From: Candidatus Daviesbacteria bacterium RIFCSPHIGHO2_02_FULL_43_12
GTDB lineage: Bacteria; Patescibacteriota; Microgenomatia; Daviesbacterales; UBA10151
NCBI GenBank assembly: GCA_001776775.1
Contig: MFDD01000002.1
Location: 37,746-101,745, forward strand
Direction of reading: 5' to 3'
Length of the DNA: 64,000 bases
Shown here: positions 1 to 64,000 of the stretch, piece by piece
Numbering within the stretch: position 1 is the stretch's first letter
Layout: the number at the start of each line of letters is the position of its first letter
Program-made: the position numbers and the translations under genes
Notes under the pieces: model-generated
Seen by the model: the letters and a program-made list of their open reading frames with translations, nothing else
Database searches by the model: none
Told to the model about the DNA's origin: nothing

Positions 1-244
1 AGTTAACAGTGATAAACTTTACAAACTGATAAACCTCTCTTCCCCTGGACGACATATACTTCGCCTTGAATTCGAGGACAATAATGCAGAACTTTTTGCA
101 TTTACTTTTGGCTGATCAATATAAAAGCTCCAGATGGAAGATCTTTACCGACCTCTAATTCTAGGGCTTCGGGCAGGCATATTCTCATGTCGCAAAGAAT
201 TAAAGTTTGTGGCCTTTAGTTCTTCTGTTCACTCTTTCTTAAAT

Positions 245-700
245 TCAGACTCCTTGCAAAAAACCTTGACTCTTCGTAGCAGAGTCCTTATTCGCAATTA
301 TTACATCATTTACATCTTCATCGGAGACATTTTTCTCCCAGTCCGACTCTTTTCCTTCAAAATCTAGTATTACCGCACCTGCTTCTTTTACCAGCAAAGC
401 ACCACCTGCGATATCATGGATCGGGCAACCATTAATAATTTCAGCATCGTATCTGCCGGAAGCGACATAACATAGGTCAGTAGCAATGGATCCTGTACAG
501 CGATAAGTTCTCACTTCTCCTGCTAGTAATGAGCAAATCTTTCCATATCTTAGTTTCTCCTGAGCATTTTGGCCGCGATTTAAAGCTACAAATGCTTTAC
601 TTAGATCCACGGTTTGACTTATTTGAATCTTCGTGCCATTTAAGAATGCACCTTTACCTACTTCTGCAGTAAATAACTCATTCAGGATACGTTGAAGCAT
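245..700 (-). pseudogene. Inositol monophosphatase (IMPase/SuhB family) C-terminal fragment; N-terminal ~110 aa including the DPIDGT metal-binding motif are absent
   Basis: The 151-aa ORF matches the IMPase C-terminal half (GAFLNGTKIQIS..., WDIAGGALLVKEAG-like segment). Only 140 bp separate it from the next gene, so the missing N-terminal half cannot be encoded upstream. Confidence 0.55.
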
Positions 701-738
701 TCCCAGCTTTCGTTATCCAGAAACATTTGCATATTGAT

Positions 739-755
739 ATTGGTTTGCAACCAAT
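739..755. promoter_or_regulatory. Inverted repeat ATTGGT-N5-ACCAAT upstream of the RM operon (possible operator or C-box-like site)
   Basis: Palindromic arms are read directly in the AT-rich 140-bp region preceding the endonuclease gene. Confidence 0.2.
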
Positions 756-839
756 AGATATCGGTCAGGGTGTACTTATACACTATAGCCCTCCAAAACT
801 AGAAGAATTAAGAATGTGATTTTTTGATAGAATAAAGAT

Positions 840-1478
840 ATGAGTACTTCCCTCTCGCTCGAAGAAACAATTCAGGCACTTGCCACAAAATATGCTGCTG
901 CTTTGAAACAAAAGATAGATGACAGAGTTGAACTTATGAAAGATGATGAAAATAGTCACTATCTGATTTATAGAGTCCTTGGCATCACAGACGAAGAAGG
1001 GGCCTTAATAGATATTTATCAAAACAAGGGTCGATTTTTATATAAATATGCAGGATCTTTTTTAGAAGAAGCTACTCTTTTATGCTTCAAGGAGAAGTTT
1101 CCAGGCTCTAAAGGAAAGACAAGAATTGAAAATAAAATAGGCCAGCGTCCAAAGACCTTTGAAATTGATTGTTTGGTTGAGAATGAAGCATTTGAAATTA
1201 AATGGAAAGATGCCACAACCGATGGAGACCACATTACTAAAGAACACACGAGATTGAGAAGTATCAAAGCTGCTGGTTATACCCCGATAAGGATTATGTT
1301 TTACTATCCCACAAGAGAGCAAGCCATGAGAATACAACAAACATTAAGAACCCTTTATTTAGGAGTAGATGGAAAATACTATTTTGGTGACGAGGCATGG
1401 GAGTATGTAAAAGAGAAAACTGGCGTGGATCTCAAAGGAATATTGACAAGAATAGCAGATAAAAATCAAAACGGGTAA
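840..1478 (+). CDS. Putative type II restriction endonuclease (PD-(D/E)xK-like)
   Basis: 212 aa, ATG at 840. Its stop lies 3 bp before the methyltransferase start. It has a D...E-x-K-like motif (FEIDCLVENEAFEIKWKD). The assignment rests on position in an RM pair, not on recognised homology. Confidence 0.45.
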   Translation: MSTSLSLEETIQALATKYAAALKQKIDDRVELMKDDENSHYLIYRVLGITDEEGALIDIYQNKGRFLYKYAGSFLEEATLLCFKEKFPGSKGKTRIENKIGQRPKTFEIDCLVENEAFEIKWKDATTDGDHITKEHTRLRSIKAAGYTPIRIMFYYPTREQAMRIQQTLRTLYLGVDGKYYFGDEAWEYVKEKTGVDLKGILTRIADKNQNG

Positions 1479-1480
1479 CT

Positions 1481-2680
1481 ATGCAGATAAATAATGTATA
1501 TCTAGGTGATTGTTTAATAAAATTAAAAAAGGTAGAAGATAAAAGCATTGATTTAATCTATCTCGATCCTCCATTCTTTACAGGTAAAGCTCAGATACAA
1601 AAAACAAGAGATAATTCTAAAGAGTATCTATTCGATGACAAGTGGGAGGATCTCGATCAATATCTAAACTTCTTAAAGACAAGGATTATTGAATGTAAAC
1701 GCACACTTAAAGATACTGGTAGTATCTTTCTACATTGTGATAAGAACGCATCTCATTATATAAGAGTTTTATTAGATGAGGTTTTTGGCCCTGAAAACTT
1801 TGTAAATGAAATTATATGGACATACAAGAGATGGTCTAATGCAAAAAAAGGGCTTCTGAACGCTCACCAGAATATATTTTTCTACTCTAAGACAAAAAAA
1901 TATCAATTTTTTACCCAATTTACAGACTACTCCCCAACTACAAACATAGACCAAATATTACAAGCGAGAGAAAGAAATGAACACAACAAAACAGTCTATA
2001 AAAAAGATGCAAATGGAGAAGTAGTAACTGGTAAAGAAAAAGTGGGGGTACCTCTTTCTGATGTTTGGGACATACCATATCTAAACCCAAAAGCGGAAGA
2101 AAGAGTAGGTTATCCAACTCAAAAACCAGTAATCCTTCTCGAGCGCATTATTACATTAGTGACTAACGAAGGTGATGTGGTATTAGATCCATTTTGCGGA
2201 AGCGGTACAACACTGGTTGCAGCTAGTATAAATAAAAGACAGTATATTGGGATTGATATTTCAGAAGAAGCCACACAACTGTCAAAGAAGCGCATAAAAG
2301 AGGCTAAGATAACCAAATCTCATAGGTTAGAGAAAGGATTGGATTCTTACCTGAATAAGGAAGATTATGTAAGAGAAATATTATCTCAACTTGATGCTGT
2401 AATTGTAGAACGGAATAAGGGAATTGATGGTTTTCTTAAAAAACATATTGACGGAAAACCAGTTGCAATTTATGTACAAAGAAAAAATCAGTCATTAGCA
2501 GATGCTATTACTCTAATAAGAAAGGCTACGCACTCAAAAGGAGTTGGTAAAAAGATTTTAATAAGAACCAATGATGTTGCAGTTTTGTTTGATGAGGATA
2601 CATCAGATAAAGATGACCTTTTAATCATCGAGAGTTTAGATTTTCAAGTCTTTGAAAAATTTACTCGACCTTTAGTTTGA
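1481..2680 (+). CDS. DNA methyltransferase, N4-cytosine/N6-adenine family (beta-class; motif IV DPPF precedes motif I FCGSGTT), with an uncharacterised ~130-aa C-terminal extension
   Basis: Motif IV is IYLDPPFF near the N-terminus; motif I is VLDPFCGSGTTLVAA later. This is the PF01555-type architecture. Confidence 0.85.
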   Translation: MQINNVYLGDCLIKLKKVEDKSIDLIYLDPPFFTGKAQIQKTRDNSKEYLFDDKWEDLDQYLNFLKTRIIECKRTLKDTGSIFLHCDKNASHYIRVLLDEVFGPENFVNEIIWTYKRWSNAKKGLLNAHQNIFFYSKTKKYQFFTQFTDYSPTTNIDQILQARERNEHNKTVYKKDANGEVVTGKEKVGVPLSDVWDIPYLNPKAEERVGYPTQKPVILLERIITLVTNEGDVVLDPFCGSGTTLVAASINKRQYIGIDISEEATQLSKKRIKEAKITKSHRLEKGLDSYLNKEDYVREILSQLDAVIVERNKGIDGFLKKHIDGKPVAIYVQRKNQSLADAITLIRKATHSKGVGKKILIRTNDVAVLFDEDTSDKDDLLIIESLDFQVFEKFTRPLV

Positions 2681-2730
2681 TTAAAGAGGAAAACATACCC
2701 TTGGATAACTGTATCCAGTTAAATTAATAA

Positions 2731-3276
2731 CTAAGTCTTTTTTCTTGCACCATAAATGCCGAAAAATATACTCATAACTGCGGTAGAAAAACCTATTCTA
2801 AATAAAAAACTTTCCATTGATTCAAAGGGCACAATTAAACCCCCTGGGACACTTGCTATAACAGCAACACTAGCCCCTCTTAGAACTGGGTTATGATATA
2901 TACCTGAACCTATGCGTTGGGCTAAAGTCGGTGGCCTTAGTAAACTCAATTCCCTTTGATGTCTTAATGCATCAAGATATTTTTGAGTAGTATCCTCTGA
3001 TAATTGACCTAAATGTACTCTGCTTTCTAATAATTTTAATGTTCTATTCAAAGCTTGAGTTGAATGACCTAAATCTTGTGGCTGGGTGGGTGCAACGGGG
3101 GTCTTAACTGCTTTTATTATATCAGTTAATCCATCCATATCTTCGCTAAACTGAGGTAATGCGGCCAAACTGGCAAGAACACCGGCTGCTTTTTGCTCGG
3201 TCGAATAAGGCTGGAGGGGATTTCTTATGTTTTTAGGTAATCGTCTGATTCTTTTTAAAATTTCTGACATAAACAA
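2731..3276 (-). CDS. Hypothetical protein with C-terminal hydrophobic anchor
   Basis: 181-aa ORF with a C-terminal TM-like segment. No recognised motif. Confidence 0.4.
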   Translation of the reverse strand: MFMSEILKRIRRLPKNIRNPLQPYSTEQKAAGVLASLAALPQFSEDMDGLTDIIKAVKTPVAPTQPQDLGHSTQALNRTLKLLESRVHLGQLSEDTTQKYLDALRHQRELSLLRPPTLAQRIGSGIYHNPVLRGASVAVIASVPGGLIVPFESMESFLFRIGFSTAVMSIFFGIYGARKKT

Positions 3277-3365
3277 ACATTATACCCAAACCTATAGTAG
3301 TAGTCAAATCTATTTCTAATACTCACAACTTCCACGACCCTGGCTAAATGGGCCGCCTCGACTGC

Positions 3366-3881
3366 TTACTCAACTCCTAAAGCTCTATTCATTCCTTGAG
3401 CTGATCTTAAAGCTCTGTCCTGAACCGGGCTAGCACCTGGTCGATGAGATAGCATACCAAAACAGAGAGCTTCTAACCGCCCAGCTCGCCGATCACAAGC
3501 TATAAAAGGAAGGAAAGAGACGGTCTGCGGTAAGCTGATTATTTGGTAACCACTCTGGTTACCACCCTCTGTAAATACTCTCGGGGAGGCATCTCTTCTA
3601 AGCGTTGTTTCAACTCTCGGGACATTCGAAACCCCCTCACCCGTACTTAATTCTCCTTGTAAAGATATCAGGGCGGTGCCATCAGAATTTACCAGCATTG
3701 GAACAATCCCTCCTGGCATAAAACGCTGAGCTCCCCTTGGTAAGATATTATCCTTCTTACCCATACCAAAAAGCTTTGCCTCTAGTAGACCCATATCGAT
3801 CATCTGCTGCATATCTAAATTCCCCGATTCAAAAGCCTCCAATGGTATGCCTTCTAAATATTCGATCATTACTATCGCCAT
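3366..3881 (-). CDS. Hypothetical protein
   Basis: 171-aa ORF with somewhat higher GC than its neighbours. No recognised motif. Confidence 0.4.
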   Translation of the reverse strand: MAIVMIEYLEGIPLEAFESGNLDMQQMIDMGLLEAKLFGMGKKDNILPRGAQRFMPGGIVPMLVNSDGTALISLQGELSTGEGVSNVPRVETTLRRDASPRVFTEGGNQSGYQIISLPQTVSFLPFIACDRRAGRLEALCFGMLSHRPGASPVQDRALRSAQGMNRALGVE

Positions 3882-3985
3882 ATGGAGAATATATCTTAGC
3901 CCTTACTTAAAAGCAAGGAGATCTTATTGCTTGCTTATAGTCCCATAGTGTGATATACTACTCGCCTATAGTTTCTCTATAGGAT

Positions 3986-4645
3986 ATGTTAGACTCAATT
4001 GCCAGTACTATTTTATTCGGATTTTTACAACTTGGAAAGCCTAGCTTCGAGGTTCGACCTACTGTTTTGTCTTCCCACCAGATGTCTCTGGACAATCGAT
4101 ACCCGGTCGAAAGTGTTAATGAGGTCTTTAAAGACAATATTTTACTGACTTTAAATTATATGAATAACTCAGTACCTACCAAATCAGAATCAGCTGATAA
4201 AGGCTTGATAGACTGGGAAAAAGTTAAGACCAGTGGACAATATGAGCTTACTCTCGCTCCTAATGAAACATTTGCTTTCCACGATAATCTGTTGCCTCAA
4301 TTTGTCGGCAAGGTTAGCAAGACAACCAATGCCCACTTTAACGGTAGCGAAAAATTTAAGTCAGATGGCTATTTAATGGGAGATGGTGTTTGTCATTTAG
4401 CCTCAATTTTAAAGTGGGCCGCCGCAGATGCAGGTCTGGATGTACTAGCCCCGACCAGGCATGATTTTGCTAATATTCCTGAAGTTCCCAGGGATCAAGG
4501 GGTATCGATCTATAGTATGCCTGGTCAAGGTGGAAACAGTGCCCTGCAGAACCTTTATATTACAAATAATAAAGACAAAACAATCAGGTTTATCTTTGAT
4601 TACAAAGATAGCGTGTTAACTGTCTCTACGGTTGAATTGTCTTAA
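3986..4645 (+). CDS. VanW-like domain protein
   Basis: GDGVCHLASIL resembles the conserved GGGVCQ.S.TL motif of VanW-family proteins. N-terminal hydrophobic segment. Confidence 0.45.
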   Translation: MLDSIASTILFGFLQLGKPSFEVRPTVLSSHQMSLDNRYPVESVNEVFKDNILLTLNYMNNSVPTKSESADKGLIDWEKVKTSGQYELTLAPNETFAFHDNLLPQFVGKVSKTTNAHFNGSEKFKSDGYLMGDGVCHLASILKWAAADAGLDVLAPTRHDFANIPEVPRDQGVSIYSMPGQGGNSALQNLYITNNKDKTIRFIFDYKDSVLTVSTVELS

Positions 4646-5270
4646 TTTTAAGACTATTAAAGGCCTTTGTAGCCAATTTATCTTCCGGCTTGGTAAACCT
4701 TCGAATCAAATACATTTTGTTCTCTGCTGAGATATAAGTATAAACAGGAGATTTATCCTGGTAGGAAACTACATTACCGGCAGTAAGATGGCCACTAACG
4801 GAAGCTTCCAGCTTTGGTTCGACTTCGCTCTTGCGATCTGAACTAAACTCACCCCACATAAATGGATAGTACCAATATTTCTTGTACCAATTATCAATAG
4901 AGATGTTTTCAGGATTATCAAATTCCCAGATGGTCAGAGGAGCGTCATCAATGCTGCCTTTATTTGTTAAGGCAACCGCCGCCACAAACATTGGAGGCTC
5001 ATATCTTACATATCCGGTAAAATTCTTGCGGAAATCCCCATTTCCCCGGATTGAATAAGCCTGCTCTGTGTCTTCTGTTACTTGGTAGGCCGGATCATAG
5101 TCAAAGGAAATCCCCATTTGATCGCTGTTGTAAGTTTGAAACTTGGGACCGGAATTATTAATTGTTGAGCTGTTAAGAATAGGTGAGCTTGGCGGCTGGC
5201 TGAATATCTTAAAAATAAATATCCCGGTCAAGGCTACAACAACAATAGCAATAAGTACTTTAGGCAGCAT
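4626..5270 (-). CDS. Hypothetical secreted or membrane-anchored protein
   Basis: N-terminal signal/TM (LIAIVVVALTGIFIF). 214 aa. Confidence 0.45.
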   Translation of the reverse strand: MLPKVLIAIVVVALTGIFIFKIFSQPPSSPILNSSTINNSGPKFQTYNSDQMGISFDYDPAYQVTEDTEQAYSIRGNGDFRKNFTGYVRYEPPMFVAAVALTNKGSIDDAPLTIWEFDNPENISIDNWYKKYWYYPFMWGEFSSDRKSEVEPKLEASVSGHLTAGNVVSYQDKSPVYTYISAENKMYLIRRFTKPEDKLATKAFNSLKIKTIQP

Positions 5271-5650
5271 TAAAGGTTAGAAAGGTCTTGGTCGATGGTA
5301 GAGAAGTCTTGGATAGAGGTATCGTTCTCGATAGAATTAAGGTCGGATTGATCTTGGGCTGCTTGTTGAGAGGGGTTGAGAGAAGGACTTGGGGAAGCTG
5401 TCACTGATTGGGTGGAGGCATAAGGCTGCTGTGAGGCAACCGGAGCCTTCACTATCTGGTTAGTATTGAATAAAAAATACGCTCCAGCTCCGAGCATGGC
5501 CAGAATTAAAAGAATAAGTAGCATATAAACCAAAGATCTTCCCTTCCCCCCGCTATTTACAGCCACTAAATCAGGTTTAGTCATTGGAGTAGGTGACTGA
5601 TTGGAGCTTGGGCTTATTTCAGCTTGAACTTTTGTTTCCTGAGATTCCAT
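5270..5650 (-). CDS. Hypothetical membrane protein with low-complexity S/T/Q-rich tails
   Basis: 126 aa with one central TM (LVYMLLILLILAMLGAGAYFLF). Start/stop coupled to its neighbours. Confidence 0.4.
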   Translation of the reverse strand: MESQETKVQAEISPSSNQSPTPMTKPDLVAVNSGGKGRSLVYMLLILLILAMLGAGAYFLFNTNQIVKAPVASQQPYASTQSVTASPSPSLNPSQQAAQDQSDLNSIENDTSIQDFSTIDQDLSNL

Positions 5651-5653
5651 ATT

Positions 5654-6253
5654 TTATTTTTTACTTGCTACAGTTGTATAAATATTCCTGATTGCATCGC
5701 GTACACTCAAGACAGCCTGGAAGGTAGCCTTTAAGTCTTTGAATAAACTATTCCGAGCTGACTTAGCATCTGCTCTGACGGTTGTTTCGGTAGAGTCTAC
5801 TATTGAATATGATTTGGCTTGCTGCGTGGCCACTGCTGCTTTAGCTGAATCTAGTGCAGTTTGAGCCTTAGAGATCGCCTCATTGACTAAAGTTGATGAT
5901 ACTGTAGAATCTTTAGCTCTTTCGGAAACCCGACCCAGGATTTCTGTTAGTTTATCCAGCTGGTGAGACAATTCTGTGGTTTTACGCTGATTGATATTAG
6001 CTAGTTCTGCATTGATCCGCTCAGCTGCCTGAGCCTTTTTTTGGTCTTTAAACTTGTTAAAGTTGGCTTCTCTGGAGGCGATCCTCTCCATTTTATCCTC
6101 TACCTTTTGCTTGGCTGTTTCTAGCCTTGTTTTAAGAGCTTCTGCTCTTTCGAGAGGGGTTTTTGAAGTAGTGGTTGTTGTTTGGGCCAAAACTACAGAA
6201 GTAGTAACCGTAAAAAACAGGATTGCTAAAGCAGCAGACAGCAACTTGTTCAT
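5654..6253 (-). CDS. Secreted coiled-coil protein
   Basis: Signal peptide followed by A/K/E/Q-rich predicted helices. Confidence 0.45.
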   Translation of the reverse strand: MNKLLSAALAILFFTVTTSVVLAQTTTTTSKTPLERAEALKTRLETAKQKVEDKMERIASREANFNKFKDQKKAQAAERINAELANINQRKTTELSHQLDKLTEILGRVSERAKDSTVSSTLVNEAISKAQTALDSAKAAVATQQAKSYSIVDSTETTVRADAKSARNSLFKDLKATFQAVLSVRDAIRNIYTTVASKK

Positions 6254-6282
6254 TAACTAACTTTAACAGCCTCCACCAATCT

Positions 6283-6311
6283 TTGTCAAATAATCCAAAA
6301 ATTGATACAAT
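6283..6311 (+). promoter_or_regulatory. Sigma-70-like promoter TTGTCA-N17-TACAAT upstream of tRNA-Arg
   Basis: Near-consensus -35 and -10 hexamers with 17-bp spacing, about 30 bp before the tRNA. Confidence 0.4.
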
Positions 6312-6340
6312 TCCTCCAGGCAATTTGGTTTGCCGAGACA

Positions 6341-6413
6341 GCCCCCATAGCTCAGTGGATAGAGCACATCGGTTCTAACGATTAGGTCGGAGGTTCAAAT
6401 CCCCCTGGGGGCA
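6341..6413 (+). tRNA. tRNA-Arg (anticodon TCT)
   Basis: Cloverleaf folded by hand. Acceptor GCCCCCA/TGGGGGC, D-arm GCTC..GAGC, anticodon loop GTTCTAA, T-loop TTCAAAT. No encoded CCA. Confidence 0.75.
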
Positions 6414-6470
6414 CTATAGAGGATTTTCGGGATTGTTTCTTTTGCTTTTTCCTCATTAGTCATATTTAAC

Positions 6471-7214
6471 TTAGGTCTTACTAAGTACTACAATAAACAT
6501 TTCGGATTTACCATCATCTTGATAATAAGCTCCGACCTTATATCTACCAGAATCTACGTCCATTTTAGTTGATGTGTCATGTTCGGAGTTGTACATATCT
6601 GATACACAAATTACTCCACTTGGAGTCTCAAGTTCAGCTTCGGAAGACATAACAACCTTTTTGTATTCTTCTTTTTTAAGTACGGGAGACTGACCGTCAA
6701 CTAAACGTAAGACCACTCTATAAGTTCCGTCTGCTCCTGGATTCATAAATAGTCCAATTCCTTTTTCGGTTAGTTCTTTTAGACCATTTTCGGTAATTTC
6801 AGGCCAAATACTAAAATCTGGAAGTGCAGAAGGATCTCCTATAAAAACAGTTCCACTTTCTATGGATACATTTCCTTTGTCTTCCTTCAAGATTTGTATA
6901 TTCCCAGCATCTGATGCATCTAGCCATCTGGAAGTTATAAAAGAGAGGCTTCGATTTGTGTTCTCGGAAGGGTGGATAAGAGATTCCTCTCTAAGGATAT
7001 TGATGTAGAAAGAAAGTTTGTCTAAATTTGCCTCCCCGTTTTCTGCCGCCCAACGCGCATAATGCCCAGCTTTGTCTATTAGCTTCCACTTGGATCGAAT
7101 ATCGCTTTCGTGCTGGTACTTAACCCAATAGGTTTTTGCCAGGAATTCAAGCTCATCTAGCGTAACTGCTTTTGGCTGGGAAAATGTTTTCTTTTCTATC
7201 TCACTTAGATCCAT
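6471..7214 (-). CDS. Hypothetical protein
   Basis: 247-aa ORF next to the tRNA. No confident family assignment. Confidence 0.45.
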   Translation of the reverse strand: MDLSEIEKKTFSQPKAVTLDELEFLAKTYWVKYQHESDIRSKWKLIDKAGHYARWAAENGEANLDKLSFYINILREESLIHPSENTNRSLSFITSRWLDASDAGNIQILKEDKGNVSIESGTVFIGDPSALPDFSIWPEITENGLKELTEKGIGLFMNPGADGTYRVVLRLVDGQSPVLKKEEYKKVVMSSEAELETPSGVICVSDMYNSEHDTSTKMDVDSGRYKVGAYYQDDGKSEMFIVVLSKT

Positions 7215-7325
7215 ACCTGGATTATAGCAAAAAATCTACATCATGCTAAATAGGTTCCAACTTCGTCCCAGATGGGGACACGTCCTATAGTTGCACAATG
7301 CACTGGGCTGATTTATAATTAGTCC

Positions 7326-7943
7326 ATGCAAAGAAGTCGCCTCCTCGAATATGGAATTGTATCTGGTGCAGCTATTATTGCTACAGCTGGCTTATTTAGA
7401 AGCTGTGAACCTGCCCCTCCTCCTCAAGAGGCGGTAAGAAAAACATTCGCAGAACACCTCAGTCATACTGTCAGAGCTGGACAGGAAATCACTATTTTAC
7501 AAGCCGGTATCATTATAAGAGAAGGCGTGCATCGAAGAGCTGCCCCAATTAACGACGGCACCGGTGTAGATTCTGTCTCTGATTGGTACTCTCGAGCTTT
7601 GCAAGTAATACTAAATCCTCTATATCTTCCCAAGTCAGTTGCCAGAAGCCTTTACCCTGGTCGCTGGCAGCAGGAAGAGCTTGACTGGTTAGTCTGGTTT
7701 AAAGATAAACGAAGCTTAGCTGGAAGCGAAGATCCTACCTGTATTGGCATACAAAGAGACATTATCCCCTATCTTTCGCTATATCAACCTAGTCGTTTTG
7801 GTAGAGTAGTTGGTGACTTGACCCTTGCAGATATCGATTCCCTAAAAAGAGAAGTGACACTTCTACCTGAAACAAGAAGTCCCCGCAGTGCGATGTATTT
7901 AGATCCGGAGGGAAATAGAACTAGAGTCATGCGCCAAATCTAA
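7326..7943 (+). CDS. Hypothetical protein
   Basis: 205 aa. First of two co-oriented unknown genes. Confidence 0.45.
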   Translation: MQRSRLLEYGIVSGAAIIATAGLFRSCEPAPPPQEAVRKTFAEHLSHTVRAGQEITILQAGIIIREGVHRRAAPINDGTGVDSVSDWYSRALQVILNPLYLPKSVARSLYPGRWQQEELDWLVWFKDKRSLAGSEDPTCIGIQRDIIPYLSLYQPSRFGRVVGDLTLADIDSLKREVTLLPETRSPRSAMYLDPEGNRTRVMRQI

Positions 7944-7951
7944 TATCAGCC

Positions 7952-8740
7952 ATGCTTGACGAAAGACACAGAATTTCTCTTGGCAGAGTAGATTTTAAAG
8001 GCGGATATCTTCTGGTACCTAGCCAAAATCAACCGAGTGGAATCACCGGCGAAGTTGCTACTATTCGGGAAAGAGTTGAAAGAAGAGGGCTCTCTTGGAT
8101 GAGTCACGTTGGGATAAAACCGGGCTGTAGCAGAGTGATGCAAGAGTTTTCGCTCGGAGGGAGCTCTAGGTATATTGCCAAGCATCAACCAACTACCCGG
8201 TACTCAAGAATTATAGACGAGCTCCAAGCTGCCTCTTTTATCCAATCATTATTACCCGAGCTTCAAAAAAGTAAGACTATTCACCAGCATAGACTTGGAG
8301 AGCTTAGGGTTGAGTTAGCCGCAGAACAACCCGTAGCTGGAATTGTACTTTATGATGCTAATCAAGATAAAGTACAGCAAGCAGCTTCGGTTTTTAGGTG
8401 GGTACCTGGTATTGGTGGACACGAGAGTGAAGTGATGAGCCAAACAGCAAGTATTTTTGGAATTCCAGTTAGAGACTTAGACCCCTTTTTGCGCCAGGTT
8501 GTAAAGCTAGCTTTTGAATATTTTAGAGCAAACGGGCTTACCTGGTCCGATGCCAGACAGGCACAGACTATTATCAATAGAGTTTTTGATCCACAGGACC
8601 GCCTGACCCTCCTCCGAGTCACTCTAGTTGATTTTGAATCATGTTTATTTTCTCCCCGAAGACAAACAATTTTTCACTCTTTGTTTGGGCTGCTAGAGGA
8701 TAGATTTGTCAGAAATCTTACTTTAGACCAAAGGTGGTAA
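7952..8740 (+). CDS. Hypothetical protein
   Basis: 262 aa, starts 9 bp after the previous stop. No recognised motif. Confidence 0.45.
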   Translation: MLDERHRISLGRVDFKGGYLLVPSQNQPSGITGEVATIRERVERRGLSWMSHVGIKPGCSRVMQEFSLGGSSRYIAKHQPTTRYSRIIDELQAASFIQSLLPELQKSKTIHQHRLGELRVELAAEQPVAGIVLYDANQDKVQQAASVFRWVPGIGGHESEVMSQTASIFGIPVRDLDPFLRQVVKLAFEYFRANGLTWSDARQAQTIINRVFDPQDRLTLLRVTLVDFESCLFSPRRQTIFHSLFGLLEDRFVRNLTLDQRW

Positions 8741-8760
8741 ATATAAAGTAAAAAAACGAC

Positions 8761-9612
8761 TTAACTCACCAGAATTAAACCAATAAAACTAAGTAACGCA
8801 CCGAGAAGCTTTCGTTTTAAAAAGGATGTCTCCTTGAGAAAAATAATCGATAACAGTGCTGTTAATATAACTGATGTCGTGTTGATTGTCGTAGCCTGAG
8901 GAAGGTTAGTAGTTCGCTGTAAGGCTGTATAGTAAGTTATAGCACCTGCTGCAAAGAAGCTACAAAAGAATAGAGTCTTCAGCAACGTCCTTTTGCCTAA
9001 GAAATACTTGATATGCACAACTTCTTTTGGTCTTGCCAGGACTATTAATAAAGCAGGTAATAAAAAGGCCAAAGTTACAAAAGGATATACAGGGAGAGAG
9101 CTTACCAATATTTTGTCATTCACTACTGCTATTCCAGCTAATGCCGCTGCTATCAGAGTATAAATATCCCCTCGTTCTAGTTTAAATCTCTCTTGGTGGA
9201 TAGTCACCAAAACAGCACTGACTAAAATAAGCAGGGCGCCTACCCCTTGCCTCAGACCAAGGTTTTGCTGAAGAAAGATAGAGGAACAGACAACCGCTAC
9301 TATCGTACGGGAAGTAAAAAGAATTGAGTATTTTGAAGCCTCTGTTTCTTTGAGAGCTTTAAAGGAGAAGATGCTAGCTAAAGCATAAAGAACAGCTAGT
9401 AAGATTAGGCGAGGAGACATCGGTATCAAATTAGGCAGTGACATATCTGTAAATAAAAATCCAAACAGTCCAACCATTCCGGCTACAACTAACTGAAATA
9501 AAATACTAAAGGCTATCGGAGAACTTCTATTTTCCCTGAGAATTATTCTCTGGAGTATTGTGGATAAGGACACAAAGAGTACACTAAGCAACATAAATAC
9601 CTGCCAGCTCAT
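8761..9612 (-). CDS. EamA/DMT-family transporter
   Basis: About 10 predicted TM helices in two halves typical of drug/metabolite transporters. Confidence 0.65.
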   Translation of the reverse strand: MSWQVFMLLSVLFVSLSTILQRIILRENRSSPIAFSILFQLVVAGMVGLFGFLFTDMSLPNLIPMSPRLILLAVLYALASIFSFKALKETEASKYSILFTSRTIVAVVCSSIFLQQNLGLRQGVGALLILVSAVLVTIHQERFKLERGDIYTLIAAALAGIAVVNDKILVSSLPVYPFVTLAFLLPALLIVLARPKEVVHIKYFLGKRTLLKTLFFCSFFAAGAITYYTALQRTTNLPQATTINTTSVILTALLSIIFLKETSFLKRKLLGALLSFIGLILVS

Positions 9613-10031
9613 TGATCGAAATAATTCCTTCCTGTTTCGAGACTCTCTAAATATAGATCATAAGTTTTAAACATTGGAGAAGGTAGATCATCCAAACTAT
9701 ACCAGTCCCAATACTCGCATTTTTCTGGCTCCATGACCCTTGGTTCGCCACTCTCCCAGTCGGCGTCCAGCTGAATATGGACATAGTGTTTCCCGGTATA
9801 GGAGCGCAGGTTGCTTAAGAATCTAAAACGAATATTGGCAATACGCATCCCTGTTTCTTCTAAACACTCACGCATTGCTGACTCTGCAAATGACTCTCCA
9901 AACTCCATCGACCCACCGGGTGATGCATACTCACCTGCGCCATGAGAACCCTGCCTTTTTCCTAGTAGCACTTGTCCATTTCTATAGACCATAATACCAA
10001 TGCCGACTTTGATTTTAGAACTTTGATCCAT
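9609..10031 (-). CDS. NUDIX hydrolase
   Basis: Nudix box GGSMEFGESFAESAMRECLEETG (Gx5Ex7REUxEExGU). Overlaps the downstream gene by 4 bp. Confidence 0.8.
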   Translation of the reverse strand: MDQSSKIKVGIGIMVYRNGQVLLGKRQGSHGAGEYASPGGSMEFGESFAESAMRECLEETGMRIANIRFRFLSNLRSYTGKHYVHIQLDADWESGEPRVMEPEKCEYWDWYSLDDLPSPMFKTYDLYLESLETGRNYFDQ

Positions 10032-10063
10032 ACAGAAATGATAGCATATGCTAAAATATCAGA

Positions 10064-11536
10064 GTGAAAAATAAAAAAACAAAAATCGTCTGCACTATTG
10101 GACCTTCTTCTTGGGATTATTCAGTCCTGAAGCAATTAGCTTTGGCGGGTATGGATGTTGCCAGATTAAACTTCTCTCATGGAACTCATGCAGAAAAAGC
10201 TGCTCAAATAGTCTTGGTTCGCCGGATTTCGAGAGAATTAGATAAACCTTTGGCGATTATTGCCGATATGCAAGGTCCAAAAATTAGAATAGGTCAACTT
10301 TCGGAGGAACTATTAAAAGCTCATGCCAACAAACTCCCAGGGGGTCAGCAAGAGAAAGGACGTAATCCTGTTATCATTTTAAAACAAGGAGAAAAAATCC
10401 ATCTCTCGATAAGTCCAATTTCTGATGAAGTGCCGATGTATTTTGACCTATCACCTTTTGTTAAAAAAGGCCATCGGATCTTATTAAATGATGGCTTAGT
10501 TGAAGCCAAGGTTACAGAAATTAACGGTAAAGTTATTGTAGCCGTCGTCCAAAATGATGGCTACATCTCATCTCACAAAGGGGTTAATGTCCCAGACACT
10601 CGCCTACCAGGGGCGTCCTTAACCCCAAAAGATTATGAAGATGCCGAATTTGCCTTGAAAGCCGGAGTAGATTTTCTGGCGATCTCTTTTGTGCAATCTC
10701 CTGAAGATCTTAAAAAAGCGCGTGACCTAATTAAAAAATACTCTCCTAAGACTAAGCTGATCGTTAAGCTAGAAAAGCCCCAGGCGGTAGAAAACCTAGA
10801 AGAAATTGTCAGGGCGACAGACGCAATCATGGTTGCTAGGGGGGATTTGGCCATCGAGACAGACGTGGCAGAAGTCCCACTGGTTCAAAAAAGAATTATT
10901 CGTTTAGCCCGCCAATATTTTAAGCCAGTAATTGTAGCGACTCAAATGCTAGAGAGTATGACCGAAAACCCCCGTCCGACCAGAGCTGAGGTCTCCGATG
11001 TAGCTAATGCTGTCTTTGACCAGGCAGATGCAGTGATGCTTTCGGGGGAAACCGCCAACGGTAAGTATCCTGTCAAAACAGTTAAGATGATGAATGACAT
11101 CTGCCTAACTGTAGAAGGGCATACCGAATATAAAAACTATGTGGGTATCGACCTTGAGGATGTCGACGGCAAAGAGCTCGCCAACCGAGCGATCGCTTCT
11201 GCGGGAGTGGTGCTGGCAGAGTTAGCGAATGTTAAGTTGATAATCGCCGGTACGGTTAGTGGAAAAACCGTCCAATCCCTCTCTTCGTTTAGACCCCAGG
11301 CGGATATTGTTGCTATTTGTAATGACTCGGAGATAAGAAATCAACTAGTCCTGGTCTGGGGAGTTCGACCCTTTGATATAAAAATAGAGACTCAGGCTGA
11401 GGCATTTTGGAATCATGCGTTGGAGTTAATTAAGAAAAATAAATTGGCTTCTAAAAACGATCAGGTGATTATCCTCAGTGGACCCGTTCCGGGTGTTGGC
11501 GGCCAAACTGATACTCTAAAACTGGAAACTCTTTAA
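10064..11536 (+). CDS. pyk: Pyruvate kinase
   Basis: KIVCTIGPSS and ARLNFSHG motifs with full-length PK architecture. GTG start. Confidence 0.9.
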   Translation: MKNKKTKIVCTIGPSSWDYSVLKQLALAGMDVARLNFSHGTHAEKAAQIVLVRRISRELDKPLAIIADMQGPKIRIGQLSEELLKAHANKLPGGQQEKGRNPVIILKQGEKIHLSISPISDEVPMYFDLSPFVKKGHRILLNDGLVEAKVTEINGKVIVAVVQNDGYISSHKGVNVPDTRLPGASLTPKDYEDAEFALKAGVDFLAISFVQSPEDLKKARDLIKKYSPKTKLIVKLEKPQAVENLEEIVRATDAIMVARGDLAIETDVAEVPLVQKRIIRLARQYFKPVIVATQMLESMTENPRPTRAEVSDVANAVFDQADAVMLSGETANGKYPVKTVKMMNDICLTVEGHTEYKNYVGIDLEDVDGKELANRAIASAGVVLAELANVKLIIAGTVSGKTVQSLSSFRPQADIVAICNDSEIRNQLVLVWGVRPFDIKIETQAEAFWNHALELIKKNKLASKNDQVIILSGPVPGVGGQTDTLKLETL

Positions 11537-11539
11537 TCT

Positions 11540-12901
11540 TTATAGCTTAAATCTTCGGTCAGCTAAAAAAGGATTGGGTTTTCTGGAAACCTTGGCACTT
11601 CCTAGTAAAACTGCCCTTTGTAAGGTAAACTCTCCGTAGCGGTCGTTAACTTTGTCTAAAGCTTGCAGGATGCGCTCTTCTTTTAATCGGTCTTCCAGGA
11701 AAGTCCTGTTCCGGGGGTAGGCAGACGTTAAGTTCGAAACCGAAACTCCGACCATCCGAATCTTGTCTTTATTCCAAAGTCGAAGAAAGGTTTGCCAAGC
11801 AGCTTGAAAGATCTCTAACCCGCTACTAGTTGGAGCGATAGTCAACTGCATCCCTCTTCCGCTAAAGCTACGGAGGGCGAGCCCGTCTCCTGAGGTAGAG
11901 CCATTAGAGTATTCCAAAGCTTCAGCGAAGGCATACCGAAACCACATACTCACTGTTTCGCCAACTAATTTCTTATGTCGCAGTTTACGAGAGATTAGCT
12001 CAGTGATCTTTAGAAAGATCTGTTTAACCTCTTCTGCGCTTTCGGTATCGTGACTTAAGGTATGTCGATGGCCGACTGATTTAACTTCCGGTTTCTGGTA
12101 AAAGGGTACTATCGGAGTAGGGTCTATCCCTCTGGCATAGTTAAATAAAACCTCACCGTAAGACTTGAAACTTACCATCAGCGTTTGTTTAGACGCTTGC
12201 CTCAAGCTTTTAAAATTGGTAACCCCCATATTCAGTAAACGCTTTTTGGTCTTGTAACCTATCCCGCAGATCTCGTCTAGCTCGACTCGATCCAGAATCC
12301 ATTGAGCGGCTTCTTGGTCGGCAATCATCACTAGTCCATCCGGCTTGTATAAAGATCCGGCAAGTTTGGCCATGAGTTTGTTGTAAGAAATGCCGATCGA
12401 ACAAGTGATCCATTCCCCGATCTCTGCTCGAATGCGAGACTTAATTTCAGTAGCAAGCTGCAACAGGTTATAGTTATCTTTTTCTGTACACTGTCCCCTG
12501 TGCCCTGTCAACTCCAAAAAGCATTCATCAATAGAAAAAACCTCCAGATAGGGAGAATAATCCTTGAGGATGTTTAAGAATTTTTGGGTCGTATCCAGAT
12601 ATTTGTCGCTATCGCCATTGACTAAAATTAGCTCGGGGCAAAGCTGGCGAGCCTCCCATATCTGCATCCCTGTCCTCACTCCAAACTTTTTTGCCTCCAC
12701 CGAGGCAGCCCCTAGAACTGTCCTGGTCGTACGATCCCCACCGGTTACTCCAATTGGTTTACCACGCAGCCGGGGGTTCGCCTGCTGCTCGACTGTGGCA
12801 AAGAAGGAATTAAAATCAATATGTACTATAATACGATTCACGATATATGATTCAGGATTCATGAATCTTGTATCTTGAATCATGAATCTATCCTTCCTCA
12901 A
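11540..12901 (-). CDS. dinB: DNA polymerase IV (Y-family, DinB)
   Basis: IVHIDFNSFFATVE and SIDECFLELTG motifs. The likely true start is the internal Met at 12862 (MNPESYIV...). Confidence 0.85.
   Translation of the reverse strand: MRKDRFMIQDTRFMNPESYIVNRIIVHIDFNSFFATVEQQANPRLRGKPIGVTGGDRTTRTVLGAASVEAKKFGVRTGMQIWEARQLCPELILVNGDSDKYLDTTQKFLNILKDYSPYLEVFSIDECFLELTGHRGQCTEKDNYNLLQLATEIKSRIRAEIGEWITCSIGISYNKLMAKLAGSLYKPDGLVMIADQEAAQWILDRVELDEICGIGYKTKKRLLNMGVTNFKSLRQASKQTLMVSFKSYGEVLFNYARGIDPTPIVPFYQKPEVKSVGHRHTLSHDTESAEEVKQIFLKITELISRKLRHKKLVGETVSMWFRYAFAEALEYSNGSTSGDGLALRSFSGRGMQLTIAPTSSGLEIFQAAWQTFLRLWNKDKIRMVGVSVSNLTSAYPRNRTFLEDRLKEERILQALDKVNDRYGEFTLQRAVLLGSAKVSRKPNPFLADRRFKL
12848..12890. 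promoter_or_regulatory. Cluster of palindromic GATTCATGAATC / TCTTGAATCATGAATC motifs at the dinB 5' end
   Basis: Perfect 12-bp palindrome at 12857-12868 centred on the candidate ATG, and a related 16-mer at 12873-12888. The same family recurs at 21570-21625. Confidence 0.3.
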
Positions 12902-13074
12902 CTGCTTCTAAGGTCCACTTCAAAGAAGTAGTATCAAATCCCAGTCTATAAAAATTACCCCCTGCTGACACCGAAAAGTGATAAAATAGCGAAGATCCAT
13001 TTCGGTTTTGATGACAAAGATTGATCTTGTCGATTTTGATTTGACGTTGATTCCAAAAAAAGAGGTAAGGTTCT

Positions 13075-14937
13075 ATGGTAGATTTCCTAAAAAAAACCCA
13101 AACATTAATAGGTTCACTCAGCTCTAACATAGCTAACCCTATTATTACCCGAATCAAACCCGAATGTCAATCGAGCAAAGGTTACAGGTTACAGGTTACA
13201 GGTTACAGATGGACCGCAGGTTTAATCTCACTTTATCTCCTACTGTTTACTGTACCCTGTACTCTGTACCCTGCTTTCGCTATTGTTGACCCCCGAGTAA
13301 GTCTGAATAATAAGTTTGGAATCCATATTCTTTCAGCCGTCCCTGACGAAGCCTCGGCTGCGGCAACTTTTGTCAACTCCAAGGGAGGAGATTGGGGGTA
13401 TGTTACTCTGTTAATTGAAAATCGTGACCGGGATAAGAATAGATGGCAACAAGTATTTGATGATCTACGCAGAAGACACTTAATTCCGCTAGTGCGGATA
13501 GCTACTCATCCCGAAGGGAGCGCCTGGAAAGTCCCGACTGACGGCGAGGAAAATATCTGGGCCGAATTTTTAAATAGCCTTAAATGGCCGGTTAAAAACC
13601 GCTATGTGATCATTTATAACGAACCCAACCAAGGCCAAGAATGGGGTGGACAAGTAGATAGCGCGTCCTACGCCAAGGTCTTGGATAAAACCATCGCTGC
13701 ATTAAAGGCCAAAAACGAAGATTTTTTCGTTTTAAACGCCGGATTTGATGCCTCTGCCCCAAATAAGGCACCCAGTTACGCAGATGAATTAATCTTTTTA
13801 CAGGACATGAATAAGGCTGTCCCGGGAATCTTTAATAAATTAGACGGATGGTCTTCTCATTCTTATCCTAATCCGGGGTTTGTTGGATCTCCGGAAGATA
13901 CCGGCAGAGGCACTACCTCTACCTGGGCTTGGGAAATGGAGGTGCTTTATGAGCTTGGGTTAAATAAATCTCTGCCTGTGTTTATCACCGAGACCGGATG
14001 GAAACACGCCGAAGGTATAAATTTTGATAAATCTTTGCCTGATGCTGATAAAGTCGCGCAGTATTATAAATATGCCTTTGAAAATACTTGGACCAGTAGC
14101 CAAATAGTGGCTATTACTCCTTTTATCCTTAATTACCAAGAAAACCCTTTTGACCATTTTTCGTTTAAGAAACTAACTGGTGAAAAACAAAACCTCAAAA
14201 TCCTGGGGCTGCAATATCCGGAATACTATTCTCCCTTTACTACCCTAGCTGATTTACCTAAATCTTCTGGCAGGCCAGTTCAGGTCAATAAAGCTGAGCT
14301 GGTCAAAGGGGCTTTGTTTACTTCGATTGTGGCTGGCGAAGAGTACACCATTCCCCTTACTTTCAAAAATACCGGGCAATCGACTTGGAACGAATACGAG
14401 CAGGTTAAGCTAGTAATCTTAAAGGGGGGTCAAGATTTAGGGATCCAGGATGTGGAGCTACCAAAAACAACTAGAGTAGAACCGGGCGGTGAATACACGT
14501 TTATCCTGCATGTTAAAAGTTTCAACCGGGGCAGCTTTAATGTTTCTTTGGCTCTGGTAGTGGGCAAAACACAATTTGAAGAACAAACTTTTGACTATAC
14601 TGTCGAAGTTAAACAACCGGTTATCTTGCAGGTAAAGGTTGGATTGAGGTGGGGCAAAGATGCGGCAGGGGTATATCTTTTTAAACTATCGACAGTCTTG
14701 GGTGATAGTTTTCAAAAAATACTACTCACCAGCTCTGGGGAATCCAGCCCAATCGATGCACGATTGCTACTGCCGGACTATAGTTTTGACTTTACCTTAA
14801 ACAAGCCCTACTACAAGACAAAGACCCTGCACCAAACAGTGCATTCCGGAGTTAATACCTTGGACTTTGGGATTATGGAACCAGACTTTTTTGCTGCCCT
14901 TTTCCACCCAGATCAATTTATCAAACTCTTGCCTTAG
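13075..14937 (+). CDS. Secreted glycoside hydrolase, GH5-like catalytic domain with C-terminal beta-rich domain
   Basis: VIIYNEPN (acid/base) and FITETGW (nucleophile) motifs typical of GH5. Hydrophobic signal-like segment after residue 45. Confidence 0.55.
   Translation: MVDFLKKTQTLIGSLSSNIANPIITRIKPECQSSKGYRLQVTGYRWTAGLISLYLLLFTVPCTLYPAFAIVDPRVSLNNKFGIHILSAVPDEASAAATFVNSKGGDWGYVTLLIENRDRDKNRWQQVFDDLRRRHLIPLVRIATHPEGSAWKVPTDGEENIWAEFLNSLKWPVKNRYVIIYNEPNQGQEWGGQVDSASYAKVLDKTIAALKAKNEDFFVLNAGFDASAPNKAPSYADELIFLQDMNKAVPGIFNKLDGWSSHSYPNPGFVGSPEDTGRGTTSTWAWEMEVLYELGLNKSLPVFITETGWKHAEGINFDKSLPDADKVAQYYKYAFENTWTSSQIVAITPFILNYQENPFDHFSFKKLTGEKQNLKILGLQYPEYYSPFTTLADLPKSSGRPVQVNKAELVKGALFTSIVAGEEYTIPLTFKNTGQSTWNEYEQVKLVILKGGQDLGIQDVELPKTTRVEPGGEYTFILHVKSFNRGSFNVSLALVVGKTQFEEQTFDYTVEVKQPVILQVKVGLRWGKDAAGVYLFKLSTVLGDSFQKILLTSSGESSPIDARLLLPDYSFDFTLNKPYYKTKTLHQTVHSGVNTLDFGIMEPDFFAALFHPDQFIKLLP
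13181..13208 (+). repeat. Heptanucleotide tandem repeat (GTTACAG)x4 inside the 5' coding region of the GH5-like gene
   Basis: Four perfect 7-bp units read directly; they encode GYRLQVTGYR. Confidence 0.8.
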
Positions 14938-14965
14938 CTTTTAATGAGTTAATAATGTTGGTAGA

Positions 14966-15565
14966 ATGGTTTATATGAGAAAGATTGTTGTTTTGACTTT
15001 TCTAACCCTTGACGGAGTTATGCAGGCTCCTGGCGGACCCAAAGAAGATACCAGCGGAGGCTTTAAATACGGCGGCTGGACTGTTCCATATTTTGATGAT
15101 TTTTCAGGTAAGATCATGGACAAGCAGATGAAGAGAAAATATGATCTGCTGCTTGGACGAAAAACCTACGATATCTTTGCCGGATACTGGCCAGAGCATA
15201 CCAGCGCCTGGCCTCAAGTCAATAAAATTACAAAATATGTTGTCTCCAAGACCCTAAAAAAAGCGACTTGGAAAAATACTGTCATAGTAAAAAGCATCGG
15301 AGCATTAAAAAAGCTAAAGGATTCTGAAGGTCCCGATCTTCAGGTTTATGGCAGTGGCAATCTCGCCCAGACGCTTTTGAAGCAGGATTTAGTTGATGAA
15401 CTTTGGCTAAAGATCTTCCCTATTACGCTGGGTGCTGGAAAAAAGTTATTTGATAAGGGGACTATTCCCGCCGCTTTCACTCTAACTGATTCCAAGACCT
15501 CACCAAGTGGGGTGATATTTGCCAATTTTAAGCGTGCAGGAGAAGTTGAAACAGGATCCTTTTAA
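14966..15565 (+). CDS. Dihydrofolate reductase family protein (RibD C-terminal domain)
   Basis: N-terminus IVVLTFLTLDGVMQAPGGP and overall length match PF01872-type proteins. Confidence 0.7.
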   Translation: MVYMRKIVVLTFLTLDGVMQAPGGPKEDTSGGFKYGGWTVPYFDDFSGKIMDKQMKRKYDLLLGRKTYDIFAGYWPEHTSAWPQVNKITKYVVSKTLKKATWKNTVIVKSIGALKKLKDSEGPDLQVYGSGNLAQTLLKQDLVDELWLKIFPITLGAGKKLFDKGTIPAAFTLTDSKTSPSGVIFANFKRAGEVETGSF

Positions 15566-15568
15566 GTT

Positions 15569-16126
15569 TTATGGTTCTCGGAGGACCCAATTGTGTGATA
15601 CATACGGTTCACTACATAGATTACGATTAAAACAGCATGGGCGTCTCATTCCTTTATTCAGCTTATCTAGCGCAACTTCTATATGTTTTTGGCGGGTCTT
15701 CGGTGTTTTGACAGCTCGTATCCAACGAATCCAATCCCAACGAGCCATGGCGGTAATATCGTACCATAAGCTTTGGGCTTTGGGGGATGTAGACAGCGCC
15801 TTTTTCAAATCTGCTGGTACTTCCGGTTCGATCCATTCTTTGGAAGGAACAAGTGAAACTTGTACATTATCTCCTGCTTTGGCATGAGCATCATCAAGTA
15901 ATTTTTTGTCCGGTCTAAACCAGTGGCTCGGTTTGTGGTCTGGTGAATACCTTCCATCCGGCTCGATCAAAGTTTTAAAAGCAACACCATTAATAGTACC
16001 AGCTACCATTAGCATGCCTCTTGACGGAAGTATTGCGGAGGCGCTCTCCGGTAATTTGAGAATGGTCCAGGAATTAATTTTAAACAGCTTAGTTTTGAAG
16101 TCGATTTTTGACATACATTCTCGCAC
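15569..16126 (-). CDS. YdeI/OmpD-associated family protein (DUF1905 + YdeI-like C-terminus)
   Basis: C-terminal WYDITAMARWDWIRWIRAVKTPKTRQKHIE resembles the YdeI/OmdA signature. Confidence 0.5.
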   Translation of the reverse strand: MRECMSKIDFKTKLFKINSWTILKLPESASAILPSRGMLMVAGTINGVAFKTLIEPDGRYSPDHKPSHWFRPDKKLLDDAHAKAGDNVQVSLVPSKEWIEPEVPADLKKALSTSPKAQSLWYDITAMARWDWIRWIRAVKTPKTRQKHIEVALDKLNKGMRRPCCFNRNLCSEPYVSHNWVLREP

Positions 16127-16214
16127 CGAATTTTAGGATCAGTCGAAGACTCTGTACTCGGTCGATCCGCTTTAGCGGATCGAAACCGTAAATTTCTTTT
16201 AGAAATTTACTCAG

Positions 16215-16287
16215 GGTGGCTGAGGGGAGTTGGACCCCCGACCTCCTGCGCCACAGGCAGGCGCTCTACCGTTGAGCTACAGCCACC
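16215..16287 (-). tRNA. tRNA-His (anticodon GTG) with encoded G-1
   Basis: Reverse complement folds as GGTGGCTG...; anticodon loop CTGTGGC. The extra 5' G pairs with discriminator C73, as is typical for tRNA-His. No CCA. Confidence 0.85.
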
Positions 16288-16433
16288 ATAAACTGGATAA
16301 TTTTATCATAGATCGCTCCCGGATGACAGCTAAAGACGGTTGGGCCTTTAGGGATCCAAGTAACGAGGGTTTATTGTTTTAAGCTCAATACCTCGATCGT
16401 CAGATCATGGATGGAGTTTTGGTGATTAAAGGG

Positions 16434-17426
16434 TTAGAGTACCGGATCCTCGGTTTTACTGATTAATCTTCTGGCGGTGTATTTATCATATCCATGGAAG
16501 AGTAAAGTTAAGGCAGTTCCGAAGAGTATAAAATGGGGCCAGGCCGCTTCTTGAAAGAAAAGTATCGAGACAGTCAGGAAGATAATAAAGACAAAACTTA
16601 CTAAACGAATCTGATATCCAAAAATTAGACATAGCCCAATGAGTGATTCAACCAGAAATGCTCCGAGCACTACAAATAGTGGATCAAAGGGGAAAAACTT
16701 TGTTAACTCAAATTTATTGATCGTCTCAATTGCTAGCTGACTATGTAAAAATTTAGCAAAGAAGGCTGAATATAACAGCGAACATCCGAGCGCTATCCTA
16801 ATGATTAAAAACTCCTTACCCTGCTCTTCTGGATTACTAGGTTTTAGCAAACCAAAATACGGACCATGTAAAAGTACGGCTAGCGCTCCGCCTAAATAAA
16901 CCATATAGGCTAGCGCAAAAGTAGGAGCAAAGATTAAAGAGCAGACAAAGAGTAGTATAAATAGAAGTATACCTAGCCGGACATATTTTCCCAGAATCAG
17001 AGTAACCGCGCAGCCTAAAAGCAAAGCCCTGGCTAACAGAGCAGAGCTGCCAAAGATCTTTTCTAGCGGTAACTCTGGACCAAACAGAGCATTATAGTAG
17101 ACACAGCTAAGTAAACTTCCCAGTAAGGTCAGCTGAATTAATACGGGAGCCCACCTTTTTACTCTATTTTCCAGTTTCACTAAGAAAAAGAATCTGGCTA
17201 ACCAGCCCGATAAAAAATGGGCTAACAAGCCAACTAGAGTAATTAAAAAAGCAGCCACCAAAAATTGATTATAGTTAGTAGTTAAGGCGTTAAAGGGATT
17301 GGGTGAGATCTGTTCTAAGCTTATCTTTACCTCTTGAGGGGCTAAGACATACACCTCATGTGCAGCTACAATCTGAGGGGAAAAAAAGATTAAGCAGACT
17401 AAAAAAAACAAAATTCCCCTTGGCAC
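16434..17426 (-). CDS. Polytopic membrane protein, unknown function
   Basis: Signal peptide plus about 8 TM helices. Confidence 0.5.
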   Translation of the reverse strand: MPRGILFFLVCLIFFSPQIVAAHEVYVLAPQEVKISLEQISPNPFNALTTNYNQFLVAAFLITLVGLLAHFLSGWLARFFFLVKLENRVKRWAPVLIQLTLLGSLLSCVYYNALFGPELPLEKIFGSSALLARALLLGCAVTLILGKYVRLGILLFILLFVCSLIFAPTFALAYMVYLGGALAVLLHGPYFGLLKPSNPEEQGKEFLIIRIALGCSLLYSAFFAKFLHSQLAIETINKFELTKFFPFDPLFVVLGAFLVESLIGLCLIFGYQIRLVSFVFIIFLTVSILFFQEAAWPHFILFGTALTLLFHGYDKYTARRLISKTEDPVL

Positions 17427-17449
17427 TTTCTTAGTGTATCATAAAGTTT

Positions 17450-18649
17450 ATGTTCAAAAAGAGTTTGCCTAAAAAAATTATAACCTCTTTAATCGGCCTA
17501 CTTATAGTGATGTTTTTAGTAGCGGTGGGAGTTATTGCATATAATACCCAACCCAAGTTACAAAAAAGAGTTAATCTATTTTTGGCAGGAGACAAAGATT
17601 ATCAAACGAAAATAGCTTCCCTCTTGGCTGAAGTAGAGACAGTCAAGAGTACTGACCAGATCAAACGAAACGACCAACTTGAAGCTGAGATTAAGAATAT
17701 CCAAATAACATACATGGTAGCCCTTTCCTTATATGAAAGAGTTCTAGATCTCAAAATTAAACAGCCTAAGAACCCGGATTTGGATACCTTATTTGCTGCA
17801 TCCTTAAAATATCTCTCGGATCGAAATTATACCTCTGGGTCAGCTACTTTAGCTAAATTAGATAAACAGATCCAAGAAATAGAGAGCAAACTTGCTCAAA
17901 CAACTACCCAAGGAACAACCCTGACCGTAATTGCAACTCCCAATAACTCTCCTCCGGGATCCGGATATTCCAGACAGTCAGTTCAGTCCGACTTAGGAAC
18001 GTTTGTAGTTGATTTAATCGCTGCCGATTTAAACAGTAATAAAGTCATTATCGATACTGCCTCTGATGGAGATTGTAGTAATGACTGTCCAGTGATGCCT
18101 CTAGCGAGCTATGCTTCCCGAAGCGGAGCCTGGGCCGGGATCAACGGTAGCTTCTTTTGCCCCTCGGAATATCCTAGCTGTGCAGGGAAGACAAATAGCT
18201 TTGACACGTTACTAATGAATAAAAATAAAACTTACTTTAATTCGGCCAATAATGTCTATAGCACTGTCCCGGTAGCAATTTTTTGGGCTGGATCGGCCCG
18301 CTTTGTCGGCCAAAGCCTGGAGTGGGGACGAGATGCCGGAGTAGACGCTGTCATCGCTAATTACCCGCTGCTTGTAGCTGGAGATAATATTGTTTACAGC
18401 GGATCAAGCAATGCTAAATTTAACGCTAAAGGTGCTCGGGGGTTTATTGCTTCCAAAGGTGGTACTGCGTATATTGGCTTTGTCTATAATGCGAACATGT
18501 CAGACTCAGCACATGTGTTAAAGACTTTGGGGATGAATAACGCCTTAAATCTTGATGAAGGTGGTTCAACAGCTCTTTGGGTTAACGGAGGCTATCGAAC
18601 TGGACCTGGAAGAAATATCCCAAATGCCGTGTTATTTGTTAAACGCTAA
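17450..18649 (+). CDS. Phosphodiester glycosidase family protein (NAGPA-like / DUF2233)
   Basis: GINGSFF ... NLDEGGSTALW motifs. N-terminal TM plus coiled coil. Confidence 0.65.
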   Translation: MFKKSLPKKIITSLIGLLIVMFLVAVGVIAYNTQPKLQKRVNLFLAGDKDYQTKIASLLAEVETVKSTDQIKRNDQLEAEIKNIQITYMVALSLYERVLDLKIKQPKNPDLDTLFAASLKYLSDRNYTSGSATLAKLDKQIQEIESKLAQTTTQGTTLTVIATPNNSPPGSGYSRQSVQSDLGTFVVDLIAADLNSNKVIIDTASDGDCSNDCPVMPLASYASRSGAWAGINGSFFCPSEYPSCAGKTNSFDTLLMNKNKTYFNSANNVYSTVPVAIFWAGSARFVGQSLEWGRDAGVDAVIANYPLLVAGDNIVYSGSSNAKFNAKGARGFIASKGGTAYIGFVYNANMSDSAHVLKTLGMNNALNLDEGGSTALWVNGGYRTGPGRNIPNAVLFVKR

Positions 18650-18660
18650 ATGTAAGGACT

Positions 18661-18750
18661 TTAAGGCATAGCTCCTTGCGCTACCAAGACAGCTGCCGTC
18701 AGAAAACCAAAGACCAATGTAACTACAGCCGCTAAGCTTCTTTTTAACAT
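18661..18750 (-). CDS. Candidate 29-aa hydrophobic micropeptide (MLKRSLAAVVTLVFGFLTAAVLVAQGAMP)
   Basis: ORF below the size cutoff of the supplied track. GGTGAG-like SD 6-10 nt upstream. Single predicted TM. Confidence 0.25.
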   Translation of the reverse strand: MLKRSLAAVVTLVFGFLTAAVLVAQGAMP

Positions 18751-18951
18751 ATCTCACCACCCTTCCCTAAATTCTGTAGATAAGTACCTACTGGCTAGTA
18801 TAGCTTTATATCTTCTGAATAGAATCAATATTTGGTAAGAATCATAAATGGAAAATTATTGGTTGTGGCCTATTGTAGAAATGATATATAATTCCTATAA
18901 GGACTCTTATTCCATATCATCCTTGGAGGGTCCTTTATTTTTGCAACAATC

Positions 18952-19401
18952 ATGACTAACTTCGAGAAAGTATCAATTAAAGCAACCAATTGGATCGGCA
19001 CGACAGGATCTATTGTTGTGCATAGTATCCTCTTTGTAGGAATATTCTCTTTACAACTACTTGGATTCCATTTTGATACTATCCTGCTGATTTTAACAAC
19101 TGCTGTATCTTTAGAGGCTATTTATTTGGCTATTTTTATTCAAATGACTGTTAATCGGAACACCCAAAGCTTAGAGGGCGTGGAAGACGACATCGAAGAG
19201 ATCCAAGAGGACTTTAAAGATTTAGAGGACGATGTTGAGGATATCTCTGAAGATATCGACAAGATACAAGAGAGCGATGAGGTAGAAGAAGCTGAGGAGT
19301 TGCTGACCAAACGAACTATTACCAACCTTGAGCAAGATTTGCAGAGACTAACCAAAGATATTGAATCGTTAAAGAAACAAAAAGCCCCCAAACTATTATG
19401 A
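18952..19401 (+). CDS. DUF1003 family membrane protein
   Basis: Two TM segments followed by an acidic coiled-coil tail. Pattern TTAVSLEAIYLAIFIQMTVNRN matches DUF1003. Confidence 0.55.
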   Translation: MTNFEKVSIKATNWIGTTGSIVVHSILFVGIFSLQLLGFHFDTILLILTTAVSLEAIYLAIFIQMTVNRNTQSLEGVEDDIEEIQEDFKDLEDDVEDISEDIDKIQESDEVEEAEELLTKRTITNLEQDLQRLTKDIESLKKQKAPKLL

Positions 19402-19428
19402 ACAAGGCCAATCTCCTAATTTTTAGGA

Positions 19429-20106
19429 ATGTTTAAACAAAAAAGAGTTATTATTTCCCTCACGGTAGCTGTGGCCCTTTTTGCTTTTTTTGTATCATTT
19501 TCAAAGCTGGTGAACAGAGATCTTTTTCCACAAATTGATTTTGATATTACCGTTAAACTCCAGGATAAACTTCCCCATCTTGTAGACTTTCCTTTTACTA
19601 TCCTCTCTCTTTTGGGCAACCCAGAGCCAACTGTTATTTTTTGGTTTTTGATGGTACTTTTCTTTGCTGTGAGGCGCCGTTGGATTGTATCGATCGGGTT
19701 GTTGGGGTTATTTCCGCTTTCGTTATTTATTGAAATATATGGAAAAACTTTTGTTTACCACCCTGCACCTCCCCAATTTATGTACCGCGGATTGTTCGAC
19801 TTTTCTCTTTCTAAATACTACGTCCATACAGAATTTTCGTATCCTTCTGGTCATGTAACCAGGATCAGCTTCTTTGTGGCTTTTTTTGTGGTTTATTTAC
19901 TGCATACTATCAAAAACCCTATCAAGAAGGTTGTTTCTGCTGGCATTCTCATGCTTTTTTTGATCTTGATGCTAGTCTCCCGAGTATATTTAGCAGAGCA
20001 TTGGACAACAGACGTTATTGGAGGACTACTACTAGGTTCTTCGTTTGGAATAGTGGCGGGTGTGCCTGCTCTATTTAGAAATTCAAGGACAGAAATTACT
20101 ACTTAA
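19429..20106 (+). CDS. PAP2-family phosphatase
   Basis: PAP2 motifs YPSGH and SRVYLAEHWTTD (SRx5Hx3D). Confidence 0.75.
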   Translation: MFKQKRVIISLTVAVALFAFFVSFSKLVNRDLFPQIDFDITVKLQDKLPHLVDFPFTILSLLGNPEPTVIFWFLMVLFFAVRRRWIVSIGLLGLFPLSLFIEIYGKTFVYHPAPPQFMYRGLFDFSLSKYYVHTEFSYPSGHVTRISFFVAFFVVYLLHTIKNPIKKVVSAGILMLFLILMLVSRVYLAEHWTTDVIGGLLLGSSFGIVAGVPALFRNSRTEITT

Positions 20107-20122
20107 CTTTTCGGTCTAATTA

Positions 20123-21565
20123 ATGCACAATAAACCTGTGAACTCCCTTAACTTGATTCTCTTTGGTATCACCAGTAACCTGGCTCAAAAATATTTACTG
20201 CAAGCCCTCTATGACCTGGCAGAAAAAGAGTTGCTTCCAGACGGTCTTAAAATATTGGGGATAGCCAGGACTCCCATGACCAAAAAAGAGATCCGAAACT
20301 TTTTAATTGCAGTACTGCAAGCAGAAAACAAACACCACCAACATGAGATAAAGCAGACAGTGGTTGATAATTTAGCTAAGAAACTTTTTTATATTGACGG
20401 ACATATAGAGGATCCAAACCTTTATGTAAAAATTAAACAGTTTATTGGAAACGAAAATCCAGCTGGTGATATTATCTATTATTTAGCAACTTACCCTGAG
20501 CTTTATGAAACGATTTTTGAAAACCTCAAAAGCGAGCAACTAAACAAGCAAAAAAATGGTTGGGTTAGGCTGATGATCGAGAAGCCAATTGGTAATAATC
20601 TTGACTCTGCAAGAAAAATAAATAAATCTTTACTTAAATATTTTCAAGAGAGTCAAATATACCGACTAGATCATTATTTAGGAAAAGAGACCCTGCAAAA
20701 TATTTTGACCTTTAGATTTGGAAATAATATATTTGAGAATTTAGTCAACAAAGACTTTGTTGACCACATCCAAATCTCTTTACTCGAAGATTTTGGGGTA
20801 GGTAAACGGGGTGGTTATTATGATTTAGTCGGAGCATTAAAGGATGTGGGGCAAAATCATCTTCTACAAATGCTCGCCTTAGCAACTATGGATAAACCCC
20901 AGGAATTTAGCAATAAAGAGATTACCCATAATCGGGCAAAGGTTTTGAAAGATTTAGTTCCCTCGCCTAACCAAATTATCTATGGCCAATATGCAGGATA
21001 TAGATCTGAAAAAAATATCCCTCCGGATTCTCGTACAGACACATTTTTTGCTTTTAAAACCGAGCTTCGAAATAAGAGATTTAAGGGGGTGCCTATTTAT
21101 ATACGGTCTGGCAAAAAACTTAAACAAACGGTAACAGAAGTTTCGATTGTATTTAAAAAGCCCGCTAACTCTCTTTTCTCACCTATCGGGACAAGCATTC
21201 CGAATGTCTTAATTTACAGGGTTCAACCAAACGAGGGGATTGTTCTAAAAATCAATACCAAGAAACCGGGGCAAACTCAGAAATTAGAAGAAACGTATAT
21301 GCAATTTTGCTACCGGGATTACGAAACTGCCTTACCCGATCCTTATGAAAAATTAATTTTGGACGTGATGAAAGGAGACCAGACTTTTTTTAATGATGCC
21401 AAGGAGATAGAAGCATCCTGGAAGTTCATAGATCCTTTAGTTGGTGTGAGCAAAGATCTCTATATCTATGAACCTGGATCGTACGGACCAAAAGAGGCAG
21501 ATGACTTGATCAAAGCTGATGGTCGAGAGTGGTTAGAGCCGTCCAACTTATTCTGTAAGATATAA
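20123..21565 (+). CDS. zwf: Glucose-6-phosphate 1-dehydrogenase
   Basis: N-terminal Rossmann ILFGITSNLA and active-site RLDHYLGKE motif. Full-length. Confidence 0.9.
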   Translation: MHNKPVNSLNLILFGITSNLAQKYLLQALYDLAEKELLPDGLKILGIARTPMTKKEIRNFLIAVLQAENKHHQHEIKQTVVDNLAKKLFYIDGHIEDPNLYVKIKQFIGNENPAGDIIYYLATYPELYETIFENLKSEQLNKQKNGWVRLMIEKPIGNNLDSARKINKSLLKYFQESQIYRLDHYLGKETLQNILTFRFGNNIFENLVNKDFVDHIQISLLEDFGVGKRGGYYDLVGALKDVGQNHLLQMLALATMDKPQEFSNKEITHNRAKVLKDLVPSPNQIIYGQYAGYRSEKNIPPDSRTDTFFAFKTELRNKRFKGVPIYIRSGKKLKQTVTEVSIVFKKPANSLFSPIGTSIPNVLIYRVQPNEGIVLKINTKKPGQTQKLEETYMQFCYRDYETALPDPYEKLILDVMKGDQTFFNDAKEIEASWKFIDPLVGVSKDLYIYEPGSYGPKEADDLIKADGREWLEPSNLFCKI

Positions 21566-21569
21566 AATT

Positions 21570-21625
21570 GGATTCATGATATAGGATTTATGATTCGTAA
21601 ATCATATTTCTTGAATCGTGAATCA
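21570..21625. repeat. Palindromic element (GGATTCATGA / TGATTCGTAAATCA / TCTTGAATCGTGAATCA) between the convergent zwf and gnd
   Basis: Shares a 15/16-nt core with the dinB 5' element. It fills the 60-bp convergent intergenic region exactly. Confidence 0.35.
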
Positions 21626-22558
21626 TTATTTCTTAACGGAGTGGTGGCCAAATTGTCCACGAAGAGCAGAAACTGCCTTATTTCTAAATCCATTAGGAGA
21701 ATCTTCTCTGTCGTTGCCAGAACTCTCCCTGATTCTAATGGCATCCTCAATGACGGGAGTATCTATCTCGAGCTCCTTAGCAGCCTCGACTGTCCAGTCG
21801 GCCTCTCCTAGAATCCTCTGCTCTCCCCCACCTCCGGAGCCAATTTTCGAAGAAATGTTATCCAGATTTGGATCATCTTGAAAGGAGTTTTGCATCCATT
21901 CTACGAGTCTGGAGGTAATCACCGATTGGTGATTATAGATATCCATAACTTTTGCCAGATCAAAACCAAATGAACTATTTTTCAGGACAGCGACACCTTC
22001 AGCCAGAGCTTCCATCATTCCGTATTCAATACCGTTATGTACCATCTTGGCAAAATGCCCCGCTCCAACTGGGCCTAAGTGTTTAAATGCTTGGTCTGCG
22101 GCCAAAAGTTTAGCTAGAGGCTCAAAGCGTAGATAGTCCTCGTCCGAACCGCCAATCATCAAACAAGCTCCCGTTCGGGCACCCCCCGGACCTCCGGAAG
22201 TGCCACAATCCATAAAGTGGATCCGTGAAGACTTTAGATCCTGACTGCGACGAATAGTATCTTTGTAAAAAGAGTTAGCACAATCGACAATCAGATCATC
22301 TGCCGATAAATGGGGTCTTAGCTCGTTAATAAACTCGTCTGTTACTTCTCCAGCCGGAAGCATCAGTAGGATCATCCGAGGAGGCTCTAGTTTACTAACC
22401 AGATCTTTAATTGTTTCCGCCGGGATGGCTCCCGCTCCGGCAACTTCCTCGACTGGTTCGGGAGAGCGGTTCCAGGCCACAACTTCTACTCCCTGTTCAA
22501 GAGCATTTAAAACCATGGCTTTACCCATCTTGCCCAGGCCAATGAAACCAATTTTCAT
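21626..22558 (-). CDS. gnd: 6-phosphogluconate dehydrogenase (decarboxylating), short form
   Basis: MKIGFIGLGKMGKAM NAD(P)-binding N-terminus and 6PGD-like C-domain. About 300-aa YqeC-type. Confidence 0.85.
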   Translation of the reverse strand: MKIGFIGLGKMGKAMVLNALEQGVEVVAWNRSPEPVEEVAGAGAIPAETIKDLVSKLEPPRMILLMLPAGEVTDEFINELRPHLSADDLIVDCANSFYKDTIRRSQDLKSSRIHFMDCGTSGGPGGARTGACLMIGGSDEDYLRFEPLAKLLAADQAFKHLGPVGAGHFAKMVHNGIEYGMMEALAEGVAVLKNSSFGFDLAKVMDIYNHQSVITSRLVEWMQNSFQDDPNLDNISSKIGSGGGGEQRILGEADWTVEAAKELEIDTPVIEDAIRIRESSGNDREDSPNGFRNKAVSALRGQFGHHSVKK

Positions 22559-22612
22559 TAGATCTAATATTAGAACAACTAGTAACTAGTGGCAAGTAAC
22601 AAGTTAAGAGGT

Positions 22613-23341
22613 TTAGAGTCTGATGACACGGGAGCTGGCGGTAGTTTGCTTGAGCCAATCATTAAAAGCTGTAGTAGTTTTTTGTCTTTTAAGAGTATCC
22701 GCAATACTCTGTTTTAGCTTAGCGCTTTCCGAGCTTTGGGGATCAGTAATCTGAGGAAGCTGCTCCTTGTTGGTTTCCATATAAGCGGCGACTTCGTCAT
22801 CCGAAATTGTGATATCCTTGCCAAACATTTTCTCGATTAGGATTTGGTATTTAAGCTGCTTTTGAAAGTCGTCGATAGTCATACCTTGAAATTGGAGTAA
22901 CTGAGATAACTTGTCCATACCACCCTGTTCGGCGGCGATTTTATCTAACTCTATTTTGACATCAGCATCGCTAGCGTAAACATTTCTTTTACGGGCTTCG
23001 CTTATAATCAGAGTTTGACCAATCAAACGATCTGTGGCATCCTTACCGTAACGCGCTTCTAAATCACGATCAAGTTGAATGCGGGTGATCGGAATGCGGT
23101 CAACCCAGGCAATCACTAAAAACCTATATCCAAAAAAAAGAGCAAGTCCGACACCAGCTATTCCTACCAAAACAAACAGCTTCTGTTTAGTCGAATAACT
23201 GTTGAATAAATTTATAGTTTTATCTACTAGGCTTGGGCTAGTAAGAGGAGAGTTTTTTCTTTTGGACTTAGCTCGAGCAGTTTGGGTAACTGCTAACTTT
23301 TTTCCTATTTTAGATGTTTTTGAACCAACTTTTCGTGCCAT
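22613..23341 (-). CDS. SurA N-terminal-domain chaperone-like protein (membrane anchored)
   Basis: Basic N-tail, one TM, then a SurA_N-like helical domain. No obvious PPIase domain. Confidence 0.5.
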   Translation of the reverse strand: MARKVGSKTSKIGKKLAVTQTARAKSKRKNSPLTSPSLVDKTINLFNSYSTKQKLFVLVGIAGVGLALFFGYRFLVIAWVDRIPITRIQLDRDLEARYGKDATDRLIGQTLIISEARKRNVYASDADVKIELDKIAAEQGGMDKLSQLLQFQGMTIDDFQKQLKYQILIEKMFGKDITISDDEVAAYMETNKEQLPQITDPQSSESAKLKQSIADTLKRQKTTTAFNDWLKQTTASSRVIRL

Positions 23342-23458
23342 AGTATATTTACTTAGGATAACTTTCTGATCTTATCATCTAGTACAGTCTGGGGCAAGGG
23401 GTTAGTTTAGAGTATATGGTATATAGTATATGGTAAGTTGTGGATTTAGTACAAAATT

Positions 23459-23791
23459 ATGTGGCTTATTAATTTAACTAAGAAAACTACAGTTACTACA
23501 GACGCCAAAGAAGCATTGGGTTTTTGGGATAGGATGCTTGGACTATTGAATAATAAAAATCCCAGGTCGCTTATTTTTTATACCCGCTTTGGAATCCATA
23601 CTTTTGGATTGGATCAACCTCTTGATGTATTAGTGCTTGATAAAGGGTTTCGGGTGGTCCAACTCAAGGAAAACTTAAAACCAAACCGACTTTTCTTTTG
23701 GAATCCTAGATATTTGATGGTCGTTGAACTGCCAATTAACTCTATCCGGCTATCAAAAACTAGCCTGGGAAACCAACTAAAGGTAGAATAA
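23459..23791 (+). CDS. DUF192 family protein
   Basis: GIHTFGLDQPLDVLVLDKGFRVV pattern typical of DUF192. Confidence 0.6.
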   Translation: MWLINLTKKTTVTTDAKEALGFWDRMLGLLNNKNPRSLIFYTRFGIHTFGLDQPLDVLVLDKGFRVVQLKENLKPNRLFFWNPRYLMVVELPINSIRLSKTSLGNQLKVE

Positions 23792-23826
23792 GCACCCTCG
23801 TCTTTGGTAGAATAGCAGAGTTAAAT

Positions 23827-23898
23827 GCCCCCGTAGGCTAACGGATAGACCACGACGCTTCGGACGTCGTTGTGCGGGTTCGATTCCTGCCGGGGGCA
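23827..23898 (+). tRNA. tRNA-Arg (anticodon TCG)
   Basis: Acceptor GCCCCCG/CGGGGGC, anticodon stem CGACG/CGTCG with loop CTTCGGA, T-loop TTCGATT. The D-stem is imperfect (3/4 pairs). Confidence 0.7.
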
Positions 23899-23908
23899 CA
23901 GATAAATC

Positions 23909-25162
23909 ATGGAGAAAAAAGATAATTCTTCAACTGGAGTTCGTCGTAGAACTCTTCTGGCCAAAACTGCACAGGCAGGAGGCGGATTACTAGCTAATCC
24001 TCGGATGGATTTTTTATCGAGCAGCATTACCCCAGAAGTAAACTTAAAAACAAATCAAATTGAAGTGGTCGGGCTGGATAAACCACTTTCTGAACAAGGC
24101 CTATTAACTTATATAAAAACTGTAAATGAAAAGCCTGCAGAAATGCTGGAAAATATGGTTTACGGAAGCATATTTGTTTCAAAAAAAGCCTATGAAGACT
24201 TTTCTAAAAATTTGGGAGAAACATTTGAATTATTTATACAAAGACACTCAACAGCCATGAATCACCTCCTTAAACAGGCAAATCCTCCCACCACCGACTT
24301 TACCATGCGCAGAATTGTTATTTTAGAAGACAAGGTAGCACCTCCTTATTCCGGTCACCAAAACTGGGCACAAAAGGGTATGAAAGACTCAGATGGTGCT
24401 TGGTTTTTTGGGGAGGCTTATAATCCGCGTTCAACAGCCTACTTTAGAAAGGAAGATAGTATTGATTTAGGGTTGTTGCATGAATGGGGACATACAATCC
24501 TACATTTAAATGATCAGTATAAACTAGATTACAACAATGCCGACTCCACATCCATAGATAGGATAGTTACTCAGCTACCCGCCTCTTGGAGAAAATATAT
24601 TGGATCATACAGAAACGATATGCTGGATTTAATGGCATCGACTAGTCCTCAATTTAATAGATTTACTGCCTTACAGCTCGAGAGAAGAAGAAAAAGAGGC
24701 TCCCATGATGTTTTGCCAAATATAGTTGATGAAAATGGTTGGCAACATGAGTTACCTCAGCAGGTAGGATTAAAGCTACTTCATGAAGGAAGAGAAATTA
24801 AGGTCAAAAATCTATCAGTATATGTAACTCAAGCACGAACGATCGGACCTGCGAGACAAAAAAATATTCCAGAAAAAGCTATTTTTGAAAATGATTCAGC
24901 ATTTCTTTATCCGCAGTCTTTTTTTATTCGGAGAGAATATGGGGTATACAGTGACGAAGCTACTGTGCTAATGCTGATAAGAGATGAGCATAATCAGAGA
25001 TACTTTCGTTGGATGGATATCAGGGATTTTAACATACCTTTTTGGCAGGGATTAGATAAACTGCAAGCCACATTAAACGTGGTATCTCAAGATGCAACAG
25101 AACCTCCAAATCCGGCAAACTTTGACTGGACAATTCAATACGAAGCGCAAGTAATAAAATAA
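23909..25162 (+). CDS. Secreted HExxH zinc-metallopeptidase-like protein with twin-arginine (Tat) signal
   Basis: N-terminus contains an RRRTLLAKTAQAGG Tat-type motif. HEWGHTILH sits in the middle of the protein. Confidence 0.5.
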   Translation: MEKKDNSSTGVRRRTLLAKTAQAGGGLLANPRMDFLSSSITPEVNLKTNQIEVVGLDKPLSEQGLLTYIKTVNEKPAEMLENMVYGSIFVSKKAYEDFSKNLGETFELFIQRHSTAMNHLLKQANPPTTDFTMRRIVILEDKVAPPYSGHQNWAQKGMKDSDGAWFFGEAYNPRSTAYFRKEDSIDLGLLHEWGHTILHLNDQYKLDYNNADSTSIDRIVTQLPASWRKYIGSYRNDMLDLMASTSPQFNRFTALQLERRRKRGSHDVLPNIVDENGWQHELPQQVGLKLLHEGREIKVKNLSVYVTQARTIGPARQKNIPEKAIFENDSAFLYPQSFFIRREYGVYSDEATVLMLIRDEHNQRYFRWMDIRDFNIPFWQGLDKLQATLNVVSQDATEPPNPANFDWTIQYEAQVIK

Positions 25163-25178
25163 AGATAGGTACACATTT

Positions 25179-26036
25179 TTAATGATAGGGCTTAGTTAAA
25201 GAGTATCCTCTGATCTCTGGTCTGTTGACCTGATGAATATATAAATACATCTCCATCCCATTTGGCAATCTGACTTTTTTATCCCCCAATATTTTTCTTA
25301 ATCTAGATATTGCTACACTGACAGACTCCTTTGATGTCGAAAAGATACTTGCTAATTCGCCGCGAGAAAATATTCCGGTTGGACTTAGCTGAAGTATCTC
25401 AAGAATACAGGACTCAAAATGATCTACCTTAAAAAATTCATTTTTATGTGGTGGCGAAACCAAATTCCTTTTGGGGATGGATAATAGCTCTCCATGCGCA
25501 GTAGGGGTTTTAAGTACGCGAGGCAAGTCCTCACCAGGAGGTAATTGCAGGATTAAGGCTAGCTGCTCCTGGGATAAATGGGGCAATAAGGTAAAACCTC
25601 TTCTGGGAACCGAACATATAACGCGGGCCTCCTTTTTGCCTTCTTTGTCTAAACCCTCGGGTCTTAACTTTCTATTGATATGAGAGATCGCCTGATCAAT
25701 TGCAGTCAGTCTATTGCTATAAGTTAAAAAAGATGGGTGATCCTGGATCTCGTCAACGCTATAGACCTGGAATGGACTGCAGATAAACATCTCCAGCAAC
25801 AAGCCTTCTATCGTACCAAGCGATACCTTGATAGGTCGGCGTCTTCGGTGGCTGAGATTAGCCCTTCTGATGGTGGGATCATAGGAGAGCACACCTCTTG
25901 GCCCTAGGTCACAAAAGTATGTCAGAGAAAGAGGGAGGAAGCCGTCTCCTGAAACCTGACTAGGTACTTTTTCAGACCAATAAGGGCTGCCTGGAAATCG
26001 GCTAGTTTCACTTGCATTAGGCATGATCGGCATCAT
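25179..26036 (-). CDS. Putative transcriptional regulator with two OmpR/PhoB-type winged-helix domains and no receiver domain
   Basis: Two segments resemble Trans_reg_C: ...AISHINRKLRPEG...VPRRGFTL and ...AISRLRKILGDKK...MEMYLYI. Confidence 0.4.
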   Translation of the reverse strand: MMPIMPNASETSRFPGSPYWSEKVPSQVSGDGFLPLSLTYFCDLGPRGVLSYDPTIRRANLSHRRRRPIKVSLGTIEGLLLEMFICSPFQVYSVDEIQDHPSFLTYSNRLTAIDQAISHINRKLRPEGLDKEGKKEARVICSVPRRGFTLLPHLSQEQLALILQLPPGEDLPRVLKTPTAHGELLSIPKRNLVSPPHKNEFFKVDHFESCILEILQLSPTGIFSRGELASIFSTSKESVSVAISRLRKILGDKKVRLPNGMEMYLYIHQVNRPEIRGYSLTKPYH

Positions 26037-26075
26037 ACACTAAGCCATATTAAACTGAAATAGGTATGAAGGGAA

Positions 26076-26615
26076 TTATTCATTCTGTTTCAACCATATA
26101 AAGACGGTTAGGGTGTATGTTAGAAGTAAGATGGCTTCGAAATAGAGGTTAAGGTTATAAGCAGGAATCCAGACTCGAAGAGCAGGAGAGATATTAAAAA
26201 TCAAAGAGTAATTAGTCACGGAGCTTAACCAAATCTCTAGTAAGGCGTGTAGGGCTGCCCAAATTGCAGTTAATTTGATAACCCTTTGGTATTTATTGAT
26301 ATCCTGGGAAAGTTCAAAGCATAAGATTGCTAAAAGTGCCGAAAACGATCCGAAGAGAATTCCAATTAAACTGCCGTAAGCCCTGGCTGAATCGACCCAT
26401 ATCCCACCTACTTCGGACAGCCGAATATTAGAAAGTTGGATTATCCCCAAGAGTCCAAAAAAGCAGACTCCAATAACCAGTTCAATCTTCAAGAGTTTGG
26501 CTATATTTAGTTTCATATTGTTTAAACTTACAATGATTATAGCAAGATCAGACACTAAGATAATACCAGAGAGTAGTAGCTTTTTTCTTTCGATCTTAAA
26601 AGGTATAATTCTCAA
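26076..26615 (-). CDS. Membrane protein, unknown function
   Basis: 179 aa with about 5 TM helices. Confidence 0.45.
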   Translation of the reverse strand: MRIIPFKIERKKLLLSGIILVSDLAIIIVSLNNMKLNIAKLLKIELVIGVCFFGLLGIIQLSNIRLSEVGGIWVDSARAYGSLIGILFGSFSALLAILCFELSQDINKYQRVIKLTAIWAALHALLEIWLSSVTNYSLIFNISPALRVWIPAYNLNLYFEAILLLTYTLTVFIWLKQNE

Positions 26616-26627
26616 AGATAAAATAAT

Positions 26628-26699
26628 GGGCCGGTAGCTCAGCGGTAGAGCAGGAGCCTCTTAAGTTCTTGGTCGTGGGTTCAAATCCCACCCGGCTCA
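26628..26699 (+). tRNA. tRNA-Lys (anticodon CTT)
   Basis: GGGCCGG acceptor, GCTC/GAGC D-stem, anticodon loop CTCTTAA, T-loop TTCAAAT. No CCA. Confidence 0.85.
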
Positions 26700-26701
26700 C
26701 A

Positions 26702-27079
26702 CTATACTAAATCTTTGCGGAGGTAGATTAGGGAGTTGCCAACAGGATGATCTACCAGTTCGCCATACTGAACGTAGCCTAGCTTCTTATAAAACTCGGG
26801 AGCTTGCCAAGTGAAGGTGTTGGTGTAGGCAATCTTACAACCTCTCTTAATAGCTTCCGCTTCCACTTGTTCCATAAGCTTGGTTCCCCAATCTTGTCCC
26901 CGCAGAGATTGATCGACCCAGATAGACTGAATCTCCACGCCGTTCCATTCAAAAGCCACTATCACCCCACCCCAAACCTTGCCCTTGGACTGGTGATAGG
27001 ACAACATCCCCTGGCGCAAGGCCTCTTTGTCCTCAGGATTCGGCTCACCAGTTGATGGTATAAGTTTAAAATCACTCAT
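26702..27079 (-). CDS. GNAT-family N-acetyltransferase
   Basis: Acetyl-CoA motif region QDWGTKLMEQVEAEAIKRGC and GNAT-size fold. Confidence 0.7.
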   Translation of the reverse strand: MSDFKLIPSTGEPNPEDKEALRQGMLSYHQSKGKVWGGVIVAFEWNGVEIQSIWVDQSLRGQDWGTKLMEQVEAEAIKRGCKIAYTNTFTWQAPEFYKKLGYVQYGELVDHPVGNSLIYLRKDLV

Positions 27080-27104
27080 GGATAGATTATATCAACATTA
27101 CCGA

Positions 27105-28214
27105 TTAAAAAGAGACGAGTGAGGAAGCAGGAGAGAGACTAAGCTTACTGTTAACGCCCCTCTTAAACTTCAAAAACTCTAAGAGAGTCCTAATTTGGTC
27201 CACAGCCTGAGCTTTTCTTTTAGCATCAAATTCACCATTACCGGTCTCTAAATCCTTTTGCCCCTGACCGTGTAGATAGGGGATATCGACCGATGTCACC
27301 TTCAAGCCTGCCCAAAGAGCTGAGGCTACTGGTAACTGAAGGCCATTTGACCAACGCTCTGGATCAATGTTTCGATCCTTAGGGTCATTGATGTCAGGAG
27401 TATAAACCCATCGAGCCAGAAAATGCTCAGCTGCACTTCGCGAAAACGATCTTTGGCCATTAAAAAAGTCCATTTTACGAGGGGTATATATTGGCAAGTC
27501 ATCTGAACCCCGACCAAGCAAACCTTCCTTTATAAGAATCGACTCCATAGCTTTTCCAGCCCTAGTCTCAAAAACCATTTGAACTGTGGGTAATGAGGCC
27601 ATACCTATAGCATTACGATTTGCTATAACTACATCATATGGAGGGATCATTCGTCCGTCTGGAGCCGGGTAGCTATTAAGTATTGGAGCAGCCATGACTA
27701 AGTGTCCATTAAATTCTACTGTTTCCGGTTTATTGGCTTCGATCCAAGTAACCACTTGGACATCTCGATTACCTAAGAGTACCTTATAAGCAACTCTACG
27801 ATCGGCGGCCATGGTACTACGAACCCCAGGCTCTGGGTGAACTATGGTGGCTCCAGTATCTGTAAGCATATGCTGAAATTCCACTGAGCTACCGCCATCA
27901 GTTACCACTACCGGATGCCCCATTTTAACAGCAGTGCTGAAAAGTTGCTCTGCAGCAAGTCCTCGATGATTATCGATAACGCCTGTACCTTTCGACAGAT
28001 CAAATCCCGGAAAAAACGTAATGGAAGCAACTCCCACACTACGAGGATCAATTCGATCCGTTAGGCCAGCAATGCGGTCGGCTTGACGAACCGTGAAACC
28101 TCTGTCGATAATACCTTGCTTTAAGTCCTGATCTGCAGTCATCAGGAGGAATATACATCTGTCTTCCCTGATTGTCAATCTGATTGTTTGGACTGGCGGA
28201 GGTAGGACCAACAA
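27105..28214 (-). CDS. Hypothetical enzyme-like protein
   Basis: 369 aa and GC-richer than its neighbours. The ORF overlaps the yibE/F 3' end by 40 bp, so the true start is probably the internal Met near 28142. Confidence 0.4.
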   Translation of the reverse strand: MLVLPPPVQTIRLTIREDRCIFLLMTADQDLKQGIIDRGFTVRQADRIAGLTDRIDPRSVGVASITFFPGFDLSKGTGVIDNHRGLAAEQLFSTAVKMGHPVVVTDGGSSVEFQHMLTDTGATIVHPEPGVRSTMAADRRVAYKVLLGNRDVQVVTWIEANKPETVEFNGHLVMAAPILNSYPAPDGRMIPPYDVVIANRNAIGMASLPTVQMVFETRAGKAMESILIKEGLLGRGSDDLPIYTPRKMDFFNGQRSFSRSAAEHFLARWVYTPDINDPKDRNIDPERWSNGLQLPVASALWAGLKVTSVDIPYLHGQGQKDLETGNGEFDAKRKAQAVDQIRTLLEFLKFKRGVNSKLSLSPASSLVSF

Positions 28215-29326
28215 GCCAGGAGGGTAGTTAAGGGAACGGCTAGGACGAGGGCGCTGGAGCTAAGTAAGGTTTTGACGATCTCCTCGGCGATTATCTCATA
28301 ATTTACTACTTCGGAGAATGGATGGGGGTTATTGATAAAAAGAAGAAGTAGCGGCAGAGAAGCTCCAGCATAAACCAACACCAGGGTGTTTACCATAGAA
28401 GCGATATGATCTTGTCCTACTTTCATCGCCCGGTTATATAAATCCCAAAAACCGATTTTCCCAGCGGTTTGTTTAAGCTGTTCGACAACCGAAGCTTGAG
28501 AGATAGTGATGTCGTTGAGGATCCCTAATGCTCCAATCATAATCCCCGCCAAAAGCAACCCTTTAATATTTACCGCTCCCCCCTTGGCCGCCTGCAGAAA
28601 ACCTGCTTCTTCCGAAGCGTACCCCGTCAGGCGAGCGGTATCTATAAAATAGTTGGCCATCAAAGAAGCTACCAACAAAGATACAAAGGTTGCTACAATC
28701 GAGATACTGGTTTTACGGTTAAACCCATGAGACAGATAAAATGTCGGCGGGATAATAAAAACTGAGGCAAAAGTGACTGTCCAGAGGGGGTCATGCCCGG
28801 CTAGGATCCGAGGAAGGATAAACTGGAAGATCATAAAAAAAGAAAAGATCATCCCTAGCAAGGATTTAATACCACTCGTCTTTCCTATTAAAATAGTAAT
28901 TAGTACAAAGACTATCGTTAGTAAGACAAGAGAGTCTCTGCGCACGAAGTCGGTAATAAAATAAAAATCATTCCCGTCAGGATCTTTTTGAGCTAGCACC
29001 GTCACTTTATCTCCTTTTTTGTATAAAATCTGGTTGACGACGGGAATATTGCCATTCTCAATGACAAGAAGCTTGCCTTTATCTCTTTCTGAATCAACCC
29101 TTAGCTCCAGCTTTTGGTAATGTTGCAATCTGTCTGCTAGCTGAATCTCTTTTTTCTCCAGAATTTCAGTGACTGTTGCTTCAATAGTTGTCCCAGATTC
29201 TAGGGACTGGGCGTAAATAGTTGGTGGTTTGTAGTTCGTAGTTCGTAGCAAAACCACAATAAGAACAGAACACAGAATTATCCTAGCAACGAACATCGAA
29301 CTACGAACTATGAACTTCTTGATCAT
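28175..29326 (-). CDS. YibE/F family membrane protein
   Basis: N-terminal periplasmic domain plus a multi-TM C-terminus, matching the PF07907 pattern. Confidence 0.7.
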   Translation of the reverse strand: MIKKFIVRSSMFVARIILCSVLIVVLLRTTNYKPPTIYAQSLESGTTIEATVTEILEKKEIQLADRLQHYQKLELRVDSERDKGKLLVIENGNIPVVNQILYKKGDKVTVLAQKDPDGNDFYFITDFVRRDSLVLLTIVFVLITILIGKTSGIKSLLGMIFSFFMIFQFILPRILAGHDPLWTVTFASVFIIPPTFYLSHGFNRKTSISIVATFVSLLVASLMANYFIDTARLTGYASEEAGFLQAAKGGAVNIKGLLLAGIMIGALGILNDITISQASVVEQLKQTAGKIGFWDLYNRAMKVGQDHIASMVNTLVLVYAGASLPLLLLFINNPHPFSEVVNYEIIAEEIVKTLLSSSALVLAVPLTTLLACWSYLRQSKQSD

Positions 29327-30684
29327 TCCAATATCTGTAGCTCTAAAACTTTCTTTAACTCCGGTTCGACTTTTTTGAGATATAGTACGTTATATTTTGG
29401 AAAGTAAAGAAAAGATGCCGGAGAATGATCTAGCAGAACTTTTTGAAAATCTGCATATTTAAGTCTGCGCTGACTAATATCCTTTAGTTTACGACCATCT
29501 TCTAAATCTTTGTCCATCCGGGGATTAGAAAATTTAGAAATATTAGTTTGCCCTAATTTATGCCAGAGGGAATATTGATCAGGATCGGCAGGGATCTTTT
29601 GGGCAATTAATAACGCCTGAAAGTTTTGAGGTATGCCACTCTCCGTTCGCAGCACGGCTTTGATACCGGCCTTTTTCCAGGATGCAATAACCTGTTCGCC
29701 GATATTTTTGAGGGAGCTGGTAGCAGTTAGGGTGATCACCAAATCCTTGTTTTTGACCTTCGCCAAAGCATTTTTGGCCCCCTCTTGATTGTCCAGATAG
29801 TCCTTTACAGTATTATTAAAAGCCCAGGATTGCGGAGAAAGAGAGGTCCTGGCTTCTGTTTCATTAGGAATAGATGGAGCGCTGTAGCTTAGGGCTAGTC
29901 TTAAGTTTTCGTCAGATAAAACTGGGTCTTCCGTATTATAAAAAATAGTTACAACTACCCCAAAACTTGGCTGGGAAAAAAGATTGAACGACTTATCCGG
30001 GGTTAGGTCTTCGGGATCATTAATCCCTAGAATGCTGGCTACTTCGCCTATACGGAGGGCGGTTTTGGCGATTCTTTCGTTAGGGTAAAAATGAATTGTT
30101 ACATCAGGCAAAGCCTGATCTCTGGCATGAAGCTGTAGTTTTTTGACAAAGACCCCGTCTTTATAAATCTTGGCTATTTGGTAAGGACCGATGCCGATGT
30201 TGGTGTTTTTCTTGAGCAGGGGTTTGGTTAAGAGGGATGGAAAAGGACTATATGAATCACTTAGCTTAAAATGCATAGTTCTGTCATCAGGAGTCGTGAT
30301 CTCGACATTTGGTATAGAAACTGGTAAATCTGCAGCCTTTAGTTTCGTTCCATCAGACCAATACAGATCATCTTTCAGCTTGAACCAATACTCCGTTGAC
30401 TGGTCGTTGCTAGTCCACTCCTTGGCTAACTGGCCAGACGGAGAACCTGTTTTATCTATTTCAACTAAGCCTTTTGAGACAAGCTGCGTCACAATAGGGG
30501 GAAGATCGTTTTCTGTAAAAGTACCCACAATACCTTCCGAAAGCCTAGATTTAGTAGAAGCAAATACAAAGGAATAAATCCCGTAGGTTAATATACTAGA
30601 AATGACTAAAACAAGTATAATTTTGAATTTATAACGAAGTAAAAGCTTACTGATAACAAGTAGGGCAAAACGTATCGCTCTCAA
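29323..30684 (-). CDS. ABC transporter substrate-binding protein, family 5 (peptide/nickel type)
   Basis: Size and sequence pattern of SBP_bac_5 with an N-terminal anchor. No cognate permease genes lie adjacent. Confidence 0.55.
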   Translation of the reverse strand: MRAIRFALLVISKLLLRYKFKIILVLVISSILTYGIYSFVFASTKSRLSEGIVGTFTENDLPPIVTQLVSKGLVEIDKTGSPSGQLAKEWTSNDQSTEYWFKLKDDLYWSDGTKLKAADLPVSIPNVEITTPDDRTMHFKLSDSYSPFPSLLTKPLLKKNTNIGIGPYQIAKIYKDGVFVKKLQLHARDQALPDVTIHFYPNERIAKTALRIGEVASILGINDPEDLTPDKSFNLFSQPSFGVVVTIFYNTEDPVLSDENLRLALSYSAPSIPNETEARTSLSPQSWAFNNTVKDYLDNQEGAKNALAKVKNKDLVITLTATSSLKNIGEQVIASWKKAGIKAVLRTESGIPQNFQALLIAQKIPADPDQYSLWHKLGQTNISKFSNPRMDKDLEDGRKLKDISQRRLKYADFQKVLLDHSPASFLYFPKYNVLYLKKVEPELKKVLELQILE

Positions 30685-30899
30685 ACTATAACTCCTAAAA
30701 GGGATGAGATTATAAATAGAAAAGATAGAATTATGGTTAGTATAAATAGCACTTTTTCAGCTCCTCTCCTAGTGCTGTACATCCCCATGCTTGACCCAAA
30801 AGTAGAACCGAGACCTGTGCCTTTGGCCTGTAAAATAATTAGCGTAACCAGGAGTATCCCTATAATAATTTGAGCGAAATAAATAATCTGCTTGATCAT
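30681..30899 (-). CDS. secG: Preprotein translocase subunit SecG
   Basis: 72 aa with two TMs. LQAKGTGLGSTFGSS...RRGAEKVL matches the SecG signature. Confidence 0.7.
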   Translation of the reverse strand: MIKQIIYFAQIIIGILLVTLIILQAKGTGLGSTFGSSMGMYSTRRGAEKVLFILTIILSFLFIISSLLGVIV

Positions 30900-30900
30900 C

Positions 30901-31305
30901 TTAATTTTTGGTTAACCATTTTAGAAAATTTACAATAAATCCTATCAAGAAAGAGGAGACTATTGCTACACCAACGATATTCAGCTGAAAACTTGGAATA
31001 ACCAGTCCCCCAAAATTTCCACCGGGATAAGTATACGGCATAAGTTTAAACTGTGGAACCACTAAAGTCAAAATATAAAGTCCAATAACACTGGCCACCC
31101 AAGAAAAAATCCCTAAGGTTAGGAGATTTAAAGGCAGCAACATGATTCGGACCAGAGGGATAACTAGTAAGTTTATAAACATAAACACGACCGCTCCGAT
31201 TAAAAGCACCCTAATCCCCCCTTCCAGATTAAAGGCAGGCAAAATAAGTATTGCCACCCGGAGAGCAATCAGGTTAATCAAAAAACTACGCAGTAAACGC
31301 TTCAT
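30901..31305 (-). CDS. DUF360 / 4-TMS phage-holin-like family membrane protein
   Basis: 134 aa with 4 TMs. Pattern matches the PF04020-type proteins common in small genomes. Confidence 0.5.
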   Translation of the reverse strand: MKRLLRSFLINLIALRVAILILPAFNLEGGIRVLLIGAVVFMFINLLVIPLVRIMLLPLNLLTLGIFSWVASVIGLYILTLVVPQFKLMPYTYPGGNFGGLVIPSFQLNIVGVAIVSSFLIGFIVNFLKWLTKN

Positions 31306-31342
31306 AAATGTAGTGTAGCTTTTAACTTCCCTTGATGCAAAT

Positions 31343-32680
31343 TTAGCTAGGTAAAAAAGCTTTCGCCCGAAGCTTGCGATGATAGGTTATGGCAAAACGA
31401 TGAGCTTCGTCTCTAATCTTTTGCAAAAGTCGAAGCCCGAGTGACCGTAGCGGTAGCTTGATTGGCGCGCCGTCTGGTGGATAAACCCACTCCATCCTTT
31501 TGGCAAGTCCAAAGATCGGGATAGAAATATTTCTTTTCTTAAGCTCCAAGAGTGAGGCTCGGACTTGTCCTCTGCCGCCGTCTATAAGGAAAAGATTAGG
31601 GTAGGGCCACTCTGGATGACCTAGGCGCCGGCGCATAATTTCCTGATGCATCGCATAATCATTGGGTTTGCCAGTAATTATAATTTTAAACTTGCGATAC
31701 TGAGATTTCTCGATTTCTCCATTGATTAAAACCACCATAGAGCCTGTGGCCGCAGTACCAGAGATATTGGAGATATCATAAGCTTCGATCCGTTCTGGCA
31801 GAGACGGCAATTGCAGATACTTTTGCAGCTCAGATAGTCCCCGACTGTTAATCCCTTCTAGGAAATTAGGATTTTCCAGATACATCGCAGTGCGATTAGG
31901 CTGGGTTAAATAGCTGATGCCCGACAACATTTTGCGTACTTTTATGGCAGCTTCATACTGTTGGGCCTTAGAATATTGGTCCATTTCCTGCTCTAAGCTC
32001 CTGACCAACTCCTGCTTATGACCATCAAGCAGCATCCCTAATCTATGCAAAGATTTGTGGTATTCTTGTTTGGAGATTTCCCCTGTGCAGGCACCTGGAC
32101 AAAGCCCAAGATGGTAATAGAAGCATGGACGAGTATGCCGCAAGCCGCCAGAGTCCAGAGTCATAGAGGACAGCTGTTTTTTACTCGACTCCTGTCCTTT
32201 GATTCTTGGCACTATCTTTGGGGGAGCAGAACACCAGGGGAAGATTCGTCTTAGAGACTTAAGAGTTTCCCTCACTGTTCGGGAGGAAGGAAACGGTCCG
32301 AAGTATCTTTTGGCCTCTTTTAGCTCTTGTTTGCGGGCTGTAACTACCTGGGGAAAATCTCCCTGTGTAAATTTGATATACAAATAATCCTTGTCGTCAA
32401 TCAGGCGAATATTAAATAAAGGAAGGTGTTTTTTGATGAGGTTAGCTTCAAGAATCAGAGCTTCTAACTCTGACTCGACGATAATAGTTTCCATAGAACG
32501 TATTTCGGAGACCAAATTGGCGGTTTTTAGTGAGTCTACAGTTTTAGCAAAATATGAAGAAACCCGGCTTTTTAAATTATTCGCCTTGCCCACATAAATA
32601 ATCTGTCCGGCCTGATTCCGATAGATATAGATGCCGGGCTTTTGCGGAAGTTTAGCTTCTTTAATGAATGCGGGAACCAT
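31343..32680 (-). CDS. uvrC: Excinuclease ABC subunit C (short form, no C-terminal HhH)
   Basis: GIY-YIG motif GIYIYRNQAGQIIYVGKANNLKSRVSSYF plus UvrB-interacting and RNase-H-like endonuclease regions. Confidence 0.85.
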   Translation of the reverse strand: MVPAFIKEAKLPQKPGIYIYRNQAGQIIYVGKANNLKSRVSSYFAKTVDSLKTANLVSEIRSMETIIVESELEALILEANLIKKHLPLFNIRLIDDKDYLYIKFTQGDFPQVVTARKQELKEAKRYFGPFPSSRTVRETLKSLRRIFPWCSAPPKIVPRIKGQESSKKQLSSMTLDSGGLRHTRPCFYYHLGLCPGACTGEISKQEYHKSLHRLGMLLDGHKQELVRSLEQEMDQYSKAQQYEAAIKVRKMLSGISYLTQPNRTAMYLENPNFLEGINSRGLSELQKYLQLPSLPERIEAYDISNISGTAATGSMVVLINGEIEKSQYRKFKIIITGKPNDYAMHQEIMRRRLGHPEWPYPNLFLIDGGRGQVRASLLELKKRNISIPIFGLAKRMEWVYPPDGAPIKLPLRSLGLRLLQKIRDEAHRFAITYHRKLRAKAFLPS

Positions 32681-32702
32681 GGAGGTATTGTATCATCTGA
32701 AG

Positions 32703-34688
32703 TTAACTGCTTTTGAGTTTTTTCTTTTTCAAATTAGGCCGGGGTAATTTAAGCGCTGCTTTTAACTGCTGTCTATTATTACTTAGATACAGCACAACAA
32801 CCGCTAGATATATACCCACCATAGTTATCATTAGACCAAGGACAATAATTGGAAAAAACCGAGCATTAAAAAAAGGTCTGACTCTAATCTGCTTTTCAAA
32901 GCTTCGATCTGCGATCTCCAAGGAGATCTTGTCTTGGTATGTTTCGAGTAAAGAGTCCGAGCGTAAGTCAAACTTAATTTCGAGATGACCCCAAGGTGGA
33001 ATTGCGGGGACAGACAATTCATTTACTGTCTGGGCAGTAAATTTATTAAGCACAAGTTTGATCTTACTAGCTTTTAATCTCAGTAGCGATGCCGGAAAAA
33101 CAACAGCGCTTTTATTGGTTAAAGTGATGACAGCTTGAGAGGGAATCTGTCCATAAATCTCATCAGGAATAGAAATCTTGGCAAAGATATTTGGACTATC
33201 CTGGAAATCGTTATCCGAAAAGTCACTGGAAATCTCGGTGGGAATAGCTGGCTCTAAAGAAGAAGCCCCTCTTATTGCTATTACAACATGGTTTAAATCA
33301 AACTTGGAAAAGTAGTCAACCCCACCTGTGGTATTTTCCCAGGTCGGATCGATCATTACCCAACCGAGTTTAGGATCAAAGTATTCTGGCCAAACATGGA
33401 TTGATCTGTTGATTGACTGTGGACGAAGTTGATTATTGGCGGTATAAGCATATCCGATTAACTCTCTCGTTGGGATCTTGGCTGACCTGGCTAGGGCCAC
33501 AAAAAGGTCGGTAAATTCGTAAGCCAAGGAGCTTTCCGGACTACTTAAAGCAGTTAGCGAGCCTAACCTTTCTTGAGGGTCATTTAAGCGCCCCGCATTA
33601 AATATAAGGGTATTTACTACATATTTATTGATTAAACGGGCTTTTTCTTGATTGGACTCTGGAACCCCGTCTTTTACGATATCCGCTAGTTTTCCCTTTA
33701 GTATAGGGTTATCGCTCTCCCAGTATCTCTGAGAAGAGGTTAGGTTTTGAGATTGGGAGCCGGTTAGGGTTTTGTAGTTATCCAATGAGGCGAGTGACAG
33801 CTTAACCGTAGCTGTCACTTCTACATTAAAGCTTTCGAGCTTATTCAATTTAAATAAAGCGACATAATTGCCGTCACTATCGGAAATGATATTTTCAGGT
33901 TTGGGTGTAATATCTCCGATAGAAACTTTTTGATAAGCGCTGTCAGGGGGTAGAGCTATCTTGGCAATAATGGGCAAGACGCTGGGGTTATCGAGTTTGT
34001 ATTTTAAACGGAGCTGAAAAATCTGATTGGTTCCAAAGTTGGCCAGGATGCCGCTTTTGAGAAGTTGATCTTTGGTAAACTGAAATTGTAACTTTCCACC
34101 TACTTCCGACTCTGCTGCTGGTTGAGGAATGATAGTCGCTGGGTCCCCAAAGCTCACCGGTAGGGACAGCATTAATTTATAATCCACCAGATCTGGTGTC
34201 TCCACTACCCGGGGGATGGAAACTTGCCAGACCTTGCCTGATTTTTGCGCAAAATCCCTGGACCTAAATTTGAGGGTCCATTTGTATTCTTTACCTTTGC
34301 CCGCTATCTGCTGGGCGAATTTTACCGTTATTCTCTGCTTATTCTGGAGAATACTCCCTACAGGAGCGGTTTGTTTCTCTACTTTTGTTTCGAGTGATCC
34401 ACTTGAATCAGTCGCCGACACTTCACTGATTTCGGAGGCTCCAATTGTCAAACTAAACTGGGAGGCGTAGTAACGGTCAGTCTGATTGATGAGAGTTATG
34501 TTTTCAGTAACGGAGGCTTCCCCGGAAGAGTCGATGTCATAAGAAACATTATATGAGCTGGAAAACTCTCTGCTCTCCCCAATAGAGTCTGTCCCGACTT
34601 TGTCCGGATAAGGTGCAGCCAAAGCCAATCGGGGGTAAACAAGGACGAATAAAGCCAGGAACAGTAAACAAAGGAACACTTTACGCAT
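32703..34688 (-). CDS. Transglutaminase-like domain protein (secreted, C-terminal TM anchor)
   Basis: IHVWPEYFDPKLGWVMIDPTWE matches the transglutaminase-core His/Asp region. The position of the catalytic Cys is unclear. Confidence 0.55.
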   Translation of the reverse strand: MRKVFLCLLFLALFVLVYPRLALAAPYPDKVGTDSIGESREFSSSYNVSYDIDSSGEASVTENITLINQTDRYYASQFSLTIGASEISEVSATDSSGSLETKVEKQTAPVGSILQNKQRITVKFAQQIAGKGKEYKWTLKFRSRDFAQKSGKVWQVSIPRVVETPDLVDYKLMLSLPVSFGDPATIIPQPAAESEVGGKLQFQFTKDQLLKSGILANFGTNQIFQLRLKYKLDNPSVLPIIAKIALPPDSAYQKVSIGDITPKPENIISDSDGNYVALFKLNKLESFNVEVTATVKLSLASLDNYKTLTGSQSQNLTSSQRYWESDNPILKGKLADIVKDGVPESNQEKARLINKYVVNTLIFNAGRLNDPQERLGSLTALSSPESSLAYEFTDLFVALARSAKIPTRELIGYAYTANNQLRPQSINRSIHVWPEYFDPKLGWVMIDPTWENTTGGVDYFSKFDLNHVVIAIRGASSLEPAIPTEISSDFSDNDFQDSPNIFAKISIPDEIYGQIPSQAVITLTNKSAVVFPASLLRLKASKIKLVLNKFTAQTVNELSVPAIPPWGHLEIKFDLRSDSLLETYQDKISLEIADRSFEKQIRVRPFFNARFFPIIVLGLMITMVGIYLAVVVLYLSNNRQQLKAALKLPRPNLKKKKLKSS

Positions 34689-34693
34689 TACTC

Positions 34694-37630
34694 TTATTGT
34701 AACATCTTAGCTAAATAGTGCCCGGTGTAGGAAGCTTTTGTCTGGGATATTTGAAGGGGGGTTCCCTCCGCAACTATTTGCCCTCCCCCAATACCTCCTT
34801 CTGGACCGAGGTCTATCACCCAATCAGTGTTTTTGATGACGTCTAAATTATGCTCGATGACGATCACTGTGTTGCCCATGTCGACTAGTCGACGGAGGAT
34901 CTGGAGCAGACGTTCAATGTCGGCAAAATGCAACCCTGTCGTTGGTTCGTCCAGAATATAGACGGTATGACCGGTGGGACGCTTGGAAAGCTCCGAGGAG
35001 AGCTTAATCCGTTGAGCTTCTCCACCCGATAGAGTCGTGGCTGATTGACCCAAACGGATATAGCCAAGTCCAACATCATTTAATACATTAAGTTTATTTT
35101 TTACCTGAGGAATATTTTCGAAGAATACCAACGACTCTTCAACTGTCATATCTAAAACCTCGGAGATGTTCTTATCTTTAAAATGGATCTCGAGGGCCTC
35201 ATGGTTGTATCTTTTTCCTGCGCAAGATTCGCAGTCGACGTAAACATCGGGTAGAAACTGCATCTCAATTTTGATCTTGCCTTCTCCTTCACAAACCTCA
35301 CAACGTCCACCCTTGACATTAAAACTAAACCGACCGGGCCCATATCCCCGAATCTTGGCCTCAGGAGACTGGGAAAAAATATCGCGAATAAAAGTAAATG
35401 CTCCGGTATAGGTCGCCGGATTTGAACGGGGTGTCCGCCCAATTGGGGCTTGGTCAACCATGACTACTTTGTCCAAGAATTCAAGGCCCCTTAGCTCTCT
35501 GAACTGACCAGGACGTTCTTTGGATTTATAAATCTTTTGGGCCAAGGCCCGATACAAGATATCGTGAATTAAAGTCGATTTACCTGATCCGGATACGCCG
35601 GTAATCGAGATAAATTTGCCCAGCGGAAACTTTACCGTAATATTTTTCAGGTTATGTTCGCTGGCTCCGACTAACTCCAAAGCGGCGTCCGAGGGAATAG
35701 ACAGACGCGAGACAGGCCGAAGAGAGCTTTCAACTCCAGACAATCGTCCGGGGTGACTAAAGATAGTCACCTGTTTTTTGCCTGAAAGATAAAGACCGGT
35801 CAAGGATTTGGGATTACTGATAATCTCGGCTGGAGTACCTGAAGCGACAATCTGTCCGCCATGTTCCCCAGCCCCAGGACCAATTTCAAAGAGTAAATCT
35901 GCCTCCAGCATGGTTTCTGAATCATGTTCGTTAACCACAACTGTATTGCCCAGGTCGCGTAATCTTTTGAGAGTCCCAATCAGGCGGGTGTTATCCCTCT
36001 GATGCAGACCTATGGACGGTTCGTCCAGGACGTAGAGGACTCCGGAAAGTCCGGACCCTATTTGAGATGCTAACCGAATCCGCTGAGCCTCTCCCCCAGC
36101 CAAAGTGACCGCCGAGCGATCTAGTGTCAGATAGTCTAAACCAACATCTACTAAAAACTGCAGCCTGGCTAAGATCTCCTTTAGGATCGGTTGACCAATC
36201 TGAAGTTCTCTGGCGTTCATTTTGGGAGTAACTTGAGAGAACCAACTCAAGGCATCTTGAATAGATTGGCTAGTCAACTCTGCAATATTTAGCCCATCAA
36301 TGGTTATCGAAAGGGCCTCGTCTTTTAAGCGAGCCCCGTGGCATTTGGGGCATTCCTCTTTGAACATATACTTTTCTATCTCTGCTTTGACAAAATCCGA
36401 CTCGGTTTCCTTGTAGCGCTCTTTTAGATATGCAGCGAGCCCCGGGAAAGAAGCATTAAAATGAGTCCATTTACCCTGGCGATTTTTACCTTCGACCTTA
36501 AACTGCTGCTCTCCGGCACCGAAAAGTAAGGTCTGGCGAGCCTTGTCGGAAAGTTCGCCGAGCCTTGTCGACAAATTAAAACCTTTCTCTTTACCAACTG
36601 CGAGAATCAGGCGAGTGAACCATGTTTCATTGGTCGCTAGCTTACTCCAGGGCAAAATCCCGCCTTCTTCAATCGAAAGGATTGGGTTTAAAATAGCCTC
36701 GGGGTCTATTTCCAGTAAGCTCCCTAAACCAGTACATTCCGGACAGGCTCCATGCGGAGAGTTAAAGGAAAATAGCCGGGGCTCAACTTCGGACAAAGCG
36801 ATATTGTCGACCGGACAAGCAAATCTCTCTGAGTAGAGATGGTCTTCTAGTTTCTTGGGGTTGGTGGGAAATTCTAATGAAGCATCTAGCACTTCGGACA
36901 CAATCACTGCCCCATCTCCCAGCTTGAGGGCCGTTTCAATTGATTGAGCAAGCCTTGATTTTTGACCCTCGTCGCTAGCGGCTAGCACTAGCCGATCGAC
37001 TACGACATCGATGGTGTGTTTGTTAGTCTTGATTAACACCAAGTCTTCCGCGAGATCTCGGATCTGTTTATCAAGTCTAACTTTAGAAAATCCTTTTTTA
37101 CGCAGGTCTTCAAAAAGTGAGGTGTACTCGCCCTTACGGTCCTTGACCACCGGAGCTAAGATCATCACCCTCCTCTGCTTCCTTGACCCTTGACTCTTGT
37201 TACTAGTCACTTGTGCGACTATTTGCTCAACTGACATTCGGGAGATTTCACGTCCGCAAACCGGACAATGAGGATGGCCAACTCTGGCAAAGAGCAGCCT
37301 CATGTAATCGTAAATTTCGGTGGTTGTGCCGACTGTTGAACGAGGATTATGGGAAGCAGATTTTTGATCGATCGAGATAGCCGGAGACAAGCCTTCGATA
37401 CTATCGACGTCTGGCTTGTCCATCATTCCCAAAAATTGACGGGCATAAGAAGAAAGAGACTCCACATAGCGGCGCTGCCCTTCGGCGTAAAGAGTATCAA
37501 AGGCCAAAGAGGATTTACCGGATCCGGAAATACCGGTAAAAACAACTAACTTATTTTTTGGGATCTCTAAGTTAATATTTTTTAGATTGTTTTCGCGGGC
37601 CCCGCGAATGATGATTTTGTCTGAAGGCAT
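34694..37630 (-). CDS. uvrA: Excinuclease ABC subunit A
   Basis: Two ABC ATPase modules with Zn-finger insertions. The N-terminus MPSDKIIIRGARENNLKNINLEIPKNKLVVFTGISGSGKSS aligns with UvrA starts, so ATG 37630 is preferred over the longer GTG ORF to 37744. Confidence 0.9.
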   Translation of the reverse strand: MPSDKIIIRGARENNLKNINLEIPKNKLVVFTGISGSGKSSLAFDTLYAEGQRRYVESLSSYARQFLGMMDKPDVDSIEGLSPAISIDQKSASHNPRSTVGTTTEIYDYMRLLFARVGHPHCPVCGREISRMSVEQIVAQVTSNKSQGSRKQRRVMILAPVVKDRKGEYTSLFEDLRKKGFSKVRLDKQIRDLAEDLVLIKTNKHTIDVVVDRLVLAASDEGQKSRLAQSIETALKLGDGAVIVSEVLDASLEFPTNPKKLEDHLYSERFACPVDNIALSEVEPRLFSFNSPHGACPECTGLGSLLEIDPEAILNPILSIEEGGILPWSKLATNETWFTRLILAVGKEKGFNLSTRLGELSDKARQTLLFGAGEQQFKVEGKNRQGKWTHFNASFPGLAAYLKERYKETESDFVKAEIEKYMFKEECPKCHGARLKDEALSITIDGLNIAELTSQSIQDALSWFSQVTPKMNARELQIGQPILKEILARLQFLVDVGLDYLTLDRSAVTLAGGEAQRIRLASQIGSGLSGVLYVLDEPSIGLHQRDNTRLIGTLKRLRDLGNTVVVNEHDSETMLEADLLFEIGPGAGEHGGQIVASGTPAEIISNPKSLTGLYLSGKKQVTIFSHPGRLSGVESSLRPVSRLSIPSDAALELVGASEHNLKNITVKFPLGKFISITGVSGSGKSTLIHDILYRALAQKIYKSKERPGQFRELRGLEFLDKVVMVDQAPIGRTPRSNPATYTGAFTFIRDIFSQSPEAKIRGYGPGRFSFNVKGGRCEVCEGEGKIKIEMQFLPDVYVDCESCAGKRYNHEALEIHFKDKNISEVLDMTVEESLVFFENIPQVKNKLNVLNDVGLGYIRLGQSATTLSGGEAQRIKLSSELSKRPTGHTVYILDEPTTGLHFADIERLLQILRRLVDMGNTVIVIEHNLDVIKNTDWVIDLGPEGGIGGGQIVAEGTPLQISQTKASYTGHYLAKMLQ

Positions 37631-37841
37631 AATGTACTTCTCGATTCGTCTTCGCCTCACTCGAAGAATATTGTTTGAGCTGCTCCGTGCGTCAATTTTC
37701 AAGAGAAACCGAAGGCACTTTACTCGTTCGGGTACACTCGGCACCCGAAGACATCCCGAATTTAACCTCGTAAGTATACCTTAATTTGGAAAGTTTAGAA
37801 AGGGGTCAGTCCTACCTTTGTCGAGAATTTTTAGCTTCACA

Positions 37842-37895
37842 CCTTCAAGGCCCGCCTGCCATGCAGGCATTTCGGGCAGGTGGAAGGCTAAATAT
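37842..37895 (+). promoter_or_regulatory. Conserved 54-bp element copy A (contains perfect inverted repeat GCCTGC-CAT-GCAGGC); candidate SOS operator/promoter
   Basis: 51/54 identical to 48001-48054. Lies in the divergent region between uvrA and a + strand gene. Confidence 0.4.
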
Positions 37896-37924
37896 CAGAA
37901 TTGAGTATACTAAACTCTTAATCG

Positions 37925-38437
37925 TTGCAATTACACAGAGCTCAGGTAAGCTTAATATTTGACTATAGGATTAAATCAATCTATAATCTCAGTATGAAAT
38001 TAGAAGCTCGTATTCAGAGATTCGTACCTAATAGGAGTGGCGAAGGACCAATTTTACAACTGACTACCTCACAGGACGGTTATGAAACTACTAAAAATTA
38101 TCAACACATAGCGGAGATCTCTCAGAGGGCAGAAACTCTGACTAACAGCGGTTTGAAAAGATTAATCATAGGGGCTGGTGCTGCACTGGTTTTGGTTGCA
38201 GGCGCCACTGACCTTATGCTAGAGATGTCAGGAAAACCTACTTTTGGAATAAGGAACCACATTTATGCAGCTGGAGTGTTATTTGCGTCAGCCTTAACTA
38301 CCGCAGTAGCGCTTCCGTCAGGATATAGAACTATTAGAATGGCAGAAAAGATTGGCTACGCTGTCTCAAGATATATCGACAAAAACTACACTAGAGACTA
38401 CGCTGCAGAATCTTCTACAGAGGTCTTAAGTACTTAA
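37925..38437 (+). CDS. Small membrane protein, unknown function (probable start at ATG 37994)
   Basis: Two TM helices. Begins about 30-100 bp downstream of the conserved element; a TATAAT sits just upstream of 37994. Confidence 0.45.
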
Positions 38438-40390
38438 TTCTTTTATCTGGTCCCTTAACTTGGCAGCAGTTTCAAAATCCAGTAGTTCGGCCGCTTGTTT
38501 CATCTGTTGTTCTAAATCAGCGACTAATGTTTTACGCACTTCCGGGGGAAGATCACTAATAGATTCAACCTCCGCTCCGATTTGGGCTTCGGTTTTTTCG
38601 ATCAGCCGATCGCGCAGAGCTTTGTGGATCGAGATCGGAGTAATATTATAGTCTATATTATATTGTAGCTGATACTCCCTTCGTCTTTCGACCTCGTCCA
38701 TCGCCGCCTTCATGGACTTGGTAATATTATCGGCGTACATAATCACCTTACCCTCGATATGCCGGGCTGCCCGACCCATGGTTTGGATTAGCGAAGTCCT
38801 CGACCGCAGAAAGCCCTCTTTATCAGCATCTAAAATTACCACCAAAGAAACCTCAGGCAGATCCAAACCTTCTCTCAGCAGATTAATACCCACGATCACA
38901 TCATATTCTCCCAAACGAAGAGCGCTAAGTATATCTGAACGCTCCAGGGTTTTGATATCCGAGTGTAAATAGTTTACCTTCACCCCCTTTTCCGCTAAAT
39001 AGTCGGATAAATCTTCGGCCATACGCTTGGTCAGAGTAGTAATCAAAACTCTTTCTCCTTTTTTGGTCCGGGCTGCTACCTCTTTTAAGACATCGGCAAT
39101 CTGACCTTCGGAGGGGCGAACTTCAATGACCGGGTCAATAATCCCTGTTGGGCGAATCAACTGCTCGGCGATATTACTTGGACCAGCCAGCGACAATTCA
39201 TACTCATCGGGAGTAGCTGAAACATACACAGCTTGGTTGATCCGACGCTGGAATTCGTCAAATTTGAGCGGCCTGTTGTCCAAAGCGCTTGGTAATCTAA
39301 ATCCAAAATCAATTAGAGTTTCTTTGCGGGCTTTGTCGCCGTTATACATGCCTCTAATTTGAGGGAGGGTAATATGCGACTCGTCAATAATTAACAGGTA
39401 ATCCTTGGGGAAGTAGTCCAGTAAAGTGAAGGGGGCAGACCCAGGCTCCCGACCATCGAAATAGCGCGAATAATTTTCGATTCCGTTGCAATAGCCGTAC
39501 TCCTTGATCATCTCCAAATCGTAGTTGGTGCGTTGTGCAATTCTTTGCGCCTCGATGAGTTTTCCGCTGGACTCCAGACTCTTGACTCTGGACGCTAGAT
39601 CCTGCTCTATCTGAGCAATACCCGGTTTTAAACGCTGCTCGGGGGTAATATAGTGTTTAGCAGGGTAAACCGTAAAGATAAAAGGGGTCGGAGTGACACT
39701 ACCGGTTAGAGGATCTAAGTGAGACAATCTTTCGATCTTATCCCCTAAAAACTCTACTCTAATCGCTTGGTCTGTATAAGATGGGAAAATATCCACTGTG
39801 TCTCCGCGAACCCGGTAGGTTGAGCGTTTAAAATCGTAGTCGTTACGGTTATAAAACATTTTAGTTAATAGCTTCATCACCGACTCGATCCCCACTTTAA
39901 CCCCTTGCTTGAGCTCTAATATTGCCCCTCCATACTCGACTGGATTACCAATGTTGTAGATACAAGACACTGAGGCAACCACCACTACGTCTCGGCGGGT
40001 CATCAGGGAAGTGGTGGCAGATAGGCGAAGTTTTTCGATCTCTTCGTTGATTGAAGCATCTTTTTCGATATATGTATCGCTAGAGGGAAGATAGGCCTCT
40101 GGTTGGTAATAATCATAGTAAGAAACAAAATATTCCACCGCATTTTCAGGGAAGATGGAGCGAAATTCTTGGGCTAGTTGTCCGGCTAAAGTCTTGTTAT
40201 GAGAGATAATTAAGGTTGGCTTTTGGACTTTTTGGATCACATTAGCCATGGAAAAGGTCTTTCCCGAACCAGTGACTCCCAGTAAGACTTGATGCTTTTC
40301 GTCACGTTTCAGCCCTTGATAAAGATGCTCAATCGCTTGAGGCTGGTCACCGGTGGGCTGGAAATCTGAGATGATTTTGAAGCTAGGCAT
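38426..40390 (-). CDS. uvrB: Excinuclease ABC subunit B
   Basis: Helicase motifs GVTGSGKT and DESH, a C-terminal UVR domain, and 654 aa full length. Confidence 0.9.
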
Positions 40391-40527
40391 GATTAAGAAG
40401 TCTTTAGTCGGTAGCTTTTAGCCATTAGCCAGACAAAAAGCTGCTAGCTAAGAGCTCCTGACTAAGAGCTAATAGCTATTTTACCACAACACAAACTTTA
40501 CCCGAATAGCTTATCCGGAGCAAGCAA

Positions 40528-42078
40528 ATGTTGACAAAAATGATATACTTATCCAACTTGATGGTAACCAAACAACCATTGCAGATATTTGCTCTTCGGT
40601 TATTTCTTTCCTTAGTTCTAACTCTGCTCTACTTTGTATTCTTAATGGGTGGTTCTTGGGGGCTGGGATTTACAGTGATTAACCTGCTCTTTCTCGGAGC
40701 CTTGGTCATCCAAAGGCCGGAGCTTCTTAGCAAACCGCGCAATTTGGTTTTTTTGGGAGCGAGTATCGCTATCTCTCTGTTTTTTAGCTTTCGGGCTTTT
40801 TATCTTGGGCAATGGATCAATCAAGGGCTAATTATTGTCCTTAACTCGCTGTTGGTGCTGAACCCGCAGGGGGATCTAAGTCTGAAGGATTGCCTAACGG
40901 CACCTATTTATCTTTTTTTCCGTTCTTTGGTTGAATGGCCGGAAAATATTCTGACGATAAAAACTTACCTATTCCATCAGAAAACGGCGGGTTTTGGACA
41001 AAAGCTGAAGTTGGCGTTCTCTGGTGTAGTCATCGCTATCCCGCTCTTGGCTATTTTTCTGGTTCTTTTTCTAAATGCCGATCCCCTCTTCCAGCATTAC
41101 TTTAACTCTCTGCTTCCCAAAGACTTTTACCTGGATATTGAATTAATCTCCAAGATTATTCAACTCGGGTTTGTTTTTGCGCTCTTTTCTACTGGGTTTC
41201 GTCAGCACACCGGCCAACCTGCGACATCCTCCTGGCTAGACCAGGTCATGCAAAATCGCCGGGAAATCGCCTCAGCCTGTGTTTTTATTATTATTTTAAC
41301 CGGAACATTTCTCGCAGTCCAGGCACAGTACTTATTTGCCACCGAGGAGTTATTAAAACAAATGGGGGTAATGCTCTCGGAATACACTAGAAGGGGTTAT
41401 ACCGAGCTTTTGCTGGTTAGCTCGATTAGCCTGTCGCTAATACTAATTATTACTCATCGAGCTCGGGAAATCTCTCAAAGTTGGATAAAGATGGTAGCTT
41501 GGGTATTTATATTAGAAGTGTTTCTGCTGCTGCTATCTGCCAGCAGACGGGTTTATCTTTACCAAGAGGCCCATGGATTTACCTTGATTCGGATTTTAGG
41601 GATATTATTTAGCATCTGGTTGACCGGTACCCTGGGTATCTTTGCTCTCAAGCTCTGGGGACGATTGAAAGAAAAAACCTTGATCTTGGCTTTACTTATT
41701 AACACAATCGTAGTAGTTTTTTTAATGAATATTCTAAATCCGGACTATACTATTGCCGTAATTAGAAAACCCAATCTTGGTTACGGCATTGATTACCGTT
41801 ATATCACCGGACTCTCGGCAGATGGATATGCAGGCTGGGAAGAGGCCTTAACTGCCATGGAGAACAAATCCCCCTGCGAAGGAGAGGTTGGAGCGGTCGC
41901 TTCTCGGCTACGGCAAAAGCATACCGAATTTCAAGCTGATGCTAAAAATAACTGGCACAACTTTGGATCCTGGAAACTGTCCGAACAAAATGCAAATAAC
42001 TACATCCAAGACAACTACAAGCGCATTATGCAACTGACCGAGGAAAATTTAGCCTGCCAAAGCGAAGGTCCCAGATAG
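40528..42078 (+). CDS. Polytopic membrane protein with C-terminal soluble domain, unknown function
   Basis: More than 10 TM helices then a ~120-aa hydrophilic tail. Confidence 0.5.
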   Translation: MLTKMIYLSNLMVTKQPLQIFALRLFLSLVLTLLYFVFLMGGSWGLGFTVINLLFLGALVIQRPELLSKPRNLVFLGASIAISLFFSFRAFYLGQWINQGLIIVLNSLLVLNPQGDLSLKDCLTAPIYLFFRSLVEWPENILTIKTYLFHQKTAGFGQKLKLAFSGVVIAIPLLAIFLVLFLNADPLFQHYFNSLLPKDFYLDIELISKIIQLGFVFALFSTGFRQHTGQPATSSWLDQVMQNRREIASACVFIIILTGTFLAVQAQYLFATEELLKQMGVMLSEYTRRGYTELLLVSSISLSLILIITHRAREISQSWIKMVAWVFILEVFLLLLSASRRVYLYQEAHGFTLIRILGILFSIWLTGTLGIFALKLWGRLKEKTLILALLINTIVVVFLMNILNPDYTIAVIRKPNLGYGIDYRYITGLSADGYAGWEEALTAMENKSPCEGEVGAVASRLRQKHTEFQADAKNNWHNFGSWKLSEQNANNYIQDNYKRIMQLTEENLACQSEGPR

Positions 42079-42236
42079 CTCTTACAAAGCTATTGCGCAA
42101 CCCTCAGATAACTATCATTAAACCAAGTTAGTATCTAATCTGACAGGGTGGAGTATAGATTGATCTATTTTCAAGATTAGGAAAAGGGTTTACAATCTGT
42201 ACTGGATCTTAATTTAAATTAAAAGGAGGTGATTTT

Positions 42237-42437
42237 ATGGCTTTTAAATATACTAACAAAAAGGGTACTGATTATTACCTCCACACCCAACAAGTGACAC
42301 TTCGGGGAAGCGGTAAGCAACAAACTATTTATTTCTTCGCTCGCGAAGTCAGAAACGGCTCTCTGGATGCTGTTCCAGCTGGATATACAGTCGTAGAGAA
42401 CGACCGGACTGGATTACCCATCCTCAAAAAAGCATAG
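42237..42437 (+). CDS. Small conserved-looking protein (66 aa) with strong RBS
   Basis: AAGGAGGTGA lies 5 nt upstream of the ATG. TTTACA-N17-TAATTT promoter-like sequence upstream and an intrinsic terminator downstream. Confidence 0.5.
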   Translation: MAFKYTNKKGTDYYLHTQQVTLRGSGKQQTIYFFAREVRNGSLDAVPAGYTVVENDRTGLPILKKA

Positions 42438-42450
42438 TCAATGCTTTCTA

Positions 42451-42479
42451 AAGAGGCTTCGCAAGAAGCCTCTTTTTTG
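42451..42479 (+). terminator. Rho-independent terminator (AAGAGGCTTC-GCAA-GAAGCCTCTT + T-run)
   Basis: Perfect 10-bp stem with GNRA-like loop, then TTTTTT. Confidence 0.65.
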
Positions 42480-43103
42480 GTTCTTTAACCCCCCAGTACT
42501 AGCTATCTCACGCAACTCTTACTCAAACTTAAAGCTCCTCTTATCGAGACAAGCTAATATAGACAAAATAAAACCAATGCTAAATAAATTATTCATTAAA
42601 TTAATGCGCAGAAAGAAGTCTGCACCAAAAGTAATTACTTTAAGTGCTGTTTTGGAAAATGCGATCAAAATGAAAGCTGTCTCATCCGGGGGGAGGCTTA
42701 AAATCGCATGATCGGCACCTATTCTCAAAGCGATATTGTTTTTAATCCAAGTAAATCTTCGATCAAAAGTCATGAATTAGGATTTTTGATTTTTCTATTA
42801 GTGCTGGTGGTGAGTGTTTTTGCTTTCTTCTATATCGGCCTAAACCGAGTCAGCCAAGGAGATTTTGGTGAAAGCATTCAGCGAGAACAAACTAAAGATA
42901 CTCCCCGCTTTGTTTCGATTGTTGTTTAGTTAGCGGAAGTTAAAAGTTACTACTCCGCGAAGCTAACAATTCTACAGATCGTAAAAAAATAGATCCTAAG
43001 ATTTTATTACAAAGATTATCTCCTTTTAATTAACTTCTTCCAGAGTACTTACATATCTCTTACAAAATCTCTTAGTTTCTAAGTTTGACCTTGGTTTTCG
43101 GCT

Positions 43104-44639
43104 TTGTTAGACTGCCACCCGATGCCTCTGACCCCTATTGATACACCTGTTAAAAGACTTGCGAGTTTCTTGGCTAAAAAAAAGAATCGTTATCGAATGG
43201 CCGTTGTGGTGGATATTTTCTTGATGTCTATCATCCTCATAAACGGAGCTAGGCCGGCCCAGAGGTTTATTCAACCTTTGGTGGAGCAATCGTTAATTAG
43301 CGCCAACCAACAGATGAGGACTATCTTTAATCCAACTATAGCTCCAAAAACTACCAAAGAAGTATTTGCCTTTGTGCCAGGTTCTTCGAATAAAGACTTA
43401 AACCTAGCTCTTGACAGTCTGCATACCCTAGCTTACTTTGACTTGCCGGTCCTTGAAGACGGAAGTTTAAATAAAGCAAGTATGGGGTATCGGTCTTTTT
43501 TCTCGGATGGGCCAATATTACTGGAATATGCCCACCAGCATAACGCCAAAGTTGATCTGACTTTTAGTATGTATAATGAGGATATTAATGGTTTCCTCGA
43601 TAATTCCAGCGCGATCCAGGTATTTACTAAAGAGTCTATCCAGCAGGTAAAAGACAGCGGGGTGGATGGGGTAACATTGGTCTTTGAATACCAAGGCCAA
43701 ACCAACCGAGAAAGTCAGCAAAAATTTACCAGTTTTATCAATGATTATACTCAAGCAGTGCATCAGGAATTACCTCTGGCTCAGGTCCACTTAGCTTTAG
43801 CTGATAATATTCCCGAACATTCTCTTTATAATCTAAAAAACCTAAGTCAGGTTGTAGATAGAATCTTTGTAATAGCTAGCAGCTTCCCTGTTCCTGAATC
43901 TCAAAATGGCCATCCGACTAGCCCTACATATGGATCTATTCCCAGTCGGTATTGGGGGGAGGTGGGAAAAGCTTTAGATAACTTTGCCCGTTTCATGCCT
44001 TCTGACAAACTCGTCATGGAAACTGCCTGGTACGGAGATGGCGATCACTATCCGTTGTATGTTCCCAAAAGCCAGCCCGACCCCATCGGTGAGACCCACA
44101 ACCCGGTCAAAACCCTCGACAAGGATCTATTAGACCGACTGGTCTCTCAAGTTCCCGCTAAGGCTAGGGGTGCGGCCAGACGAAATATTCCGTTTATTGT
44201 TAAAGCTTTGGAAGAAGAAGGTATTTTCGATTCAAACGTTTTGTCTTATGCCTTAGCCACCATTGAGCATGAAACAGATAGTACTTTTGAACCAATTGAA
44301 GAGATCCAGGGTTCGATTAGTGCTCGCAGACTCGGTTATGAAGGAGGAAAAAATTACTTTGGTCGCGGATTTATCCAGTTAACTCATCTGCGCAACTACC
44401 GCATGATAGGCCAAAGGCTCGGGATGGGAGACCAGCTTGTGGATCATCCGGAACTGGCCTCTGAGCCAGAAGTAGCGGCCAAAGTTTTGGCTGCTTTTTT
44501 TAAAGACAATGACATCGCCAGAAGGGCCAGTAACGGAGACTTTGTCAGTGCTCGCTCTCCGGTAAACCCGGATCGTAACGGCTACCGCGTTGCCAAGATG
44601 GCTTACCGGTATGAAAGCGAAATGGAACTGAATTACTAA
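43104..44639 (+). CDS. Two-domain cell-wall hydrolase: N-terminal GH18-like domain fused to C-terminal GH19/lysozyme-like domain
   Basis: SGVDGVTLVFEYQ resembles the GH18 DGxDxDWEY motif. C-terminal IEHETDSTFEP...YFGRGFIQLTHLRNY matches the GH19 chitinase/endolysin signature. Confidence 0.55.
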   Translation: MLDCHPMPLTPIDTPVKRLASFLAKKKNRYRMAVVVDIFLMSIILINGARPAQRFIQPLVEQSLISANQQMRTIFNPTIAPKTTKEVFAFVPGSSNKDLNLALDSLHTLAYFDLPVLEDGSLNKASMGYRSFFSDGPILLEYAHQHNAKVDLTFSMYNEDINGFLDNSSAIQVFTKESIQQVKDSGVDGVTLVFEYQGQTNRESQQKFTSFINDYTQAVHQELPLAQVHLALADNIPEHSLYNLKNLSQVVDRIFVIASSFPVPESQNGHPTSPTYGSIPSRYWGEVGKALDNFARFMPSDKLVMETAWYGDGDHYPLYVPKSQPDPIGETHNPVKTLDKDLLDRLVSQVPAKARGAARRNIPFIVKALEEEGIFDSNVLSYALATIEHETDSTFEPIEEIQGSISARRLGYEGGKNYFGRGFIQLTHLRNYRMIGQRLGMGDQLVDHPELASEPEVAAKVLAAFFKDNDIARRASNGDFVSARSPVNPDRNGYRVAKMAYRYESEMELNY

Positions 44640-44640
44640 A

Positions 44641-45735
44641 ATGAATATAAGGCTAAGTACTAAAATAAAGGCATTTTTAATCAGCTTCTTAGCCGTTTTT
44701 TTGATGGTAGTCTTGCCCCACCTTGGACTAACTATGCGTAATATTGCCAATCAGGCTTGTGTTATAGCTCGCCGCCTTGGCTGGATCGGCTGCAAAACAG
44801 GTATGCTTAGTCCCCTGCCTCTTAAACCCGACCCCATGTTAAGAGTCCGACCTCAACTGCAAAAAAACATTAAAATCTTTGCGCTAAAGCGGCCCACAAG
44901 TTTTATTTCTCAAGCCTTTGCCGGAGAGGATTTTCAACAGGCCAAATCTTATATCGTTTTAGATATGGACTCCGGAGAGATACTCAAAGAGAAAGATGGA
45001 ACTTCTATATTTCCCATGGCTTCTCTGACTAAAGTGATGACCGCCATGGTCGCACTTGACTTGGCTTCCCCTCAAGAAGTCTTTAGTGTCTCCGAAACTG
45101 CCTATCGGATCGAACCAACCCGGTTTGCCTTTGATATTGGCGAGAAATTGACCCTCGAGGAGCTGCTCAACGGGATGCTGCTGACATCAGCCAATGACTG
45201 TGCTCAGATTATTCGAGAAGGTATTGACCAAAAGTTTGGAAATCAGGTTTTTATCAAAGCCATGAATGAAAAAGCCAAGCTTTTGGGACTAAAAGACACC
45301 AATTTCCAGAATCCTCAGGGTTTTGATGATACTGCCCACTTTAGTAGCGTTGAAAACTTAGGCCTAATGTCCCGCTTTGCCCTAAATAATTACCCCCTGA
45401 TCGCGGAGATTACCAAAAAGGACCATGAATTTTATAGTAAAAATACCGATCACCAGGAGGTGTATATGAATAATTGGAACGGATTGATCGGTGTTTACCC
45501 GGGTGTCTTTGGGGTAAAAATTGGTAATACCGGCCTGGCCGGGCATACAACGGTGGTTGCCGCCGAAAGAGCCGGGCATCGATTGCTTACTGTGGTTCTA
45601 GGAGCTCCGGGAATAATCGAAAGAGACCTCTGGGCATCTAAGCTGTTGGATCTTGGTTTCGCAAGATTTGGACTACAGCCAATTAACGTGACCCAGCAAG
45701 ATTTAAGAGAAAAGTACGCTACCTGGAAATATTAG
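44641..45735 (+). CDS. D-alanyl-D-alanine carboxypeptidase (S11, PBP5-like)
   Basis: SxxK (ASLTK), SxN (SAND) and KTG-like (KIGNTG) motifs. Confidence 0.8.
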   Translation: MNIRLSTKIKAFLISFLAVFLMVVLPHLGLTMRNIANQACVIARRLGWIGCKTGMLSPLPLKPDPMLRVRPQLQKNIKIFALKRPTSFISQAFAGEDFQQAKSYIVLDMDSGEILKEKDGTSIFPMASLTKVMTAMVALDLASPQEVFSVSETAYRIEPTRFAFDIGEKLTLEELLNGMLLTSANDCAQIIREGIDQKFGNQVFIKAMNEKAKLLGLKDTNFQNPQGFDDTAHFSSVENLGLMSRFALNNYPLIAEITKKDHEFYSKNTDHQEVYMNNWNGLIGVYPGVFGVKIGNTGLAGHTTVVAAERAGHRLLTVVLGAPGIIERDLWASKLLDLGFARFGLQPINVTQQDLREKYATWKY

Positions 45736-45737
45736 TC

Positions 45738-45752
45738 AGTTCACAGTGAACT
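45738..45752. promoter_or_regulatory. Palindrome AGTTCAC-A-GTGAACT between the carboxypeptidase and PBP1A genes
   Basis: 7-bp perfect arms read directly. Confidence 0.2.
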
Positions 45753-45817
45753 ACACTCTTACTTAGCTCTGACTTCACTCTCACCTTAAGCAAGCAATAA
45801 ATCTTTAAACTATATTT

Positions 45818-47959
45818 ATGGGTCGGTTAATAAGAGCCCTGTTCAACTTTTTAAAAGAGCCAATTTTCGCCCTATTACTAGCCTTCGCCTCTATAGCAGC
45901 CTTTATTCCTGTCCTGACCTATGCCTATTTTGCCAATACCCTGGTCAGTACGGATGCAATTATGAACAAAAATAAGACTGGCCTAATCCTGAAAGATAGA
46001 ACCGGTAAACCCTTCTTTAAATTTTACGATGCCAGGGCCCAAGAGTTTGTACCCCTCTCGGAGATTCCCCAGCTGTTTCAGGAAGCTATTATCTCCGCCG
46101 AGGATAAGGAATTCTATAACCACCCTGGTTTTTCGATCAAAGGCATAATAGGGGCCATTTTAGCCGATATTAAGCATAGAAATTTGTCTTACGGAGGTTC
46201 CACTATTACCCAGCAGCTAGTGAAGAACTCTCTACTTACTTCCAAGAGAACTTTTTTACGCAAATACCAGGAGCTGATTCTCGCTCAGGAGATCGAACGG
46301 AGGTACTCCAAGCCAGAGATTTTGGAGATGTACCTTAATTCAGTATATTTCGGGGAAGGGGCTTTTGGAGCAGAGTCGGCAGCTAAGACCTATTTTACTA
46401 AGTCAGTTAAGGATTTGAGTCTGTCCGAGTCGAGTATGTTGGCTGGTATTATTACCGCGCCCTCTTATCTTTCACCTATCTCAGGAGACCCTGATGAAGC
46501 CAAAAAAAGACAAGCCTATATTCTAGGTGAAATGGTTCAAAATAACTATATTTCTGATGCCGATAGGCAGGCGGCTCTGGGCGAGGAGCTAACCTTTAGT
46601 AAAAATCCGACTCCTTTTGACTTTCAGGCACCCCATTTTGCCCTGATGGTCAGAGATGAGCTGATTCAAAAATATGGTGAAGAGGAGGTGGCCAGATCTG
46701 GTTTTGTAGTCACGACGACGTTGGATTTGGATTGGCAAAGATATGCAGAGAACGTAGTCAAAGAGCAGGTTGAATCGTTGGCTAAAAACGGCGTCACCAA
46801 TGGAGCGGTAGTGGTCATCGACCCTAAAACGGGGCAGATTAGAACTTTGGTTGGTAGTGTCAGTTGGTATAACGACAAGTTTGGCAAAGTTAATATCGCC
46901 TCCTCCTCCAGGCAACCCGGTTCATCATTCAAACCACTAGTATATATGACAGCTCTGGAAGATCATCTGATCACCCCTGCCACCCTGCTGAAGGACAATC
47001 CAACCACCTTTAAGATGCCCCTGGGGTCACCTCCTTACCGCCCGCGTAACTACGATGGCAGGTTCCGGGGCCCAGTTTTGGTCCGACGAGCCTTGGCAAA
47101 CTCTCTTAATGTCCCGGCAGTACAGGTCATGGAGATGGTGGGAGTACCCCAAGTTCTCGAGATGGCAAGTAGGCTGGGACTAACTACTCTCCAAGATCCA
47201 AGTGATTACGGACTATCGATGGTGCTAGGAGCAGGTGAGGTGAAGTTATTGGAAATGACCAACGCCTATGCTACGTTGGCCAATCGTGGTGTCTTTAATC
47301 CGCCAAGCACTATTCTGGAGATTAAAGACAAGATGGACAAAAAGATCTTTACCTTTGAAGAGCAGCCTAAAAAAGTTATTGACCCAGAGTACCCTTTTTT
47401 AATCTCTTCGATACTCTCGGATAACAGCATCCGCACAGAGGTCTTTGGCCAGTCGTTAGATATTTCCCGGCCAGCCGCTGTTAAAACAGGTACTAGTGAA
47501 AACTACAAGGACTCGTTAACTCTAGGGTATACCCCATCTTTAACTATTGGTGTTTGGGTGGGCAACAATGACGGGACATCAATGGATCGGGTTGCGGGGT
47601 CCTTGGGAGCGGCTCCTATATGGCGAAAATTAATGGAGAAGTTTTTGGAGGGAACCCCTGTTGAGAAGTTCGAACTACCAGCGAACATTGTTTCCAAACC
47701 AGTCTGTCGGTCAAATGGGCTGCTAGCAAAAGAATCAACTTCTGCTGCCTACCTTGAATATTTTGCAGAGGGAACTGATCCAGTCAAAACTTGCAGCGGA
47801 GGTGCACACACTCCGCTGGAAACTCCATCGGCCTCTCCAACCCCGGCTCAGAGTACCCCCACCCCTCCAGTGTCTCCTAGCCCTCAGGCCGCTAGTGAGG
47901 GACAAACCCAAACCATTAATATCCAAGTACGAGGTGGTAAACAAAAAAGAATTAATTAA
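45818..47959 (+). CDS. Penicillin-binding protein 1A (bifunctional glycosyltransferase/transpeptidase)
   Basis: GT51 motifs EDKEFYNHPGF and GGSTITQQL. Transpeptidase SxxK/SxN/KTG region. P/S/T-rich C-tail. Confidence 0.85.
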   Translation: MGRLIRALFNFLKEPIFALLLAFASIAAFIPVLTYAYFANTLVSTDAIMNKNKTGLILKDRTGKPFFKFYDARAQEFVPLSEIPQLFQEAIISAEDKEFYNHPGFSIKGIIGAILADIKHRNLSYGGSTITQQLVKNSLLTSKRTFLRKYQELILAQEIERRYSKPEILEMYLNSVYFGEGAFGAESAAKTYFTKSVKDLSLSESSMLAGIITAPSYLSPISGDPDEAKKRQAYILGEMVQNNYISDADRQAALGEELTFSKNPTPFDFQAPHFALMVRDELIQKYGEEEVARSGFVVTTTLDLDWQRYAENVVKEQVESLAKNGVTNGAVVVIDPKTGQIRTLVGSVSWYNDKFGKVNIASSSRQPGSSFKPLVYMTALEDHLITPATLLKDNPTTFKMPLGSPPYRPRNYDGRFRGPVLVRRALANSLNVPAVQVMEMVGVPQVLEMASRLGLTTLQDPSDYGLSMVLGAGEVKLLEMTNAYATLANRGVFNPPSTILEIKDKMDKKIFTFEEQPKKVIDPEYPFLISSILSDNSIRTEVFGQSLDISRPAAVKTGTSENYKDSLTLGYTPSLTIGVWVGNNDGTSMDRVAGSLGAAPIWRKLMEKFLEGTPVEKFELPANIVSKPVCRSNGLLAKESTSAAYLEYFAEGTDPVKTCSGGAHTPLETPSASPTPAQSTPTPPVSPSPQAASEGQTQTINIQVRGGKQKRIN

Positions 47960-48000
47960 TTTAGCCGGACATCCGCTTCGACAAAGCTCAGCGAGGCGAG

Positions 48001-48054
48001 CCTTCAAGGCCCGCCTGCCATGCAGGGATTGCGGGCAGTTGGAAGGCTAAATAT
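48001..48054 (+). promoter_or_regulatory. Conserved 54-bp element copy B upstream of lexA
   Basis: 51/54 identity with 37842-37895 and the same inverted repeat GCCTGCCATGCAGG. Confidence 0.4.
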
Positions 48055-48084
48055 GATAGGCGAATAAAGCCCGAAATTGGTATA

Positions 48085-48114
48085 TTGACAGGTTCGGGTT
48101 TGCTTTGGTATATT
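48085..48114 (+). promoter_or_regulatory. Candidate lexA promoter TTGACA-N18-TATATT
   Basis: Consensus -35 and an A/T -10 hexamer. Flanked by direct repeats TTGGTATATTG. Confidence 0.35.
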
Positions 48115-48766
48115 GGATAAAGTTCACCTTGCAAATACCAATAAATATATGCCTGTCACACTATACCGCCGACAAAAACAAATACTCGATTTTATCAAGC
48201 AATATATCGGTAAATATGGCTATTCTCCAACTCTCGGAGAGATTGCCGAGAGCATTGGGGTATCTTCCCTTGCTACAGTTCATGAACACCTCCAAGCTCT
48301 GATCACCAAAGGACTAATCAAAAAATTTGAGGGGGCGGTCCGCGGAATTGAACTGCTGGATCAGAAGATCTCCGATAGACTGAGAGATATTGAACTACCT
48401 GTGCTGGGATTCATTGCGGCCGGACAACCGATCATGGCTTATACCGACCCGGATGCAACTATTTCCGTATCTCCACATCTGCTCTCCGGCAAAAAAAGAT
48501 CTTATGTTCTCCAGGTCAAGGGAGAGTCGATGATCGAAGATGGAATTTTAGACGGAGACTATGTGGTAATTGAAGAACAAAATACGGCTGTCGATGGAGA
48601 TATTGTAGTAGCTCTACTAGATAATGGACTGGCGACCTTAAAGAGATTTTATAAAGAGTTAAATAGAATTCGTTTGGAACCCGCTAATTCGAAGATGCAA
48701 CCGATCTATGCTACTGACGTCCAGATTCAGGGTAAATGTGTGGCGGTGATTAGGCGCTTCGGCTGA
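48113..48766 (+). CDS. lexA: LexA repressor (S24 peptidase)
   Basis: N-terminal wHTH. Cleavage and catalytic region GESMIEDGILDGDYVVIE. The ORF begins at TTG 48113; the ATG at 48149 (MPVTLYRRQKQIL) aligns best with LexA N-termini. Confidence 0.85.
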   Translation: MDKVHLANTNKYMPVTLYRRQKQILDFIKQYIGKYGYSPTLGEIAESIGVSSLATVHEHLQALITKGLIKKFEGAVRGIELLDQKISDRLRDIELPVLGFIAAGQPIMAYTDPDATISVSPHLLSGKKRSYVLQVKGESMIEDGILDGDYVVIEEQNTAVDGDIVVALLDNGLATLKRFYKELNRIRLEPANSKMQPIYATDVQIQGKCVAVIRRFG

Positions 48767-48812
48767 TACAGACAAGTAACAAAGGCTTACTCTAGGAAAT
48801 TAAAATGCTCAT

Positions 48813-49265
48813 TCAAATTTTAATGTCTAAGTAGTGGGTCTTCTCATTAAAAGTCACGCTCTGAAACAGATTAAAGAAGCCATCTCTTCCTAGCAATGCT
48901 ATTCTTTGCTCAAAACAGAAATCTGCCGAAACCGTATACTCATTACTATCAATTTTCAGTTTCACCTGTTTGGGAAATGCTTTTACCTGAGCGGATCCAA
49001 TACCCCCTATTGTAATGAATTTGCTTTTCTTGAAGCTAATACCTATTGATTCTCCTATATCTGCTGGTAATAAGTTTCTATCTGAGCCTGAATCGACTAA
49101 TGCAAGAAACGGTCGCGAGTATCGATGGCCATATTTAATGGAAATCATCACTAACGGAAAGAACATTTCCCCAATTATCTCTTGTGTAAGCGGATCTTTC
49201 TTAGGTCGAACTTCGTAGGATATACTAAGATCTGTTTTTGCCATTTGGGGAGTAGAATTGATCAA
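48813..49265 (-). CDS. Retropepsin-like (clan AA) aspartyl protease
   Basis: Active-site LVDSGSD motif at the expected position. About 150 aa single domain. Confidence 0.6.
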   Translation of the reverse strand: MINSTPQMAKTDLSISYEVRPKKDPLTQEIIGEMFFPLVMISIKYGHRYSRPFLALVDSGSDRNLLPADIGESIGISFKKSKFITIGGIGSAQVKAFPKQVKLKIDSNEYTVSADFCFEQRIALLGRDGFFNLFQSVTFNEKTHYLDIKI

Positions 49266-49464
49266 AGGGCATTATATATGACAATATGGCATCGTTTATC
49301 TTTTTTTTCTTAAGTTGATTGTCCACATCCTTATAGGATTTTCCCGATGCTATTACAGTAGATTTGTCCGGGGCTAGGGCCACCCACTTATTTTCATATG
49401 GTAAGAATATGTCTGATTTCATACTATAAGCATAGACTTTTTTCAAGATCCTGACAAGGTCCAT
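49225..49464 (-). CDS. Small hypothetical protein (79 aa) overlapping the protease gene start
   Basis: Co-oriented, with a 40-nt overlap with the protease ORF. Confidence 0.4.
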   Translation of the reverse strand: MDLVRILKKVYAYSMKSDIFLPYENKWVALAPDKSTVIASGKSYKDVDNQLKKKKINDAILSYIMPFDQFYSPNGKNRS

Positions 49465-49492
49465 TTTTAAATCGTAATACTATTACCAGGAT

Positions 49493-50002
49493 TTAGACGG
49501 CCTCACTTCTCGGTACTGATGTTCCCCCCCAGATGGTGTTGAAAATCTCGTCAGGGTCTCGATTTGGCGAGATATCCTCTAGTGCTGGATCTAAACGAGC
49601 TCCGCTCAGGCAATGTCGTCTGACTATTTGACGTAACTCATCTCTACCACCAACAAAGCCATTTCTCATCCACCAAAAGTACTGGGGAAGTGTTAGGTCT
49701 ACTAGCAGCTCTTTCCAATCTATGACTGCTCGAAGATAGGTATGATCAAAGCCCGGCTGGTTACTCTCTACTTCCTGAAGATGATAGCCAAAGGGAACCA
49801 TTAGCAGAGCCGTTTCTCGACCAATCTTCGCGCATCGGCCAGCTAAGTGCCCAGGCTTAAGCGAAGGATCTACTCTGGCCGGATAGATCGACATTCTACC
49901 TCGGAAATTGCGTAAGTTAGGATTAAACTCACCAAAATGCCTTTTTAATATATGCTCTAAGCTTAGCTTAAAATGAGGTATGGAGTTGGTAAAAGTTTCC
50001 AT
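49493..50002 (-). CDS. Hypothetical protein (169 aa)
   Basis: First gene of the three-gene minus-strand module. No recognised motif. Confidence 0.4.
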   Translation of the reverse strand: METFTNSIPHFKLSLEHILKRHFGEFNPNLRNFRGRMSIYPARVDPSLKPGHLAGRCAKIGRETALLMVPFGYHLQEVESNQPGFDHTYLRAVIDWKELLVDLTLPQYFWWMRNGFVGGRDELRQIVRRHCLSGARLDPALEDISPNRDPDEIFNTIWGGTSVPRSEAV

Positions 50003-50082
50003 AAAGCAGATTGTACTATAAGCACTACTTAGGCTAGAGCACTTGACCTGAGCTCCTTTAACCGGTTACACTAAAGTCTCTG

Positions 50083-50703
50083 ATGTCTTTTGACCTGCAA
50101 AGCCTATTAACAGGCGACCTAAAATCTATTATCGAAGCAGTAGGATATATGGGGGTATTCCTGATGGTTTTTGCTGAGTCCGGTATGTTACTCGGGTTTT
50201 TTCTACCGGGAGACAGCCTACTTTTTACTGCAGGATTCCTGGCTTCGACTGGAATCTTTGATATCACCTTTTTAACAATTGGCTGCTTTGTCGCAGCAGT
50301 TGCCGGAGATACCGGAGGATATTATATTGGCCGAAAGTTTGGGAAAAGATTATACGCCAGAGAGAACTCTAAATTATTCAAGAAAGAACACTTGGTCCAG
50401 GCTCAAAAATTCTACGAAAAACATGGCGGAAAAACGATCATTCTAGCCAGATTCGTGCCTGTTATTCGGGCCTTTGCTCCAGTAGTGGCTGGTATGGCAG
50501 ATATGAAATATTCTACCTTTATTTCATATAATATAATCGGGGGGTTACTTTGGGCTATTGGACTAACCCTGACCGGCTACTTTTTGGGTTCCCTTATTCC
50601 TAACGTAGATAAATATCTGCTACCCATCATCGGAGCAATTGTGCTCGTTTCCATAGTCCCTGGGCTGATTCATATTATCAAAGAGAAAAAGAAAACCTCC
50701 TAA
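50083..50703 (+). CDS. DedA-family (VTT/SNARE-associated) membrane protein
   Basis: FFLPGDSLLFTAGFLA signature plus G-rich re-entrant region. Confidence 0.8.
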   Translation: MSFDLQSLLTGDLKSIIEAVGYMGVFLMVFAESGMLLGFFLPGDSLLFTAGFLASTGIFDITFLTIGCFVAAVAGDTGGYYIGRKFGKRLYARENSKLFKKEHLVQAQKFYEKHGGKTIILARFVPVIRAFAPVVAGMADMKYSTFISYNIIGGLLWAIGLTLTGYFLGSLIPNVDKYLLPIIGAIVLVSIVPGLIHIIKEKKKTS

Positions 50704-50765
50704 ATCCCGAAGAGTTTAATTATCCATGTGACAAAAGTTCAATTTAGGTTTAAACTACAGCAGAT

Positions 50766-51458
50766 ATGCTAACCATCGTGCCAACTCCAATCGGAAATTT
50801 AAAAGACATCACTCTGCGCTCTTTGGAAGCTTTACAAGACTGTGATGGAATAATCTGTGAAGATACCCGGCGCACTAGCCTGCTTTTAAATAACTACCAG
50901 ATCAAAAAAGAGCTTTTCATCTTAAATGACTTTAATGAAAAAGCTCAACTAGAAAAAATCATCTCCATAGTGCAGACCGGTAACTATTGTCTAGTTTCGG
51001 ATGCCGGAACTCCTTTAGTCTCTGATCCAGGATTTAAACTAATTAGAGAGTGTCTGGCTAAAAATATTAAGGTCGATTCGCTACCGGGAGCCTCAAGTAT
51101 TTTACCCGCTTTAACTCTGTCTGGGCTTCCTCCGAATAGCTTCTATTTTTGTGGATATCCGCCAGACAAACCAGGCCATAGAAAACAGCTTTGGGAACAG
51201 CTCAAAGCGATCTCTGAGCTCTCGACTACTACCTTTATTGTCTTTATGGCTCCTTTTAAGGTTAATAAAACTCTAGTTGAGATGATAGAAACTCTAGGCG
51301 ATGTTGAAGTAGTTTTAGCTCGGGAGTTAACCAAAATTCACCAAGAAGTAAAAAAGCAAACGATCAGTCAATGGCTTGCAGAGTTTAAAAAGAAAAAACC
51401 TAGAGGAGAATATGTGGCCCTGGTTTATCTTCCTCAGGGAAGTACCAAGAATCAATAA
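50766..51458 (+). CDS. rsmI: 16S rRNA (cytidine1402-2'-O)-methyltransferase RsmI
   Basis: Tetrapyrrole-methylase fold start LTIVPTPIGNLKDIT and C-terminal ELTKIHQE. Confidence 0.8.
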   Translation: MLTIVPTPIGNLKDITLRSLEALQDCDGIICEDTRRTSLLLNNYQIKKELFILNDFNEKAQLEKIISIVQTGNYCLVSDAGTPLVSDPGFKLIRECLAKNIKVDSLPGASSILPALTLSGLPPNSFYFCGYPPDKPGHRKQLWEQLKAISELSTTTFIVFMAPFKVNKTLVEMIETLGDVEVVLARELTKIHQEVKKQTISQWLAEFKKKKPRGEYVALVYLPQGSTKNQ

Positions 51459-51472
51459 TCAAGAACCAAAAA

Positions 51473-52975
51473 TCAACTTGTTTTTTTACGGACAAGGCGG
51501 CGCTCGAGGAAGCCGATATGCTCATGGACAAAAGGAGCGGCCTCTTTGGAAACTACTACCCCCCAAACTCCCCGCTCAATCAAAAACTCTAAGACGTCAT
51601 CATTTAAACTATAGCTGCCAATACACAGAATGGGGATCTTTTCCTGATGCAAAAGTCTAATTGGTCCGTCCAGAAAGCTTAGCAAAGCATCTAATTGCTG
51701 CTTACCGGCGAAACTCGGTTTATAAAAAGCGCTTTCCGGCTCGTTGGGGTCGAACCCTCCAATCCAGGCAAAAAGTTCATCTAAATGAAGCAATGCTCCG
51801 TCAAAACCTACTTCCAGGTATTTTTCTAAATTCAGTAAGTTTTCCGGGACTGCTAGTTCTAACCACAGTTTAAGGGTCGATTTACGGGAAACACCAAGGC
51901 TGGATAGCTCTCTTTTGAGCTGAGTAAATTCGCTGACTCCACGAGTAAAAGGAATGGCAATATCAATATTAAGAAGCTGTTTTTTATTGCGGGCAAAAAG
52001 ATAAGCACTGACTTCGGTTCGCAGCAGATTATTTTGATGGAGCAGCCGCAAGCTACCCCTGATCCCTCCAACTTTATCAACTACATCAGACAGCCTAAAA
52101 ATTACCGGACTCTGGTAAAAAGTTTGAGCACATTCGATAAGCTGCAGAGCCTGGCGGTCAAAATCCGGACCCTCAGACTCGGCAGTGTCGGAGCTGACGG
52201 ACGCCGAAACCACCGCTCCCTGTACCCCTTCTACAAAATCAAACGAACTTGTCATTTGCAAAAAAACTTGTAGGGCACTCTGCCGAAAGACCTTTTTAGC
52301 CTCCTGGCGAGTTGAGACTGCCTGTTTTTCCTCCTGCTCAGAAACGGACAATTCTCCGCCATATGGTAAAAGTTTAACCAATTTTAGATGATCTATGGAC
52401 AGACCATCGATGATCCAGAAAAAAGTTTGGGGCAAAAGCAACATTTTATTTCCTGCCTGAACAATACCGTCAATTTTTTCTAAAAATTTTGAAGTAAGGC
52501 TGCCTTTATGAATTACTATCTGAGTATCGCTTAGCCCAGCGTTGTAATAAGCTTTACCGGAGTGCAGAATTTTAGCAGTAAAAAACACTGGGTGAGCCAA
52601 CAGATGGTTTGTGATACCCTTGGAAAATCCTTCTCTCCAAATACGCGAGCGGATATCCGATAGCCAGACATCTAAGAGGTTAGTCCAGGTCGCTTGGGGG
52701 TCGATCCGCCTTTTTAAAAGCTCGGCTTTTAGATCCTCGGGAAGGGGAATTTGGGATATTTCTTGCTTAACTAAAGTTAACCTTTGTTCAAAGATCTCAT
52801 GGTCTCTGAGATCGAAGTGCTCTAAAATCGTCTGCAGCTTGATGTGTGGAGGAAAAACAGCTATCCCATCAGCTACAGGAAGCCCGGCTCGTTGCAACCG
52901 TGCTAAGCGGACAAGTTCACCTCCGACTACGGGGGCATCTTGATCAGTAATTGATTTAATCGGCAGGTAATTCAC
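51473..52975 (-). CDS. PEP-utilizing-enzyme-like protein (ATP-grasp-like N-domain, TIM-barrel-like C-domain), unknown function
   Basis: N-terminal VVGGELVRLARLQRAGLPVADGIAVFPP resembles the PPDK/PEP synthase nucleotide-binding domain. C-terminal CIGSYSLNDD resembles the IGSNDL motif. No phosphohistidine domain. Confidence 0.35.
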   Translation of the reverse strand: MNYLPIKSITDQDAPVVGGELVRLARLQRAGLPVADGIAVFPPHIKLQTILEHFDLRDHEIFEQRLTLVKQEISQIPLPEDLKAELLKRRIDPQATWTNLLDVWLSDIRSRIWREGFSKGITNHLLAHPVFFTAKILHSGKAYYNAGLSDTQIVIHKGSLTSKFLEKIDGIVQAGNKMLLLPQTFFWIIDGLSIDHLKLVKLLPYGGELSVSEQEEKQAVSTRQEAKKVFRQSALQVFLQMTSSFDFVEGVQGAVVSASVSSDTAESEGPDFDRQALQLIECAQTFYQSPVIFRLSDVVDKVGGIRGSLRLLHQNNLLRTEVSAYLFARNKKQLLNIDIAIPFTRGVSEFTQLKRELSSLGVSRKSTLKLWLELAVPENLLNLEKYLEVGFDGALLHLDELFAWIGGFDPNEPESAFYKPSFAGKQQLDALLSFLDGPIRLLHQEKIPILCIGSYSLNDDVLEFLIERGVWGVVVSKEAAPFVHEHIGFLERRLVRKKTS

Positions 52976-53477
52976 TTATTGTTTGTACCTCTATAGTATC
53001 TCCTATATGTATGTTGTGTGAAGAGACAAAACCGCCGTTTACTTCTAAAACCATATCCGATTCAGTTTTAGGGGTATAAATGGGCAATTCGCTATCAATT
53101 TGGCCCTCCATCGGGGGTTGAATATTGGGCATGATATCCACAATCCGATTATTGCTTATAAAGATAATATCCAGCGGAAATTGCAGCCCTTTCATCCAGA
53201 ATCTTTGTTTAGCAGGTGAGTCAAAAATAAACAGCATCCCCGAATTTGGATCGAGCGAGGTTCGACCTCCTAAACCCTTAGCCCTTTTGGCCTTGGTGTC
53301 GGCAACATCGACTGTAATAGTGGTAGAAGCTATTTTTACTTGAGTTTGAGTTTCGGACGGAGTTCCTCCATCAAATCCTCCTAAAAAAGCGCTGAAGTTT
53401 TCGGGCTTTAAGGCATATTCCAGAAATAGAAAGGTTAATACGACCAGTAGAATCAGCTGAATGAAAAACTTCTTCAT
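52956..53477 (-). CDS. DUF192 family protein (second paralog)
   Basis: GMLFIFDSPAKQRFWMKGLQFPLDIIFI matches the DUF192 core. Signal peptide. Confidence 0.6.
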   Translation of the reverse strand: MKKFFIQLILLVVLTFLFLEYALKPENFSAFLGGFDGGTPSETQTQVKIASTTITVDVADTKAKRAKGLGGRTSLDPNSGMLFIFDSPAKQRFWMKGLQFPLDIIFISNNRIVDIMPNIQPPMEGQIDSELPIYTPKTESDMVLEVNGGFVSSHNIHIGDTIEVQTISELPAD

Positions 53478-53480
53478 TAA

Positions 53481-54041
53481 TTAATAATAACATGCTGACC
53501 AGAGGCCTTTTTTAGCAGCTTGGGCTTCGGCTTCCGCTTCTTTGAACCGACTAACTAATTTTACGTCTGGAGGGTAAGTACTAACCTGGGCAAATCCCGA
53601 CCTGACCAAGTAGTCGTTTAAAAAAAGAAAGTTTCCATCGTCTAACTTAATGTAAACAAAGCGCAGTAACCTGCCGAATTTATCAGTTTCGGAGACATCT
53701 TTTTGTAAACTGACTTGACGACCCAAAGCCAGGCGTTTGGTTTCGTTGGAGGCCTCATTGCCAAAACATTGGATCGGACGACGAGGATCAACTGTTTCAG
53801 GCGTATTGATACCTATTAATCGAACGGTCTTTTTTCCGCCGCTAATGGAGACTTCGAGGGTATCCCCATCCACTACTCGGGTAACGGAAACTAGCTGGGC
53901 GGAGGGAGTTGCTTCACCAAGGATTTGTAAAGAAGAACTGGGGCTAGACGTCAGGATAGTGGGCTCTCTTATTCCCTGGTAAATAAGGCTAATTCCGAGA
54001 ATTAAAGTTAAGATTAATACTAAGGTAGATTTTTTAAACAT
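53481..54041 (-). CDS. Thermonuclease (staphylococcal nuclease homolog), secreted
   Basis: VVDGDTLEV...RLIGINTPE... SNase core motifs. Signal peptide. Confidence 0.8.
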   Translation of the reverse strand: MFKKSTLVLILTLILGISLIYQGIREPTILTSSPSSSLQILGEATPSAQLVSVTRVVDGDTLEVSISGGKKTVRLIGINTPETVDPRRPIQCFGNEASNETKRLALGRQVSLQKDVSETDKFGRLLRFVYIKLDDGNFLFLNDYLVRSGFAQVSTYPPDVKLVSRFKEAEAEAQAAKKGLWSACYY

Positions 54042-54069
54042 TTCTTCTTTGACACTTTTCTGTAATGCC

Positions 54070-55026
54070 TTAATTAGAGAAGATTTGGGTGATCATTAGA
54101 CCGTATTCTTGACCGTCCATGATCCCAATCCCGATCTTGGCGTAATCAGTCGACAAGATATTGGCCCGGTGGCCTTCGGAGTTCATTAACCCCTGATGAG
54201 CCAAGCTTAAGCTCGGGGCATAAGCTAAGTTTTCCCCGATCACTAAAAAATCTATTTTGGCCACTTCTGCCCGATCAGCCACACTTTTGCCCTCCGGGGA
54301 ATGATGGGCAAAGTATCCTCTTTGGAACATATCCGCACTATGAGAACGGGCTATTTCGCGCAAAGCCGGATCAAATTGTAAAGCCGCAAGTCCCCGAGAA
54401 ACTCTCTCTTTATTCACCAGAGCAATCATGTCAGCTTCTTGTTTTTCATCTGGCAAGTAGTTTTTTAGGGTGAATCCTAAATTAATTGTCTCGTCACTTT
54501 TGGGTTTGATCGTTAAGAAAGCAAGGGAATTATTAGAGATTCCTCCAAAAACACTTTTAAAGGGGCCTTCAAACTCTTCGACCTGCGCTAGAATCCGTGA
54601 ACCGATTACGGAATTCTTAACCGCGATCTTTAAACCCGGATTAAGTGGAAAGGTCCCGATGATTAGTAAAATTAAGCTTACAAAAACTAGTCCCCGGAAA
54701 AAAGCCGGAATCATCGAAAAGGGCGCCAGCCGGGAGCTAGCGCGATTAACCCATTTTAGCCTCCAAAACCCCAATCGGATGAGGACAAAAAGCACTGCCT
54801 CGATGGCAAACCAAATTCCTACAAACCCTATAATATTAGCCAGGGCATGAGGAAGCTGAAACATGGTTGTCGAAAGCTTCGCAGCATAGTTGTAAAACCG
54901 TAAGGAACCAAGGAAAGCTATTGTAAAGGCTAACAGGTCAAGAATTTCCGCAAAAAAGTCCCGCCCAAAGCCTTCAAAGGTAAAAAATACTACAGTCAAG
55001 ATAATACCGAGATCAATCCAGTTCAT
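54070..55026 (-). CDS. CvpA-family membrane domain fused to CAP/SCP (YkwD-like) domain
   Basis: N-terminal CvpA-like 4 TM. C-terminal ...FAHHSPEG...GENLAY... CAP-domain motifs. Confidence 0.6.
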   Translation of the reverse strand: MNWIDLGIILTVVFFTFEGFGRDFFAEILDLLAFTIAFLGSLRFYNYAAKLSTTMFQLPHALANIIGFVGIWFAIEAVLFVLIRLGFWRLKWVNRASSRLAPFSMIPAFFRGLVFVSLILLIIGTFPLNPGLKIAVKNSVIGSRILAQVEEFEGPFKSVFGGISNNSLAFLTIKPKSDETINLGFTLKNYLPDEKQEADMIALVNKERVSRGLAALQFDPALREIARSHSADMFQRGYFAHHSPEGKSVADRAEVAKIDFLVIGENLAYAPSLSLAHQGLMNSEGHRANILSTDYAKIGIGIMDGQEYGLMITQIFSN

Positions 55027-55087
55027 CGATCTATTATCTAATAAATCCCCAATACTTACAAAATTACTGTATACTATGATCTAGCCT

Positions 55088-56026
55088 ATGGCCCAAGCAT
55101 ACTCAAAAGTTCGTCCCGTGGTCACTGTTTTAGTTCCTGCTTTTAATGAAGAAAAAAATATTTTAAAGGTTTTAAATAAGATTCAGGCTTCTCCATTCGT
55201 CAACGAGATCATCTGCATCAATGACGGCTCAACCGATAACACTTACCAGCTAATTAAGGAAATTAGGGGGATTAAGGTCATTCACTTAGCTAAAAATCAT
55301 GGCAAGTCCTACGCTATTGCCACCGGCATAAAAAAAGCCAAAGGGGAAATCATTGTGTTTGTGGACGCTGATATAATCGGACTGAGTAGTTCGTGTCTAA
55401 AACAGCTCGTGCTACCACTGTTTAAACACGAAGCAGACGGCGTACTTGGTTATCCCATGCAGTACAAAGTCGATAGGTTTTTTAAGCCGCTGACCGGAGA
55501 ACGAGCCTACTTCCGGAGTGACCTGATGCCTCATCTGTCAGAGCTGGCGCAGAAAGGCTTTGGACTGGAGCTTTTCTTAAATTATCTGTACAAGGATAAA
55601 CGGATCAAGGCAGTGCCTATCCAGGGCAAGAATATGATGAAACACCATAAATATTCAAGTTATTCCCAAGCTATCAAGGGGTTAATAATCGAAAACACGG
55701 ATATTATCAAAGAGATCTTTAAGCAAACCAAACCTTTAAATTATCTAAAGCATTCTTACCTGTATCCTTTTTATCTACAAAAGAAGGATCAGGTGAAGAG
55801 ACGAGAAAATTTTGTCCGAATATCAATAGTGGGATCTTTGGTAATTGGGATGGCAATATTTACTTTTCCAGCGTTGGTTAAAGCTCGAGCACCGCTTTAT
55901 CAAAATATCAAAATAGGTTACCAAAAGATGACTACGGCTATCGAACAAAAGGTCAAGGATTATCCGGTATTACAAGAGAGTTTAATGAAATCTGGCACCA
56001 AGGTCTATCGAAACTTGCGCCCTTAG
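55088..56026 (+). CDS. Family 2 glycosyltransferase
   Basis: VLVPAFNEE, INDGSTDNT and VFVDADI (DxD) motifs. Confidence 0.8.
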   Translation: MAQAYSKVRPVVTVLVPAFNEEKNILKVLNKIQASPFVNEIICINDGSTDNTYQLIKEIRGIKVIHLAKNHGKSYAIATGIKKAKGEIIVFVDADIIGLSSSCLKQLVLPLFKHEADGVLGYPMQYKVDRFFKPLTGERAYFRSDLMPHLSELAQKGFGLELFLNYLYKDKRIKAVPIQGKNMMKHHKYSSYSQAIKGLIIENTDIIKEIFKQTKPLNYLKHSYLYPFYLQKKDQVKRRENFVRISIVGSLVIGMAIFTFPALVKARAPLYQNIKIGYQKMTTAIEQKVKDYPVLQESLMKSGTKVYRNLRP

Positions 56027-56036
56027 GTCGCGTCTA

Positions 56037-56062
56037 TCAATCCCGATTTAATCGGGATTGAT
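56037..56062. terminator. Perfect 13-bp inverted repeat (ATCAATCCCGATT/AATCGGGATTGAT) between the convergent GT2 and typA genes
   Basis: Read directly. Likely a bidirectional terminator hairpin, though it has no clear U-tract. Confidence 0.4.
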
Positions 56063-56128
56063 CATTTCTGACTGCGACACAAAGGGCCATAAACACACAT
56101 CCCTATGAAGTTATTTGCGGACGAACCC

Positions 56129-57916
56129 TTAGTATTTTTTATTCAAATCTATTTTTCGTAAACGAATAGTTTTGGGAGTCACTTCTACTAACTCTGAATC
56201 GTCAATATATTCTAAGGCTTCTTCAAGACCCATTACTTTAGGAATATTAAAGTGCTCAGAAACACCTTCACCCCGGGAACGCATATTGGTCTGCTGCTTT
56301 TCCTTGCAGACATTGACGCTCATATCCCCCGACCTTGCATTTTGACCGATTACCTGACCCTTGTATACCTCTGTTGCGGGAGCGATAAAAAGTATGCCTC
56401 GATCCTGAATCTGAGTTAAACCATAAAGTTTAGTGGAACCATTTTCAAAGGCAATCAAGGAACCACGATCTCTTTGGAAGGCCGTGCCTGTATCTTCGCG
56501 GTAGTCCAAGAAGGACGAGTTAATTAAACCAAGCCCCCGGGTATCGGTAATAAACTCACTACGATAGCCAAATAGCTCTTTGGTAGAAATCACAAATTCC
56601 AGATAAGTTATGCCATTATCGGAGTTCATATCCTGTAACTCGGCATGTCTAATCCCCAGCTTTTGCATCACTACCCCGGAGGAGTCATCCGGCACCTCGA
56701 TAAATAACCTTTCATAGGGAGTTAATTTTTTACCATTTTCGACTTTTTCGATAACCTGGGGGCGGGAGACCTGGAATTCGTAGCCTTCACGGCGCAATCT
56801 TTCTATCAAGATTGCCAAATGCAGCTCGCCCCGACCAGAAACTATCCACCCGCCCGATGTATCATCGGCTACGCGTAGAGCTACGTCAGTTTCCAGCTCC
56901 TTGTATAACCTATCCCGGATCTGACGAGAAGTCTTAAATTCTCCTTCTCTGCCGGCAAAGGGAGAGGCATTGACCGAAAAAGTCATCCGGACAGTTGGCT
57001 CCTCGATGGCTAAAAGAGGCAGCGCTATCGGATCCTGTGGATCAGAGATAGTTTCTCCGATGGTAATATCTGGAATCCCCGACAGGGCAACAATATCTCC
57101 GGCCTGGGCTTCTAGTGCATCGACTCTGCCTAGTCCGACAAAAGACATCAGAGAAGTCAGTCGAAATCTTTTTTGTTCGCCGGAGCGATTGATATGTACC
57201 ACATCTTGTCCGGCTTTTATCGTGCCATTGATTACTCTACCCGTGGCAATCCGTCCCTTGTAGTTGTCGGGGCTAAGGGTAGTAATCAACACCTGTAACG
57301 GACGGGTCGGGTCTCCTTGGGGGGCTGGGATATGTTCCATGATCGCTTCAAAAACCGGAGTAATACTAGTCATTTTACTAAGATCCGGCTCCAAACCAGC
57401 TAAACCATTTTTGCCTGAGGCGTAGACAACCGGAAAATAGGCCGCATCTTCATCGGCCCCTAGCTCCAGAAACAAATCAAAGGTTTTAGAGATAACGTGG
57501 TCTATTCGGGCATCTGGCTTATCGATTTTATTGACCACCACGATGATTTTAAGCTTCATGGCCAGAGCCTGTTTAAGCACAAACCGAGTCTGTGGCATCG
57601 GGCCCTCTTTGGCATCAATCAATAGCAAACACCCGTCAGCCATTTTAAGCACCCGCTCCACCTCTCCACCAAAATCGGCATGTCCAGGAGTGTCAATAAT
57701 ATTTATCTTGGTGCCGTTCCAGTCCACCGAAGCATTTTTTGAGAAAATAGTAATCCCCCGCTCTTTTTCTAGTTCGTTAGAATCCATGATCAATTCGGAG
57801 GTATCAGTGAACTCTTTTCCGAGCTTGGTTTGGGTTTGACGAAGAAGCGCATCAACTAAGGTAGTTTTTCCGTGATCAACATGGGCAATAATGGCAACAT
57901 TTCTAATATTATTCAT
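56129..57916 (-). CDS. typA: Translational GTPase TypA/BipA
   Basis: NVAIIAHVDHGKTTL G-domain plus EF-G-like domains. 595 aa. Confidence 0.9.
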   Translation of the reverse strand: MNNIRNVAIIAHVDHGKTTLVDALLRQTQTKLGKEFTDTSELIMDSNELEKERGITIFSKNASVDWNGTKINIIDTPGHADFGGEVERVLKMADGCLLLIDAKEGPMPQTRFVLKQALAMKLKIIVVVNKIDKPDARIDHVISKTFDLFLELGADEDAAYFPVVYASGKNGLAGLEPDLSKMTSITPVFEAIMEHIPAPQGDPTRPLQVLITTLSPDNYKGRIATGRVINGTIKAGQDVVHINRSGEQKRFRLTSLMSFVGLGRVDALEAQAGDIVALSGIPDITIGETISDPQDPIALPLLAIEEPTVRMTFSVNASPFAGREGEFKTSRQIRDRLYKELETDVALRVADDTSGGWIVSGRGELHLAILIERLRREGYEFQVSRPQVIEKVENGKKLTPYERLFIEVPDDSSGVVMQKLGIRHAELQDMNSDNGITYLEFVISTKELFGYRSEFITDTRGLGLINSSFLDYREDTGTAFQRDRGSLIAFENGSTKLYGLTQIQDRGILFIAPATEVYKGQVIGQNARSGDMSVNVCKEKQQTNMRSRGEGVSEHFNIPKVMGLEEALEYIDDSELVEVTPKTIRLRKIDLNKKY

Positions 57917-58020
57917 AAATTAAGATCTGAAAACTCGTGTTAGATCTAAGATTTTAAATTTTTAAATATTTCAGACGTGTAATAGTATCATTTTCGAGGA
58001 GAAATAACAAATTTATGAGG

Positions 58021-58704
58021 CTACTTACCGAAGCGGCGGGTACGGCGGTAGTATTCGTCAATAGCTTTTTCAAACTCGGCTTCGTCAAAATCCGGGAAAT
58101 ATTTGTCGGTAAAGTATAATTCACTATACACACCCTGCCAAGGCAAAAAGCCGCTTAACCGATACTCTCCACTGGTTCTAATAATGAAATCTGGATCCAT
58201 TTGGCCAGCAGTATATAGATTATTTGAAAATGTCGCCTCGTCTACAGACTCTAAGCCCTGTTTGATAATATTATTTACTGCCCGAAGAATCTCTGACCGA
58301 CCTCCATATCCCAAACCAACATTTAAAATAAGGGTACTGTTGTCTTTGGTCTCCTCGGTTAGTTTGTGGAGATTTTCTACCAAATCTTTGGGGAATCTAT
58401 CCAGCTCACCAATGACATTAACTCTGACTCCCTTTTTAATATACTTTTTAAGAAAACTACTCTTAAATAACTTTCTAAAGATATCCATGAGGTATGCGAT
58501 TTCCTCTGGGGAGCGGTTGAAGTTTTCGGTAGAAAAAACCCAAAAGGTTAGGTATTTAAGATGATGTTTGAGGGCGACCTTGACCAAGCCCTCGGTCCGT
58601 TCGTAACCTTTGGTATGCCCAACTACGCTAGGCAAGCCCTTGGCTTTGGCCCATCGCCTATTGCCATCGGGAATAATGGCAACGTGTTGGAGGTCTTGAG
58701 GCAT
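58021..58704 (-). CDS. uppS: Undecaprenyl diphosphate synthase (isoprenyl transferase)
   Basis: HVAIIPDGNRRWAK and the downstream cis-IPPS motifs. Confidence 0.85.
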   Translation of the reverse strand: MPQDLQHVAIIPDGNRRWAKAKGLPSVVGHTKGYERTEGLVKVALKHHLKYLTFWVFSTENFNRSPEEIAYLMDIFRKLFKSSFLKKYIKKGVRVNVIGELDRFPKDLVENLHKLTEETKDNSTLILNVGLGYGGRSEILRAVNNIIKQGLESVDEATFSNNLYTAGQMDPDFIIRTSGEYRLSGFLPWQGVYSELYFTDKYFPDFDEAEFEKAIDEYYRRTRRFGK

Positions 58705-58742
58705 AGAAGTGTTATTTTAAATTATTGATTTGGAAATAACAA

Positions 58743-59342
58743 TTATGAAAGTTTGAAACTGCCCTGGCGGAGTACCTGGATCTCGCCATTTTTTAAAGCT
58801 ATAACTGTTGATGAACCATTGGAGAGCTCTCCTTTATTAACGTAGAGATCAATTCTATCTCCAAAGTATTCTGCTGCCTCATCTATAGACTCTGCACTTT
58901 TACCCCCCGCTAAGTTAACGCTTGTTGAGACTAGCGGACCAGATTGGCACAGGATATTTTGTAAAAATTCATCCTTGGGAATTCGAAAAGCAAGAGACTC
59001 CTTACCTCGATGAAGATATTTAAACTGTGGATTAGGACAGGATAAAACAACACTGACAGGATTGGGCCATACTTTCCCTAGAATAGCTTTATTTTTTTCG
59101 TCCAAAAATATACCGAACTGATCTAAGTCTAGCAAACTAGAGATAAGAATAATCATCGGCTTGTCACCTTCCCTATTTTTGAGTCGGTAAATTCGTTCGA
59201 TTGTTTCCGGGAACTTAGCTGACCCATGCAGACCGTAGATAGTATCCGTGGGCAAAACCCCGACCCCTCCGGAAACCAAGAGCTGACAGATCTGGCCAAT
59301 CTCTTTTTTGGTTAATATATTAAACTCAAAAACAACGCTCAT
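58743..59342 (-). CDS. tsaC: L-threonylcarbamoyladenylate synthase (TsaC/YrdC family)
   Basis: YrdC-domain motifs LPTDTIYGL and the size fit. Confidence 0.75.
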   Translation of the reverse strand: MSVVFEFNILTKKEIGQICQLLVSGGVGVLPTDTIYGLHGSAKFPETIERIYRLKNREGDKPMIILISSLLDLDQFGIFLDEKNKAILGKVWPNPVSVVLSCPNPQFKYLHRGKESLAFRIPKDEFLQNILCQSGPLVSTSVNLAGGKSAESIDEAAEYFGDRIDLYVNKGELSNGSSTVIALKNGEIQVLRQGSFKLS

Positions 59343-59357
59343 AACAAAAATCAGAGT

Positions 59358-60812
59358 TTATACTTCCCGAACCAAACCCTTATTAATTTCAATAACTCTA
59401 TTGATACCTATTTCATCAAGAAAAAATCTGTCATGAGAGACTACTATGAGCCCTCCCTTATAGCCAGTCAGAGCATCCTCTAGCACTTCCCTGCTATTAA
59501 TATCTAAATGATTGGTTGGTTCATCCAAAATAAGGAATTGGTTATCTTGGTGAGTTAAGATGGCAAAAGCTAGCTTCACTTTCTCTCCTTGGGAAATCTC
59601 ACTAATTCGGCTAAATACATGATTGCCTTTGAAGAGAAAACCTCCCAAAACACCTCTTGCTGCTTGCTCTCCATCTATCAAGGTTCTTTTCATGAAGGTA
59701 TCTAAAACAGTAGCTTTGTCATCGAATAATTCATGCTCTTGAGCAAAGTAACCCAATCTCACATCTTTACCTAATTCCACGGATCCCTCGTATTCTTTAA
59801 TTATCCCCACCAAGATCTTTATCAGGGTTGACTTTCCGGCCCCGTTTGAACCTTTTAAATGAATTCTATCTTCTCCGGAAATAAGTAGTTTCTCGCATTT
59901 AAAAAGATTTTTAAATTGTAATTTTTGAATATAAAATATAAATTTTCTTCCATTAGTCTGATCGCCAAAACTAGATATCTTGATCTGATCCTCTTTCTGA
60001 TACTTACCCATAGCCACATTGGTAATCTCTCTTTGATAACGGGTTTTCATCGCTTGCAACTGTTTACCTACCTTTGGATCCGGGTGCCCAGATAGATACT
60101 GTTTTCTGAGAGAAATCCATTGCTCCATTTGTTTTCGCTTCTTTTCAAAAAGAATATATTCTTCTTGATGTTTTTTTACATGCAGCTGCTTTTGAGTAAA
60201 GTAATCTGAATAGCCACCCTTGTACTCATAGATCCTATGATCCATTGGGTTTAGCTCAAAAATCCAGTCTACTGTATTATCTAGAAATGTTCGATCATGA
60301 GAAACTAGAAGTATAGAACCCTTGAAACTTTTAATAAAACCCTCCAGCCAATTTAGCGTTTCTGTATCAAGGTTATTGGTTGGTTCATCCAAAAGCATAA
60401 CCGATGGCTCTTCCAGTAGAACCCTAGCAATTCCTAGCTTAGTCTTCTGCCCTCCAGATAGTGTAGAAACTAATTGAGACTTTATGATATTGCCCAAGCT
60501 AACCCTGGAAAGCACATAATCTATTTTATATAGCTCCCAGTCATCTTTTAGCTCTTTCCGTAAAAAAGACTCTACCGTTGCATCCTCTGAAAAACTGATT
60601 ACTTGAGGTAAATATCCCACTATTTCATTAACTATACTAACGGATCCTTTGTCTGGCTCTTCAGCCCCCCTAATAATTTTAAAGATTGTACTTTTTCCTA
60701 AACCGTTAGGACCTATCAGGCCCACTTTTTGTTTTTCAGACACCACGAAAGATACACCATCCAAAATCACTTTATCTCCATATATTTTCTTCAGATTTTG
60801 AAGCTGAATCAT
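59358..60812 (-). CDS. ABC-F family ATPase (two ABC domains, no TMD)
   Basis: Two Walker A sites (GPNGLGKST, GSNGAGKST) with two signature/Walker B sets. Confidence 0.8.
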   Translation of the reverse strand: MIQLQNLKKIYGDKVILDGVSFVVSEKQKVGLIGPNGLGKSTIFKIIRGAEEPDKGSVSIVNEIVGYLPQVISFSEDATVESFLRKELKDDWELYKIDYVLSRVSLGNIIKSQLVSTLSGGQKTKLGIARVLLEEPSVMLLDEPTNNLDTETLNWLEGFIKSFKGSILLVSHDRTFLDNTVDWIFELNPMDHRIYEYKGGYSDYFTQKQLHVKKHQEEYILFEKKRKQMEQWISLRKQYLSGHPDPKVGKQLQAMKTRYQREITNVAMGKYQKEDQIKISSFGDQTNGRKFIFYIQKLQFKNLFKCEKLLISGEDRIHLKGSNGAGKSTLIKILVGIIKEYEGSVELGKDVRLGYFAQEHELFDDKATVLDTFMKRTLIDGEQAARGVLGGFLFKGNHVFSRISEISQGEKVKLAFAILTHQDNQFLILDEPTNHLDINSREVLEDALTGYKGGLIVVSHDRFFLDEIGINRVIEINKGLVREV

Positions 60813-60853
60813 AATTTCTCTTTAAATTTAGAAAAGTATACTAGAAAAAGGGC

Positions 60854-62539
60854 TTATTGGTGAGCAACTCTTCCATCAGGCATATTGATGACCTTGGATA
60901 CTTTTAGCTGATCTACAAATTCAGAGTTATGCGAGATAATCATCAGTGTTCCTGTGTAGCCCCTAAGCGACTCTACAAATCTCCTAATCAATTCTGTACT
61001 CAAATTATTCGCTGGCTCGTCCAGTAGCATAAAGTTGGGCCGACGGAGCATCATTTTAGCCAAAGCCAGCTGTGTATGCTCTCCTTTACTCAACTCTTCA
61101 ATTCCTTTTCTTTGAATTTCCGTTGCGTCAAAACCCCAGAAAGACAAAACCGACCTAAGTTTTCCTTCATTAGGAGTTTGCATAGCAGCCCGAGCCTCTT
61201 CAAATACCCTACCTGAACCGCTAACCCCTTCCCTGTCCGGTGCATAGTAGCTAGTCACTAAACTTTGACCGAGAACAATTGATCCAGCATCAGGAGGAAA
61301 AGAACCAAAGCCTGCTACAGCGGCGATCATCCGCATAAGGGTACTTTTTCCAGATCCATTTTTTCCCGCAATTAAAGTTGTTTCACCCCTTCTTAGCTCG
61401 AATTTCCAATCAGGTAGATCGATCGCAACCCTGCCTCGGTAAGACTTTTGGATTCCATGAATGGCAAGAACGTCTTCTCCGCTTCTTCTAAGAATTTCAA
61501 ACTGCTGCGGTGTATACCGATCACTTCTTTTAGGAGTGTCGACACTGGGTAGCTGGGCCAACTCTTTCCTAGCTTGCTCTATTCGAGTTTCTATTGTGCC
61601 GACCCGTCGAGCCACTACACCACTCCGTCTAACATAGCCTTTAGCCTTAAAATCTTGAACTGATTCCTCTAGTTTGGCAATGTCTTGTTGTCTACTTCTT
61701 GCTGCAACTTCTTCCGCAGCAAGTGTCTGATCTCTTTTCTCTACAAACTCGTTATAACTACCTGAAAATGAAAAAACTCGACCTGTTTGAGTAATCTCTA
61801 CAACCTTACTGGCAAATCTATCAATAAATGCTGAATCTGTTGTTACCACCAAGGCAGCATTGGCTGGAGATCTTAGCGCATCAGAAAACCACCTTACAGA
61901 TTCTTTATCCAAGTGACTGGTAGGGTCGTCCAGTATTAATAGATCAGGCCTAGCAAAGAGAGCCTGTCCGATCAATAATCTGGTATGCTGGCCACTGCTA
62001 ACTTCATTTACTTTAGTACCCAGGTTAATATGCCCACCCGTTCTGGCATCAAATCTTAATCCAGCGAGTATCTCAGCTGCTTCAGATTCAGCTCTATACC
62101 CACCTCTCGCCTCATATTGATCCACAGCCTCTTGATATTGAGCTAAAAGTTTGAGGTTATCACTATCTCCTACGGCCAGATTCCGTTCTAGCTCTGCCTT
62201 TCTTCGCTCTAGTTGATCTAGACCTCGAGCACGCATAAATAACTCTCCGACTGTGGCACCCTCAGCAACATTTAATTCTCCTATATGCTGAGGGACATAG
62301 CTAGTTCTTATATTTTTAGGAACCTCTACAGTACCCGCTTCTGGTTGCAGCTTACCTGAAATAATCTTTAAAAGCACGCTTTTGCCAGTACCACTCGACC
62401 CTGTTAGGGCCACACTCTCTCTTTCCCTCACATTAAAAGAACAACCCTTAAAAAGGCGTCTCTCCGGTGAGCTAAAGCTAACATTATCGGCATTAACTAA
62501 AACCCTCCCTAGTTGTGGCTTTGTTGTTGTTCTCTCCAT
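60854..62539 (-). CDS. ABC-F family ATPase (second paralog)
   Basis: Two ABC domains (GSSGTGKS, GKNGSGKST) and an inter-domain linker. Confidence 0.8.
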   Translation of the reverse strand: MERTTTKPQLGRVLVNADNVSFSSPERRLFKGCSFNVRERESVALTGSSGTGKSVLLKIISGKLQPEAGTVEVPKNIRTSYVPQHIGELNVAEGATVGELFMRARGLDQLERRKAELERNLAVGDSDNLKLLAQYQEAVDQYEARGGYRAESEAAEILAGLRFDARTGGHINLGTKVNEVSSGQHTRLLIGQALFARPDLLILDDPTSHLDKESVRWFSDALRSPANAALVVTTDSAFIDRFASKVVEITQTGRVFSFSGSYNEFVEKRDQTLAAEEVAARSRQQDIAKLEESVQDFKAKGYVRRSGVVARRVGTIETRIEQARKELAQLPSVDTPKRSDRYTPQQFEILRRSGEDVLAIHGIQKSYRGRVAIDLPDWKFELRRGETTLIAGKNGSGKSTLMRMIAAVAGFGSFPPDAGSIVLGQSLVTSYYAPDREGVSGSGRVFEEARAAMQTPNEGKLRSVLSFWGFDATEIQRKGIEELSKGEHTQLALAKMMLRRPNFMLLDEPANNLSTELIRRFVESLRGYTGTLMIISHNSEFVDQLKVSKVINMPDGRVAHQ

Positions 62540-62625
62540 AATTTACCCCATGATTAATCCATCAGGTCCTAAAGTATTTAATTAAATTGTAGCAATACAT
62601 TTTATGAAATATGTAATAAATTTGC

Positions 62626-63948
62626 TCATAGAGTGATTAGGAATCCCTTTATCACCCCTTCGTCTCTATTTTTTAAACTCTCCATGAATGAAGCAACGGG
62701 ATATAACATTGTATCCTTTTGCGAGCCATTTTCTACAAACCTCTTAACATAGAAATACTTTTCATCTTTAAATTGTACTTTCAGAAAACTGTTGAATAGT
62801 TTAGGAGTATTGTTAAACATCAGGTCGGTATTAAAAAATAGCTTCGAAATTTTCAAAAACCGACCGTATGTCTTTATTGAATCAAGAAGCAGGGTTAGTC
62901 TTTTGTGGTTTCTCATTAAGCGATCCGATCCATCTATACAATCAATTAATAGCAATTGATCACCTACGGTGTCTTTAAGTAGGAAGAGTCTAATGCGTCC
63001 TATTCGTAAATTGTTGTTATAGATATCTAAGTTGTTATTATTGATATCTGCTAAATAAACTGGGGCATATAGATCCGCAGATTTTCCTATGCTTGTACAG
63101 GCATACAGCTCATCTGATCTTGCATAATCATTCCAAGGATTTCTATCCCATGTCTTAATAAATAGGTCACTTTTACTATATCTGTCTATAAAGGTGTTTT
63201 GTGATCTTTTCAAGTAATTTTTAAGATCATCTAAATATCCAGAGATCTCCTTGCTCAAACATATTTTCTTTAGGTATTCAATTAATTTTACTAAATCTCC
63301 TGTTTCATGAGACTGTTTAATTCTTTCAATCAGGCTTCTTTGTTCATTGTATATTTTTTTTGTATTATGCTTGAAATAAGAACTTGGTAATAGGATTTTT
63401 TTTATCTCCTCATAAATAAAATTATTATCGACTTGTTTACCCGCGTAACACCATGCTTTAAACCAATTATTTCCGGTAGCATTATTTATATTCTTTATTT
63501 TACGAGTAATCTTTTGATTACTTAAAAGGGTTTTCTTGAAGTCAGACTCCTCTAACTGTTGCAGTATGTTTTGCTTGTGAAACTTTGGATATTTACTCCA
63601 CGATTGTAAAATTGCTAAAAAATACGGATCATTTAATAGTTCAGGGTGAGTATTAATTGCCTTATAATTTTCTGATTTAAGAATATAAAGTTTCAAAGCA
63701 ACAGGCGATTTTTTGAGAGGTTTTATATATTTGCCAGCCTTAACTATTTCAGGAATATTTAATACAAGTTGGAGGTATTCCTTTGAAACATTATTAAATT
63801 TAGCAAATTTCTTTAAAAGCATCTTTAAGGAGAAGTATTTTAAAATAGACGAAATGTTATCTACAAAAATGATAGAGATATCATTGCCATACTGAGATTG
63901 CACTTCCGTGCAAATGTCGAAAAACTGGCCTAAATCTTTTTCCTGCAC
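62626..63948 (-). CDS. Hypothetical protein, AT-rich orphan
   Basis: 440-aa ORF with visibly lower GC than its flanks, K/N/I-rich. No recognised motif. Confidence 0.4.
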   Translation of the reverse strand: MQEKDLGQFFDICTEVQSQYGNDISIIFVDNISSILKYFSLKMLLKKFAKFNNVSKEYLQLVLNIPEIVKAGKYIKPLKKSPVALKLYILKSENYKAINTHPELLNDPYFLAILQSWSKYPKFHKQNILQQLEESDFKKTLLSNQKITRKIKNINNATGNNWFKAWCYAGKQVDNNFIYEEIKKILLPSSYFKHNTKKIYNEQRSLIERIKQSHETGDLVKLIEYLKKICLSKEISGYLDDLKNYLKRSQNTFIDRYSKSDLFIKTWDRNPWNDYARSDELYACTSIGKSADLYAPVYLADINNNNLDIYNNNLRIGRIRLFLLKDTVGDQLLLIDCIDGSDRLMRNHKRLTLLLDSIKTYGRFLKISKLFFNTDLMFNNTPKLFNSFLKVQFKDEKYFYVKRFVENGSQKDTMLYPVASFMESLKNRDEGVIKGFLITL

Positions 63949-64000
63949 AGCCGAGGTAACGGTTACTACACGTCTTAAAATATGTAGAGAAAGAATATTT

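What the first reader, a model, noticed from the sequence alone, without database searches (positions are those of the whole stretch)
245..2680. Type II RM pair adjacent to a 5'-truncated inositol-monophosphatase gene: probable insertion/deletion event
The IMPase-family ORF retains only its C-terminal half; the DPIDGT motif region is missing and there is no room for it upstream. It is followed 140 bp later by a tightly coupled pair: a 212-aa PD-(D/E)xK-like protein and a beta-class N4/N6 methyltransferase. RM cassettes are mobile and frequently land in, and then delete, adjacent genes. The endonuclease candidate has no recognisable family, which is normal for type II REases and makes it a potentially new specificity.
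Basis: partly seen in the sequence, partly recalled or inferred. Interest (0 to 1): 0.5.

Follow-up and report, generated by a model that had tools for sequence, protein, structure and literature searches.

The report
ApaLI-type restriction system beside broken phosphatase gene
An ordinary two-gene restriction-modification system of the well-known ApaLI family sits next to the leftover rear half of an inositol-monophosphatase gene in a groundwater Candidatus Daviesbacteria genome; it probably arrived by horizontal transfer, and its arrival may have removed the front half of that gene.

Summary
ORF 245-700 (-) is only the C-terminal ~145 residues of an inositol monophosphatase (Pfam positions 126-248 of 271). 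Its 5' end faces, across 139 bp, a restriction gene (840-1478, +) and a methyltransferase gene (1481-2680, +) two bases apart.

One claim is wrong. The 212-aa protein does have a recognisable family: it matches Pfam RE_ApaLI end to end (E 8.6e-95) and is 64-81% identical to the 120 listed of 5,463 homologues. It keeps the invariant E108/D110/E119/K121 nuclease residues, and its model resembles EcoO109I and PspGI. A new specificity is therefore unlikely; GTGCAC is the prediction.

Seven homologous loci from other organisms, six of them distinct, show the same endonuclease-then-methyltransferase pair. Four of these loci sit near resolvase, serine-recombinase or plasmid genes. The pair here has low GC (33-37% against 41.8%).

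The insertion-with-deletion story is plausible but unproven. No relative with an intact, syntenic site exists in the collections searched, no repeats flank the pair, and GTGCAC depletion (1 site in 64 kb) is not significant. The arrangement is identical in every contig of this population that was read.

Verdict: a new member of a known kind, of low interest.

The parts
245..700 (-). 3' remnant of an inositol-monophosphatase-family gene (151-aa ORF). It corresponds to residues ~118-262 of an intact 262-aa homologue. It keeps the C-terminal HDIAGG motif but lacks the N-terminal metal-binding DPxDGT region, so it is a probable pseudogene fragment.
   Evidence: Pfam PF00459 positions 126-248/271, E 2.4e-21. 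NCBIfam matches cover only the C-terminal halves of the models. It is 62% identical to P0002 aa 118-262. A family HMM aligns only positions 115-235.
701..839 (.). 139-bp spacer between the truncated IMPase 5' end and the endonuclease start. It holds the deletion junction (about 700-720) and presumably the promoter of the RM operon. GC is 33.8%.
   Evidence: No IMPase N-terminal signal with the family HMM. No DNA similarity to the regions upstream of homologous cassettes. No Rfam match and no sigma-70-like site. GC.
800..853 (-). Weak match, in frame with the IMPase ORF, of 'VLISLFYQKITFLILLVL' to residues 97-114 of the nearest intact IMPase. It could be a scrap of the deleted part or chance. 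It overlaps the endonuclease start codon.
   Evidence: Local alignment score 40, reached by 0.2% of 1,014 control stretches from the window and 0.5% of 3,000 shuffles. The family HMM does not support it.
840..1478 (+). Restriction endonuclease gene (212 aa) of the ApaLI family: a PD-(D/E)XK Type IIP enzyme with predicted site GTGCAC.
1481..2680 (+). Cognate DNA methyltransferase gene (399 aa). It is a beta-class N6/N4 amino-methyltransferase, probably N6-adenine, with a family-conserved C-terminal extension of ~115 aa that has no Pfam family.
   Evidence: PF01555 E 5e-58 over aa 23-270. The best solved relatives are CcrM and M.RsrI; M.PvuII is far weaker. It is 64-67% identical over its full length to the methyltransferases next to the closest endonuclease homologues, and 53% to that of Psychrobacter plasmid pA40P2. 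The C-terminal 117 aa give no significant Pfam hit.

Best explanation
Window 840-2680 is an intact two-gene Type IIP restriction-modification operon of the ApaLI family, in a Candidatus Daviesbacteria genome from groundwater.

How it works. The endonuclease, probably a homodimer, is expected to cut unmethylated GTGCAC. The co-transcribed beta-class methyltransferase, probably N6-adenine (giving GTGCm6AC), protects the host's own sites. The recognition site, the modified base and the homodimer are inferred; the family membership and the intact catalytic residues are shown.

How it got there. The pair was acquired horizontally as a bare R-M module. It lies directly against the stump of a resident inositol-monophosphatase gene that has lost its first ~117 codons, including the DPxDGT metal-binding motif. 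The loss is shown. That the stump is inactive is inferred from what is known of the family. The most economical reading is that integration of the module by illegitimate recombination replaced the 5' half of that gene, that is, insertion with deletion. This last step is inferred and not demonstrated.
For: RM identity:
- Full-length RE_ApaLI match (E 8.6e-95) and N6_N4_Mtase match (E 5e-58).
- Invariant PD-(D/E)XK residues are retained.
- The predicted fold is closest to the Type IIP enzymes EcoO109I and PspGI.
- The same R-then-M order, with a 382-404-aa methyltransferase, occurs in seven homologous loci from other organisms (L097 and L098 are the same cassette).

Foreign origin:
- The methyltransferase and endonuclease genes are the 2nd and 3rd lowest in GC of 59 ORFs, and the methyltransferase has the lowest GC3.
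- DNA similarity to other cassettes stops inside the two genes, at 861-2575.
- Relatives sit on a 6-kb Psychrobacter plasmid, on a ParA plus resolvase contig, and near large serine recombinases.
- The literature already reports multiple transfers and a patchy distribution for PF09499 (PMC3424549).

Truncation:
- Only the C-terminal half of the IMPase is present, and the missing half is absent from the window and from 10 kb to its left.
- The break (~700-720) lies within 140 bp of the cassette.
- The fragment has host-like GC (40.6%). It is as diverged from its nearest relative (62%) as the intact neighbour p181 is from its own (64%), which fits a resident gene cut fairly recently.

The arrangement is the same in all contigs of this population that were read, from several samples.
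Against: - No empty-site or intact-IMPase allele was found in any collection searched, so the order of events is unknown.
- No direct or inverted repeats flank the pair, and no mobility gene lies next to it in this genome.
- The GC deviation is moderate: the neighbour p181 also has low GC3.
- GTGCAC is rare (1 site against 5.8 expected from dinucleotides). The expectation falls to 2.2-3.7 under higher-order models, and other palindromes are equally or more depleted. The site prediction therefore has no independent support from the sequence.
- Identity to the prototype R.ApaLI itself could not be measured (REBASE was not available).
Confidence: 0.6

Rival explanations
1. The IMPase gene was truncated by an unrelated deletion or rearrangement. 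The RM pair arrived separately, before or after, at what was already a broken or intergenic site. The adjacency is not causal.
For: There are no flanking repeats or target duplication. Gene order in this lineage is highly scrambled: apart from the Trx-DsbD pair, no neighbour is shared with any of 79 related loci or with the two closest relatives. About 120-140 bp of unassignable sequence separates the break from the endonuclease start.
Against: The break lies within 140 bp of the cassette border. The fragment's ORF is still open and no more diverged than an intact neighbour, which argues against a long independent history as a pseudogene.
Confidence: 0.27
2. The IMPase stump travelled with the RM pair as part of the transferred segment, so it is donor DNA rather than a resident gene.
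For: RM modules can carry flanking scraps. The fragment's GC3 (29.6%) is on the low side.
Against: Its overall GC of 40.6% is host-like. None of the homologous cassette loci examined carries an IMPase fragment, and DNA homology between cassettes ends inside the R and M genes. The closest IMPase relative (62%) and the only relative of the resident neighbour p181 (64%) come from sequencing runs with near-consecutive accession numbers and show similar divergence, which would fit vertical descent if both belong to one organism.
Confidence: 0.06
3. The endonuclease has a new specificity, or the pair is no longer active.
For: Specificity was not measured. GTGCAC depletion is not significant. From memory and unverified here, the prototype M.ApaLI was described as a C5-cytosine methyltransferase (Xu et al. 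1998, PMID 9862476, not held), whereas this family branch pairs with an amino-methyltransferase.
Against: The family is extremely conserved: 60-65% mean column identity across phyla, with about 70 invariant positions, all kept here. The Pfam score is 316 bits over 189 positions. Both ORFs are intact and identical across many samples.
Confidence: 0.07

Closest known systems
ApaLI restriction-modification system (Acetobacter pasteurianus; G^TGCAC) and the Pfam family RE_ApaLI (PF09499)
   Same: The endonuclease matches the family profile end to end and well above threshold. It keeps the PD-(D/E)XK residues. PGAP names its plasmid relatives 'ApaLI family restriction endonuclease'. The family is already classed in the PD-(D/E)XK superfamily, with multiple horizontal transfers noted (PMC3424549, PMC2441816).
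   Different: Identity to R.ApaLI itself was not measured. The partner here and in all seven homologous loci examined is a beta-class amino-methyltransferase of ~380-404 aa. My recollection, unverified, is that the prototype M.ApaLI is a C5-cytosine methyltransferase.
Beta-class N6-adenine DNA methyltransferases (M.RsrI, CcrM, M.MboIIA; PF01555)
   Same: Motif IV (DPPF) is N-terminal to motif I (FxGxG). The best solved-structure matches are CcrM (E 1.6e-23) and M.RsrI (E 3.4e-21). A C-terminal extension follows the catalytic domain.
   Different: The ~115-aa C-terminal extension has no Pfam family. It was not compared with any other methyltransferase's C-terminal region. N6-adenine versus N4-cytosine is not established.
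RM-linked genome rearrangements: mobile RM units that insert or substitute without their own mobility genes (Furuta, Abe and Kobayashi 2010, PMC2853133)
   Same: A bare R-M pair of deviant composition lies beside a damaged resident gene, and homologues elsewhere are linked to recombinases or plasmids.
   Different: None of the documented signatures (long target duplication, flanking inverted repeats, an empty-site comparison) could be shown here.
EcoO109I and PspGI Type IIP endonucleases (PDB 1wtd, 3bm3)
   Different: Sequence identity is only 7-13%. No sequence-level relative has a solved structure.

Membership tests
ApaLI-family Type IIP restriction endonuclease (PF09499) | Full-length match to the family profile above the curated threshold | tested here: met
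   316.3 bits against a cut-off of 25, E 8.6e-95, protein 8-194 on profile 3-188/189.
ApaLI-family Type IIP restriction endonuclease (PF09499) | Conserved PD-(D/E)XK catalytic residues | tested here: met
   E108, D110 (FEID) and E119, K121 (EIK) are invariant in 27- and 36-sequence alignments and present in the window protein.
ApaLI-family Type IIP restriction endonuclease (PF09499) | Restriction-endonuclease-like fold | tested here: met
ApaLI-family Type IIP restriction endonuclease (PF09499) | Adjacent cognate methyltransferase gene | tested here: met
   The methyltransferase ATG lies 2 nt after the endonuclease stop. The same pairing occurs in seven homologous loci, six of them distinct.
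ApaLI-family Type IIP restriction endonuclease (PF09499) | Recognition of GTGCAC and cleavage G^TGCAC | not testable with these tools
   Only indirect evidence: 1 site in 64 kb against 5.8 +/- 2.2 expected from dinucleotide shuffles. It ranks 4th to 10th of 64 palindromes depending on the model (4th-7th in window plus flank; 10th in the window alone), and Poisson P is 0.02-0.30. Inconclusive.
Beta-class N6/N4 DNA amino-methyltransferase (PF01555) | Profile match, with catalytic motif IV (D/S-P-P-Y/F) N-terminal to AdoMet motif I (FxGxG) | tested here: met
   PF01555 197 bits, profile 1-221/221. DPPF at aa 29-32 and FCGSGT at aa 238-243, read from the translation.
Beta-class N6/N4 DNA amino-methyltransferase (PF01555) | Modified base (N6-adenine or N4-cytosine) | tested here: inconclusive
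   DPPF rather than SPPF, and the best solved relatives CcrM and M.RsrI (both m6A) with M.PvuII (m4C) much weaker, favour m6A. The NCBIfam adenine-methyltransferase models score below their cut-offs.
Functional inositol monophosphatase (PF00459) | N-terminal metal-binding region including the DPxDGT motif | tested here: not met
   Only profile positions 126-248/271 are present. No signal for HMM positions 1-114 in 245-1500, nor elsewhere in the window or the left flank.
Functional inositol monophosphatase (PF00459) | C-terminal (W/H)DxAAG-type motif and C-terminal domain | tested here: met
   HDIAGG is present, and the fragment is 62% identical to P0002 residues 118-262.
RM module inserted with deletion of host DNA | An empty or intact site in a related genome | tested here: inconclusive
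   No syntenic relative exists in GTDB representative genomes, in the 5.8-billion-cluster protein collection, or in JGI metagenome contigs.
RM module inserted with deletion of host DNA | Flanking direct or inverted repeats, or a target duplication | tested here: not met
   No repeat pairs the 701-839 border with the 2681-2730 border.
RM module inserted with deletion of host DNA | Composition deviating from the host's, and homologues on mobile elements | tested here: met
   GC 33.0% and 36.6% against 41.8 +/- 3.4%. Homologues occur on a plasmid, near a resolvase and near serine recombinases.

The most novel reading that the evidence does not exclude
The branch of the ApaLI endonuclease family found here is widespread in candidate-phyla-radiation (CPR) bacteria and other bacteria. 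It is always paired with a ~395-aa beta-class amino-methyltransferase that carries an uncharacterised, conserved C-terminal domain. This branch might recognise or be protected at a site, or through a modification, different from the prototype's (for example m6A rather than m5C protection of GTGCAC, or an altered site). The open 151-aa IMPase stump, transcribed divergently from the RM promoter region, might be retained for a reason.
Probability: 0.1. Interest if true: 0.3.

Novelty: new member of a known kind. Interest (0 to 1): 0.15.

Why it matters
It matters little beyond annotation.

The two genes, one of which NCBI labels 'hypothetical protein' in this genome, can be named as an ApaLI-family R-M pair with a predicted GTGCAC target. 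That is useful for anyone trying to predict phage or DNA barriers in CPR bacteria.

The neighbouring 151-aa 'Inositol_P' ORF should be flagged as a gene fragment, so it is not counted as a working IMPase in metabolic reconstructions of this reduced genome.

As an example of RM-associated gene loss it is suggestive but undocumented, because no empty site is available.

Tried and rejected
1. Synteny through the left neighbour. The 574-aa DsbD-thioredoxin protein retrieved 79 related loci. Only the Trx-DsbD pair is shared. No locus carries an RM pair or a close or similarly placed IMPase; L020 has only a distant (26%) IMPase in the opposite orientation.

2. Synteny through the right neighbour. 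p181 has one relative (P0120, 64%) on a 2.8-kb contig with different neighbours.

3. Context of the nearest intact IMPase (P0002, L013). None of its ten neighbours has a homologue in the window or the left flank.

4. Exact 23-mer scan of JGI metagenome contigs for an alternative allele. It found only an unrelated IMPase.

5. Search for remnants of the N-terminal half. The family HMM finds nothing. BLAST's collinear extension to residue 78, with two in-frame stops, adds only ~6 bits and was not accepted. A separate 18-residue in-frame match at 800-853 is statistically unusual but is displaced by ~100 bp and overlaps the endonuclease start, so it is left as unexplained.

6. Restriction-site avoidance as evidence for GTGCAC. 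The signal is suggestive with dinucleotide shuffles but vanishes under order-3 and maximal-order Markov models.

7. Flanking repeats, an HTH_17 controller remnant, Rfam families and sigma-70 promoters in the spacer. All were negative.

8. Sequence search of solved structures with the endonuclease gave no hit; fold search was needed.

9. The original ApaLI cloning paper (PMID 9862476) is not held, so the class of the prototype methyltransferase rests on memory only.
Full report
**What is in the sequence.**
- 245-700 on the minus strand (151 aa);
- 840-1478 on the plus strand (212 aa);
- 1481-2680 on the plus strand (399 aa).

The first ORF and the other two are divergent, so the 5' end of the IMPase-like ORF faces the 212-aa gene across 139 bp. 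The 212-aa ORF ends with TAA at 1476-1478 and the next ATG is at 1481, a 2-nt spacing typical of an operon.

The window belongs to Candidatus Daviesbacteria bacterium RIFCSPHIGHO2_01_FULL_44_2x (GCA_001777105.1), a candidate-phyla-radiation (CPR) bacterium from the Rifle aquifer (names). The identical arrangement is present in all contigs read that carry these proteins, from several samples.

**The IMPase fragment.**
- Pfam Inositol_P matches residues 5-124 to profile positions 126-248 of 271 (E 2.4e-21). NCBIfam models likewise match only their C-terminal halves.
- The nearest full-length relative is P0002 (262 aa). It is 62% identical over its residues 118-262, which correspond to window 682-248.
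- An HMM built from 107 full-length homologues aligns only positions 115-235. It finds nothing for positions 1-114 in any minus-strand frame of 245-1500, even with all filters off.
- tblastn finds no N-terminal half elsewhere in the window or in the 10 kb to the left.

So the first ~117 codons, including the DPxDGT metal-binding motif, are gone, while the C-terminal HDIAGG motif remains. From what is known of the family, such a fragment cannot be catalytic, so it is a gene remnant.

Its GC (40.6%) is typical of the window. Its divergence from P0002 (62%) equals that of the intact neighbour p181 from its only relative (64%). This suggests a resident gene that was truncated not very long ago.

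**A small loose end.**
The stretch 853-800 (minus strand) lies in frame with the ORF. It reads VLISLFYQKITFLILLVL against P0002 residues 97-114, VSISLFYQNSPYLSVIYL. This score is reached by only 0.2% of control stretches and 0.5% of shuffles. However, the match sits ~100 bp further from the ORF than it should, overlaps the endonuclease start codon, and is not seen by the family HMM. I leave it unexplained.

**The endonuclease.**
- It matches Pfam RE_ApaLI (PF09499) at 316 bits, E 8.6e-95, covering profile positions 3-188 of 189.
- The protein collection holds 5,463 homologues. The best 120 are 64-81% identical and come from Paceibacterota, Moraniibacteriota, Acidobacteriota, Anaerolineae and others. 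Several are named 'ApaLI family restriction endonuclease' by NCBI.
- In alignments of 27 and 36 members about 70 positions are invariant, including E108/D110 (FEID) and E119/K121 (EIK), the PD-(D/E)XK signature. All are present here.
- The literature already places ApaLI/PF09499 in the PD-(D/E)XK superfamily and notes multiple transfers and a patchy distribution (PMC3424549, PMC2441816).

The expected recognition site is therefore GTGCAC, and a new specificity is unlikely.

**The methyltransferase.**
- PF01555 matches at E 5e-58 over residues 23-270.
- DPPF (aa 29-32) precedes FCGSGT (aa 238-243), which is the beta-class order.
- The best solved relatives are CcrM and M.RsrI, both N6-adenine enzymes. 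The N4-cytosine enzyme M.PvuII is far weaker.
- Together with D rather than S in motif IV, this favours N6-adenine (GTGCm6AC), but it is not proof.
- Residues ~285-399 form an extension with no Pfam family. The extension is conserved with the rest of the protein: 64-67% identity to the methyltransferases of the closest cassettes and 53% to that of Psychrobacter plasmid pA40P2.

**A conserved, mobile module.**
Seven loci from other organisms were examined: L094, L096, L097 and L098 (one cassette seen twice), plasmid pA40P2, L101 and L102. All have RE_ApaLI followed directly by a 382-404-aa N6_N4 methyltransferase.

Their surroundings differ:
- L094 carries ParA and a resolvase.
- L096 and L098 carry a large serine recombinase.
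- pA40P2 is a 6-kb plasmid with MobC, a relaxase and RepM.
- L101 and L102 are ordinary chromosomal contexts.

DNA similarity between the window and the closest cassettes (68-71%) is confined to 861-2575, inside the two genes. The upstream regions do not align.

In the window, the methyltransferase and endonuclease genes are the 2nd and 3rd lowest in GC of 59 ORFs (33.0% and 36.6% against 41.8 +/- 3.4%). The methyltransferase has the lowest GC3 (24% against 38.9 +/- 5.7%).

Horizontal acquisition of a bare R-M pair is thus well supported.

**Did its arrival truncate the IMPase gene?**
In favour: the break (~700-720) lies within 140 bp of the cassette, and the missing half is nowhere nearby.

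The decisive comparison could not be made:
- The left neighbour pair (thioredoxin plus the DsbD fusion) is found in 79 representative genomes at up to 87% identity, but with no other shared neighbour.
- The nearest intact IMPase (L013) and the only p181 relative (L093) lie in unrelated contexts.
- A metagenome scan found no alternative allele.
- No direct or inverted repeats bracket the pair.

I therefore rate 'insertion with deletion' as the most economical reading, not as shown. An independent deletion is the main rival.

**Site avoidance.**
GTGCAC occurs once in 64 kb against 5.8 +/- 2.2 expected from dinucleotide shuffles. The expectation drops to 3.7, 2.4 and 2.2 under order-2, order-3 and maximal-order models. 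Several other palindromes are as depleted or more so. This neither supports nor contradicts the predicted site.

**Comparison with the known, and verdict.**
This is a new member (81% identity to the closest relative) of a well-known kind of Type IIP system. The one possible difference from the prototype rests on my memory of Xu et al. 1998 (not held). That paper, as I recall it, describes M.ApaLI as a C5-cytosine methyltransferase, whereas this branch uses an amino-methyltransferase.

The finding is ordinary. Its practical value is corrected annotation: an ApaLI-family R-M pair and an IMPase pseudogene fragment. Interest 0.15.

Noticed in passing
L007 2522-2603, 4129-4278, 6870-6965 (left flank, 2-7 kb outside the window start): Three copies of an 80-150-nt intergenic repeat (77-83% identity) separate small gene groups: the AbiEii group, a group of hypothetical genes, and the Trx-DsbD pair. 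No copy occurs in the window or at the RM borders.
   Followed up: partly
L001 10586-12782 (just left of the window) and loci L014-L092: The thioredoxin plus DsbD_TM-thioredoxin-fusion gene pair is kept at up to 87% amino-acid identity in 79 genomes of many CPR lineages and a few other phyla. No other neighbour is shared, which suggests the pair is itself horizontally exchanged.
   Followed up: partly
window 800-853 (-): An 18-residue match, in frame with the IMPase ORF, to residues 97-114 of the nearest intact IMPase. It is statistically unusual (0.2-0.5% of controls) but misplaced by ~100 bp and overlaps the endonuclease start codon.
   Followed up: partly
window 740-754 and 770-783: Two short palindromes lie in the 139-bp spacer upstream of the endonuclease gene: TTGGTTTGCAACCAA and GTGTACTTATACAC. 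The second contains GTGTAC, one base from GTGCAC. They could be operator-like sites or chance (read).
   Followed up: no
L096 2739-2915; L097 5819-5998; L098 3660-3839: In three homologous cassette loci (L097 and L098 being one cassette), a 58-59-aa HTH_17 gene sits immediately upstream of the endonuclease gene. It may be a controller or an excisionase. It is absent from the window, and no remnant was found.
   Followed up: partly
window 2333-2680 (methyltransferase residues ~285-399): A C-terminal extension of ~115 aa is conserved throughout this methyltransferase family but has no Pfam family.
   Followed up: partly
whole window plus 9.2 kb of left flank: Several other 6-bp palindromes are strongly under-represented. 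Under the order-1 model, CCTAGG occurs 4 times against 17.5 expected and AACGTT 2 against 14.6; under the order-2 model, TCTAGA occurs 7 times against 23.5 expected. GCATGC and GCCGGC are also depleted. This hints at other present or past restriction pressures, or at general CTAG avoidance.
   Followed up: no
window ~6341-6414 (L007 15502-15575) and L007 1068-1143: tRNA-Arg(TCT) lies ~3.7 kb right of the cassette and tRNA-Gly(TCC) ~8 kb left of the window start. Together they bracket a ~14-kb stretch rich in lineage-specific hypothetical genes, an AbiEii toxin gene and the RM pair. No att-like repeat was found.
   Followed up: partly
L020 5914-6747: In one related genome, a distant (26% identity) but full-length IMPase gene lies directly downstream of the DsbD homologue. 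It is in the opposite orientation to the window's stump, so this is probably coincidence.
   Followed up: partly
L002 6105-6647 (GCA_001777105.1): The NCBI annotation calls the endonuclease gene as 180 aa rather than 212 aa although the DNA is identical. The longer start at window 840 is supported by the Pfam match beginning at residue 8.
   Followed up: yes

What the first reader, a model, noticed from the sequence alone, without database searches (positions are those of the whole stretch)
12848..21625. Second repeated palindromic element (GATTCATGAATC family) at the dinB 5' end and in the zwf/gnd convergent intergenic region
At the dinB start region, the sequence TGATTCAGGATTCATGAATCTTGTATCTTGAATCATGAATC contains a perfect 12-bp palindrome centred on a candidate start codon. 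At 21570-21625, the sequence GGATTCATGATATAGGATTTATGATTCGTAAATCATATTTCTTGAATCGTGAATCA shares a TCTTGAATC[A/G]TGAATC core (15/16 identical) and further GATTC/GAATC half-sites. The first copy is placed like an operator or translational control site on an SOS polymerase gene. The second copy sits between two convergent stop codons, where only termination or a mobile/dispersed repeat makes sense. This is a different motif from the uvrA/lexA element, so there are either two regulators or one element that is a regulator site and one that is a MITE-like repeat.
Basis: seen in the sequence. Interest (0 to 1): 0.5.

Follow-up and report, generated by a model that had tools for sequence, protein, structure and literature searches.

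The report
Small palindromic repeat built from heptamers
The two look-alike sites are copies of a 56-base hairpin-forming repeat, made of eight 7-base units, that has been inserted at several unrelated places in this uncultivated groundwater bacterium, including inside genes; they are not binding sites for a regulator.

Summary
Each site (12834-12889 and 21570-21625) is a 56-bp element: four tandem GATTCAN heptamers followed directly by four inverted ones. The two copies align without gaps (44/56 identical).

The genome is Candidatus Daviesbacteria RIFCSPHIGHO2_01_FULL_44_29 (CPR). A metagenome scan found two more full copies in it. One lies between murD and a murE-like gene. The other lies in frame inside pgi.

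Relatives at 62-72% protein identity lack the element at all three sites tested:
- Their zwf/gnd stop-to-stop spacers are 3-16 bp, against 60 bp here.
- Their dinB starts directly at N-R-I-I.
- Their Pgi lacks the extra 16 residues.

Three of the four copies share identical departures from the ideal palindrome (P = 1.5e-4 to 0.016), which points to copying from one master.

I read this as a miniature, non-autonomous palindromic repeat, REP/RPE-like in behaviour and STRR-like in construction. It is not an SOS operator. At zwf/gnd it probably acts incidentally as a two-way RNA 3' hairpin. At dinB it supplies the start codon.

The same architecture, with GATTCAN and other units, occurs in Acidobacteriota and Planctomycetota contigs. 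How it spreads is unknown.

The parts
12834..12889 (-). Copy S1 of the 56-bp heptamer palindrome: 4 x GATTCAN-type units followed by 4 inverted units. The family orientation runs on the minus strand, the same direction as dinB.
   Evidence: Sequence; 7-bp register of matches; gapless alignment with the other copies; the second-longest inverted repeat in the window (I2).
12856..12867 (.). Perfect 12-bp palindrome GATTCATGAATC, the junction of the two arms of S1. It contains the minus-strand ATG at 12862-12860.
   Evidence: translation; start of the NCBI 440-aa protein P0001.
12881..12883 (-). The most probable present dinB start codon (ATG). It lies inside the element, 7 nt downstream of the GGA core of the Shine-Dalgarno sequence.
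   Evidence: Gene call of 447 aa; sequence read directly.
12890..12899 (-). Shine-Dalgarno sequence GAGGAAGGAT of dinB, immediately 5' of the element. It matches GGAGGAAGG at the same place in relative L007.
   Evidence: Sequences.
12839..12841 (-). GTG directly before the conserved N-R-I-I-V-H-I-D, at the position of the start codon in relatives. It is probably the ancestral start, now Val-15 of the 447-aa protein. It also forms part of the last heptamer (GTGAATC).
   Evidence: Translation; the relatives' dinB starts, M-S-N-R-I-I-L-H and V-R-T-I-L-H. That it is the ancestral start is an inference.
11540..12883 (-). dinB (DNA polymerase IV, IMS family). Its first 14-17 codons are encoded by the element.
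   Evidence: Pfam PF00817 and PF11799; homologues.
21570..21625 (-). Copy S2 of the element. It fills the spacer between the stop codons of zwf (21563-21565) and the gnd-like gene (21626-21628).
   Evidence: Sequence; alignment; RNA folds of -26 kcal/mol (z -5.5) on the + strand and -15 kcal/mol (z -2.8) on the - strand.
20123..21565 (+). zwf (glucose-6-phosphate dehydrogenase), ending 4 nt before S2.
   Evidence: Pfam G6PD_N and G6PD_C; homologues.
21626..22558 (-). Short 6-phosphogluconate-dehydrogenase-type gene. Its stop codon abuts S2.
   Evidence: Pfam NAD_binding_2 and 6PGD.

Best explanation
Both sites are copies of a small, non-coding, non-autonomous palindromic repeat, 54-56 bp long. 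It is built from four GATTCAN heptamers and their four inverted counterparts.

The element has been inserted, or copied in, at several unrelated positions of this Candidatus Daviesbacteria genome. It survives where it does no harm: in minimal intergenic spacers, at a gene's 5' end, and in frame in a surface loop of an enzyme. It is not an operator.

Shown:
- At least four full copies exist in one genome.
- The element is absent from the corresponding positions in relatives at three of the four sites.
- Three copies share irregularities.
- Every copy can form a hairpin.

Inferred:
- Copies derive from a common master by copy-and-paste.
- Copying is most plausibly template switching or gene conversion primed on short native GAATC-like sequences. 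In dinB and pgi the last heptamer coincides with native codons, and there are no target-site duplications and no transposase nearby.
- The heptamer build reflects the same slippage-prone 7-bp process that produces heptanucleotide arrays in other bacteria.

Consequences, all inferred:
- At zwf/gnd the transcript of either gene ends in a 22-26-bp hairpin followed by a U-rich tract. This can act as a two-way terminator or 3'-end protector that relatives do without.
- At dinB about 49 nt were placed between the Shine-Dalgarno sequence and the old GTG start. Translation now starts at an element-borne ATG and adds about 14 residues. The 5' end of the mRNA can fold, which may dampen initiation.
For: Architecture and similarity of the two window copies.

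Two more copies in the same genome:
- The metagenome scan gave L082:5020-5075 and L058:652-707. Proteins on these contigs carry the same organism name (Candidatus Daviesbacteria), and the L058 protein the same locus-tag series (A2631_) as the window's DinB.
- The four copies align without gaps, 39-49 of 56 identical.

Insertion status:
- zwf/gnd spacers in three relatives are 7, 16 and 3 bp with no heptamers, against 60 bp here.
- The relatives' dinB begins at the residue where the element ends.
- Pgi carries an extra segment, QIQDTRSKIHESKIMNH. It is absent from solved PGIs and from the 39 closest homologues, most of which have a loop 16 residues shorter.

Common descent: the copies share identical departures from the ideal palindrome. 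S1/S2 share 3 (P = 1.5e-4), S1/S3 share 2 (P = 1.7e-3) and S2/S3 share 2 (P = 0.016). There are almost none in the opposite orientation.

Hairpin potential: RNA folding of the two window copies gives z-scores of -1.7 to -5.5; DNA folding of all four copies gives -3.0 to -4.0.

No known RNA family overlaps either site.

Precedents exist for heptanucleotide elements both within and between genes, and in opposed pairs: PMC2700814, PMC4692102 and PMC4679880. In-frame palindromic elements are reviewed in PMC10969869.
Against: - Only about 117 kb of the genome could be examined, so copy number is known only as at least 4.
- Two of the four copies were found by a pattern that forced the 4 + 4 length.
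- No intermediate relatives (80-95% identity) were available. 'Absent in relatives' therefore spans a long evolutionary distance, and no empty site is shown in a close strain. All contigs of this species are 100% identical.
- There are no target-site duplications, no terminal signature and no candidate mobilising enzyme. The mode of spread is therefore conjecture.
- S4 shares no derived changes with the others.
- The same genome, and distant phyla, carry inverted heptamer arrays with other unit sequences. This favours local generation over transposition for the class as a whole.
- Covariation does not exceed shuffles, so there is no evidence that the hairpin is selected.
Confidence: 0.65

Rival explanations
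1. Independent local microsatellite growth. Each site is a heptanucleotide simple-sequence array of the STRR type. It arose in place by polymerase slippage on a native GAATC-like seed and became palindromic by intrastrand template switching. No sequence was copied between loci.
For: - Period-7 arrays are strongly over-represented in this window: 13 period-7, 4 period-14 and 3 period-21 rows, against 1.5, 0.2 and 0 in shuffles.
- Other inverted heptamer arrays with different units occur in the same window, at 13179-13273 and 29218-29316.
- Contigs from other phyla carry them in nearly every spacer, with a different unit in each.
- In dinB and pgi the last heptamer overlaps native codons.
- Heptamers are the commonest long SSR class in bacteria, and polymerase slippage has been proposed as the cause (Mrazek 2007, as cited).
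Against: - Three copies share the same irregular heptamers at the same positions and in the same polarity (P = 1.5e-4 to 0.016).
- All four copies have exactly 4 + 4 units. This is partly forced by the search pattern for S3 and S4, but not for S1 and S2.
- The loci shown, from four different samples (out of 22 contigs read), show no copy-number variation.
Confidence: 0.17
2. A selected RNA structural element. The hairpins are kept because they terminate transcription or protect mRNA 3' ends between closely packed genes, as REP sequences do in enterobacterial operons. The sequence matters only as a stem.
For: - S2 folds to -26 kcal/mol (z -5.5) and is followed by UUAUUUCUU on the + strand. On the - strand it gives -15 kcal/mol (z -2.8) followed by CAAUUUUAUA.
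- S3 lies directly after the murD stop codon.
- In other phyla, arrays of differing sequence but identical architecture sit in successive spacers of one gene cluster.
Against: - Relatives manage with 3-16-bp spacers and no hairpin.
- Two of the four copies are inside coding sequence (S1 and S4).
- The consensus terminator scan does not call the sites, and terminator-like sites are not enriched (8 found, 10.3 expected).
- There is no covariation above shuffles.
- In the metagenome set the arrays lie in tandem, divergent and convergent spacers alike: 34, 12 and 5 with crude ORF calls.
Confidence: 0.12
3. Protein-binding control sites. A regulator, or a methylation-dependent factor acting on the GANTC sites in each heptamer, binds GATTCAN arrays and controls dinB and other adjacent genes.
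For: - In the two window copies, 7 of the 12 differences fall at the ninth of 56 positions that are seventh-base positions, so the hexamer cores are better conserved (direct reading of the alignment).
- One copy overlaps the dinB start.
- Every perfect unit contains a GANTC site.
- Similar Geobacter elements were annotated as putative global regulator sites (PMC2700814).
Against: - The positions are heterogeneous: a coding loop of pgi, a convergent stop-stop spacer, a stop-start spacer and a 5' end.
- None of the three sites tested is conserved in relatives.
- The dinB upstream region lacks the element shared by the lexA and uvrA promoters.
- GANTC shows only mild depletion overall: 222 found against 256 +/- 14 expected.
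Confidence: 0.05

Closest known systems
Rickettsia palindromic elements (RPE)
   Same: Short palindromic, non-autonomous repeats found both between genes and inserted in frame inside unrelated housekeeping genes, where they add a peptide segment (PMC10969869). Here the genes are dinB and pgi.
   Different: RPEs are about 100-150 bp, are not built from tandem heptamers, have no sequence similarity to this element, and are confined to Rickettsia. This element is 54-56 bp and comes from a CPR bacterium.
REP / REPIN elements (repetitive extragenic palindromes with RAYT transposases)
   Same: Small imperfect palindromes dispersed in many copies, often filling spacers after genes. They have proposed effects on termination and mRNA stability (PMC3733652 abstract; PMC3116915).
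   Different: There is no GTAG or CGTC terminal tag. Two of the four copies are intragenic. No RAYT gene was seen in the 117 kb examined. The stem is a tandem array of 7-bp units.
Cyanobacterial STRR and other heptanucleotide repeat arrays: Xanthomonas GGGAATC, Nostoc GGGGA(T/C)T, Beggiatoaceae TAACTGA
   Same: Tandem 7-bp units, mostly intergenic and close to gene ends, sometimes as inverted pairs between convergent genes. Their function is unresolved (PMC4692102; PMC4679880). The Xanthomonas unit even shares the GAATC core.
   Different: Those arrays vary in copy number and are described as direct repeats, with inverted pairs as the exception. Here the unit of repetition between loci is the whole 4 + 4 palindrome, including its internal irregularities, and copies lie inside genes.
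Geobacter metallireducens multicopy heptanucleotide elements
   Same: One family of 49 elements has four tandem heptanucleotides and is found within genes as well as between them. Other classes consist of tandem heptamer or octamer sites, mostly in pairs on opposite strands (PMC2700814). This is the nearest published description of the architecture.
   Different: The unit sequences differ (GGACCGG, MTYCTGA) and the host is GC-rich. The paired sites are separated by variable distances rather than abutting. They were interpreted as regulator sites or regulatory RNA without test.
MITEs
   Same: Short, non-coding, multi-copy, with inverted-repeat structure, and able to create in-frame fusions.
   Different: No target-site duplication was found at any of the four copies, and no related autonomous insertion sequence. 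At 54-56 bp the element is below the usual MITE size.

Membership tests
MITE | Terminal inverted repeats | tested here: met
   The whole element is an imperfect palindrome, with 79% of cells paired over 26 pairs in four copies. This is met only trivially, because the element has no internal non-repeat part.
MITE | Target-site duplication flanking each copy | tested here: not met
   The flanks of S1-S4 were read directly. The flanks are GGAT|..|TATT, ATAA|..|AATT, AACT|..|ACAG and TATC|..|GATC. None shows a direct repeat.
MITE | A related autonomous IS or transposase in the genome | tested here: inconclusive
   No transposase Pfam hit was found among ORFs of the window or among precomputed annotations of the flanking loci. 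Only about 117 kb of the genome was seen.
REP / REPIN | Conserved GTAG or CGTC tetranucleotide at one end | tested here: not met
   The ends are (A/T)GATTCA and TGAATC(N) in all four copies.
REP / REPIN | Extragenic location | tested here: not met
   S1 is translated as the DinB N-terminus. S4 lies in frame inside pgi.
REP / REPIN | Associated RAYT (IS200/IS605-like Y1 transposase) gene | not testable with these tools
   The whole genome could not be scanned. The single genome-contig scan did not return this species.
Rickettsia palindromic elements | In-frame insertion into unrelated protein-coding genes | tested here: met
   Pgi has an insertion of about 16 residues that is absent from the solved structures and from the 39 closest homologues. 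DinB has an N-terminal extension absent from relatives.
Rickettsia palindromic elements | Sequence family membership and a size of about 100-150 bp | tested here: not met
   The element is 54-56 bp and consists of heptamers. RPE sequence was not compared directly; no Rfam family matches.
Heptanucleotide SSR / STRR-type arrays | Tandem repetition of a 7-bp unit | tested here: met
   TRF gives period-7, period-14 and period-21 rows at both sites. Pattern hits fall in 7-bp register.
Heptanucleotide SSR / STRR-type arrays | Copy-number variability between strains or loci (slippage behaviour) | tested here: inconclusive
   All contigs of this species from different samples are 100% identical. The four copies all have 4 + 4 units, but the search pattern fixed the length for two of them. 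Arrays in other organisms range from 2 to 21 units per arm.
Intrinsic (rho-independent) terminator | Stable stem-loop followed by a U tract at the 3' end of a gene | tested here: inconclusive
   S2 has a strong hairpin with U-rich tails on both strands. Against this, the stem is AT-rich, the consensus scan does not call it, and S1 and S4 are not at 3' ends.
SOS (LexA) operator | A motif shared with other SOS promoters of the same genome (lexA, uvrA) and conserved at dinB in relatives | tested here: not met
   The lexA and uvrA upstream regions share a different, GC-rich element. The dinB upstream region shares nothing of 9 nt or more with them. The relatives' dinB 5' ends lack heptamers.

The most novel reading that the evidence does not exclude
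Inverted arrays of tandem heptamers are the product of one widespread but undescribed process. This could be a property of replication or repair, or an enzyme acting in trans, that builds or copies hairpins in 7-bp steps. It would operate in at least Patescibacteria, Acidobacteriota and Planctomycetota, and probably also produces the cyanobacterial STRRs. On this reading, the Daviesbacteria 56-bp family shows that finished hairpins can then be copied to new sites, including into reading frames, by microhomology-primed template switching on GAATC-like seeds.
Probability: 0.15. Interest if true: 0.75.

Novelty: new variant of a known kind. Interest (0 to 1): 0.42.

Why it matters
For annotation: the finding removes a false lead. 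There is no second SOS-type operator at dinB. It also corrects the gene models. The dinB start codon and the first 14-17 residues are repeat-derived, and Pgi carries a repeat-derived loop.

More broadly: heptanucleotide arrays have been reported since 1990 in cyanobacteria, and later in Xanthomonas, Geobacter and Beggiatoaceae, without an accepted origin or function. Three things seen here bear on that question:
- The same construction occurs in a reduced CPR genome.
- A whole 4 + 4 palindrome behaves as a copied unit and is tolerated in frame inside housekeeping enzymes.
- The identical GATTCAN architecture occurs in contigs assigned to Acidobacteriota and Planctomycetota.

Together these suggest a general way of generating hairpins and spreading them. 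That idea could be tested on cultivable hosts.

Tried and rejected
1. Genome-contig scan with DinB, meant to get orthologous loci and species names.
2. Near-identical contigs L001-L004, as a test of conservation or variability. All are 100% identical to the window, so they are uninformative.
3. Viral contigs scanned with the symmetric pattern. The single hit was a chance match with no internal periodicity.
4. Covariation test of the palindrome on the four copies. It did not exceed shuffles, so there is no evidence for or against a selected structure.
5. Consensus terminator and promoter scan of 12000-23000. Neither site was called, and there was no enrichment.
6. Rfam at gathering threshold. 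Only four tRNAs were found.
7. The GANTC idea: each unit is a CcrM/HinfI-type site. GANTC is only mildly depleted in the window, and other heptamer arrays lack the site, so I dropped it.
8. Search for a transposase or RAYT among window ORFs. None was found.
9. Search for a shared LexA-type box between the dinB, lexA, uvrA and uvrB upstream regions. None involved dinB.
10. Extending the genome sample by three look-ups (about 27 kb of new sequence). No further full copy was found, only a direct GATTCAN x 4 array inside a trhO-like gene.
11. Elhai et al. 2008, on small dispersed repeats in Nostoc, could not be retrieved. What I recall of it was not used as evidence.
12. My first strict period detector was too stringent, and I replaced it with TRF.


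Full report
**1. Observation**

- GATTCATGAATC is a perfect 12-bp palindrome at 12856-12867. A one-mismatch copy lies at 12877-12888 (2 hits against 0.25 expected).
- The 16-mer TCTTGAATCRTGAATC occurs exactly at 12873-12888 and 21609-21624. With up to 3 mismatches it gives 10 hits against 1.45 expected, and none of 100 shuffles reaches that.
- Nine of those ten hits lie in the two sites and step by exactly 7 bp.

Each site is a block of eight heptamers:
- Site 1 (12834-12889): C GATTCAC GATATAT GATTCAG GATTCA | TGAATCT TGTATCT TGAATCA TGAATCT
- Site 2 (21570-21625): G GATTCAT GATATAG GATTTAT GATTCG | TAAATCA TATTTCT TGAATCG TGAATCA

So each is four direct units followed directly by four inverted units, 56 bp in all. 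The two sites align without gaps (44/56 identical). TRF reports period 7, 14 or 21 at both.

**2. Context and organism**

- 11540-12883(-) is an IMS-family polymerase (DinB).
- 20123-21565(+) is G6PD.
- 21626-22558(-) is a short 6PGD-type dehydrogenase (Pfam).
- The best protein matches are named Candidatus Daviesbacteria bacterium RIFCSPHIGHO2_01_FULL_44_29, locus tags A2631_. This is a CPR/Microgenomates genome from a metagenome.
- The next relatives are only 62-72% identical in DinB, Zwf and Pgi. All contigs of the species itself are 100% identical to the window. Fine-scale conservation therefore cannot be assessed.

**3. Both sites are insertions relative to the nearest relatives**

*zwf/gnd.* The convergent pair is conserved in three Daviesbacteria relatives (L129, L130, L131). 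Their stop-to-stop spacers are 7, 16 and 3 bp and contain no heptamers. Here the spacer is 60 bp, of which 56 are the element. It begins 4 nt after the zwf stop and abuts the gnd stop.

*dinB.* In L006 and L007 the gene starts M-S-N-R-I-I-L-H-I-D-F and V-R-T-I-L-H-I-D-F, directly after a Shine-Dalgarno sequence. In the window:
- The homologous Shine-Dalgarno sequence (GAGGAAGGAT, 12899-12890 on the minus strand) is followed by the element.
- Only then comes GTG-N-R-I-I-V-H-I-D-F.
- The distance from the Shine-Dalgarno sequence to the I-I-V-H codons is 58 nt, against 9 nt in L007. That is 49 nt extra, or seven heptamers.
- The ATG at 12883-12881, 7 nt after the GGA core, is in frame and is the start chosen by one gene caller (447 aa). 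NCBI chose the ATG at 12862-12860 (440 aa).
- Either way the start codon and 14-17 N-terminal residues are repeat-derived.
- The GTG at 12841-12839 sits where relatives have their start. It is at the same time part of the last heptamer (GTGAATC).

**4. More copies in the same genome**

I scanned metagenome contigs for GATTCANGAT-N34-ATCNTGAATC. Two of these contigs belong to this very organism, because their proteins are the Daviesbacteria AtpA (OGE30590) and A2631_05950, and Pgi is named for the same assembly.

*S3 (L082:5020-5075).* It starts on the last base of the murD stop codon and ends 10 nt before the ATG of a murE-like ligase gene.

*S4 (L058:652-707).* It lies in frame inside pgi.
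- It encodes QIQDTRSKIHESKIMNHES.
- Alignment to solved PGIs shows a gap of about 16 residues exactly there.
- Among the 39 closest homologues, none has this segment and most have the short loop.

The four copies align gaplessly with 39-49 of 56 identical positions.

I extended the sampled genome to 117 kb: the window plus about 8.5 kb on each side, 22.9 kb around pgi, and 13.3 kb around murD. This gave no further full copy. It gave only a direct GATTCAN x 4 array inside a trhO-like gene. The unbiased density is thus 2 per 81 kb. A genome-wide number cannot be given.

**5. Copies or independent growths?**

Relative to an ideal GATTCAN palindrome, the copies share identical deviations:
- S1 and S2 share three (T>A in the third left unit; G>A and A>T in the third right unit). 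P = 1.5e-4 by simulation.
- S1 and S3 share two (P = 1.7e-3).
- S2 and S3 share two (P = 0.016).
- In the opposite relative orientation almost none are shared.
- S4 shares none.

The deviations are not palindromic partners, so the element has a polarity. In that polarity S1 runs with dinB, S2 with gnd and S3 with murD. This argues that at least S1-S3 descend from one master sequence rather than from independent slippage.

There are no target-site duplications (flanks read). No transposase or RAYT is visible in the ORFs examined.

In dinB and pgi the last unit overlaps native codons:
- In dinB, GTG-AAT-C of start-Asn-Arg.
- In pgi, GAA-TCA of the Glu-Ser found also in the closest homologue.

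This suggests that copying is primed on short GAATC-like homology. That step is inference.

**6. Structure and likely effects**

- As RNA, S2 folds to -26 kcal/mol on the + strand (z = -5.5) and is followed by UUAUUUCUU. On the - strand it gives -15 kcal/mol (z = -2.8) followed by CAAUUUUAUA.
- S1 gives -19.7 (z = -3.5) on the + strand and -19.5 (z = -1.7) on the - strand.
- As DNA, all four copies fold better than shuffles (z = -3.0 to -4.0).
- In the palindromic register 79% of cells pair. The outer and innermost units are perfect and the second and third units are degenerate. Covariation does not exceed shuffles.
- The consensus terminator scan does not call the sites, and terminator-like sites are not enriched in the region.

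A two-way terminator or 3'-end hairpin at zwf/gnd is therefore plausible, but it would be incidental, because relatives lack any room for one.

No Rfam family matches.

**7. The operator idea**

- The true LexA gene is at 48113-48766.
- Its upstream region and that of uvrA share a different, GC-rich palindromic element of about 60 bp.
- The dinB upstream region (12884-13074) shares nothing with them.
- One copy lies inside a coding loop, one lies between two stop codons, and the element is absent from relatives. A regulator-site function is therefore unlikely.
- GANTC sites, one per perfect unit, are only mildly depleted in the window (222 against 256 +/- 14).

**8. The wider phenomenon**

*In the window.* It is rich in 7-bp arrays: 13 period-7, 4 period-14 and 3 period-21 rows among 32, against 1.5, 0.2 and 0 in shuffles. 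The five loci from relatives (about 95 kb) have five such rows in all.

Two further inverted heptamer arrays with other units lie in the window:
- GGTTACA x 4 ... CTGTACC x 3 at 13179-13273.
- TAGTTCG x 4 ... CGAACTA x 4 at 29218-29316, the longest inverted repeat in the window.

Both are inside N-terminal coding regions, on either side of a transmembrane segment.

*In the metagenome hits.*
- At least 81 loci carry genuine GATTCAN inverted arrays, with 2-21 units per arm and central spacers of 0-49 nt.
- The contigs range from 34 to 68% G+C.
- Cluster names place three of them in Pyrinomonadaceae, Terriglobia and Planctomycetota.
- These contigs carry 294 period-7 rows in 461 kb. Many are inverted pairs with unrelated units, sometimes one per spacer along a gene cluster.
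- With crude ORF calls the arrays fill short spacers of all orientations: 34 tandem, 12 divergent, 5 convergent and 10 inside ORFs.

So the class as a whole looks locally generated, while the Daviesbacteria 56-bp family looks copied. Both processes may operate.

**9. Comparison with what is known**

*Heptanucleotide arrays.*
- They are the commonest long simple repeats in bacteria, and polymerase slippage has been proposed as the cause (Mrazek et al. 2007, as summarised in PMC4692102 and PMC4679880).
- Xanthomonas GGGAATC and Nostoc GGGGA(T/C)T arrays are intergenic and sometimes form inverted pairs between convergent genes.
- TAACTGA repeats occur in Beggiatoaceae, Cyanobacteria and Bacteroidetes.
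- Geobacter metallireducens has 49 elements of four tandem heptanucleotides, within and between genes. It also has paired tandem-repeat sites on opposite strands.

*In-frame palindromic insertions* are the hallmark of Rickettsia palindromic elements.

*Membership.*
- The element fails the defining tests for MITEs (no target-site duplication).
- It fails those for REPs (no GTAG/CGTC tag, and it is not extragenic).
- It is not an RPE by size or build.
- It is best described as a new variant that combines the heptanucleotide-array construction with the behaviour of a dispersed, frame-tolerant palindromic repeat.

I found no paper that describes such repeats in CPR bacteria or Acidobacteria. The library searched is incomplete.

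**10. Verdict**

The regulator reading is not supported, and the dispersed-repeat reading is supported for both sites. The mechanism of spread and any function remain inferred. Interest is moderate. The finding is a tidy correction for annotation and a useful data point on an old, unresolved class of repeats, but it is not a new kind of system on present evidence.

Noticed in passing
window 37828-37895 and 48000-48065: The regions upstream of uvrA (34694-37744, -) and of the true lexA (48113-48766, +) share a GC-rich palindromic element of about 60 bp: CCTTCAAGGCCCGCCTGCCATGCAGG..CGGGCAG.TGGAAGGCTAAATAT. It is absent from the dinB upstream region.
   Followed up: partly
window 13179-13273: An inverted pair of heptamer arrays, GGTTACA x 4.3 and CTGTACC x 3.4 with a spacer of about 41 bp, lies inside the N-terminal coding region of ORF 13075-14937, on either side of the transmembrane segment. 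Orthologues in two relatives start 43 residues later and lack the first array.
   Followed up: partly
window 29218-29316: The longest inverted repeat in the window: TAGTTCG x 4.4 and CGAACTA x 4 with a 36-40-bp spacer. It lies inside the first 36 codons of the YibE/F-family gene (28175-29326, -), again bracketing a hydrophobic segment.
   Followed up: no
window 51446-51476 and 23412-23435: Direct heptamer arrays without an inverted partner. CAAGAAT-like x 4.4 spans the ends of two convergent genes (50766-51458 + and 51473-52975 -). GTATATG x 3.4 lies in a divergent spacer.
   Followed up: no
window 840-2680: An ApaLI-like restriction endonuclease gene, followed by an N6/N4 DNA methyltransferase gene: a type II restriction-modification pair.
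   Followed up: no
window 37925-38437: The ORF divergent from uvrA has no Pfam match at E <= 1e-5. The LexA-family protein (LexA_DNA_bind + Peptidase_S24) is encoded elsewhere, at 48113-48766.
   Followed up: partly
L058:10079-10108 (same genome): A direct array GATTCAT GATTCAG GATTCAG GATTTAG lies inside a trhO-like (UPF0176/rhodanese) gene. It is translated as RFMIQDSGF, close to the dinB peptide RFMIQDTRF.
   Followed up: partly
L132:10402-10419 (pgi of the same genome) and L011:462-492: The unit GGTTACA of the window's array at 13179 recurs as 2.6 units inside pgi, encoding QVTGY. It also recurs as AGGTTAC x 4.4, with an inverted partner, in an unrelated contig of 55% G+C. The same heptamer units therefore turn up again in different loci and organisms.
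   Followed up: no
L085:600-13240: A metagenome contig with five tandem genes of about 800 aa; one is in a cluster named ABC-transporter permease, the others are unannotated. Most of the spacers between them hold an inverted heptamer array with a different unit (GATTGTG/CACAATC, AATTCAA/TTTTTAA, GATTCAN twice); one spacer has only a direct array and one has none.
   Followed up: partly
Pgi homologues P0275, P0276, P0278 and others: The Pgi loop that holds the element here is an insertion hot spot in other lineages as well. A family of inserts of about 25 residues (..PxExGIxxxDGxxWIPxRVGD..) occurs there. One long insert contains a tandem TQGQASLI duplication.
   Followed up: no
L131:12395-12435: In a Daviesbacteria relative, the 39-bp divergent spacer between gnd and a ROK-family gene is filled by ATTGTAA x 5.9. 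Heptamer arrays therefore occur in the lineage at low density.
   Followed up: no

Follow-up and report, generated by a model that had tools for sequence, protein, structure and literature searches.

In a 64,000-nucleotide stretch of DNA from Candidatus Daviesbacteria (hereafter the window, whose positions are used throughout), we identified a two-gene unit in which a small gene of the DUF5678 type is followed directly by a gene for a predicted retropepsin-like aspartic protease. These two genes are paired at 96–100% of about 100 independent loci and, as judged by comparison of those loci, the conserved unit is two genes, not three. We tentatively favor an interpretation as a toxin-antitoxin-like pair, in which a cytoplasmic, homodimeric aspartic protease would be held under the control of a stoichiometric partner, possibly via the tail of that partner. 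Hardly any work exists on retropepsin-like proteases that stand alone in bacteria, and we found no published description of the pair in the literature on DUF5678, PDC-M08, or retropepsin-like proteases with antitoxins. The pair defines a clean and testable unit, namely a protease with all of the catalytic hallmarks that is never seen without a specific partner of about 60 amino acids. Features of the two genes and of their surroundings are described below.

Gene models at the locus

Three co-oriented open reading frames (ORFs) are located on the minus strand at 48813–49265 (150 aa), 49225–49464 (79 aa), and 49493–50002 (169 aa). Family HMMs match the three with E-values of 2e-56, 1e-30, and 5e-46. 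One flank carries a LexA gene (Peptidase_S24, E = 1e-29; LexA_DNA_bind, E = 1e-17) and the other a DedA/VTT gene (E = 5e-21), in agreement with a first-pass annotation of this DNA, which had placed three minus-strand ORFs between lexA and dedA.

The mechanically defined protease ORF starts at TTG 49265. Because protease homologues (n = 65) are 141–143 aa in length, the likeliest start is instead ATG 49244, which gives a gene of 143 aa at 48813–49244 (minus strand, stop codon at 48815–48813). Homologues of the small protein start 8–12 residues ahead of a YxNKW motif and are 59–68 aa in length, and because of this length ATG 49422 is the likeliest start of the small gene, which then occupies 49225–49422 on the minus strand (65 aa, stop codon TAG at 49227–49225). 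With these homology-supported starts, the last 20 nucleotides of the small gene are also the first 20 of the protease gene (49225–49244, minus strand), an arrangement suggestive of translational coupling. The overlap had earlier been put at 40 nucleotides; the overlap itself is present, and its length is 20 nucleotides from the ATG starts or 41 nucleotides from the TTG start. A promoter-like sequence on the minus strand (TTGTCA-17-TATGCT, 49429–49457) ends seven nucleotides before ATG 49422. It is a weak candidate marked by its position only, as three promoter-like sites are observed in the region compared with 3.6 expected by chance.

A predicted retropepsin-like aspartic protease

The last gene of the set is predicted to encode a retropepsin-like aspartic protease, as had been proposed in the first-pass annotation along with its DSGS motif, and it has all of the retropepsin sequence hallmarks. 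The retropepsin active-site signature consists of two hydrophobic residues followed by Asp, Thr/Ser, Gly, and Ser/Thr/Ala (PMC4140852). The protease carries L49-V50-D51-S52-G53-S54 (codons 49083–49100, minus strand), where the predicted catalytic Asp codon is 49094–49092. D51, S52, and G53 are invariant in an alignment of 56 sequences. Of the 87 intact proteases that adjoin a small gene, 80 or more are covered by the listed motif variants, every one of which is D-S-G. The flap-like motif G81-I82-G83 (48996–49004, minus strand) is invariant in alignment A1, and in a profile alignment with PDB entries it coincides with the G-V-G flap region of Ddi1. The psi-loop motif L117-L118-G119-R120-D121 (48882–48896, minus strand) consists of a hydrophobic-hydrophobic-Gly element running into G-R-D; in alignment A1, L117 is conserved at 90% or above and the next three residues (L118, G119, and R120) show no variation. 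A hydrophobic-hydrophobic-Gly element is the retropepsin motif found downstream of the active-site signature (PMC4140852).

Profile searches place the family near known single-lobe enzymes. Among PDB structures, the protease-family profile matches the retropepsin domain of Ddi1 (2i1a, E = 4.7e-4) and the EIAV protease (1fmb, E = 8.6e-4). Asp_protease_2 is matched by 34 and RVP by 25 of 56 family members, with individual sequences mostly below the Pfam gathering thresholds. The window protease itself scores 19.1 bits with Asp_protease_2 (gathering score 24.3) and 15.8 bits with RVP (gathering score 20.7). TIGR03698 is weakly matched by 30 of 56 relatives (best E = 4.3e-5), and the window protease has no match to this model at E ≤ 1.

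Both proteins of the pair are free of hydrophobic N-termini and membrane segments (GRAVY −0.65 and −0.07), and the protease is therefore predicted to act in the cytoplasm. With only one DSG in its 143 aa, the protein would have to dimerize in order to be an active enzyme. We infer both homodimerization and catalytic activity by analogy with the established biology of retropepsins.

The small partner protein

The small protein is best described, from its profile matches, as a member of a divergent DUF5678 subfamily. The window protein falls just short of the gathering score of PF18929 (DUF5678), with 21.7 bits (E = 1.8e-4) compared with 23.2, and 20 of the 24 aligned relatives match this model (best E = 4.9e-7). 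Precomputed PF18929 matches are also recorded for P0067–P0069. Whether so short an ORF has the signatures of a coding sequence had been raised when it was first annotated; 72 unique homologues sharing one invariant Trp, together with the DUF5678 matches, indicate a real gene.

Structure predictions were made for the small protein and for the 169-aa protein encoded next to it. The AF2 model of the small protein, which was built from a five-sequence alignment, has a predicted ββαβ core (strands 12–16, 23–27, and 46–50; helix 30–40) with pLDDT above 90, followed by a C-terminal tail modeled with low confidence. This tail includes P52-F-D-Q-F-Y-S-P59 (codons 49246–49269, minus strand) and is conserved in homologues, with the consensus PFDxxYSP or, in extended form, V-x-P-F-D/N-x-x-Y/F-S/A-P. 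Among the 72 unique homologues, the conserved positions are P in 64, F in 61, Y, F, or L in 70, S or A in 54, and the final P in 64. Conservation of the tail positions is thus close to that of the folded core. A segment that is conserved at the level of the core yet predicted to be disordered alone is typical of a linear motif that binds a partner, and we propose that the tail may be such a motif and may contact the protease.

Pairing and coupling across genomes

Conservation of the pair was assessed from both sides. A small gene is present directly upstream in all 29 protease-anchored loci (20 of 20 genome loci and nine of nine further contigs), where the upstream ORF encodes a DUF5678-like protein of 58–76 aa. 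In the reverse direction, the protease is directly downstream in 71 of 74 metagenome loci anchored on the small gene, where the 74 are those with enough downstream DNA in a scan that used a closer subset of the small-protein alignment. No protease without a small gene was found among the loci examined. Across 72 unique pairs, pairwise identities among the small proteins correlate with those among the proteases (r = 0.68, Mantel p ≤ 0.001). Gene-neighborhood comparison had been suggested in the first-pass annotation as a check on co-occurrence, a check that the pair clearly passes, and at the level of sequence these comparisons show the small gene and the protease to be a co-inherited pair.

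The spacing at the junction ranges from −44 to +5 nucleotides in 82 of 83 scored loci, the one exception being +136, and the most frequent values are −4 (20 loci), −1 (17), and −8 (12). Judged by this spacing and by the overlap in the window, the protease is translationally coupled to the upstream small gene, as had been suspected for the last two ORFs when the locus was first annotated. The pair overlaps by 1, 4, 8, 11, 13, or 20 nucleotides or is separated by gaps of 0–5 nucleotides, which puts the two genes in differing frames. Because of this variation in relative frame, and because no fusion of the small protein to the protease is found among the homologues, we rejected a programmed frameshift or read-through fusion of the kind found in retroviral Gag-Pro. 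No third gene family recurs beside the pair in the loci compared.

Genomic context and decay

In four of nine annotated contexts, genes for restriction-modification, PIN/MazE, AbiEii, Fic, or transposase proteins occur within 4 kb of the pair, and the other five have ordinary housekeeping surroundings. The pair keeps its place beside lexA in three Daviesbacteria genomes. Its proteins share 40–49% identity between syntenic loci, compared with about 40% for the flanking DUF192 and PEP-utilizing genes, which does not support the idea that the pair evolves faster than its neighbors. The stable position next to lexA and divergence no faster than that of some neighboring housekeeping genes make the pair look vertically inherited, and not like a mobile addiction module. 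A phage, plasmid, or viral origin was rejected, as neither a tblastn search of phages and plasmids nor a scan of viral contigs yielded copies of the pair.

Small genes are also found apart from intact proteases. One is solo in locus L032 and two are located in L098/L099 within an island of HicAB pairs, while others lie beside frameshifted or truncated proteases (L004, L020, L048, L050, L065, and L092/93). Disrupted copies are present at about eight of approximately 100 loci. The apparent asymmetry of this decay, in which the small gene outlasts the protease, is confounded by the sampling of loci and by possible assembly errors.

Proposed function and alternatives

In the mechanism that we propose, a self-contained operon would encode a 65-aa cytoplasmic DUF5678-type protein and then a 143-aa single-lobe retropepsin-like protease, which must homodimerize to build its active site if it behaves as its relatives do. 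Coupled translation would match the supply of the small protein to that of the protease. The partner would bind the protease and keep it inactive, either by inserting its conserved, unstructured C-terminal tail into the cleft, where it would act as a pseudo-substrate, or by covering the terminal strands from which the dimer interface is built. If the partner were lost or turned over, a protease of broad specificity would be set free in the cell. Here we infer that the two proteins interact physically and that control is inhibitory, as well as any toxic or defensive outcome. With a partner that acts as an inhibitor, the pair would add a novel means by which cells control or weaponize an aspartic protease, would provide a function for DUF5678, and would help to explain two untested phage-defense candidates. 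A more ambitious form of this proposal, which we consider rather doubtful, is that the pair founds a class of toxin-antitoxin or abortive-infection systems in the ultra-small bacteria of candidate phyla, with a cytoplasmic retropepsin-like effector that is kin to the proteases of PDC-M08 and PDC-M52 and with the DUF5678 tail as pseudo-substrate. If true, this class would include the first aspartic-protease toxin and the first assigned function for DUF5678.

The first-pass annotation had suggested a processing or toxin-activation pair, an idea that is still a viable candidate. Strict pairing and coupling would suit a dedicated enzyme and its substrate equally well. The small protein could be the specific substrate or precursor of the protease, its tail being clipped to mature or release a product with a role in the physiology of the cell and no part in conflict. 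We judge this processing arrangement unlikely, as we do its more specific form in which clipping occurs, for example, before the conserved Pro of the tail. Retroviral proteases cut extended segments, often before Pro, and the tail is conserved, exposed, and contains hydrophobic-Pro and aromatic-x-Pro junctions. The stable synteny of the locus in Daviesbacteria is also compatible with such a role. However, no gene for a modification enzyme, exporter, or receptor recurs nearby, and a signal peptide is absent from the small protein. Moreover, its folded core of 50 residues exceeds the needs of a leader peptide, and the solo small genes and those beside dead proteases suggest that it can be retained without processing.

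It is also improbable, in our estimate, that the small protein is an adaptor or activator that aids folding or dimerization of the protease or brings substrates to it, in the service of housekeeping or stress proteolysis. The ubiquitin-like domain of Ddi1 and the ClpS adaptor would be the models for this role. Should the partner prove to be a substrate or an adaptor, the pair would become a minimal prokaryotic model of retropepsin regulation.

The score of the window protein below the Pfam gathering threshold (19.1 versus 24.3 bits) and the disrupted copies noted above could indicate a catalytically dead protease serving as a non-proteolytic binding module, or a decaying remnant without current function. 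We regard both as very improbable. The D-S-G, GIG, and LLGRD motifs are invariant at only about 35% shared identity, which indicates purifying selection on the active site and argues for an active enzyme.

The neighboring 169-aa gene

The toxin-antitoxin-like interpretation that we favor involves only the two smaller genes. The 169-aa gene (49493–50002, minus strand, with ATG at its 5' end) had been counted in the first-pass annotation as part of a three-gene module, a grouping that the comparative data contradict. The 169-aa protein has no tblastn counterpart in any of 20 related loci, and the entire segment is missing from the syntenic locus L014, where dedA and the small gene are separated by only 89 nucleotides. 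Distant homologues occur in unrelated contexts without the pair. In the window, exact copies of an 11-nucleotide direct repeat (TGCTTATAGTA in the minus-strand reading) bracket the gene at a spacing of 592 nucleotides from each other. The downstream copy (49422–49432) abuts the ATG of the small gene and the upstream copy (50014–50024) is 11 nucleotides before the 169-aa ATG. By our estimate, chance alone would yield about 0.07 such repeats in 741 nucleotides. The gene therefore looks like a separate, lineage-specific insertion of 592 base pairs.

This gene had also been described as GC-richer than its surroundings. Locally this is so (0.461, compared with 0.372 for the pair), but it is no compositional outlier, as the window has a mean of 0.419 (sd 0.040) and about 14% of 510-nucleotide windows are at least as GC-rich. 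We therefore rejected a GC anomaly.

The 169-aa protein is predicted to adopt a papain/transglutaminase fold. Its family conserves a Cys at the N-terminus of a helix followed by a His and an Asp on successive β-strands, which correspond in the window protein to Cys57 (49834–49832), His87 (49744–49742), and Asp102 (49699–49697). The protein resembles SseI and the C3 domain of Pasteurella multocida toxin, which have a papain-fold Cys-His-Asp arrangement, with 12–15% identity to solved structures. Unlike these, it stands alone without a secretion or delivery domain. It could be a deamidase, a transglutaminase, an acyltransferase, or a peptidase. It has no Pfam match, and thus none to Tox-PLDMTX, a model matched by only two of 32 distant relatives (E = 0.0017). 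The gene model of the conserved unit is accordingly corrected to two genes, and the neighbor is recognized as a separate protein with a predicted papain-fold Cys-His-Asp site. Although the three genes are co-oriented, with gaps of 28–70 nucleotides, and possibly co-transcribed, and the 169-aa protein is itself a predicted toxin-like enzyme, its absence from the related loci, its repeat-bounded segment, and the lack of any recurring third family make it scarcely credible that it acts jointly with the pair.

Comparison with known systems

The protease resembles the retropepsins and the RVP domain of Ddi1 (MEROPS clan AA, A2, A28) in its single-lobe size and in its D-S/T-G-S/A signature, GIG, and LLG(R/D) motifs. 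Unlike these, it is free-standing and not embedded in a larger polyprotein or in a protein of several domains. Its N-terminus is extended by about 45 residues that are conserved and specific to the family (F-x-Y-x-P-x-P...), and it is a bacterial and, by prediction, cytoplasmic protein that is always encoded behind a separate DUF5678 gene. In HIV-1, the transframe region (p6*/TFP), which is encoded directly upstream of the protease, restrains it via a short terminal peptide in the active site. This provides an analogy for the inhibition that may be exerted by the small protein. However, the HIV inhibitor is covalently fused to the protease and removed by autoprocessing, whereas the proteins of the pair are separate polypeptides encoded in varying frames, and neither a fusion nor a frameshift signal is seen.

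Among curated families of prokaryotes, the nearest is TIGR03698 (clan_AA_DTGF), which likewise comprises small retropepsin-like proteins of prokaryotes; the motif of the window family is in contrast DSGS or DSGA, followed by DRNL. APRc (RC1339) of Rickettsia conorii has been characterized experimentally and demonstrates that a bacterial aspartic protease with a single lobe can be active; according to its authors, no enzyme of this type had previously been shown experimentally in a prokaryote (PMC4140852). The window protease has the same signature motifs and, by analogy, would be expected to be an obligate homodimer. However, APRc is embedded in the membrane, undergoes autoprocessing, and has surface autotransporters as its targets, whereas the window protease lacks a membrane segment and comes with a dedicated small partner gene.

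The pair has several features of type II toxin-antitoxin systems. A small upstream gene overlaps a downstream effector without a third component, and the two form a coupled bicistronic operon that is inherited as a unit in varied contexts. The solo copies inside toxin-antitoxin islands are also antitoxin-like. To our knowledge, no type II toxin is an aspartic protease, and neither protein of the pair matches a known toxin-antitoxin family or a validated defense family. A canonical DNA-binding antitoxin was rejected, as a fold match search revealed no recognizable DNA-binding fold in the small protein and the upstream regions are not enriched for palindromic operators (best arm 5.51, versus 5.25 in shuffles); canonical type II autoregulation is therefore unsupported.

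PDC-M08 and PDC-M52 are untested phage-defense candidates of PADLOC that were nominated because they are embedded in known defense systems (Payne et al., bioRxiv 10.1101/2024.01.29.577857), and the supplements of that paper give only family numbers for the two (10.1101/2024.01.29.577857). As in our pair, each is a two-gene cassette in which the B gene encodes a small retropepsin-like protein. The PDC-M08 and PDC-M52 B models are matched by 36 and 19 of 56 protease-family members, respectively (best E = 6.7e-8), and weakly by the window protease (E = 3.2e-5), and no PDC A model is matched by any of 24 small proteins. From these profile matches, the protease is a relative of PDC-M08 and PDC-M52 and not a member of either.

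Gene models and genomic context

The window is DNA of a candidate-phyla-radiation bacterium. Three ORFs on the minus strand, called with mechanical starts, encode a retropepsin-like protease (48813-49265), a small protein (49225-49464) and a 169-aa protein (49493-50002), and are flanked by plus-strand genes for LexA (48113-48766) and a DedA/VTT protein (50083-50703). The 79-aa and 169-aa products have identical counterparts in Candidatus Daviesbacteria bacterium RIFCSPHIGHO2_01_FULL_44_29.

The mechanical starts of the protease and small genes appear to lie too far upstream. Relatives of the protease are 141-143 aa long, with an N-terminus at the equivalent of 'MAKTDLS', and relatives of the small protein are 59-68 aa long and start 8-12 residues ahead of a conserved YxNKW motif. 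Because these homologues are shorter than the mechanical ORFs, the likely extents are 48813-49244 (143 aa) and 49225-49422 (65 aa), both on the minus strand. With these starts the two genes share a 20-nt overlap.

In three Daviesbacteria genomes (48113-49244 in the window, 4953-5994 in the related locus L014, and L001/L111) the protease gene and lexA converge, and in L014 their 3' ends share 8 nt. Four loci (the window, L014, L001 and L026) have a DedA/VTT gene near the pair.

Conservation of the gene pair

The first-pass annotation had named conserved co-occurrence as a test of the pairing, and this is borne out from both directions. When one genome per species was scanned with the protease as anchor, 20 loci emerged, all of Microgenomates type (Daviesbacteria, Curtissbacteria, Woesebacteria and Shapirobacteria), and in all 20 a small ORF is directly upstream of the protease. 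Nine further contigs, reached via individual protease homologues, have the same arrangement. From a metagenome scan anchored on the small gene 80 loci were kept, 74 of which have at least 430 nt downstream; the protease directly follows in 71 of these 74. In all but one of the 83 junctions scored, the two genes are spaced by -44 to +5 nt, most commonly by -4, -1 or -8. Pairwise identities of the protease and the small protein are correlated (r=0.68, Mantel p<=0.001), and no further gene family recurs around the pair in the neighbourhoods compared. The two genes form an obligate unit, coupled in translation and inherited together. This association is very solid; the function is what we infer.

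A long spacer (136 nt) occurs only in the related locus L027, where Y1_Tnp (IS200/IS605-type) transposase genes occur on both sides of the pair (4007-6180). Several MAGs titled 'uncultured Gammaproteobacteria bacterium' also carry the cassette (L003, L004, L005, L007, L010, L013 and L014). These labels look wrong, because L014 shares synteny with the Daviesbacteria window and encodes a LexA 84% identical to that of the window.

The protease

Three blocks, L-V-D51-S-G-S, G81-I-G83 and L117-L-G-R-D121, are invariant in an alignment of 56 members of the family; they correspond to the retropepsin active-site signature, flap-like motif and hydrophobic-hydrophobic-Gly psi-loop motif as defined for the Rickettsia conorii protease APRc (PMC4140852). 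The protease is too divergent for individual curated thresholds. Taken singly, the sequences give low scores with curated models, and that of the window reaches 19.1 bits against Asp_protease_2 (cut-off 24.3) and has no NCBIfam match. Of the 56 members, 34 match Asp_protease_2, 30 TIGR03698 and 25 RVP, and a family profile searched against the PDB recovers Ddi1 retropepsin domains and EIAV protease (E 5e-4 to 9e-4). The retropepsin assignment thus appears consistent at the family level. In sequence signature, and probably in how it works, the protein is one of the clan AA retropepsin-like proteases, with the prokaryotic TIGR03698 group and Ddi1-type domains as its nearest kin, and it is under selection to keep its active site. 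Because there is one catalytic Asp per 143 residues and the sequence has no hydrophobic N-terminus or membrane segment, established retropepsin biology suggests that the protease, if active, would be a cytoplasmic homodimer.

The small protein

The small protein is probably a divergent DUF5678; it scores 21.7 bits against this Pfam model, just below the 23.2 threshold, and 20 of its 24 relatives match (best E=4.9e-7). Its AF2 core (β12-16, β23-27, α30-40, β46-50) has pLDDT above 90, while the final 15 residues are of low confidence. Among 72 unique homologues Trp13 is invariant, and the tail, V-x-P-F-D/N-x-x-Y/F/L-S/A-P, is as well conserved as the core. The protein bears a conserved, exposed C-terminal linear motif. 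Its sequence profile has no match in the PDB. Like the protease, the small protein is cytoplasmic.

The 169-aa gene

The first-pass annotation had counted the 169-aa gene into the module, and this assignment does not hold. A tblastn search with its product found no match in the 20 genome loci, and the gene is missing from L014, where the order is that of the window (DUF192, PEP-utilising enzyme, rsmI, dedA, pair, lexA) and dedA is only 89 nt from the small gene. The extra DNA of the window is flanked by an exact 11-nt direct repeat, TGCTTATAGTA, whose minus-strand copies are spaced 592 nt apart: the upstream one (50024-50014) is 11 nt before the ATG of the 169-aa gene and the downstream one (49432-49422) abuts the ATG of the small gene. 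By our estimate chance alone would give about 0.07 such repeats in that stretch. The 169-aa gene lies within this repeat-bounded 592-bp segment (49422-50024, minus strand), which carries neither a transposase nor terminal inverted repeats. Promoter-proximal sequence of the pair was apparently duplicated by the insertion. The gene had been described as GC-richer than its surroundings, which is correct relative to the pair (0.461 versus 0.372), but its GC content is ordinary for the genome. On these comparisons the 169-aa gene is not part of the module.

It is nevertheless a real gene. An exhaustive search of 1.8 billion representative proteins gave 33 matches at E<=1e-3, namely the protein itself and 32 distant homologues (22-31% identity, full length), which occur in unrelated contexts where the pair is absent. 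This apparent orphan is a member of a sparse family that lacks annotation. The family keeps Cys57 and His87 without exception and Asp102 almost so, and the confident AF2 model (pLDDT 92.9) places all three residues in a papain-like topology. Two relatives touch Pfam Tox-PLDMTX, and in structure the protein comes nearest to SseI, an effector of Salmonella, and to the C3 domain of the Pasteurella toxin. As a free-standing enzyme of toxin-like type in the genome of a candidate-phyla bacterium, it may merit its own study.

Possible function of the pair

HIV protease is toxic on expression in E. coli, and control of a retropepsin by a peptide encoded immediately upstream of it has a known precedent in the HIV transframe peptide. 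Since a retropepsin of broad specificity that is left unrestrained in the cytoplasm can be expected to do harm, the simplest reading would be that the co-translated small protein controls the protease at the protein level. Its tail might occupy the protease cleft, or the small protein might block dimerisation. We hold this inhibitor or toxin-antitoxin-like model tentatively, at somewhat less than an even chance. That the small protein is instead a dedicated substrate of the protease is unlikely, and a role as its adaptor or activator is similarly improbable.

Several observations lean towards toxin-antitoxin-like logic. Among the loci examined, small genes occur alone or beside frameshifted or truncated proteases and the converse was never seen, an asymmetry that is confounded by sampling and possibly also by assembly errors. 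The related locus L098 has two solo DUF5678 genes in the company of HicAB pairs and beside an integrase fragment, and restriction-modification, PIN/MazE, AbiEii, Fic or IS200-type transposase genes lie within 4 kb in four of nine annotated contexts. However, the other five contexts are housekeeping ones, no DNA-binding fold or operator signal was found for the pair, it matches no known toxin-antitoxin or validated defence family, and no copies occur on the phages, plasmids or viral contigs searched. Its position beside lexA is also stable in three Daviesbacteria genomes, and in syntenic Daviesbacteria loci its divergence is similar to that of some neighbours.

Proteases with frameshifts, truncations or internal deletions beside intact small genes were seen in L004 (4977-5423), L092/L093, L020, L048, L050 and L065; they could be genuine pseudogenes or assembly errors. 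The L098 toxin-antitoxin island (1250-3439; also in L099) interleaves two HicB/HicA-like pairs with the solo DUF5678-like genes (1250-1447 and 2968-3153), after which comes a tyrosine-recombinase-like gene fragment, with no protease present.

Comparison with known systems

Also on the side of toxin-antitoxin-like logic, the protease family has relatives in the B genes of the untested two-gene phage-defence candidates PDC-M08 and PDC-M52. Membership of the pair in either was rejected because gene A fails to match. The pair also lacks one of the features that define canonical type II toxin-antitoxin systems. In the literature searched, DUF5678 is mentioned only in an unrelated paper. No link between retropepsin-like proteases and antitoxins was found there, except for a remark that some archaeal type III CRISPR loci have small proteins with a retropepsin domain alongside them. 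With the roles that we infer, the pair would be a two-gene cassette of an effector and its cognate partner in which the effector is of a class so far not seen in such a role, and the association of the two genes is easy to test.
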